Positions 1 to 25,409 of a DNA stretch of 25,409 nucleotides are shown here, one piece after another (positions within the stretch are counted from its first letter, which is position 1; the number at the start of each line of letters is the position of its first letter). The notes beneath the pieces were generated by a model, which saw nothing but the letters and a program-made list of their open reading frames with translations, was not told where the DNA came from and did no database searches. The stretch spans positions 1-25,409 of the IMG/VR virus record IMGVR_UViG_3300025432_000047; one strand, given 5' to 3'. This stretch comes from a virus. Taxonomy: Duplodnaviria; Caudoviricetes. A program made the position numbers and the translations under genes.

Positions 1-243
1 ATGGCAAACGGAAAGAAGAACGGAAAAGACGCTCCGATGACGTTTAAGACTGGAAAACCTGAGGTTAAACCCGAGGTTACGCCTGTTAAAGAGCCTCTAA
101 AAGCTGAGTCAAGTGATATCACTTCATTTAACTCTGCAGCGAATACGCTTATGGCAGATATCGGCTGTGGGCAGGTCGCATGGAATCTCGGAGTTGAAGC
201 TAAGAAAATAGCCAGGATTAGCCATACGAGCACCGGGAGCTGA
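1..243 (+). CDS. Hypothetical protein with a Lys/Pro/Glu-rich N-terminus (80 aa)
   Basis: ORF in the same orientation as the operon, ending 5 nt before the next ATG; no recognisable motif. Confidence 0.55.
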   Translation: MANGKKNGKDAPMTFKTGKPEVKPEVTPVKEPLKAESSDITSFNSAANTLMADIGCGQVAWNLGVEAKKIARISHTSTGS

Positions 244-248
244 TAAAC

Positions 249-866
249 ATGGCAAACGGAACGACTGAAAAGAAAGACGACGTTATTATCCCCGCTGCCC
301 CGCGACAAGTAGCGCCAGCAGCGCAACCTGAACCATATAAGACTCCTCGCGCACCTCCTACAACGGAATCACCAGAAAAGTTAGGTCTTAGCGCAAGTCC
401 AGGCATAGGGCCAACAGCGGGCGAGTTTACCCCAGATAGGGTACTCGGCGCGAAGCAATACATCTACCTCTGGGATACGGTAAACTTGCAGTGGGTTGGA
501 CTTGAAGGTCAGGATAAAGGCGACCTCAAGAGAAAGACCGACCAAAAGCAAGCGAAGGATAAAGATAACTATCCAGACTCAACGTACGTCTCAGGTTTCA
601 AGGACTGGTCAGTTGACTTCTCAGGAGACTGGATTATCGACCTGACAAGCGGCATACAGGGCCCAGGCATTAAACTGGCACAAGGCTACTGGGAGACGAA
701 TACGAACCCAGTGCCAATGATGCTCGTTACCCCCGGACCAGCAAACAGCTACTACGTCGGCAACGTGAACATCGCTGAGTGGGATCTTATGGGCCCTGTT
801 GACGGATACGAAACCTACAGCGGAAGCTTACAGGGAACCGGCGCATACGTGACGTACAATATGTAA
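249..866 (+). CDS. Major tail (tube) protein, TP901-1/Phage_tail_2-like, with a Pro-rich N-terminal extension
   Basis: The motifs WVGLEGQ...L.R.TD....KDKD....YVSGFKDWSVDFSG and GPVDGYETYSGSLQGTG match the pattern of TP901-1-family siphovirus tube proteins. GGGAG RBS-like sequence upstream. Confidence 0.8.
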   Translation: MANGTTEKKDDVIIPAAPRQVAPAAQPEPYKTPRAPPTTESPEKLGLSASPGIGPTAGEFTPDRVLGAKQYIYLWDTVNLQWVGLEGQDKGDLKRKTDQKQAKDKDNYPDSTYVSGFKDWSVDFSGDWIIDLTSGIQGPGIKLAQGYWETNTNPVPMMLVTPGPANSYYVGNVNIAEWDLMGPVDGYETYSGSLQGTGAYVTYNM

Positions 867-882
867 GGAGACCTTGGTTTAA

Positions 883-1257
883 ATGACGAATCCAACAACC
901 TTTACTGCAATAGTGCCAGGAGTGCCGGCAGGTACAACGGGAACTGCGTTAACCTATACAGCGGCCTCAGCCAGCTCCACGGGCGACCTCATACCGATGG
1001 CGTCAGGAGCGGCGATGACCGTCGTGCTGGTCAAGAACTCAGACGTCTCGAACACGCACACCGCGACGTTTCAGGGCGTAGCAGACCAGTGGGGTGTCGT
1101 GGCTACTGAAGCGGTTACTGTGCCCACCAGCGGTACGGTCGCAGTGGCGCTATTCCCACCCTCAAGATGGGCGAGTGCTACCAATACCTGCGCGGTAACG
1201 TATGATGTCTACTCTGACATCTCGATAGCAGTGCTACAGGTGCCCTGGTCAGGTTAG
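883..1257 (+). CDS. Small beta-rich virion protein (possible head or neck decoration)
   Basis: 124 aa, Ala/Thr/Val-rich. The pattern YTAAS..GD....VLVKN....T.T....VTVP.....FPP..W....VTY....IAVL resembles a recurrent small phage structural protein. AAGGAG upstream. Confidence 0.55.
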   Translation: MTNPTTFTAIVPGVPAGTTGTALTYTAASASSTGDLIPMASGAAMTVVLVKNSDVSNTHTATFQGVADQWGVVATEAVTVPTSGTVAVALFPPSRWASATNTCAVTYDVYSDISIAVLQVPWSG

Positions 1258-1259
1258 AC

Positions 1260-1757
1260 GTGAGCAACGGCGATCCCGATCAGGATAATGTCGAGAGCGT
1301 CATAACTGATCGGTCAAAGATACTAAGCGGCTATCCCACCGATGCGGTCGAGGACTCTTATGTCTATACGTCGGAGTTTATGATCTACAGGATGCGCCGG
1401 ACATATAACACATCCGGACACGGTGAGGCTCCGATGACGTGGTATCTCATTGATACTGCGCCCGGTAGAGTGCGGGAGCTCAACGCACACGAACGACTGA
1501 ATAACGAGTCTCGGAAGGACAAACTGACTCACAAGTGCTACTGCTCTCCGACTGCCGATATCCAGCGGAATGACGTGGTAGTCGTTTCACCAGCTCTTGA
1601 GGGCGGCGTTAATACGTTTCTCGTAGGCCACGCTCACTTGCCGGGTAATATTCAGCACCATTACGAGATCAACGCAAAGTCGATTGTTTCGGACTCAATA
1701 GAGTGGGCCGGGTATATGCTTAGTACACCAAAGGGATTGCTGGAAGAAGAAAGTTAA
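1260..1757 (+). CDS. Head-closure / head-tail joining protein, SPP1 gp16-like
   Basis: GTG start. The pattern IYR.......G....TW......GRV.......ER......THK.Y.....DI..ND.V......F.V.......HHYEI.A is typical of head-tail adaptors. Confidence 0.65.
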   Translation: MSNGDPDQDNVESVITDRSKILSGYPTDAVEDSYVYTSEFMIYRMRRTYNTSGHGEAPMTWYLIDTAPGRVRELNAHERLNNESRKDKLTHKCYCSPTADIQRNDVVVVSPALEGGVNTFLVGHAHLPGNIQHHYEINAKSIVSDSIEWAGYMLSTPKGLLEEES

Positions 1758-1772
1758 TTTAATTTAAAGTAA
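1746..1772 (+). promoter_or_regulatory. Possible promoter (AT-rich TTAATTTAATTTAAAG preceded by a purine run) in front of the inserted fibre gene block
   Basis: Local AT-rich island with a TATA-like TTTAAA about 40 nt upstream of ATG 1806 and purine-rich GAAGAAAAG before it, resembling archaeal BRE/TATA. Composition only. Confidence 0.25.
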
Positions 1773-1805
1773 GGAGGAGGAGGCCCGAGCAATCGGGGTA
1801 TAGAT

Positions 1806-3101
1806 ATGACACAGAGAGTTACTTTAGTTAAGGCTGAATCGCCAGGCAGTCCTGAGATTCCGCTTAATGTAGATTCATCCGGCAACATCGGTGTTAATGT
1901 AGAGAGTGGCGGATCTGGTGGTGGCAGTGGTGGAGTCGTACAGGTTTCTGACGGCACTACTAAAACACAACTTTTAGCCGTTGACGCAAGCGGCAAGATC
2001 GGCATTAATGCATTACCTGCAAACCTCGGCGCAGTCACGACCGACGTATGCGGCGCGACGACTCCAAAGACACTACTCGATCTGTTTAATGTCCTGACCG
2101 CAGCATCACCGGCGACGGGAATCACGGTCGCCACCTTACCAGCTATCACCGGCAGTGTCACCGCGACACTGTCAAGTCAGGCATTTACTAATACAATCCT
2201 CACAGCAATCGAAGATACAATTGCTCACACGATAGGCGTTCAAGTCAAAGGAGTCAGAACCGCAGCCGGATCGTGCATCGCGCACCGCGCATCACTCACC
2301 ACCGCCGACCTCGTAGGTCCGGCAACGTCAGCGAATCAGGCAGCACCAACAGCGCCGACGGTGGCCGACAGTGGCGTATCAGAAGGCAACCTTACACACG
2401 CGCCGACAACGTGGTATGGGGGATATGTGGTGAGAAATGGCATGGGCGTCACGATGGCCTCAGCGATTGGCTCCGTCTCACTCAGCGCCGCACACTCGAT
2501 CCGCATAACTATCCCGGCAGCGTGGGGCTCAAGTCTCTCTGACACGGATCTCGTTTATGAGATATTCCTCTCAACAGATTCGGGAGCACCAAAGCACGTT
2601 TGCACCTTCACCGGCGCACAACTGGCAGCAAGTGGTGGTGCGAATACGCGATGTTACTGCACAACCGCAGAAACGCCACTAACCAATGGAACCGGCGGAG
2701 CAACGTGGGCGTGTGATATAGGCGTAACCGGAGCGAATGCCCAGACAACGGCAAATCAATTCGCTACAAGCACCGCTGTATCACAGGCCTCGATAGCCGC
2801 TTTAACGGCGGTTTCAACGGCAGGATACAACAACGTTGACCTGTTCATTGATGCGATACAAACAGCATACACAACAACAACCCCAGCATTAACTCTCGTG
2901 CCAGTGTTCCTTAACGACAAGCAAGGAACCAATTATCACGTAGGCGCACCAATATACGTGAATATCCTAAACGGGGTGGGTCAGTCGTTCCGACAAATTT
3001 ATAACTTAACGACAAACGGCGCGAGCTTGATGATCCTCGTCGCGTCGATAGCCAACGTGACCGTGAACCGGATTGATATAACACCAACGAGCGTGGTATG
3101 A
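1806..3101 (+). CDS. Ala/Thr/Gly-rich virion structural protein (fibre or decoration-like)
   Basis: 431-aa ORF of beta-rich composition, with a Gly/Ser linker (SGGSGGGSGG) and an Ig/FN3-like segment after APTAPTVADSG; lies in the structural cluster. Confidence 0.6.
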   Translation: MTQRVTLVKAESPGSPEIPLNVDSSGNIGVNVESGGSGGGSGGVVQVSDGTTKTQLLAVDASGKIGINALPANLGAVTTDVCGATTPKTLLDLFNVLTAASPATGITVATLPAITGSVTATLSSQAFTNTILTAIEDTIAHTIGVQVKGVRTAAGSCIAHRASLTTADLVGPATSANQAAPTAPTVADSGVSEGNLTHAPTTWYGGYVVRNGMGVTMASAIGSVSLSAAHSIRITIPAAWGSSLSDTDLVYEIFLSTDSGAPKHVCTFTGAQLAASGGANTRCYCTTAETPLTNGTGGATWACDIGVTGANAQTTANQFATSTAVSQASIAALTAVSTAGYNNVDLFIDAIQTAYTTTTPALTLVPVFLNDKQGTNYHVGAPIYVNILNGVGQSFRQIYNLTTNGASLMILVASIANVTVNRIDITPTSVV

Positions 3102-3230
3102 ATGGCAGACCGTCCGAGGATGCGTATAGCGTTCCCGTCGCAGGCGGGACGAAACAACAACACAAGCGGACGTGCCGCCGTGACGCATAACGGATGTTCG
3201 TCTAAAAGACTAAGGAGAAAATCGCTATGA
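3102..3230 (+). CDS. Putative 42-aa basic micro-protein MADRPRMRIAFPSQAGRNNNTSGRAAVTHNGCSSKRLRRKSL
   Basis: The ATG directly follows the upstream TGA, and its stop overlaps the next ATG (ATGA at 3227-3230), filling the gap exactly. Below the ORF-track cutoff. Confidence 0.5.
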   Translation: MADRPRMRIAFPSQAGRNNNTSGRAAVTHNGCSSKRLRRKSL

Positions 3231-4513
3231 CTTCGCAAACCGTTGGCCTCTCGTGGATTCAAACTGCCGCTGAAAATGTAGCGTATCAATGGCTTGAGCA
3301 ACTAGCTCCGTTTAATACGCCATTAGGCACCGGCACTCCTACAACTCCGGCTGGGCACACCGCGCAAACGTATCACAACGCGGGGCAACTCGCCGTGACC
3401 AATTACCTCAACAGTGTGTCACCGTGGGGTAATATGCAGCGGATTCAGGTACTTCCCGACGGCACGATAACTACTCGGTACGGCGAACGCTGTTATGATG
3501 ATTCTCCATCAGGCGTTTTAGATTATGGAAACGCGATGTGGTATCTCCCGGCATATTGGTACTGGACGTACCACAAGCAAACGACTGACGATGTCGCTAC
3601 TTATAGATGGTTTATGTCGCCTACTGGCTCTCCAAATGATGTAATAAATCAGGGTAGTTTTCCAGCAGATGTTGATACAGGTACGCTGCCAAATTGGACG
3701 AGTTGGCCATATACGCCAACGTGGAAGTTACACCCGGCATATATCCGCAATGGGATAAACGAACCGTGGATTGCACTTGGAACGTATGAGGGGTATCAGC
3801 AGACCATCAATGGTGTAAGCCAGTTAACATCGCAAACAGGCGTAGTACCGACTGGCTCTCAGACCATTACGCAGTTTAGAACATTAGCAAAAAGTATTAA
3901 CTTAAACCTAAACTGGGGGATACAAGATTATCTCGCAACAACCGCGGTTCAACTGCCTTACCTAATAGAATACGGCGGCTTTAACTCTCAGCTTTTGTTG
4001 GGTGGGGGCTATTCGAACGTCGGCAGCATAACGGCTACAGGCAACACAGCGTCAAGCGGCAATACATCGGTTGGCACGTCAAACAACTACTTAACCCCGG
4101 TGAGCTTTCATGGCTTAGAAAATCTGTATGGTAACCAGTACAAATTCTTAGACGGCCTTAACTTACAAGGCGGAAATACGCCATGGATAGCAGACCATAA
4201 CTTTGCGGTAAACACGTTTAGCGGAACGTACAACAACACGACATTCTCGCTTCCGACGATTAACGGGGCGGTTATCTCGGATATCTATGTAACATCGCAA
4301 TATGACTATGGTTTTTTGCCATCTGCTGTGGCAGGCACTTCGACAACAAAACTCTGTGATGTCTATGGATATACCAGTAATGCAAGCGGACTCTTAGCCT
4401 ATGGGGGGCCATATACTTACTCCATCAACGGTGGGGTGTTCGGGCTCGTCGAGTATCCGTACACCGAGAGCACACTAGCGGCGGGCGCACGTTTAATGTT
4501 TATACCACAATAA
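3227..4513 (+). CDS. Receptor-binding / tail fibre protein with a C-type-lectin (Mtd/FGE-like) fold
   Basis: Motifs KLHPAY.RNG, GTYEG, YLIEYGGFNSQ, GLENLYGN..KFLDG and C-terminal GG.Y......GVF..........GARL are characteristic of CLec-fold phage adhesins that are often DGR targets. AAGGAG RBS upstream. Confidence 0.7.
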   Translation: MTSQTVGLSWIQTAAENVAYQWLEQLAPFNTPLGTGTPTTPAGHTAQTYHNAGQLAVTNYLNSVSPWGNMQRIQVLPDGTITTRYGERCYDDSPSGVLDYGNAMWYLPAYWYWTYHKQTTDDVATYRWFMSPTGSPNDVINQGSFPADVDTGTLPNWTSWPYTPTWKLHPAYIRNGINEPWIALGTYEGYQQTINGVSQLTSQTGVVPTGSQTITQFRTLAKSINLNLNWGIQDYLATTAVQLPYLIEYGGFNSQLLLGGGYSNVGSITATGNTASSGNTSVGTSNNYLTPVSFHGLENLYGNQYKFLDGLNLQGGNTPWIADHNFAVNTFSGTYNNTTFSLPTINGAVISDIYVTSQYDYGFLPSAVAGTSTTKLCDVYGYTSNASGLLAYGGPYTYSINGGVFGLVEYPYTESTLAAGARLMFIPQ

Positions 4514-5859
4514 TGACCAGAAAACGCCCGTCGTACCCCCTAAAGTTTATGGATATAGGAAGCACAGGCCCCGCCGTCGGGGTAGTTTCGGGCAGCAGTA
4601 CAGTGAACTATACATGGCCGAACGGAACGAACTATTCGTGGGTACGTAACGGCGTGACGCAAACATTTCCATGCAATGAAAATTATTTGGAATATCTAGC
4701 ACAGAACAATTGGAATGTGACTATGGGGCTTGACCCGTATCAATCGGCATGTGCAATCGTCGATACATCCGAAGATCTCGCCACCACTGCATTAAAGAGT
4801 AGTCACGGTCGCGCAGGCGTAGCCGATTATACGCTGTTAGACCAGTGGTATGAGTGCTATATCGCACCCCTCGAAGATTGGGGCATCGGTTGGCGGCTAT
4901 ACCCCACAGCATCCTCATATTCATGTGATATTCCGTGGTACACTGGTGTAGGGGGTAGAGATTATAACGGGTTGGTACAATGGAATACTCCGGCTACTGA
5001 TGCTGAAGCAGATCTGAGGGGCTGGAGTGAAGACCTTACAAATAGACCACTAAATCCCGCGGGAAACCCGATATGTCGTTCCTTTGAATCGCTCTTTGGA
5101 AATCTTGTTGATTATATCGAAACTAATTGTAGCAAGAACTTTATTGAGTTCGGCGATGAGTTTCAATACACCAACCAAGCCCGATTTGTGGCCGGGGCAA
5201 CAAGCATTTGGTATCAGGATTCCGTTGGCGGGTATCCGATGTCCGGTGAGTTCGGCTACCGAACGCAGTACCCAACGTGGCCCGGAGCGATGGGTGGCAC
5301 AACAGTCGATTGTGAGGTTTATAATCCGGCATACACCGGCAACCCCGTTACCGACTCCGCGAACGGCGTTCATTTCCAAACTGACTTAGAACGCTTACAG
5401 ATGATTGACTCTATACAATTCGAGTGTTATACCATAGGTGCGTTTCAAGGAACACTCCGACTACAAGCCGAAGTCGCCGGTTATGTAGTCGGCGGACAAC
5501 TCCCCGCTAATTTTCCTATGTGTCAAAATTACGACACACTTCAAAACATTAATTCAGACGGAACCGAACACTCATACGCCGGTGAGGTGTGGTGGGTTCC
5601 GGCAGGCGTAGGCGAACCGAATAACCGTCACTGGTGGGAAACGATGGCTTCGGTACAAGACATGAACCTACTGCGAGAAAAACGAATATCGTGGGGGCTA
5701 CCTGGCGCGTATGATGCGGTCAGTTGGATGCAAACCGGCAGTATGTGGCCATGGAACGCATCGGCCTATGACATGCCATGGTGGCTTTCGCAGGCGGATC
5801 AACTGAGCGTTACGGACGCGGTTTCCGCAGCAAACATAAATGCGAGGATGGTTGCGTGA
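4513..5859 (+). CDS. Acidic, aromatic-rich protein, possible TIM-barrel glycoside-hydrolase-like virion enzyme
   Basis: 448 aa, TAATG overlap. Alternating strand/helix pattern; IEFGDE and IQFECY echo Glu motifs in two other proteins of this window. Confidence 0.45.
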   Translation: MTRKRPSYPLKFMDIGSTGPAVGVVSGSSTVNYTWPNGTNYSWVRNGVTQTFPCNENYLEYLAQNNWNVTMGLDPYQSACAIVDTSEDLATTALKSSHGRAGVADYTLLDQWYECYIAPLEDWGIGWRLYPTASSYSCDIPWYTGVGGRDYNGLVQWNTPATDAEADLRGWSEDLTNRPLNPAGNPICRSFESLFGNLVDYIETNCSKNFIEFGDEFQYTNQARFVAGATSIWYQDSVGGYPMSGEFGYRTQYPTWPGAMGGTTVDCEVYNPAYTGNPVTDSANGVHFQTDLERLQMIDSIQFECYTIGAFQGTLRLQAEVAGYVVGGQLPANFPMCQNYDTLQNINSDGTEHSYAGEVWWVPAGVGEPNNRHWWETMASVQDMNLLREKRISWGLPGAYDAVSWMQTGSMWPWNASAYDMPWWLSQADQLSVTDAVSAANINARMVA

Positions 5860-6299
5860 CTATTGAGACTATTACGATCCCTGCAGGCGCAGGTAATACG
5901 TGGATCTATCTCACCATCTATGATAAAAGCGGAGCAGTCCTAAATTTCTGTGCGAACGATATTGACCCGCTGAACGCTAATGCCGGAGCGACGGTAACAT
6001 GGGCGCTATTAGGAACTAGCATTTCAAAAACGACCGCTGATAATACAATATTCAGCGCACATCCCGTAATGAGCGTTGTAGGGATCACGCAACAACCTTA
6101 TGTTGATACTAACGCTCCATGTTTCATAATTCGCATATTCAAAGATGAGATCGCAACATTGGACGGAACATATTGGTGGAAGTTAGCAGTCACGAATCCG
6201 GTTACAGACGTGACGAGTTATTTTGGCGGAACACTGAACGTTGGTGCGGCCGAGGTGACTCAACTATATTTAACAAACGTGGCAGTTAAGGAGAGCTGA
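5856..6299 (+). CDS. BppU-N-like Ig-fold adaptor protein
   Basis: Likely start is GTG 5856 (GTGA overlap with the upstream stop, GAGGA 7 nt before) rather than 5778. Pattern TITIPAG...LTIYD..G...VTW.....ISK.....GTYWWKLAVT.....GTLNV. Confidence 0.55.
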   Translation: MTIETITIPAGAGNTWIYLTIYDKSGAVLNFCANDIDPLNANAGATVTWALLGTSISKTTADNTIFSAHPVMSVVGITQQPYVDTNAPCFIIRIFKDEIATLDGTYWWKLAVTNPVTDVTSYFGGTLNVGAAEVTQLYLTNVAVKES

Positions 6300-6303
6300 T
6301 AAA

Positions 6304-6942
6304 ATGGCAATGGGACATTGGTATAGGTTTGGAAAATATCTTATGAACGCTGCCGCCACGTCGCCCGGCCCGTTTACGTGGAGCAGCGGAAGCTCAACAA
6401 CGAATTATGCACTCTACGCGATGATCTGCGATAGTACAGTTTACACGCCGAACGCGCAAGACGTATATCTCGGCGCGGTTGGCTCTCTTAATACAGCTAT
6501 GCCGACGGCGGGCGAACCGGCGGTCGGAACGTGTGCATTGACACGACAGCCGGTCTTTTTAGAATCCGTCGCACAGGCATCAAAGACCAACCCTCAGACC
6601 GATTATACGGTTTATACCGTTGATGAAACTCGACCCCCAAATTGGACTTCTATCGTTCCTAATCCGATGAACGGCGGGTGGGTCATTTTCTATTGGGACA
6701 TGAATATTAAGAACAAAGCCACGACGGGGCTTACCGCCGGAGCAGGCTATCATCCGAGCACGATTACAGGCGGCACAGATTATAGCACGACCTCACCGTT
6801 GATAGGGTGGGCTCCCCTTATCGATTCGACATCGACGCCATCAAATATAATCAAATCATGGGCTGGAGGCACGACGGTCACGGTTCAGTTTGATACGTCA
6901 TTCAGTCTCTCGCATCCGGTTTTATTCACCGACGAGGTTTAA
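6304..6942 (+). CDS. Conserved phage minor tail / fibre-associated protein
   Basis: Pattern ALYAMI..S.YTPN..D.YL....E.....W.SI.....VIFY....TTSPLIGW......GG..TVQF resembles a common small siphovirus structural protein. AAGGAG RBS. Confidence 0.55.
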   Translation: MAMGHWYRFGKYLMNAAATSPGPFTWSSGSSTTNYALYAMICDSTVYTPNAQDVYLGAVGSLNTAMPTAGEPAVGTCALTRQPVFLESVAQASKTNPQTDYTVYTVDETRPPNWTSIVPNPMNGGWVIFYWDMNIKNKATTGLTAGAGYHPSTITGGTDYSTTSPLIGWAPLIDSTSTPSNIIKSWAGGTTVTVQFDTSFSLSHPVLFTDEV

Positions 6943-6945
6943 CGA

Positions 6946-7731
6946 ATGGCAACAGCGGCAGTATCATATATAAATTCGCATGGGATGTTAGGTTGCATTT
7001 ACGCGACCTCAAAGAATGATTTAGTTACCGCCGATGTTGTTGCGATTAACGCTATAGGCTTAATCACCTGCATAAAAACGATCAGCGTGGTTTTGTCGCC
7101 GGATGTTACTTGTCAGCAGAACGCCCCCATAGACCTAATATATTCCGTCTTAGACAAGTTCACGTTGTCTGATTTGCCTATCGACAATGCAGCGGTAACA
7201 TGGGCGGCAGGGGGTACCAGCAAATCAACTTCGGACGGATCGGTCATAACATTCGGGAACACGCTCGTCGTTCAACTAGCTCCTGCCGACGTTGCCACTG
7301 TTGGAGCACACACATATACGGCGACGATCACGACGTCCGATGCGCATGTCTACATGATGACCGGCACACTCACCGTTGTCGAAGTAATTGGTATAATCTA
7401 TGAGCTTTTTGGAATGTTACCGCAAACCCAATTTGAGATGTATGGCACACTTCCAAATGCACAGCCGCGAATGTTTGGGATGCCGCAATCCGAGGTGCGA
7501 TTGGTAGGGATGCCGGAAGAACAACAGCGGTCGGGCTTTGGCACGCTGACTATAAAGAAACCGCGCGTGTTTGGCAGGCGTTCACCCGATACACAGTTGG
7601 TAGGAACGATACAAGAACAAGAACGTTCTGGATTGGGAATACTAACAACAACGAACCCGCGTATGCTCGGCACGCAACCAAAAACGAACGTGCGCCTGTT
7701 CGGGATGTTACAAGAGATAGATAAGAATTAG
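6946..7731 (+). CDS. Virion protein with a BppU-like Ig domain and C-terminal 10-11-aa repeats
   Basis: Central domain shares AxVTWA.GGTSKST with ATVTWALLGTSISKT of 5856..6299. The C-terminus is about ten repeats of (R/S)x(F/V/L)G(M/T). Confidence 0.55.
   Translation: MATAAVSYINSHGMLGCIYATSKNDLVTADVVAINAIGLITCIKTISVVLSPDVTCQQNAPIDLIYSVLDKFTLSDLPIDNAAVTWAAGGTSKSTSDGSVITFGNTLVVQLAPADVATVGAHTYTATITTSDAHVYMMTGTLTVVEVIGIIYELFGMLPQTQFEMYGTLPNAQPRMFGMPQSEVRLVGMPEEQQRSGFGTLTIKKPRVFGRRSPDTQLVGTIQEQERSGLGILTTTNPRMLGTQPKTNVRLFGMLQEIDKN
7405..7716 (+). repeat. Degenerate coding repeat array with a 10-11-aa unit; units also group into a longer ~31-aa period
   Basis: LFGMLPQTQFE-MYGTLPNAQPR-MFGMPQSEVR-LVGMPEEQQRS-GFGTLTIKKPR-VFGRRSPDTQ-LVGTIQEQERS-GLGILTTTNPR-MLGTQPKTNVR-LFGML. 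Confidence 0.75.
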
Positions 7732-7741
7732 GAGATAAGAG

Positions 7742-8260
7742 ATGGACGACTTCACAGTTTATCAAGGAACTGATGTGACGCCCTATGTGTCCGTCACGTC
7801 GGACGGAACGGCAACTGGCACGCCGATTGATGTGAGCGCTTGGACGGCGGCAACGTGGGTCGCATTCTCACTTCCGTTGACCGAAGAGCAAATGCCGTCT
7901 ATTACGAAGCATAAGGTAGACATGACAGTCGGTATTGACCCTCTTCTTGATCCGCCATCGGAGATTCAAAACAGCATATTTTTCCCACTGACAAATCAAG
8001 ACCTGGGCTCCGTGGACTTGCTTGGTCAATACCGTCATGAGTTGCGAATCACGCTTAACAGCAAGCAGTATGTAGTGTATCCTTTGGTAGGCATAGCGGC
8101 CACGTTCATGATTGACCAGAGCATTTCGTGGACAACATCGACGACACCCCCTGCGCCTCGCAGTGAATTGGTCAGGTTAGGCGGAACGCTCGACAAGTCG
8201 CCTGATGAGGTAACGAAAAGACCCAGTATCGATACGACAAGGCGCGTATCTTCTGTATAA
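7742..8260 (+). CDS. BppU-N-like Ig-fold adaptor protein
   Basis: DFTVYQGTD...VSVT......PIDVSAWTA.W......ITK......LT.QD.....GQYRHELRIT pattern. AGGAG RBS. Confidence 0.6.
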   Translation: MDDFTVYQGTDVTPYVSVTSDGTATGTPIDVSAWTAATWVAFSLPLTEEQMPSITKHKVDMTVGIDPLLDPPSEIQNSIFFPLTNQDLGSVDLLGQYRHELRITLNSKQYVVYPLVGIAATFMIDQSISWTTSTTPPAPRSELVRLGGTLDKSPDEVTKRPSIDTTRRVSSV

Positions 8261-8269
8261 GGTGAGCCA

Positions 8270-8626
8270 ATGGCTAGTAGCATGAATATCACCGCAGACC
8301 TTGAATCTGATATTGACGGCACCGCAGCCACGCAACTCGTTTCCCAGGAGATGTTTGACCCGTTCTGTAGAGAGAAAGCCCAAGAGATATACGAAGCATC
8401 TCAAGACTTAGTTCCGGTTGATACTGGTGCCCTTAAAGAATCAGGGCATATTGAAGAGGTAGGCAGTGCGGTAGGTGAGGGACTTTGGTACGTCGTGTAT
8501 GACGCGCCGACTAAAGACCAGAGCAAGTGGAAGAGTTATGCAATATTCTTAGAACTCGGCACCAGTAAGATGTCAGCACAGCCGTATCTTAGACCTGCGA
8601 TGGAACAGGTGATCGGCAAGCTTTAA
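8270..8626 (+). CDS. HK97 gp10-like tail completion protein
   Basis: Diagnostic VPVDTGALKES and YAIFLELGTSKMSAQPYLRPA motifs. Confidence 0.9.
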   Translation: MASSMNITADLESDIDGTAATQLVSQEMFDPFCREKAQEIYEASQDLVPVDTGALKESGHIEEVGSAVGEGLWYVVYDAPTKDQSKWKSYAIFLELGTSKMSAQPYLRPAMEQVIGKL

Positions 8627-8630
8627 ACCA

Positions 8631-8732
8631 ATGTCACACAAGCACAGCGTCCACAAAGCGAGGACAAAACACACACATAAGAAAAGCCACCACACGCATA
8701 AAAAGACGAAAACGAAACACAAGAAGAAATGA
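8631..8732 (+). CDS. 33-aa His/Lys-rich basic micro-protein MSHKHSVHKARTKHTHKKSHHTHKKTKTKHKKK
   Basis: ATG 4 nt after the gp10 stop; TGA overlaps the next ATG (ATGA 8729-8732). 12 Lys, 9 His, 1 Arg and no acidic residue. Confidence 0.6.
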   Translation: MSHKHSVHKARTKHTHKKSHHTHKKTKTKHKKK

Positions 8733-9229
8733 ACGCACTTGACTACGCTATTGTCGCAATGATTCAGGCAGACCCCGTGATGCAAGCAGGTCTGTATAGC
8801 TTCCAGGGTCACCCAGCGGTGTTTACGTTTGTCCCGGTTCCCGAGGTTGACCCAGGGCCGCCACCTAAATTACCCTTACCTTTTGTCGTTTCAGAACCAA
8901 ACGTAGCAGACGTCGAGGACGATACAAAAGACCTAGTTGGTCATGATATTCATAGAGACGTACGGATTTACGATTACGAAACAGCAGACCCGCGAAACAT
9001 GAATATGTGGTCAATGCGTCTACGAGATATTTTCCACAGGCAGGAAAAGACCTTACAATACTACATACTCAACTCAGGTGACAGCGAGCTCTTTACCGTA
9101 GGCCAGTGCTGGGTTACACACGGCCCCGTAGCGGCTCCGGTTGAAGTAGACGAATACGTGCAAGGCAGGATACTCTCGCTTGTCATCCGCTTAACCAGAA
9201 TACCTAGCACAATGCCGTACCCAATCTAA
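8729..9229 (+). CDS. Tail terminator protein (SPP1 gp17 / DUF3168-like)
   Basis: Follows the gp10-like gene. Pattern AI..MIQADP....L.....AVF..VP....LPFVV.......D.K...G.....DV.IY.........RLRDIFHR. Confidence 0.7.
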   Translation: MNALDYAIVAMIQADPVMQAGLYSFQGHPAVFTFVPVPEVDPGPPPKLPLPFVVSEPNVADVEDDTKDLVGHDIHRDVRIYDYETADPRNMNMWSMRLRDIFHRQEKTLQYYILNSGDSELFTVGQCWVTHGPVAAPVEVDEYVQGRILSLVIRLTRIPSTMPYPI

Positions 9230-9231
9230 CC

Positions 9232-10104
9232 ATGCAATTCGCACAAATGGACGAATTAGAAAAGACCGAAGACGTGCATAGAGGATGCACAATCCTTCCC
9301 TTTACGACCATCTTCATAGGTGGTATGCCGGTTTCGATACGCTACACGATAAAGGATTTACTTACGATTGAACAGTTGCTTTGTATCCCACTGTGGAGAG
9401 TTATTGATCTATTCGTTCTGAATATGCTCAGCGATACGGAAAAGAGGTTAATCTTACAGTATGGTATTGTAGGCAGTCCTAAAGAAGCCCTTTCATTACT
9501 CGATGAAGAACCGGACGAAAGACGTGTATTCCAGACCGCAGGACTTGAGCTTATACGTGCTATCGGTATGGAAGTTATCTATGACGATCACGGAAACCCT
9601 GTTGATGTAAGACCCCCTGAAGTTGATACGTATAAACACGCTGAGATTTCAGAATTAAACTCACCAGTTAAAGACCACGAAAAGGTAGAGTTTGAAACAT
9701 TCGGGCAGTGGTACGAAGACAGGTTAAGAGAGCTCTTTAAAACAGGTTTAACGCGCATCGATGAGTTTTTGGAGCTAATGCCGGTTGAAATAGAGGTATA
9801 CATAGATGCCCACGTTGCCAGGAATATATACGATAGGCAATTAAACGTTGCGCTTGCTTATGATATTGGCGCTATGATGGGCGCAAAGCCTAAACAAAGT
9901 TTGGCGTCTGTATTAAAGCAAATCGAATTTAAAGCTATCCATACGATGGGTAGTAAGTTCACCCGAGACAAAGCCAAAAAAGAAGCCACAAAGCGAGTAA
10001 CACAAACACAGCGAGAACGTGCATCTGTTGATGCACTCGTCAAGAACATGCCGCCACCTCCAGGATTTCAAGGACCACAAGCGAACCAAAGCGAATCTCG
10101 GTAA
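9232..10104 (+). CDS. Tail assembly chaperone, in-frame G+T (gpGT-like) fusion
   Basis: The N-half has the chaperone pattern IFIGG....IRYTIKDL..IEQ.L. The C-half has the T-domain-like GL...DEFLELMPVEI. Confidence 0.6.
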   Translation: MQFAQMDELEKTEDVHRGCTILPFTTIFIGGMPVSIRYTIKDLLTIEQLLCIPLWRVIDLFVLNMLSDTEKRLILQYGIVGSPKEALSLLDEEPDERRVFQTAGLELIRAIGMEVIYDDHGNPVDVRPPEVDTYKHAEISELNSPVKDHEKVEFETFGQWYEDRLRELFKTGLTRIDEFLELMPVEIEVYIDAHVARNIYDRQLNVALAYDIGAMMGAKPKQSLASVLKQIEFKAIHTMGSKFTRDKAKKEATKRVTQTQRERASVDALVKNMPPPPGFQGPQANQSESR

Positions 10105-10125
10105 GAATATGAGTGGTGAATATAA

Positions 10126-10623
10126 ATGGAAAATGAAGAAACTCCGCAGGAGTTAGCCGCACTTAAGCGTAGATTCAACGTCGGTGCGGCAGTCGCTAAC
10201 CCGATTAAAGTTAAGTTAGATCGGGAGCGCACGATTGATTTTAGAAGTAGATACGTTGAGAAGATGGAGCAGTCGCTAGGTCTACGGCTTGGCCACATCT
10301 TAAAATTGTTTGAAGCGAGCGAGTGGAGCGAAGGTGACGTACTCGCAATACTTTGGGCTGGTTTACTCAAAGAGAACCCTGATATGCCCTATGAGATTGT
10401 CAGTGAGATATGGGACGCCACACCTACTGAGAACCGCGCTACTGCGTCTATTGACATCATCTTTGGCATAATGAAACACCAGGGATTGGACATTGACCTC
10501 CAGACCTACCACGCTCTTGTCGAAAAATACGGCAAGGAATCAAAGGCGCGCAGGGATGAGATAATGGAAGAAATCAAGAAACTCGAAACAGCAGAAGCGA
10601 CGAAAAAGAAGAAGAAGGAGTAA
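10126..10623 (+). CDS. Tail assembly chaperone (gpG-like)
   Basis: IKVKLDRERTIDF......MEQSLG......ILWAGLLKENPDM..E.V.EI.D is a typical TAC pattern; lies immediately before the TMP. Confidence 0.75.
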   Translation: MENEETPQELAALKRRFNVGAAVANPIKVKLDRERTIDFRSRYVEKMEQSLGLRLGHILKLFEASEWSEGDVLAILWAGLLKENPDMPYEIVSEIWDATPTENRATASIDIIFGIMKHQGLDIDLQTYHALVEKYGKESKARRDEIMEEIKKLETAEATKKKKKE

Positions 10624-10629
10624 AAGTAA

Positions 10630-12930
10630 GTGGCTGGTTCGACTATTGGTTCGGCAGTAATCAACCTAAAAGGCAACTCATCAGGTTTCCTAAGCGACTT
10701 AGAGTCTGCCATATCCGGCGCCAAGAGTAAAATCTCTGGCATGGGCAACGATATGGCAAGCGGTCTTTCAGGAGTTGGCTCTGTGATGACTGCTGGAATC
10801 ACGCTTCCTATCGTCGCTATGGGTGCGTTTGCCGTGAAGAGTTTTGAGGATATCAATACCGCACAGGACCAGCTTATCGGAAAGACTAATGTAACTGGTG
10901 CAGCCGCGCAACAAATGAGGCAGTCATTTAATAATGTATTTGGCAATACCCCCGAAAGTGCTTCCGATGTTGTATCCGCCATGACCGCCGTCCATGACAA
11001 GCTTGGACTCACCGGAACGGCATTGGAGCAAACATCAACACAAGCACTCGACTTGTCGCGCATACTAGGTACTGACGTTACTAGTACTGTCAGTGGTGTG
11101 ACAAAATTATTCCAAGCGTTTAGCGTACCCACGAAGGATATGAGTGCAGATATGGACCAGCTATACACCGTCAGCACTCATTCTGGTGTGGCCCTTACCG
11201 ATTTAACAACCGCCGTGTCTAAAGTGAGTGCAGTAGCCAAACCAGCGGGGTTATCAATGCAGCAGACAGAGGCAGCAGTTGGCGCTTTTGCTACCTCTGG
11301 CTTACCGGCACGTCAATCAGCATCGTTGCTTACTACAGCTATCGGTGACTTTACAAAAGCCGGTATTCCTGCGAGTAAAGCACTTCAGGATATCGCAAAC
11401 GGCAACGCGACAGCGGCAGAAAAACAGGCGATTCTCGGTAAGGGGTCAGCAGCAAGTATAGCGACGTGGGATAAGTTAACCGGGTCATTGAGCAAGGCGA
11501 AAGGTGGTTACAATGATATGACAAACGCCATTGACCACTCTAAAGGCTCCATCGCTTCAGAAGCACAATCTACTATGACACTCAGCCAAAAGTTTGATGA
11601 GCTCAAAAACAAGGCTGAAGTAGCGTTTGCTCCGTTGGGTGGTGTGATTGTAAATATTTTAATGAACCTGGTAACAGCAGCAACGCCGCTTGTTTCAATC
11701 CTTACTAAAGTCTTAAGTGTTTTCTCCGATATGCCCGCGCCGATTCAAATGGTGGTCGTCGTTTTGGGTGGTATCCTTGCTGCTATCGGGCCTATCTTAA
11801 TGATACTACCGCAGCTTGTCGAGGGCTTTGGCATGCTTCAAACTGCCTTTGCGTTTGTAAGTGGCGGAGGTATAGCAGAAGCTTTTGGAGGTATCGCGTC
11901 AACCATCACTGAAACGGTTATACCAGCGGCAATGGAAGGTGCGACGGCGTTTGCGGCGATGGTACTCCCATTATTACCAATAATCCTTATAGTCGCGGCT
12001 ATTGGCATCGGCCTTTACCTTTTATACACTTACTTTAAACCCTTCCACGATGCTGTGAATGAGGTCGTAGGCTGGGTTAAAGAGCTTGTAGGCGACCTAG
12101 CTTCCGGCAACTTTGGGAAGTTCGGCGCTGACTTTGCTGCTGGGATTCACACAGCAATAAATGACCTTATAAACTTTGACTGGGGCGGACTCGGGAATAA
12201 AATAAAAATAGGAATCGAAACCGCGCTTGCTACCTTTGGGACGTGGCTGTGGGGTCTCATACAACCGTTGCCTATGAAACTATGGAGTGCGTACATTGGC
12301 ATATGGGCGCAGATAGGGACATGGTTATGGAGTCTCATACAACCATTGCCTCAAAAGTTATGGAGTGCGTTACAAAGTGCAATAGGTACGTTTGGAGCAT
12401 GGCTATGGGGTCTAATATCTCCAATACCAGGTGAACTCGGAAGCGGTATTGAATCAGCGGTCTCAGGCTTTGGTGCGTGGTTAATGAGCGCAGCATCAGG
12501 ATTCTTCGGAGGCTTGCCGGGCAAGATACAGGGCGCTATCTCAGGTTTTGGAGACTGGCTTATAAGTGCTGCGCAAGGCTTTGCCACGTGGCTATCCAAT
12601 GCAGTCCAGAACGCGATTAAACAACTCCCAGGCGGCAGTCAGGCGTTATCTGCAGGAGGCACAGTCGCGAGTGCTGCTGGTGGCGTAGTAAACACCGTTA
12701 AATCACTACAAACAGGCGGCACAATCACCTCTAGTGGGCTATTCAACCTCCACGCTGGCGAAGCAGTAATACCGCCTGAGAATACTACGGATATGGGTGG
12801 AAACTACACCTTTACAGTCAACTTCAACAACGCCACGATTCAGTCGCAGGCGCAAGCGGAGACGTTTAGCAGGATTATGGCGTACCAAGCAACTTCTTTA
12901 ATGCGTAGACAAGGGCTTTCAAGAGGTTAG
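10630..12930 (+). CDS. Tail tape measure protein
   Basis: GTG start with AAGGAG. 766 aa, Ala/Gly-rich helical; GSVMTAGITLPIVA N-terminal motif, hydrophobic middle, Trp-periodic repeats and C-terminal LQTGG.I...G...LHAGEAVIP. Confidence 0.93.
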   Translation: MAGSTIGSAVINLKGNSSGFLSDLESAISGAKSKISGMGNDMASGLSGVGSVMTAGITLPIVAMGAFAVKSFEDINTAQDQLIGKTNVTGAAAQQMRQSFNNVFGNTPESASDVVSAMTAVHDKLGLTGTALEQTSTQALDLSRILGTDVTSTVSGVTKLFQAFSVPTKDMSADMDQLYTVSTHSGVALTDLTTAVSKVSAVAKPAGLSMQQTEAAVGAFATSGLPARQSASLLTTAIGDFTKAGIPASKALQDIANGNATAAEKQAILGKGSAASIATWDKLTGSLSKAKGGYNDMTNAIDHSKGSIASEAQSTMTLSQKFDELKNKAEVAFAPLGGVIVNILMNLVTAATPLVSILTKVLSVFSDMPAPIQMVVVVLGGILAAIGPILMILPQLVEGFGMLQTAFAFVSGGGIAEAFGGIASTITETVIPAAMEGATAFAAMVLPLLPIILIVAAIGIGLYLLYTYFKPFHDAVNEVVGWVKELVGDLASGNFGKFGADFAAGIHTAINDLINFDWGGLGNKIKIGIETALATFGTWLWGLIQPLPMKLWSAYIGIWAQIGTWLWSLIQPLPQKLWSALQSAIGTFGAWLWGLISPIPGELGSGIESAVSGFGAWLMSAASGFFGGLPGKIQGAISGFGDWLISAAQGFATWLSNAVQNAIKQLPGGSQALSAGGTVASAAGGVVNTVKSLQTGGTITSSGLFNLHAGEAVIPPENTTDMGGNYTFTVNFNNATIQSQAQAETFSRIMAYQATSLMRRQGLSRG
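12235..12600 (+). repeat. 26-aa (78-bp) Trp-periodic repeats in the TMP
   Basis: FGTWLWGLIQPLPMKLWSAYIGIWAQ / IGTWLWSLIQPLPQKLWSALQSAIGT / FGAWLWGLISPIPGELGSGIESAVSG / FGAWLMSAASGFFGGLPGKIQGAISG / FGDWL. Confidence 0.85.
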
Positions 12931-12937
12931 ATGATCT

Positions 12938-13090
12938 ATGGCTAAAGTAAAAGTAAAAACAAGAGCGGTGTTCTATCCTGCGCTTTTTTGGGCGAACGGT
13001 AAATACGTTCCAGCGTATGAGGGCACAAAAGTTGAGGAGACAGAAAGCGAAATGGATATAGATGTGGCTATGGCCTTATTTGGAGAATAG
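12938..13090 (+). CDS. 50-aa small protein MAKVKVKTRAVFYPALFWANGKYVPAYEGTKVEETESEMDIDVAMALFGE
   Basis: Fills the gap between the TMP and the next gene; GAGG upstream. Below the ORF-track cutoff. Confidence 0.6.
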   Translation: MAKVKVKTRAVFYPALFWANGKYVPAYEGTKVEETESEMDIDVAMALFGE

Positions 13091-13103
13091 GAGAAATAAA
13101 TAA

Positions 13104-13517
13104 ATGACGACAACAGGCGGAATAACAACCGTAGGATACCAAGCTCTTGCGGGGCTTTGCATCGCAGACGGAACAACCTCATACATACAGGCGAACTGCT
13201 ATGTGGGTGTGGGTGATGATAACACCGCTTTTAACGCAGCACAGACGAACCTTAATCCAACGTTCGGTTCATACGGCACGGACAGGATACTCGTTAATGC
13301 AACCAGTGTCACCCGATCAGGAGCACAGCTCACTATTGTGGCAAACTTTACCACTGCGCAAGCAAACTTTACTAACGGATGGCAGGAGTTTGGCGTTTTT
13401 AACTCCGGTACTGACGGCGTAGGTGCTATGTTAATTCGACAGCAGCAGACGCTAGGTACAAAAACAAGCTCAAGCACGGCAACGCTTACAATCACACTCA
13501 CGTTTGCCTCATCGTAA
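13104..13517 (+). CDS. Minor tail protein, tail-collar-fibre N-domain-like
   Basis: ITTVG...LA......YVGVGDDNTA..AAQTNL...A.F....ANF..WQEFGVFN.....ML.R.....KTS...TLTITLTF is a recurrent phage tail adaptor pattern. AGGAG RBS. Confidence 0.65.
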   Translation: MTTTGGITTVGYQALAGLCIADGTTSYIQANCYVGVGDDNTAFNAAQTNLNPTFGSYGTDRILVNATSVTRSGAQLTIVANFTTAQANFTNGWQEFGVFNSGTDGVGAMLIRQQQTLGTKTSSSTATLTITLTFASS

Positions 13518-13618
13518 GGTAACGGTATGACCGTGTCGGCGGCAGCCAAAACATTTAGTGCTCAAAACAAGCAAGGGTATTCAGTATTCAGTATTTAGTC
13601 AATTAGTATAGGCGTAAT

Positions 13619-16600
13619 ATGACCATCCAAACATATGTAGGCACGTTTACATCACCATTGAGCACAGGCCAACAAGCTATCACAGGCATCCCGTTTCAGC
13701 CAACCGCTGTTATTATCTGGACTGCGGCATCGAGTAGTGGGTGGGCTACTGCCGACCTTTTCGCAATGGGATTCTGTGCAGGAACCGGAAGTACGTCAGG
13801 TATTACTCAGGGGTACGTTACGTGTGGGTCAGCTAATGGAAGTAGCGGGAGCGTTGGCTACCGTCGATACAACACCAGCGCCGCTATAGGGTTGGTGGGA
13901 AGTACTGGAACGCTCTACATTGAGGCGACGCTTTATTCAATGGACTCCGGCGGTTTCACCCTTAATTGGGGAACCGTTAGCTCCGGCACACAGATATGTA
14001 ATTATATGGCAATCGGGGGGACAACCAATGCTAAAGTAGTGGGGTGGCAGAATAACTTAGGCACAGTTCCGTTTACACAATCAGTAGGTGTCGGCTTCAC
14101 GCCTGACTGTGTTATACATATCGGAGCATCGACATCTGGTGGTTCTCCTTCCAACGTAAGTACTGGTGCTGTATTTGCAACGGGTGCAATGGACAGCGCG
14201 GGGAATCAATGGGGGGAGTGCGTATATGCACAAGGAGCCCAAGCCACATCCAATACAGGGCGAGTTCAACTCACCAGTGCGTGCTTACTAAACGAGCCCT
14301 TCGCAGTGAACCCGACAATGGTGGGTTCGTACTCTGCAATGGGGGCCAATGGTTTCACTATAAATTGGACTTCGATGCCTTCATACCAACTTGAGTGGAT
14401 TAGTCTCTGTTTAGAAGGCGGCGGCGAATATCAAGTTGGTAATTGGGCTAAGTCAACGGCGGCAGCCCCCGTATCTGATACGGTAAGTGTAAGTATGTTC
14501 CCTATGGGTGTGCTGCTAACGACGGACAGTTATACGGTGTCAGCAAGTGGACAAACGGGCCTCCGCACGATGGTTGGGGCATCAAATTCATTCGATAACG
14601 GCTGCGCGGGTGTTACTGATAAACACAACGTGGCGACCACCGTAGCAGACCGATTTCAATACGCTACGGCCTCGATTAACGTCAGCAATAACGACACCGA
14701 AACAAACGAAGCAGTAGCGACGGTAAGCGCGGCGACTTCCATAAGTCCGGCCATAGATTCTAACCAGGGTATTGCCTTTGATGGGACATATTATTACGCA
14801 TTTAACACGGGGTCGATATACAAATATAATTCATCGTGGGGGTACGTTGCGTCAAACACTAACGTAGGTACACAGGCAGGTGTTAATCATCTTGGTGATG
14901 GTGATTATTACAACGACGGAACGCACCAGCGACTTTACGTTGTAGGAATGAACAGCGGTACGTGCTCACCCCCTGGGTGGAGTGATAGCCGTATAGCAGT
15001 TTTCAATGCGTCAGACCTCAGCTTTGTTGAATATATAGATATATCGGCCCAGAACTTTGATGCTGGGGGTGGGTGCGCCGTTGACACCGATGATAATGTA
15101 CTCTGGGTAACTTCGTGGTGCGGCGGCGGCACGATTTATAAATACAAATTATCCGATATGATCAACGGTACGGCGACCTATCTAGGTTCAATAACCCCAA
15201 GCCCTGCAACGTCATACAGTCAAGGGATTGCATATTATAGTGGAAACTTATACTTCTCATATAGCACGGCCTCCTTTGTAGGGGGTGGCGTTACACGGAT
15301 GAACACCTCCGGCACAAACCAGTTGACGGTAGTTCCGTATTTCACCTTTGGAGAGGCGGAGGGCCTAACGGTTAATGCTACGGGTATTCATTTAGATATA
15401 GGCTCCGCTACGACGAACATTTATACGTATCCCCTTACCGTCAGCGGTTCATTTACCGCACGATGGACAACCAATAACAGCGTAGCAACACAAATCTGTT
15501 TTGTTGCTATGGGTATCCCTCCAAACATTGCTGAGGCAGCCTCGGTTGACGGTAAGCTCCTTGCGGACAACTCAGCATCTATTGCGTTAGACACATCAGC
15601 CTCGGTTGACGGTAAGCTCCTCGCGGACATCACCCCATCCATCGCATTTGATATTTCCACTTCCCAAGAGTGCGTCGTAATTCCTTACATAAGCTCTGCA
15701 ACAACGGGGATAATTGGCGGGGGCATTTTTACGTCCGTTGGAGTTGACGGCGAATTACTTGGCGATATTAATGCGAGTTCAATACTTTCTACCGTTACAC
15801 AGCCGTTAGATGCCATTGTTATTGCGGATATTGGTGTTGTCGTTTATTTCGCTAATAACAATATACTAAACACGGCGGTTGACGGCTTCATTGGTGGTGA
15901 CGTAACGGCAACGATGGAGCAGACTGTTGTTACTGGCAAAGGGACGGGTAAAACATACTGGAACGGCATTGACCTGACGCAAGCCCCATATTATGCGTAT
16001 TTAACGAGCAATACGAAATATGATTGGCTAGATGGCATTACGTTTATACAAGTGCCTACCGGACAAAATACGATGGCGAACACGTCAGCGTATCCTTCTA
16101 AGCTGCTTTTAACATTAGAGTATAAACTAAAGCCGTTGGCTAATATCGGCACTCTTACCGGCCCATCACAGACACGTCAGGAACTCCAGGCAGCATGGAA
16201 CGCCCTTACTGCACTTACCGATCCGATACTACAGGGGCAAGGTCAGCTTATACTTGCTGAGTTTCCAGGCAGCTATTGGATAGCAAAACGGCTCCAGACG
16301 GCCCCTAATGATGAGGCGGATTATCCTGCGATGGCAGATGTTCAATTAGAGTTTGCCGTCACAGGTATGGCGTATTCTGTTACGGAGTCATACGCAGCCG
16401 AGTCAATAGCCTCCTCATATACGACGCTTACCGTTACATCAAATGGTGACTCACTAGCATATCCACTCTGGACAATCCATTGTGGGGGTAACGGATACGG
16501 GGGTACTATCACCATCACCAACACTACGACAGGAGAAGCGGTTTCATGGACGGGGTGGGTAAAGTTTGGTGACATGCTTGGGTATATCATGGATGCGGAA

Positions 16601-19156
16601 TATGGGGAACCAGGCACAATGATACAAACATGGGGCTCCGTTACGGGCGCGTGGCCGCATCTCGTTCCGGGAGATAATATCATAGAAGTTAAACAATCAC
16701 CAGCTACAACGGGCTCCGGCCCCATAAATGGCATATTTGAAGTTCAGTGGCGTGATCGTTTCTCTAGGGGACAGTTGGTTATTCCGCCAATAGTGCCCCC
16801 AATCGTTAATATATTGCCAACGGACGTTGTGATTAATGGTGAGGATGCCGCTACAGATGGGTCATTTATCTTTTATGGTCAACTGATTGATATAAATTTA
16901 AATCCCGTACGATCTGCCAAAGTAGTCCTTTACGCATCGACTAATGACATATCATGGAGTGTCGTAGAAACAACCACTACGGATGAGAGTGGGAATTACA
17001 CGTTTAATGCAACTGGTGTTTATGATAATCTCACTCATTGGGAAGTGCGGTACGGGGGTAGTCCGCTATACTTTAGCTCGACAAGTTTAAGAATAATCAC
17101 GCTTCCGAGAGCAAAACGGGTTAATACAGAGATTTCAATAACGGTTGATACTTCACAAGCTCCTGCCTACACGTTTAGCGGTACGGTTGTAGAATCGGCA
17201 CATTCGAGTATTGTTGTCAACAACATTCTGGATTTGGTTGCTCTCCAGATATTAGTCCCCTGGAGTACGTGGACGGACGTGCCTGGCCTCGCTCTTGGTA
17301 GCACAGATAATTCCGGCGATTATACTTTTACGTACAATATAGGCCCTGTATTGAGTAATACAGATCAGACGGGTTACAGGGCTAAGTTCTTAGGCAACCT
17401 AGAGTTCAATCCAAGCGTTACTCCAGAAGAGATTTCGGTTACTGCCGCCACTCAGCCAGTAGCATGGCAACCTGAACTTCCGGTTCCGATAACATACTTA
17501 ATAGGACTCGCACCGCAGGCAGTTAATGCAGGGGTGCTTAATTACTTCGCTGCGGTTGGCTATACAGGGGTAATCCTCGTCGCAGAGGCGAACGCGCTGA
17601 CGGCTAGAAAAACGTATGCCACAGAACTTGCTATAATCAATAGTTTTGGCATGAGTGCCGTATTAGATATTGAAATGGTAGCGAACTCCGGCGGGATTAC
17701 GTGGAAAGAAGTAGCTAATGATACTGAATGTTCCACGTTTTATTCATGGTTTGCAGAGCTTGCCGCTGCCGGATGGCCTACCGTCTCATCAGAACTTGGT
17801 GATACTGGATACCCATATTACTCAGATAACGCTCGACGTTATTTCTCAGGTTTTATAAATTACAATATCCCGTACGCTAGCACATGGTCAGTAGTTAGCG
17901 TAGCTGCGGCGGGGGGTCAAAATACGCTGCAAGTAAGTTCCGGTGCGGGTTTTGTTAATGGAATGTCAATCGCCGTTGGTCAAGGGGGAGCCGACAGTGA
18001 AAAGGCAGTTATAGTCTCTGGTGCTGGTGTAGCCGGAGCCTCAACGCTTGTATTATCTGCTGGCCTGCAACACGCCCACCCTATAGGTGATACGGTCATG
18101 GCATGGCCGTACTGGGATGTGGATGTTAATACATCAGAAAACCTTTTTGAGTTCTACTGGCACTCTGCGGTAGGTTATATTGAGATGGGAACAACGTATG
18201 CTACACAGATAGGCATACCGTGCGGCATCTTAGCGTACCCGTATATAGACCCGACAGGTGGCTTGGATGTGTTTGAGAACTCAGTAAACAACCAGACCCC
18301 TACCTATCAATCACTGCTAGATTGGTCGTACGCAAACGGCATTGGGCTTACTACCTTTACATTTTGGCTTGATCCAAACTTTGACCAAATACTCAACAAT
18401 GGCGCTGACCCCATATACCTGCTTTTGTTCTACCTGACCCAGGGGGCTGACTCGGTTGTAACAAACTTGCAGCAGACGTATCCGGCGGCAGGAACCGAAG
18501 CACTTACGAATATTACTATGCTTATGCCGGAGTTGACGCTTAACGTCATTGAGGAGGCTCCTGGAGTATTTGTATTCTCAGGAACACTTGCTGAACTTCT
18601 AAGTGGCAATCCAATCGCAGGAGCGGACATTTATATTCAAATATCAAGCAATGGAGGCATTACGTGGACGGATTTGTCGGTAGTGCCATCCGTTACTAAT
18701 GCTACCGGCACGTATGCAGGATGGACAGAAGAGTTTGCCGCAGGCACGTACAATATCAGGGTTCTCTCCGGCGGTTCGAGCACCTATCTAAACACCTATG
18801 CCCCGTACAGCCATTACGGTTTACAGCTCGTAGTGCCCCCAACAGGAACCACTATTACAGGGCTTACCTTAAACGCTTCGAGTGCTTCAGTGGCATTAAA
18901 CGCAACGGATACATTTACTGCCGTTCTTACGAGCGGTGCAACGGGACTCTCAGGCAAATATATTACCATCTACCACTACGATTCGTCAGGGACGTATAAC
19001 TACGATGTAACTGGTGAAACTGACCCCACAGGCACTATTATGTTCGTTGCAACGGAATCCATCTCTGATACGTTCCAATACTTCGCTTACTTCGCTGGCG
19101 ATGCGACGTACGCAGCCGCGACAAGCAATGAAGTCGATGTTACGGTAGGGGACTAA
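13619..19156 (+). CDS. Giant multidomain tail-tip protein: 3 beta repeats + beta-propeller + Dit domain + Ig-like repeats + TIM-barrel-like domain
   Basis: 1845 aa in the Dit position between TMP and Tal. Dit-like motifs TYWNGIDL, LILAEFPGSYW.A, NGDSLAYP.WTI, WPHLVPGDNIIEV and VQWRDRF lie at about 15947-16762. Confidence 0.8.
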   Translation: MTIQTYVGTFTSPLSTGQQAITGIPFQPTAVIIWTAASSSGWATADLFAMGFCAGTGSTSGITQGYVTCGSANGSSGSVGYRRYNTSAAIGLVGSTGTLYIEATLYSMDSGGFTLNWGTVSSGTQICNYMAIGGTTNAKVVGWQNNLGTVPFTQSVGVGFTPDCVIHIGASTSGGSPSNVSTGAVFATGAMDSAGNQWGECVYAQGAQATSNTGRVQLTSACLLNEPFAVNPTMVGSYSAMGANGFTINWTSMPSYQLEWISLCLEGGGEYQVGNWAKSTAAAPVSDTVSVSMFPMGVLLTTDSYTVSASGQTGLRTMVGASNSFDNGCAGVTDKHNVATTVADRFQYATASINVSNNDTETNEAVATVSAATSISPAIDSNQGIAFDGTYYYAFNTGSIYKYNSSWGYVASNTNVGTQAGVNHLGDGDYYNDGTHQRLYVVGMNSGTCSPPGWSDSRIAVFNASDLSFVEYIDISAQNFDAGGGCAVDTDDNVLWVTSWCGGGTIYKYKLSDMINGTATYLGSITPSPATSYSQGIAYYSGNLYFSYSTASFVGGGVTRMNTSGTNQLTVVPYFTFGEAEGLTVNATGIHLDIGSATTNIYTYPLTVSGSFTARWTTNNSVATQICFVAMGIPPNIAEAASVDGKLLADNSASIALDTSASVDGKLLADITPSIAFDISTSQECVVIPYISSATTGIIGGGIFTSVGVDGELLGDINASSILSTVTQPLDAIVIADIGVVVYFANNNILNTAVDGFIGGDVTATMEQTVVTGKGTGKTYWNGIDLTQAPYYAYLTSNTKYDWLDGITFIQVPTGQNTMANTSAYPSKLLLTLEYKLKPLANIGTLTGPSQTRQELQAAWNALTALTDPILQGQGQLILAEFPGSYWIAKRLQTAPNDEADYPAMADVQLEFAVTGMAYSVTESYAAESIASSYTTLTVTSNGDSLAYPLWTIHCGGNGYGGTITITNTTTGEAVSWTGWVKFGDMLGYIMDAEYGEPGTMIQTWGSVTGAWPHLVPGDNIIEVKQSPATTGSGPINGIFEVQWRDRFSRGQLVIPPIVPPIVNILPTDVVINGEDAATDGSFIFYGQLIDINLNPVRSAKVVLYASTNDISWSVVETTTTDESGNYTFNATGVYDNLTHWEVRYGGSPLYFSSTSLRIITLPRAKRVNTEISITVDTSQAPAYTFSGTVVESAHSSIVVNNILDLVALQILVPWSTWTDVPGLALGSTDNSGDYTFTYNIGPVLSNTDQTGYRAKFLGNLEFNPSVTPEEISVTAATQPVAWQPELPVPITYLIGLAPQAVNAGVLNYFAAVGYTGVILVAEANALTARKTYATELAIINSFGMSAVLDIEMVANSGGITWKEVANDTECSTFYSWFAELAAAGWPTVSSELGDTGYPYYSDNARRYFSGFINYNIPYASTWSVVSVAAAGGQNTLQVSSGAGFVNGMSIAVGQGGADSEKAVIVSGAGVAGASTLVLSAGLQHAHPIGDTVMAWPYWDVDVNTSENLFEFYWHSAVGYIEMGTTYATQIGIPCGILAYPYIDPTGGLDVFENSVNNQTPTYQSLLDWSYANGIGLTTFTFWLDPNFDQILNNGADPIYLLLFYLTQGADSVVTNLQQTYPAAGTEALTNITMLMPELTLNVIEEAPGVFVFSGTLAELLSGNPIAGADIYIQISSNGGITWTDLSVVPSVTNATGTYAGWTEEFAAGTYNIRVLSGGSSTYLNTYAPYSHYGLQLVVPPTGTTITGLTLNASSASVALNATDTFTAVLTSGATGLSGKYITIYHYDSSGTYNYDVTGETDPTGTIMFVATESISDTFQYFAYFAGDATYAAATSNEVDVTVGD
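15537..15910 (+). repeat. 60-bp (20-aa) coding tandem repeat with degenerate further copies
   Basis: cagcctcggttgacggtaagctcct(t/c)gcggaca at 15537 and 15597 (ASVDGKLLAD twice), then GVDGELLGD, PLDAIVIAD and AVDGFIGGD. Confidence 0.85.
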
Positions 19157-19162
19157 ATTTAA

Positions 19163-21556
19163 ATGGACTACGTACCCGACTATACATTTGAACTCAGGCA
19201 GCGGAACACTTCGGGGGGTTATGACTTAGTGCAACAACTGCCTGACCGCATGCAGCCATATCTCACTCGCCAACTGGGAACGGCGGATAACATCGCTTTT
19301 AACCTTCCGTTAGAAAGCCAAGCGGCGCAGTACATCATCAACACGCCATCAGACCTTGAAATCTGGTGGTACGGACGGGATATGAAACTCAAGCAGGTCT
19401 TTGTTATCGTTCAAAAGGAACGCTATAAAGACTACGGTGCTACGAGCATGACGGGCGGATCTGCTCGATTAGGAAGTGGCAGCGGTGCAAACCTCCTTAT
19501 TAGCTCAGACGGGCCTGAGCATTATTTGACCAGATACTATACGCAAGATTATTCTGTAACGCAACGATTAGTCTCTGATATTGTTGATGACCTTTGTGTT
19601 GAGTTATGGCATGACGGCTTAATATCTGCCGCCTACGTTGATCCATCGCTTGACCAGTTTATTGACATAGATGTGAGCAATGAAAACATATTCGCAGCCG
19701 TTGGCAACATTATAAACCAGCTCCCACCAAGCTATATGCAGGTCTTGTTTAACCCAAGCAACCCTACGGAGCGCACGTTATACCTACTGCCGATGCCTGA
19801 CAGTATCCCAACTCCTAAGGGCATAGGCACTACCTCAGCGGTTATACCACAAGCTAAACCGCAAATTACGAGCAAGAGCAAACCACTCACCCTTAAAACA
19901 CCCGTACGAGTGCGCTCTGGAAAGTTAAAAGATACTGTAGGTGCTACGCCTCCAGCGGTTATAAATAACGCTTTGGAGGCAAAGGAAAATGCTTCGACTC
20001 CGTTAATGAAGTTTGATAAGAACTTAACGGGCATAGACGTTCTTGAGGATACAAGCAGCGTTGTTACAAGAGTGTATTGCCGAGGTTCCGGCTCAAGTCC
20101 TAGCGAATTGAGCTTTAGTACGCCACCATTTTATCCTGCGGCACAGGAACTTACGCTTTTAAAAACAGATGGTGGGTATGCTTACTTTAGGCTTCCTTTA
20201 GTGAATGGCTTTGACTGTGCTATTTATGCAGGCTGGACAGGTGATGGCGAGGCGTTGCCGAGTAATATGGGCATCGGAATGAATAAATGGAACCCGTTTA
20301 GTACCTCTTATGACTCAAGCGCAACGACTAAGTTTTTTGTAGCGAACGATAAGACCGCAGCGGCGCAACTCTTCTATATGCCAGCACCGTTTCATGTCTA
20401 TTCTGCGTCGCTCCTCTTAAAGCGCGTCACCCCTCAAACTGTTACATGGCCTAAGATGCCGCTGTTTCAAGTGGGGTTATACACGGCCAGGGAGGCCCCC
20501 ACTACTACCGGCCTACAACAAGCAGGAGTTCCAACGCCTCAAAACGGGCCGTTAGAGTGGTGCTATGGTAACTTAATGAGTTTAACAACAACGCCGACAT
20601 GGTATGAGTTTCCGATGCAGGCAACAAAGTGGGGCCCTGGATGGTATGCGATTGTGCTACAACCATATTCTCCTACTGATTCTTGGAATAAAGTAAACCC
20701 TAAAACGTCCGCAAATGATTATTTACAATGGTGTAGCAGCTCTGACCAACCGACAGCTTCTAAGACCTTTGGAGAAGTAACCAATGGGGGAGTCAATCCT
20801 ACGGCGTGGTGGATGAATAAAACAAATCCGTATGATTGGCAAACGGCATTTAAACTCGCTGTATGGGACTATGACATGACCACAAAATTTATACAAGGGC
20901 CGGATGCGCGGACGGTAAAGACCAAAATAGCAAATTATCAGGCAGATAATGCGTGGTTTATTAACTATCAACACGGCCCTTATTTGATGGCGTGGGATGC
21001 CGAAGGGGAGTATAAAGCACCGTTCTATGGCACGTTTAAAGATGATTCGGTCATATCACAAAATTCGCTGTGGCTAGAAGGCGCTCAGTACTTATACGCG
21101 AACTCACAACCCACGATGACCACCAGCTTAGGGGCCGTTGACTTATACGAGATCGACCCGACGGTTAATTGGAATGATGAAATTACGATTGGCGGCACGA
21201 TCAGGGTAGTTGATCCTGATTTAAACTTTGATGAGGAGTTTATCGTAACCAAAATAAGTAAAATGGATATGACCAAACCGCATCAGTTTGATACGCTTGA
21301 GTTGAATAACATCCACATGACCGTTCAACAATACACCGCAATGTTAGCGGGTTCTGCGTCAAAAACACGGAAATATCAAAGCGGCCAAACGGTTGAGGCG
21401 ATTCATGCTGGTAATGGGGGGTTCTCATCAGGCTCTATGTATGAGGATTACTTTGAGATACGCAATGAAACTGACTTAGTACACTCAATAAAACTCTCGG
21501 CTTTTAGTGCTGTAGATGGGTTTTACGTCACTGTTGATGGAAACGCTGTATGGTAA
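19163..21556 (+). CDS. Tal / baseplate hub protein (Prophage_tail-like), apparently missing the end of its C-terminal domain
   Basis: Motifs KNLTGIDVLEDTSSVVTRVYCRG and AVDL.......ITIGGTIRVVDPDL......VTKISK; follows the Dit. Ends abruptly at VTVDGNAVW. Confidence 0.8.
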   Translation: MDYVPDYTFELRQRNTSGGYDLVQQLPDRMQPYLTRQLGTADNIAFNLPLESQAAQYIINTPSDLEIWWYGRDMKLKQVFVIVQKERYKDYGATSMTGGSARLGSGSGANLLISSDGPEHYLTRYYTQDYSVTQRLVSDIVDDLCVELWHDGLISAAYVDPSLDQFIDIDVSNENIFAAVGNIINQLPPSYMQVLFNPSNPTERTLYLLPMPDSIPTPKGIGTTSAVIPQAKPQITSKSKPLTLKTPVRVRSGKLKDTVGATPPAVINNALEAKENASTPLMKFDKNLTGIDVLEDTSSVVTRVYCRGSGSSPSELSFSTPPFYPAAQELTLLKTDGGYAYFRLPLVNGFDCAIYAGWTGDGEALPSNMGIGMNKWNPFSTSYDSSATTKFFVANDKTAAAQLFYMPAPFHVYSASLLLKRVTPQTVTWPKMPLFQVGLYTAREAPTTTGLQQAGVPTPQNGPLEWCYGNLMSLTTTPTWYEFPMQATKWGPGWYAIVLQPYSPTDSWNKVNPKTSANDYLQWCSSSDQPTASKTFGEVTNGGVNPTAWWMNKTNPYDWQTAFKLAVWDYDMTTKFIQGPDARTVKTKIANYQADNAWFINYQHGPYLMAWDAEGEYKAPFYGTFKDDSVISQNSLWLEGAQYLYANSQPTMTTSLGAVDLYEIDPTVNWNDEITIGGTIRVVDPDLNFDEEFIVTKISKMDMTKPHQFDTLELNNIHMTVQQYTAMLAGSASKTRKYQSGQTVEAIHAGNGGFSSGSMYEDYFEIRNETDLVHSIKLSAFSAVDGFYVTVDGNAVW

Positions 21557-21577
21557 GTTACTAGGAGAAAGATAAAA

Positions 21578-22570
21578 ATGCCAAAACTGCCAGGAGAAAC
21601 GCAAGGACACTTTGAGATGCGCGTATTCGGGCACAAGTTAGGCTGCGATGTGCAAAAGAGTATTGATGAGACTAATCGGCGGCTAGGAATTGGCGAGATC
21701 ACTGAATTTGTACCTACTGTCTCCTTAAAGCAACTCCGTGCTGCCGCCTCCGTTGACTTATCCAAGTATGACTCTCCGGTATCAGATCAAGACGGTATAG
21801 GCGACTGCTGTGCTGAGGCGAGTATTAATTGTTTTGAATGGCTACAAAAAAATATACAGGGTAGTTTTTTCGCTGGCTCCCGAATGGCTCAGTATTATTG
21901 GTGTCTAGTGCATGACGGATCGAATAGTAGCGGCTGCGCTGATACAGGCACAAACACCTCAACGGCAGATTGGGTTATGACAAATAACGGTGTAGCGCAC
22001 AGCTCCCTTTGGCCGTTTAGTGAAAATTGTAATACCGCCCCAACGTCTAACGTTGTATCAGATGCGGCAGAAAATAAACAAACGGCCTCGAATGTGGTTA
22101 GCGGTTCGACTAGCGGCGATGGCGCTACGACGGTGGCTAACTGTAAAGCAACGTTAGCTTCTGGTTCCGTGTTTTATGCTGCATTTGATTTTTGGGAGAA
22201 TTATTACGACGCAGAGACGAACGGCGGAAAATTCCCTGCGCCGAGCGGTAGCCCTGTTGGGGGGCATTGTATGGAGTTTTGCGGCTATGACGATGCTGGA
22301 TCAAACCTAGGCGGCTCAACAGGGTATTTTAAGTGTAAGAACAGTTGGGGAACCAGTACTGGTGATAATGGCTATTATTACATGCCATATAACATCGCTA
22401 CCGGAATCGACTCTGGTGGCTCTAACTCTCAAATAAGCGCCGCTTATGTTATTACCGGAGAAAGTGAGATAGTAACGCCAACACCACCAAGCCCAACGCC
22501 AACACCAACCGGCGGCACGCAGATAACATACACGATTAGGCCGCGAGAGTATCGAGGAGGGTACAGATAG
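21578..22570 (+). CDS. Papain-family (C1A) cysteine protease with PT linker and C-terminal tag
   Basis: SVDL...SPVSDQDGIGDCCA (Gln71, Cys77), GGHCMEFCGYDD (His230), KNSWGT..GDNGYYYMPY (Asn255). No signal peptide. AGGAG RBS. Confidence 0.9.
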   Translation: MPKLPGETQGHFEMRVFGHKLGCDVQKSIDETNRRLGIGEITEFVPTVSLKQLRAAASVDLSKYDSPVSDQDGIGDCCAEASINCFEWLQKNIQGSFFAGSRMAQYYWCLVHDGSNSSGCADTGTNTSTADWVMTNNGVAHSSLWPFSENCNTAPTSNVVSDAAENKQTASNVVSGSTSGDGATTVANCKATLASGSVFYAAFDFWENYYDAETNGGKFPAPSGSPVGGHCMEFCGYDDAGSNLGGSTGYFKCKNSWGTSTGDNGYYYMPYNIATGIDSGGSNSQISAAYVITGESEIVTPTPPSPTPTPTGGTQITYTIRPREYRGGYR

Positions 22571-24427
22571 TCGAATGGCAACACCGTATCTTTATTACAA
22601 GTTTGATAAGGACTCTACTACTGTCACCAATTATGGCAGCGGAGGCTCAGGATACAACGGGACTGCGACGAGGGCACAATATGCTACTGACTCTGCTGGT
22701 TATCCAGTATGGGGGCCCATGACTGACAATAACGATAGGATAACTGTACCAGGCGGTTGCAGTAACCCTTATCAGCATACGTGGGAGATTGGGTTAAACA
22801 TTAATCATTGGTGGCCTGGAAACGGCGATGATGGCGGCGTTGCACAAGGTAACGACGGTAAGCTATGGGCACTCGCAAACGACTTGTTTTATGGCTATTT
22901 TCACGGAGTTTGCGGCTTTGGAGCTAACTGCTCCGGCGGCGCTCTTGTAGGAACTAGTAACGTCTATAATTTCACTGTTGAAGCGCAGGGCAGTCCTAGC
23001 AGTCTCGATGTTGACCTTTGGCTCGGTGTAGGGGATAACAAACCCGTTCAGATCGGAAACGATGGGCTAGGAACAGACGATCCAGGGGCATTATACCTGG
23101 CGTTCAATTACAACTTTCAGTTAAACACAAATTATTATCTTCAGATTACAGTAGATTGCGATGGCGGCCCAGGAGGGAACGATTATTACATTAGTAACTG
23201 CGCCCCTGGCTGTGCTGACTCATCAGTGCAAGGTTTTCCAAGCGGCTGTTACTTCTACGTTTGGCGTGAATATAACTCAATAATAGACCTCTCTGGTGGC
23301 GGCGATTGGGCTACGGATGTCGTACTGTGGAAAGGCGGAACGCCGAGCCCAACACCAACCCCAACGCCGACACCAACGCCATCATCAGGCATACCGATAA
23401 CATACTCAATAATACCGAGAGAATATCAAGGTGGGTTTAGGTGAGATAGATAATGACAATGGTTTTTCAAATCTGTGCCACGTCATTTAGCAATCCGGCA
23501 GGAGCGAAGAGCGCCGGCTATATTGACTGTGTAGTCGAGGCGGGTTCTGGCTGTGTACAGCCCCCCGGTGGTTTTATAACCGCCTGTCACGGACAAGGCA
23601 TGGGTGCCCTCATGCAAAACAGTGATTCGGGCTCTGGTGGGTGCAGCGATACATCGTATCTTTCTGGACTGGCCAGTGCAGGATTAGACGCGGTAGGTGG
23701 TGAGTCTGAGGGCGGCGCTGAGATTGATGCTATTATGCAATATTTGCCGTTCATGAACTATGGTGGTGAAGGCACAGGTGGCACTACCGGCAACAACTGT
23801 GTATGGTCTTCCTGTGGTGGTAATGACGGCGCATCGGTCGGCAAGTATGGGTGCTCAACGTTTTTAGAGACGTATACTACCGACTCAATGCTCAGTGCTT
23901 CGGAAATAGGCCAAGAGGCCGGGATGAATTACGACGCAGGTTGCTTTGAGGTCGGAATACTTGTCGGATCATGGAGCTACGGTGATTATGGGGCCGGGGT
24001 AAGTACGTATCAAGAGATGGTTGATGAGATAGCATCTCAAAGTAAAAAACCGTGTGTCGGCTTCCAATGGTGGTATGTGGAAGGTGACGGCAGCGGTGCG
24101 CCTTCTAATGATTCTGGCGGCGTTATGGCAGGGCTAATGAGTGCCTACGGCAAGAACATGACGCCGATTTATGACCGTAAAAAAGGAGTAACCCCTACGC
24201 CACCAAGCCCAAGCCCAAGTCCTAGCCCAAGCCCTGTATTCCAGAAGGGCACGTACTTTCAAGGGTACATAAATCAAATTGATATAGCCCCTGCGCTCGC
24301 CGCCGCACATAACGGCCAACCTACGCGAGGGGTGCATGTTATTGACTTTTGGCCTGTAACAGGGAGCAGTTCTACCGTCGGCATAACATATACCGCCAGG
24401 CCGCGAGAACTCCAGAGCGGGTACAGA
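22523..24427 (+). repeat. Three dispersed copies of a 45-bp/15-aa C-terminal motif (starting at 22523, 23397 and 24383)
   Basis: ITYTIRPREYRGGYR, ITYSIIPREYQGGFR and ITYTARPRELQSGYR; 8 of 15 residues invariant, and all begin ATAACATA. Confidence 0.92.
22575..23444 (+). CDS. LamG/concanavalin-A-like jelly-roll protein with PT linker and C-terminal tag
   Basis: N-terminal LYYKFDK.STTVTNYGSGG..YNGT and C-terminal VWREYNSII resemble LamG-like domain ends. GAGGAGG upstream. Confidence 0.6.
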   Translation: MATPYLYYKFDKDSTTVTNYGSGGSGYNGTATRAQYATDSAGYPVWGPMTDNNDRITVPGGCSNPYQHTWEIGLNINHWWPGNGDDGGVAQGNDGKLWALANDLFYGYFHGVCGFGANCSGGALVGTSNVYNFTVEAQGSPSSLDVDLWLGVGDNKPVQIGNDGLGTDDPGALYLAFNYNFQLNTNYYLQITVDCDGGPGGNDYYISNCAPGCADSSVQGFPSGCYFYVWREYNSIIDLSGGGDWATDVVLWKGGTPSPTPTPTPTPTPSSGIPITYSIIPREYQGGFR

Positions 24428-24442
24428 CAATTCCAACAATAA
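23453..24442 (+). CDS. TIM-barrel glycoside-hydrolase-like domain + PS linker + 67-aa C-terminal module ending in the shared tag
   Basis: Colinear motif matches to 17489-18483, followed by TPTPPSPSPSPSPSP and a beta-rich tail. AGGTGA upstream. Confidence 0.55.
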   Translation: MTMVFQICATSFSNPAGAKSAGYIDCVVEAGSGCVQPPGGFITACHGQGMGALMQNSDSGSGGCSDTSYLSGLASAGLDAVGGESEGGAEIDAIMQYLPFMNYGGEGTGGTTGNNCVWSSCGGNDGASVGKYGCSTFLETYTTDSMLSASEIGQEAGMNYDAGCFEVGILVGSWSYGDYGAGVSTYQEMVDEIASQSKKPCVGFQWWYVEGDGSGAPSNDSGGVMAGLMSAYGKNMTPIYDRKKGVTPTPPSPSPSPSPSPVFQKGTYFQGYINQIDIAPALAAAHNGQPTRGVHVIDFWPVTGSSSTVGITYTARPRELQSGYRQFQQ

Positions 24443-24486
24443 AAAAAGAGAATTAAATTAAAAACAAAGATGAGGAACCATGAAAA

Positions 24487-25161
24487 GTGCCAACAAGAAA
24501 TATTGCAGAAGTTGAAGAAGCAATAATCAAACGACTCGACATCCATAGAAAAGAGCTTACCACTATGGAAGAGTGCACAAAACAATGCCAAATCTCCATC
24601 GGACAGCACGACGAACGGCTCAGGGCGTATGAAGAGAACAGTAAGCGACAGAACGGGACTCTTGACAAGCTAAGTGAGGATATAGACTCAGTAGCGCACG
24701 GGGTAAATGACATCGTCAAGAAAGTTGACGCAATGGACACAAGCATAGCAAACCGCGTGAATGAGATAGAACGCAACGGAATCAAACGTGATGCCACGAG
24801 TGATATAGCCGTGAGAGAACGGGCGGATACTCGCGAGGTGCATATACGAGCAGAAGTGGATAACTTAACGAAAGAAATTGCCGAAGTAAAGCGCTTGGGT
24901 GGAGCACGAATGGCGGAGATAGAGCGGATCGCGCTGAAAAGCGCCGCAGAACATGAACAGTGTGCCATTGACCGGATAGCGGCAGCGAGAGAAGAATCTG
25001 GGGATGAAATCGCCGCACTTAGGGTAGAGTTCATTAAGCAACAGTCGGAAGCGATGAGCAATATTCAATGGAAAATCATAGCTGCGCTTTCGTCACTTGC
25101 GTTCCTGTTTATACTGGTCTTTATCTCATACTCGTTTCATGTGTTTGGAGGCTTACCATGA
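24487..25161 (+). CDS. Coiled-coil protein with a single C-terminal transmembrane helix (XhlA/holin-associated-like)
   Basis: GTG start, charged heptad-rich body, RL..YE....RQNGTL.KL motif and hydrophobic IIAALSSLAFLFILVFISY. Confidence 0.55.
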   Translation: MPTRNIAEVEEAIIKRLDIHRKELTTMEECTKQCQISIGQHDERLRAYEENSKRQNGTLDKLSEDIDSVAHGVNDIVKKVDAMDTSIANRVNEIERNGIKRDATSDIAVRERADTREVHIRAEVDNLTKEIAEVKRLGGARMAEIERIALKSAAEHEQCAIDRIAAAREESGDEIAALRVEFIKQQSEAMSNIQWKIIAALSSLAFLFILVFISYSFHVFGGLP

Positions 25162-25409
25162 CAGAAGAAAACCACGACGCTATAATACGCCACGAGTGCG
25201 CGATAGGCGAACTGCGCGAGCAGGGTGAAGTTATCCTTAAAAGATTAGATGAACAGGACGCGAATGACGTAGCTATCAGGGATGAACTCATAAAAAAGAT
25301 AGAGGATAACAAATCCAAATTTGGTGATGCGATGTGGGCTATTGCTATGCTACTATTAGGTGGCTTTGTAAGTGGCTTTATTTTTGCTATTCTTTACATG
25401 ATAAAATAG
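25158..25409 (+). CDS. Small coiled-coil protein with a C-terminal transmembrane helix (XhlA/holin-like), 83 aa
   Basis: Likely start is ATG 25158 (ATGA overlap, GGAGG upstream) rather than 25068. TM segment WAIAMLLLGGFVSGFIFAILY. Confidence 0.6.
   Translation: MTEENHDAIIRHECAIGELREQGEVILKRLDEQDANDVAIRDELIKKIEDNKSKFGDAMWAIAMLLLGGFVSGFIFAILYMIK

Follow-up and report, generated by a model that had tools for sequence, protein, structure and literature searches.

A tail-tip hub domain divided between a viral hub and its downstream cargo proteins: putative docking by strand complementation

A hub gene that ends within its C-terminal domain

The DNA analysed here (the window: all 25,409 nucleotides of the Caudoviricetes record IMGVR_UViG_3300025432_000047) raises the question why the gene for a tail-tip hub stops within a domain whose continuation appears to lie 2.7 kb downstream, at the end of a cargo gene. 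The hub gene (19163..21556, plus strand like all features below; 797 aa) was assigned to the Tal or Prophage_tail family by profile matches to PF06605 (48.1 bits, cut-off 31.3) and TIGR01665 (29.2 bits, cut-off 26.75), and a hub profile aligns with gp21 of the Enterococcus phage phiEf11 as far as hub residue 781 (E 4.6e-9). It follows a tape measure gene (10630-12930) and a gene for a large tail protein (13619-19156), and this gene order, with the hub after the tape measure and the distal tail genes, is the one expected of a Prophage_tail hub (Tal). Judged from its sequence, the reading frame terminates within the C-terminal domain. The N part of the domain (approximately residues 738-797; 21374..21553) was delimited by hub alignments and by tiling the N parts of relatives on Bacillota proteins.

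The preliminary description of this locus had read the hub end as FYVTVDGNAVW followed by a stop, with the third cargo gene resuming as VFQKGTY...YRQFQQ after a Pro/Ser linker, and had joined both into an artificial frame of 863 aa. The open reading frames confirm this reading and the length of the join (796 + 67). Single contigs from two other runs cover the region without gaps (21134-24521 in X3, 20903-25000 in X6), and the arrangement of hub and cargo is therefore not an assembly error. PHROGs and Pfam hold no model for either half of the split domain, and when PDB sequences were searched with a profile of the hub C-terminus, one weak row (E 0.034) was all that came up.

Both halves belong to one domain of Bacillota phage proteins

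The domain that is split in the window forms one chain in all 38 Bacillota-type homologues retrieved. Since these were retrieved with the split region itself, the intact form can be called common rather than universal. It is exemplified by phiEf11 gp21 and by gp24 of the Bacillus phage vB_BhaS-171; a search of named phages with P0074 gave 10 records, and a tblastn search of named phages with one hub end of the family gave no match. The earlier claim that the hub end and the tail of cargo 3 together make up one domain, which the tail-tip proteins of Bacillota phages have in a single chain, is upheld. When the hub end and the tail are joined, they score as one domain (profile positions 14-56, 20.8 bits, where shuffled sequences reach at most 7.3), and the corresponding join of the related locus L016 covers positions 5-67. 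The last 30 aa of the hub alone reach positions 13-21 at 3.4 bits, which is within the shuffle range. The cargo 3 tail is identical at 17 of 38 positions to the corresponding extension of P0003, a longer natural hub (E 1e-7), and also aligns with proteins of Bacillota phages in which the domain is complete, so that the homology is above chance.

In Bacillota, the intact domain bears a Gly/Ser/His-rich, spike-like insert. The N part of the window hub is without it, and throughout the split family the insert is absent or shorter than 20 aa, reduced to a short loop. A model of the intact Bacillota domain has pLDDT values of 81-93 on both flanks, which over approximately residues 11-252 align together to jelly-roll sandwiches. 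The best match is a middling one (Z 8.4 near a background of 7-8; rmsd 2.9 over 104 residues), and a Foldseek search of the PDB with this model found nothing at E <=0.001. On the basis of the model, the intact domain is predicted to be a single jelly-roll sandwich.

Three cargo genes with terminal tails

Cargo 1 (21578..22570) consists of a papain-family (C1) cysteine protease domain, a Pro/Thr linker and a tag corresponding to the last strand of the hub domain (22520..22567). It matches PF00112 at 35.3 bits (cut-off 20.7) and has recognisable Cys, His and Asn motifs, and is thus, by sequence, a member of Peptidase C1 and a predicted protease. Cargo 2 (22575..23444) ends in the same manner, with a Pro/Thr linker and a last-strand tag (23394..23441). 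Its main domain is a candidate LamG/concanavalin A-like lectin. This assignment is a lead from the ESM Atlas (feature score 0.88; Laminin_G family or clan in all of the ten best family-bearing matches); there is no Pfam match, and the fold comparison stayed below TM 0.5 with a poor model. Cargo 3 (23453..24442, 329 aa) combines a predicted TIM-barrel domain (approximately residues 1-245) with a Pro/Ser linker and a long tail. Its AlphaFold2 model has pLDDT values mostly above 80 over residues 1-240. No Pfam family was matched, and the best Foldseek rows are GH5 endoglucanases and GH18-like proteins (E 5e-6, TM ~0.45), with epimerases also among the fold matches. Glu residues are conserved, and we predict from the model a glycoside-hydrolase-like TIM barrel.

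According to profile alignments to the hub domain, the long tail of cargo 3 (24236..24439, 68 aa) contains the middle part (~24236-24358) and the last strand (~24380-24424). Modelled without the hub, it reaches pLDDT values of 33-60 only, for which the thin alignment (5/16 rows) may be the cause. The proposal that cargos 1 and 2 end in copies of the last strand is supported by DNA identity and by the tail profile: tag 1 is 71% identical to the end of cargo 3 over 45 nt and matches profile positions 43-60 at 9.0 bits, while tag 2 is 73% identical to tag 1 over 45 nt and matches positions 47-60 weakly, at 6.0 bits. Against the Bacillota profile, short tags alone do not score.

The hub and cargo 1 of the window are in frame across a single TAA, and the papain gene of some relatives holds an intein. 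Both facts could suggest that the pieces are covalently joined after transcription, by stop read-through, RNA splicing or protein splicing. We regard this as highly improbable: L016 and L008 do not share this frame relation, read-through would supply the last strand and leave the middle missing, and the window hub and cargos match no intein family. The RNA runs X22 and X23 contain no joint either; they cover the stretch in patches and are uninformative on expression.

The repeat at the break points

The preliminary description had pointed to the hexamer CTGTAT at both break points, which lie in one reading frame at a distance of 2688 bp, and had considered that the intervening cassette might be excisable. 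The repeat itself is real. Copy 1 (21546..21551) includes the Val codon of NAV, and copy 2 (24234..24239) lies at the border between linker and tail. The plus strand of the window contains the hexamer ten times in all, and the frequency at which two random coding stretches had an in-frame 6-mer in common ranged from 1% of trials with 5-codon windows to 7% with 10-codon windows, in agreement with the earlier caution that a match of 6 bp is weak evidence. Both copies contain the Val codon GTA. Valine is common at the column of copy 1 in intact homologues and that of copy 2 is missing in the homologue P0038; in the family alignment the two Val codons are three codons apart, i.e. the CTGTAT copies are out of register. 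We therefore consider both copies likely coincidental.

Excision at the repeat would leave a cassette-free genome that yields a full-length hub, and the scoring of the joined hub and tail as one domain would agree with this, as would the repeat. However, neither junction of L016 has an in-frame shared 6-mer, a 21551/24240 joint was found in none of eight runs (searched as contigs, from which rare forms drop out), and no recombinase-sized unassigned gene adjoins the cassette. There is no whole hub among the peat-family hub sequences examined, and hubs that keep the middle still carry the cassette. An excisable cassette with a meaningful repeat is thus very unlikely.

Relatives are cut at two points

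Two cut points are found in the family. In the hubs of the window, P0002, P0004 and L016 the domain is cut after the N part, which is conserved in all four of these short hubs; in P0003 and its relatives it is cut after the middle, which the hub retains. At every locus read, the missing part sits at the end of a linker-bearing cargo directly downstream. In L016, the short hub is followed by two different cargos, each with a long tail (middle and last strand); these two tails differ in 16 codons synonymously and in 7 non-synonymously, of 64. Middle-keeping hubs with a full cassette show the complementary pattern at 7 of 7 loci: the hub extends over tail-profile positions 4/5-41 and each of the three cargos over positions 40/43-62, i.e. 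the last strand only. Hub and cargo are likewise complementary in the complete genome G001. The independent short-hub loci that were read as DNA are the window and L016, and the seven middle-keeping loci include near-copies.

In the tail-profile scoring, 37 of 82 C-termini exceeded 5 bits, and all of them belong to hubs or cargos. Among 31 profile matches, 13 long-tail and 5 middle-only proteins were counted and 8 matches were set aside, seven for many short repeated matches and P0073 as unrelated. The search profile has 61 columns (middle and last strand) and does not contain the N part, which places N-only hubs beyond its reach. The tail occurs on papain, TIM-barrel, lectin-like and small domains and is thus a portable module. 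Contigs of equal size pair the short hubs P0002/P0008 with the long-tail proteins P0120/P0119 (6453, 4465) and the middle-only P0055/P0056 with the tag-only P0045/P0048 (10859, 37712), which is circumstantial evidence. L002 and L003 were rejected as split-domain hubs; they belong to distant hubs that lack the domain. No match was obtained in IMG/VR when single sequences (the window hub end, the tail, P0063 and P0066) served as queries, and the GTDB genomes contained no relatives.

Homologous hubs that end naturally at the same place had been named beforehand as an argument against a split. Such hubs do exist (P0002, P0004, L016), but in L016 the missing part is again found on the cargos, so that a conserved split is supported and not refuted. 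The earlier proposal of a cassette insertion, as a one-off event in the window hub, is not supported, as middle-keeping hubs still have three tagged cargos and the short hub requires three changes on the hub tree. The long tail also requires three on the cargo tree (from which P0037, with a different C-terminus, and the partial P0041 were excluded), and a single clade of short hubs is rejected (p-AU 0.0035). The geometry of the window, taken alone, does resemble a recent insertion that broke the hub and left its fragments as decaying relics. Yet the same cut is present in hubs that are 33-53% identical to the window hub, the tails are conserved on many unrelated cargo domains, and those of L016 show a synonymous excess; we can give this explanation hardly any credence.

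Probable docking by strand complementation

The best reading is that the domain is rebuilt in trans, one of the options raised in the preliminary description, with the cargos carrying what the hub lacks at both cut points. As far as sequence can define it, the acceptor is a hub without the strands that a second polypeptide bears at its terminus. Probably, the cargos dock on a trimeric hub in this way: the C-terminal domain of the hub would be made in pieces, and separate cargos would supply the missing beta-strands at the tail tip. From the strand order and the textbook topology of jelly-rolls, the donated strands would be inner strands, so that neither half should be stable alone. In passages on solved siphophage baseplates, Tal is described as a trimer (PMC12917162). 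With three sockets, such a trimeric hub would display the predicted protease, lectin and glycosidase, and the flexible linkers would present these cargos to what may be an archaeal cell envelope.

Only one of the three window cargos has the middle, which leaves cargos 1 and 2 without a socket unless they displace a strand or attach theirs at an edge. We see an about even chance that cargo 3 fills the hub and that cargos 1 and 2 enter by displacing its last strand. Somewhat more tentatively, the family may possess a natural three-part snap-together fold. Its N part would come from the hub, its middle from one passenger and its last strand from a second, so that each trimer could load as many as six exchangeable passengers. 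The cut point would then slide between lineages through recombination at the Pro-rich linkers, and in the window strand exchange of cargos 1 and 2 against cargo 3 would produce mixed tail tips from one genome.

Alternatively, the tails might be anchors whose partner is not the hub remnant but the hub core, a further tail protein or other tails, and the N part would be a leftover. The lack of an obvious socket for cargos 1 and 2 in the window would fit this, as would L017-L022, at other places in these genomes, in which the same catalytic domains carry Ig-like C-terminal domains behind the same kind of linker; anchors are evidently interchangeable. On the other hand, the cargos bear exactly what the adjoining hub lacks, at both cut points, and the N part is conserved in 4 of 4 short hubs. 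We thus judge another anchor to be rather unlikely.

Host and significance

The relatives G001 and G002 encode the archaeal-type replication protein Orc1/Cdc6 (224 and 195 bits, cut-off 181) in a region that the window does not contain; no host genome was found among the GTDB genomes searched. If complementation in trans is true, it would explain how several enzymes and lectins can be mounted on one three-fold tail tip and swapped between genomes while the hub remains unchanged, with the docking system taking the place of the ancestral spike. As the domain has been caught divided at two points and the intact ancestor is still common, the evolution of such a system can be traced. With about 60 + 45 + 20 residues, the parts are small enough for an in vitro test, and they could become a natural protein tag in two or three pieces. 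The cargos may also hint at targets on the envelopes of uncultured peat archaea.

Comparison with known systems

A literature search, in which subscription titles were thinly covered, returned no paper on the split-hub family or on the split itself. The branched receptor-binding system of the Klebsiella podophage KP32 (gp37/gp38) is built from a branching domain and a conserved peptide and is similar in that, in the published passages, a separate enzyme is attached to a tail protein through a short, portable peptide (PMC13352976). There, an N-terminal peptide binds a T4 gp10-like branching domain on the tailspike and is not presented in these passages as part of a split fold, whereas the window family uses a C-terminal tail homologous to the hub domain. 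KP32 also represents bacterial podophages, while the window has a siphovirus-type hub.

The Tal proteins phiEf11 gp21 and vB_BhaS-171 gp24 share with the window the hub family (PF06605, TIGR01665) and the C-terminal domain. In Bacillota this domain is one chain with a spike-like insert; in the window it is divided between hub and cargo, and the insert is a short loop.

In chaperone-usher pili, donor-strand complementation completes an incomplete beta-sandwich with a strand of another polypeptide, and the arrangement proposed here would be analogous. The pilin has an Ig fold and an N-terminal donor extension, whereas the window domain, encoded among viral tail genes, would be of the jelly-roll type with the donor at the cargo C-terminus. 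The window family would also donate one to three strands with a movable cut, and would form no polymer and use no chaperone or usher; the ten window proteins scanned gave no chaperone or usher Pfam match. Engineered split-domain tags such as SpyTag/SpyCatcher also divide one domain, so that a socket receives a terminal tag able to carry any cargo. Compared with them, the window family is natural, presumably non-covalent, and has two alternative cut points.

Layout of the hub and cargo genes

The window corresponds to the tail region of a genome of siphovirus type. Between the tape measure gene (10630-12930) and the hub gene (19163-21556; Prophage_tail) lies the gene for a tail protein of 1845 aa, and behind the hub come three cargo genes (21578-22570, 22575-23444 and 23453-24442), then holin-like genes. 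The hub terminates with VDGNAVW*. Cargo 3 has, after a Pro/Ser linker, a 68-aa tail that continues the hub domain, and a related 16-residue segment terminates cargos 1, 2 and 3 alike. Contigs of two other runs span the hub-to-cargo-3 arrangement whole.

Hub and cargo 1 share a frame across a single TAA and seven codons (21554-21580), unlike at the relatives' loci L016 and L008. The relatives L005 (7860-10684), L009 (3-2297) and L012 (1787-4191) also have the hub divided near its N-terminus, into one gene for 233-352 aa and another for 560-590 aa; in the window hub (19163-21556) these parts are fused via a Pro/Thr/Lys-rich stretch. Tail proteins of very large size, in which lectin-like domains are repeated, lie in front of the hub or are fused to it (L016 293-9978 and P0080; 2390 aa, 2893 aa). 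Tail-region proteins at 4513-5859 and 16900-18500 contain further unassigned domains with alternating strand/helix-like patterns and without Pfam support, possibly additional hydrolase-like modules.

One domain on two chains

Among 431 candidates, there were three non-self hub homologues. P0002 and P0004 terminate at the same point as the window hub; P0003 extends past the break, and its extension is identical to the cargo 3 tail at 17 of 38 positions (E 1e-7). P0074, a more distant family hub, gave the route to the Bacillota phage proteins phiEf11 gp21 and vB_BhaS-171 gp24. In these two and the 36 further proteins retrieved using that same region, the N part, a Gly/Ser/His-rich insert, the middle and the last strand lie on a single chain (38/38). 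Against the profile of these intact proteins, the cargo 3 tail aligned at positions 28-56 with 13.6 bits (shuffles ≤9.0) and the window hub end at positions 13-21 with 3.4 bits, which is inside the shuffle range. Joined, the two pieces scored as one domain (positions 14-56, 20.8 bits; shuffles ≤7.3), and the natural pieces, when aligned, tile the intact domain. The preliminary description had given a contiguous C-terminal domain for such hubs, and the one-chain homologues and the score of the joined pieces bear this out. An aligner also paired the R-x-Y-Q-x-G ending of the tags (cargo ends with the last strand only) with RKYQSGQ at the start of the hub domain (21368-21388), by chance or through pseudo-symmetry.

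A model of the intact Bacillota domain has flanks with pLDDT 81-93, a low-confidence insert and a 13-residue strand at its end. Both flanks jointly match jelly-roll sandwiches, with a best Z of 8.4 (rmsd 2.9, 104 residues); the lower-ranking matches are GOLD domains, sugar-binding domains of glycosidases and small capsids. As this Z is middling and Foldseek with the same model returned nothing significant, we name no specific relative, and the modelled domain is likely a jelly-roll sandwich as a fold class. The last two strands of a jelly roll sit inside the two sheets, so the hub half and the tail half would depend on each other.

The cut point moves among relatives

Seven loci carry a full cassette (L004, L005, L007-L010 and L013, some of them near-copies of one another). 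Their hub retains the middle and is short of the last strand only; behind it lie three cargos, each ending in a linker and the last strand. On the profile of the long tail (middle plus last strand), these hubs matched at 4/5-41 and each cargo at 40/43-62. Over all 11 loci, 37 of 82 C-termini scored above 5 bits, every one a hub or cargo. The complete genome G001 encodes just one middle along with just three last strands. At L016, which lies on a divergent 80-kb contig, a hub cut as in the window precedes two different cargos, both with middle and last strand. A profile search across 1.84 billion representatives returned 31 matches: 5 middle-ended hubs, 13 long-tail cargos, 5 middle-only proteins and 8 that were set aside; none of the 31 holds the whole domain in one chain, the search profile itself being without the N part. 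In the middle-only proteins P0055 and P0056 the middle forms the C-terminus; putatively, by motif, one of the two is small, Cys-rich and ribbon-like and the other thioredoxin-like.

Six of 17 cargo 3 homologues have the long tail, nine the tag only and two other ends. Long tails require three changes on the cargo tree, as do short hubs on the hub tree, where grouping the short hubs in one clade is rejected at p-AU 0.0035. Recombination may explain this recurrence as well as repeated origin: the holin-like region just downstream of the cassette is 99.3% identical between L007 (13684-14633) and the window (24460-25409), yet the hub/cargo arrangements differ. This is a sharp module border behind the two arrangements. 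Circumstantially, equal-sized source contigs match short hubs P0002/P0008 with long-tail P0120/P0119, and middle-only P0055/P0056 with tag-only P0045/P0048.

The CTGTAT repeat

As the preliminary description stated, CTGTAT occurs in frame at both break points. The hexamer is found 10 times on the window's plus strand, and 1-7% of random trials shared an in-frame 6-mer at plausible tolerances; neither L016 junction has one. Hub NAV and tail FQK fall in the same three alignment columns, and the two Val codons are therefore three codons out of register. P0079, a longer hub, has extra residues at these columns, so that the offset alone is still compatible with duplication. The hub-side Val is common in intact homologues and the tail-side Val is missing in P0038. 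Excision of the cassette had also been suggested, but the joined 21551/24240 form was not seen in contigs of 8 runs (24 listed), which drop rare forms.

Cargo proteins and host

Cargo 1 is, judged by sequence, a papain-family protease, and a LamG-like cargo 2 is a lead. The model of cargo 3 contains a confident barrel resembling GH5/GH18 glycosidases; its tail alone is low-confidence. The papain cargo carries an intein with an HNH endonuclease (documented for L008) in L004/L005 (11517-13511), L008 (2580-4571), L010 (2472-4448) and L013 (1351-3342), which is absent from L007, L009, L011 and the window. L007 has a different 352-aa protein without Pfam match in the first cargo slot (10675-11733), with the same linker and tag. 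These same barrel and papain domains also lie beside terminase genes in L017 (2350-5138), L018 (9809-10960), L020 (9887-12555) and L021 (2525-5249), where a Pro/Thr linker leads to an Ig-like domain at the C-terminus in place of the hub strand; G001 has both sets. The host is likely an archaeon, since two relatives encode Orc1/Cdc6 and the source runs are peat and wetland metagenomes.

Proposed docking and comparison with known systems

Tal trimers are documented (PMC12917162). We think it probable that the hub, as a trimer, offers three incomplete sandwiches, with every cargo anchored by filling in one of them. Where the hub keeps the middle, its three sockets would receive three tags; at L016, all of the missing half could come from either cargo. 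In the window, the missing half would come from cargo 3, and cargos 1 and 2, with the last strand only, would displace its last strand or add at the edge. Displacement, to which we give about an even chance, fits the 30-residue insertion tolerated in the loop before the last strand (P0040) and the existence of middle-only proteins.

No description of a split-domain hub/cargo family was found in the literature at the level of titles and abstract openings, and a hub domain whose ancestor is intact, which is cut at two alternative points and which probably assembles from three parts appears to be undescribed. The docking would work like donor-strand complementation, a known mode of assembly, but lacks the defining features of that family. 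Although it also lacks those that define the Klebsiella branched tailspikes, it resembles these in purpose, as they dock via a conserved peptide (PMC13352976).

Follow-up and report, generated by a model that had tools for sequence, protein, structure and literature searches.

The window, meaning the whole stretch of 25,409 nucleotides analysed here, is a 25.4 kb contig of a peatland tailed virus whose tail genes all lie on the + strand. They comprise a tail tube gene, connector genes, a tape measure protein (TMP), a Dit-like gene, the tail hub (Tal), three cargo genes and, 3' of the cargos, two membrane proteins with weak holin/haemolysin-like matches. In this TMP-Dit-Tal order the TMP is clear (10630-12930); the 1845-aa protein between TMP and hub (13619-19156) matched no Dit profile, and we presume it to be Dit-like only by its gene position and motifs. 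Weak Pfam matches indicated Ig-like domains in this protein. The hub matched both PF06605 (E 1.6e-12, 48.1 bits, curated cut-off 31.3) and TIGR01665 (29.2 bits, cut-off 26.75). The original prediction placed three genes directly 3' of the hub, and ORFs were found at those positions. The features are as follows, with N for the hub piece, M for the middle piece and C for the tag.

19163..21556, + strand: tail hub (Tal / tail spike), 797 aa, PF06605 and TIGR01665, after the TMP and the Dit-like gene
21374..21553, + strand: piece N, first half of the hub C-terminal jelly-roll domain (hub residues 738-797), from alignments
21578..22570, + strand: cargo 1, C1A (papain-like) cysteine peptidase, tag only (PF00112, E 1.6e-8; 3ois, E 2e-11)
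22475..22510, + strand: Pro/Thr linker of cargo 1, from the sequence
22523..22567, + strand: tag of cargo 1 (piece C), PSSM score 11.7 bits, exceeding all 2246 null ends
22575..23444, + strand: cargo 2, beta-rich, possibly a LamG-like lectin, tag only (42 homologues)
23340..23387, + strand: Pro/Thr linker of cargo 2, from the sequence
23397..23441, + strand: tag of cargo 2 (piece C), PSSM score 10.6 bits
23453..24442, + strand: cargo 3, predicted TIM barrel followed by piece M and a tag (AlphaFold2 model, fold neighbours)
24191..24235, + strand: Pro/Ser/Thr linker of cargo 3, from the sequence
24248..24355, + strand: piece M, middle of the hub domain with the HNGQPT motif, on cargo 3 (match to the end of hub P0003, profile scan, hhalign to intact Tals)
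24383..24427, + strand: tag of cargo 3 (piece C), on the same chain as piece M and C-terminal to it, PSSM score 12.9 bits

The cargo bodies had been described as unrelated to each other, which is borne out by local alignment scores of 35-45, and a Pro/Thr/Ser linker is present in each of the three. Neither a membrane anchor nor a signal peptide was apparent, as no hydrophobic 19-mer exceeded 0.91 in any cargo (a hydropathy check and not a signal-peptide predictor). The assignment of cargo 1 to the C1A proteases was upheld by the PF00112 match (35.3 bits, cut-off 20.7) and by the catalytic residues Q71, C77, H230 and N255, all of which are in place. For cargo 2, a LamG or ConA-like lectin is a lead only, with no Pfam match, Atlas leads of 0.86-0.88 and TM values of 0.42-0.47 on a poor model. 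Residues 1-243 of cargo 3 were modelled as a TIM barrel (mean pLDDT 81), in line with the fold first proposed. Its fold neighbours (VIA; Z 13-14, rmsd 3.4-3.8, ~210-220 residues aligned) are headed by GH18 proteins and suggest a glycoside hydrolase-like protein; its identity to GH18 chains is 6-14%, and none of 36 cargo-3 family members had a glycoside hydrolase Pfam match. The catalytic motif of GH18 is DxDxE. Cargo 3 has no such motif, its conserved strand-4 motif being GGESE with an invariant E84, and was thus rejected as a GH18 chitinase.

With a possible source run left out, at least half of the sampled words were present in 14 runs (11 peat and 3 wetland), each with a separate study code. 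RNA runs X22 and X23 covered the cargo genes patchily, with no transcription evident. Two scans for host relatives in GTDB genome contigs returned 88 and 40 candidates, none of which was confirmed. Two cargo-2 relatives are labelled as coming from a Ca. Korobacteraceae MAG, which may represent a binned viral contig.

The shared C-terminal tag

The 15-residue C-terminal motifs of the three cargos are ITYTIRPREYRGGYR, ITYSIIPREYQGGFR and ITYTARPRELQSGYR, with eight of the 15 positions invariant, as originally observed. The motif was thought to form the extreme C terminus, as it does in cargos 1 and 2; in cargo 3 it is followed by QFQQ. A degenerate pattern for ITY[TS]xxPRE matched three times in the window, vs 0 matches in each of 100 shuffles. 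Synonymous codon differences had been taken as a sign of selection on the peptide, and four of the eight invariant codons do vary, whereas ATA, ACA, CCG and GGG are the same in all three tags. Since half of the invariant codons are identical, the tags would be of common DNA origin; eight identical bases stand at the start of all three. The tags point to DNA-level copying plus selection. Ribosome-binding sites were rejected as an explanation for the motif: AGGTGA shares bases with the final codon of the cargo 2 tag and GGAGG lies 14 bases upstream of the cargo 2 start, and such sites could account for the last residues at most.

A 14-column PSSM, whose training set of 40 tags excluded the window's clade, gave 10.6-12.9 bits for the window tags vs a null maximum of 9.6, and scores below 0 for the hub and 20 other window genes. 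It placed the tag on 34 of 42 cargo-2 relatives and 16 of 44 cargo-3 relatives, counts that are descriptive because most of these relatives were in the training set. The remaining cargo-3 relatives (28/44) have no tag, and tagless cargo-3-like bodies often have repeat or Ig-like modules instead. A search for the tag in relatives, as the original prediction had proposed, recovered it on C1A, LamG-like and TIM-barrel cargos downstream of hubs. The hubs themselves lacked it in all 19 clusters (0/16 N+M, 0/3 N-only). A 16-column HMM failed to detect the window tags, which are divergent, a strict regex missed several tags, and the DNA pattern of the window tag had no match in viral contigs.

Among 19 tags, the 13 within-genome pairs had an identity of 0.66, the 51 pairs of orthologous cargos 0.49 and the remaining pairs 0.45, and 0 of 5000 permutations reached the within-genome value; the pairs are non-independent, and the near-copies L057 and L060 raise the between-genome figure. 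The window tags share 57-71% identity with one another and no more than 36% with any other tag tested, and the window cargo bodies are 32-62% identical to their orthologues. This genome specificity would fit tags that co-evolved with a single socket, or that were copied from neighbour to neighbour. The hubs of L057 and L063 keep M, and the tail genes of these two are 68-86% identical to those of the window; a stretch of 950 bases starting 18 bases past cargo 3 is 99.3% identical to both, so the tip cassette appears to end directly after the last tag.

Pieces of the hub domain in the window and its relatives

The hub chain ends after piece N, half-way through a small jelly-roll domain, and the hubs P0002, P0004, L028, L031 and L082 end at the same point (hub residues 560-797 as the query recovered 4 clusters from 431 candidates). 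Hub P0003 extends 37 residues beyond the stop of the window hub; this extension, HNGQPT included, matches the additional C-terminal residues of cargo 3 and ends just short of the tag. The 45 extra residues of cargo 3, unrecognised in the original prediction, correspond to the middle part of the hub domain, and from these alignments the missing middle clearly appears to sit on cargo 3 as piece M. A profile scan of all six frames found M as a single copy in the window, and neither a second N nor a second M piece.

Five phage records, four of which are Tals, gave weak tblastn matches to N+M (E 0.5-7); a query with the full hub added one further phage record. In the four annotated phage Tals read, N, M and a further strand are on one chain; L002 and L003 were rejected as relatives with this domain, being distant Tals that end before it. 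Scanning with the intact Tal tails gave 73 loci, 71 of them with a stop, and 58 distinct tails including 2 wrong picks, that is, intact N+M+C in 56 tails beyond the four annotated ones. The cargo M+tag profile aligned with the intact tails by hhalign (probability 96.7, E 3.3e-10, 46 columns, with the 2 wrong picks remaining in the alignment), and with only the four intact tails at E 8.8e-10. The hub C-terminal domain is thus one continuous chain in Bacillota phage Tals.

An AlphaFold2 model of the intact domain (L098, 14 rows; mean pLDDT 77) has long strands at residues 26-37, 53-67 and 125-137 and short ones at 43-49, 76-81 and 113-120, with the final strand (125-137) within the predicted jelly roll of residues 22-142. 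Fold searches with the intact domain returned generic jelly rolls only (best Z 9.3, rmsd 3.1, 114 aligned), with no solved Tal structure carrying this domain among the matches listed, though one may exist. PDB sequence searches with the domain and with an intact Tal gave no significant match. A jelly roll of standard topology has its final strand flanked by strands one and three. By this general topology the last strand of the hub domain would lie between its first and third strands, both in piece N, and the strand lengths in the L098 model agree with such a placement.

Scanning metagenomes for the M motif yielded 89 loci: 23 real ones, and 66 chance matches that were removed. The hub carried N+M at 13 loci, an N-only hub was adjacent to an M+tag cargo at 3, and the other 7 contained the cargo only, in all cases M+tag; as loci were selected via the M motif, the presence of an M cargo beside each N-only hub is built in. 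Complete downstream genes were visible at 9 of the 13 hub-N+M loci, and all 24 such cargo genes (TIM-barrel, C1A or LamG-like) were tag only, the 9 loci representing about three lineages, with near-identical hubs in 7. Three tagged cargos were present at each of the 6 hub-N+M loci of sufficient length. The arrangement of the window is mixed, namely an N hub, then C, C and M+C. M was on both hub and cargo at none of 24 loci, and no tag was detected downstream of intact Tals in 267 segments at 71 loci (1.2 kb flanks). A search with the M+tag profile yielded 38 proteins, including cargos with M+tag and 15 hubs that all end after M. Four proteins (P0063, P0091, P0092 and P0098) have M without the tag and end after M. 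In viral contigs, the M pattern had one match, attributed to chance. The relatives form a natural series of intact, once-cut and twice-cut domains. In a tree of 26 hubs with the domain left out, N-only hubs occupied three places, the well-supported branches being compatible with one origin, and the window hub was near the N+M hubs P0003 and L040.

Probable correspondence of the tag to the last strand

The comparisons suggest that the tag is likely the final strand of the hub domain, an equation that is the weakest link of our reading. In 18 cargos, 22-28 residues separated the tag from the conserved His of M that precedes it, and the distance in intact Tals was mostly 21 (median). A last-strand profile was built from 33 distinct intact last strands (consensus GRINANIISRVF). 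The 48 tags (consensus PNVNMNVRVREY) scored positively against it in one of eight registers, and 29 of them were above the 99th percentile of 2246 null ends. The tag mean was reached by 35 of 20000 column shuffles, and by 759 of 20000 when the in/out alternation of the strand was kept. Among the window tags, those of cargos 1 and 2 were in the top 1% of the null (19 and 14 of 2246), and that of cargo 3 was at the null level (278/2246). The reverse test on the four intact Tals was not significant.

Proposed docking on the hub and comparison with known systems

We propose that the last domain of the hub is split over several genes, and that the cargos likely dock on the presumably trimeric hub by providing the strands that it lacks, a reading drawn from sequence to which we give a probability of about 0.75. 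The original prediction had the tag as a beta-strand label loading cargo on the hub, possibly one cargo per subunit. The label has strong comparative support, in that the tag seems to correspond to the last strand absent from the hub. One cargo per subunit would suit relatives whose hub keeps M and does not simply hold for this window, where M is on cargo 3 alone and strict 1:1:1 loading does not fit.

According to the accessible part of PMC7291167, Tal is a trimer at the siphophage tail tip, which would provide three sockets. As the last strand is expected between two hub-encoded strands, the tag would lock as a donor strand into the groove between them. Every socket of the window hub would need M from cargo 3, and because M comes only from this protein, we infer three copies of it. 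The last-strand groove could then take either cargo 3's own tag or one from the other two cargos, which, lacking M, would have to compete with a tag already in cis. Mixed tips would result, each displaying three to six cargo molecules through Pro/Thr tethers; the likely role of these molecules would be binding and cutting the host surface protein and glycan layer during attachment. Where relatives have an N+M hub, the three sockets could each take one of the three tagged cargos, though random filling would be equally possible. The M-only cargos suggest that a full three-chain assembly may exist elsewhere. A bolder version, which we hold tentatively and at somewhat below even odds, is that the tail tip is a three-piece socket, one jelly roll from three chains (hub, middle and last strand), each able to carry cargo; up to six enzymes or lectins would then be mixed on a hub trimer, and any protein gaining the 14-residue tag would be loaded.

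It is also conceivable, though unlikely, that the domain split is real and only cargo 3 docks, in three copies, with the tags of cargos 1 and 2 out-competed or left from an ancestor with M on its hub. The single M in the window and the proximity of its hub to P0003 and L040 in the tree would agree with this, as would L082, in which a single M+tag cargo between hub and holin-like gene is apparently sufficient. However, the cargo 1 and 2 tags share the window-specific form (57-71% mutual identity, at most 36% to others), which indicates that they changed together with the cargo 3 tag, and they fit the last-strand profile better than the latter does. In addition, the cargos with M and no tag (P0063, P0092 and P0098; also P0091) imply that M and tag can be on separate chains. 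The mixed arrangement of the window is the informative one, as it tests whether separate chains can supply M and the last strand.

The cargo genes adjoin holin-like genes, which counts against docking, as does the absence of the tag from 28 of 44 cargo-3 relatives. The tag could be imagined as a sorting, export or oligomerisation signal of lysis enzymes that does not bind the hub, given a peptidase and a glycoside-hydrolase-like protein just upstream of two membrane proteins with weak holin/haemolysin-like matches. Ig-like and repeat domains also accompany cargo-3-like bodies, and the 4.8 kb past the L057 cargos showed no annotated endolysin (ORFs by eye, two scanned). We regard this as distinctly unlikely, as it leaves unexplained the movement of M between hub and cargo, the spacing of the tag after M (close to that of intact Tals) and the absence of the tag beside intact Tals. 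Binding of the tags to each other or to another virion protein, for example to the 1845-aa Dit-like protein through an incomplete Ig-like domain, is very unlikely: that protein does have weakly matched Ig-like domains and tag-bearing genes outnumber M-bearing ones in the window, whereas no second N or M piece is present there and tag presence follows truncation of the hub domain. Covalent re-joining of the pieces into a complete hub (DNA rearrangement, splicing or recoding), with the tag as a recombination or joining site, would suit the eight identical opening bases and a hub stop in frame with cargo 1 (seven sense codons between), but is extremely improbable given the synonymous differences throughout the tags, a contig of run X3 covering 21134-24521 unbroken, no hub-end-to-M joint listed in 4 runs (contigs only, with rare forms dropped) and a read-through product of N + peptidase + tag without M.

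The docking arrangement that we favour can be set beside several known systems. The Bacillota phage Tals (TIGR01665, PF06605, phrog_4311; for example vB_BhaS-171 gp24, YP_009273348.1) belong to the same hub family and share its C-terminal domain, likewise arranged as N, M and last strand. In these Tals the domain forms a single chain that often contains a His-rich insertion, and no tagged cargo comes after it, whereas that of the window is split; on the docking reading, the intact, cut-once and cut-twice relatives would show how one domain turns into plug and socket. In chaperone-usher pili, an incomplete Ig-fold beta-sandwich undergoes donor-strand complementation, with a chaperone and chain growth. 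The proposed socket would likewise be an incomplete beta-sandwich completed by the strand of another chain, but it would receive a single cap, and no gene for a chaperone is apparent. The Tal extensions of TP901-1, Tuc2009 and DT1, as described in the accessible part of PMC7291167, place enzyme or sugar-binding modules at the Tal trimer end, as proposed for the window; there the modules are fused in the Tal chain, whereas those of the window are separate genes with a proposed non-covalent attachment.

In the T6SS of enteroaggregative E. coli, three Tle1 molecules are on the VgrG trimer, and the N-terminal strand of Tle1 completes a transthyretin-like VgrG extension by fold complementation (accessible text of PMC10715212). 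The likeness is one of working only: cargo enzymes on a trimeric spike of phage-hub ancestry, with a terminal beta-strand completing the C-terminal spike extension. The phage tail context, the C-terminal tag and the jelly-roll socket led us to reject membership in the VgrG-Tle1 system. The accessible part of PMC12474359 has no bearing on the tag. No fold-complementation loading in a virion was found in the literature searched, which covered few subscription journals and no supplements; the original prediction that no such virion system had been described agrees with this, while the loading principle itself has a precedent in the VgrG spike. If the docking reading is true, a tailed virus could swap its tail-tip enzymes and adhesins by a short portable tag with the hub unaltered, fold-complementation loading would be extended from the T6SS spike to virions, and the tag/socket pair could serve as a natural split-protein tag. 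In the accessible description of VgrG-Tle1, an N-terminal donor strand completes a transthyretin-like socket, and a single cargo type is mentioned; the window would have a C-terminal strand after a Pro/Thr linker, a predicted jelly roll as the socket and three unrelated cargos with a common tag, in a virus and with a domain cut at two points that differ between relatives.

Boundaries and variants of the hub and other tail genes

The hub, a Tal-family tail protein, is encoded in the window as a single ORF of 797 aa (19163-21556), and as two genes, with products of about 234-253 and 563-598 aa, at the compared loci L021, L011, L012 and L048. The difference between the one-ORF and two-gene forms is a second place at which the hub has been split or fused. 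At the 3' end of the window's hub gene, the ATG of cargo 1 (a C1A peptidase) is in frame with the hub TAA, with seven sense codons separating them (window 21554-21580), and read-through of this TAA would produce a hub-cargo 1 fusion. In Bacillota phage Tals that carry the first, middle and last pieces of the C-terminal jelly-roll domain in one chain, a long Gly/Thr- and His-rich insertion is present (L094:2835-3719, L095, L096), at the same loop as a 17-residue insertion in the hubs without the middle piece (L028, L031, L082).

Another large tail-region gene of the window is the following.
13619-19156, which follows the tape measure gene and encodes 1845 aa; both termini of the protein bear long extensions, and its Ig-like matches are weak
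Parts of the region matching this gene are encoded by separate genes in L012. The tail tube and head-tail adaptor genes lie ~6.5 kb from the tail-completion and chaperone-like genes (window 249-1757 and 8270-10623), with fibre-like and unknown genes filling the gap.

C1A cargo size and the right end of the window

The same C-terminal tag was found on long C1A cargos (~660 aa; L060:2580-4571, L008, L018, L081) and short ones (~325 aa; L057, L075). The longer form carries an insertion of ~335 aa. L057 also holds the gene below.
L057:15269-15799, lipoprotein-like gene
This gene had no match in the NCBIfam profile scan, and the N-terminus of its product may resemble those of methanogen-related archaea.

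Window positions 24460-25409 are 99.3% identical to L057 and L063, whereas the upstream tail genes are only 68-86% identical, a recent exchange whose sharp edge lies just after the last tag.
24487-25161 and 25068-25409, overlapping pair whose products are coiled-coil proteins with a membrane segment at the C-terminus; their PHROG matches, of holin-like or haemolysin-like type, are weak

A second C-terminal motif

A second shared C-terminal motif, ending in T[IV]VLRDHKK, is carried by the proteins P0041 (L177:3397-6054), P0077 and P0135, where it is preceded by a Thr/Pro-rich linker and the bodies resemble cargo 3 (a predicted TIM barrel) and cargo 2 (possibly LamG-like). In L177, the motif-bearing gene is the second downstream of a short Tal without the first jelly-roll piece. 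This motif is possibly another docking module.
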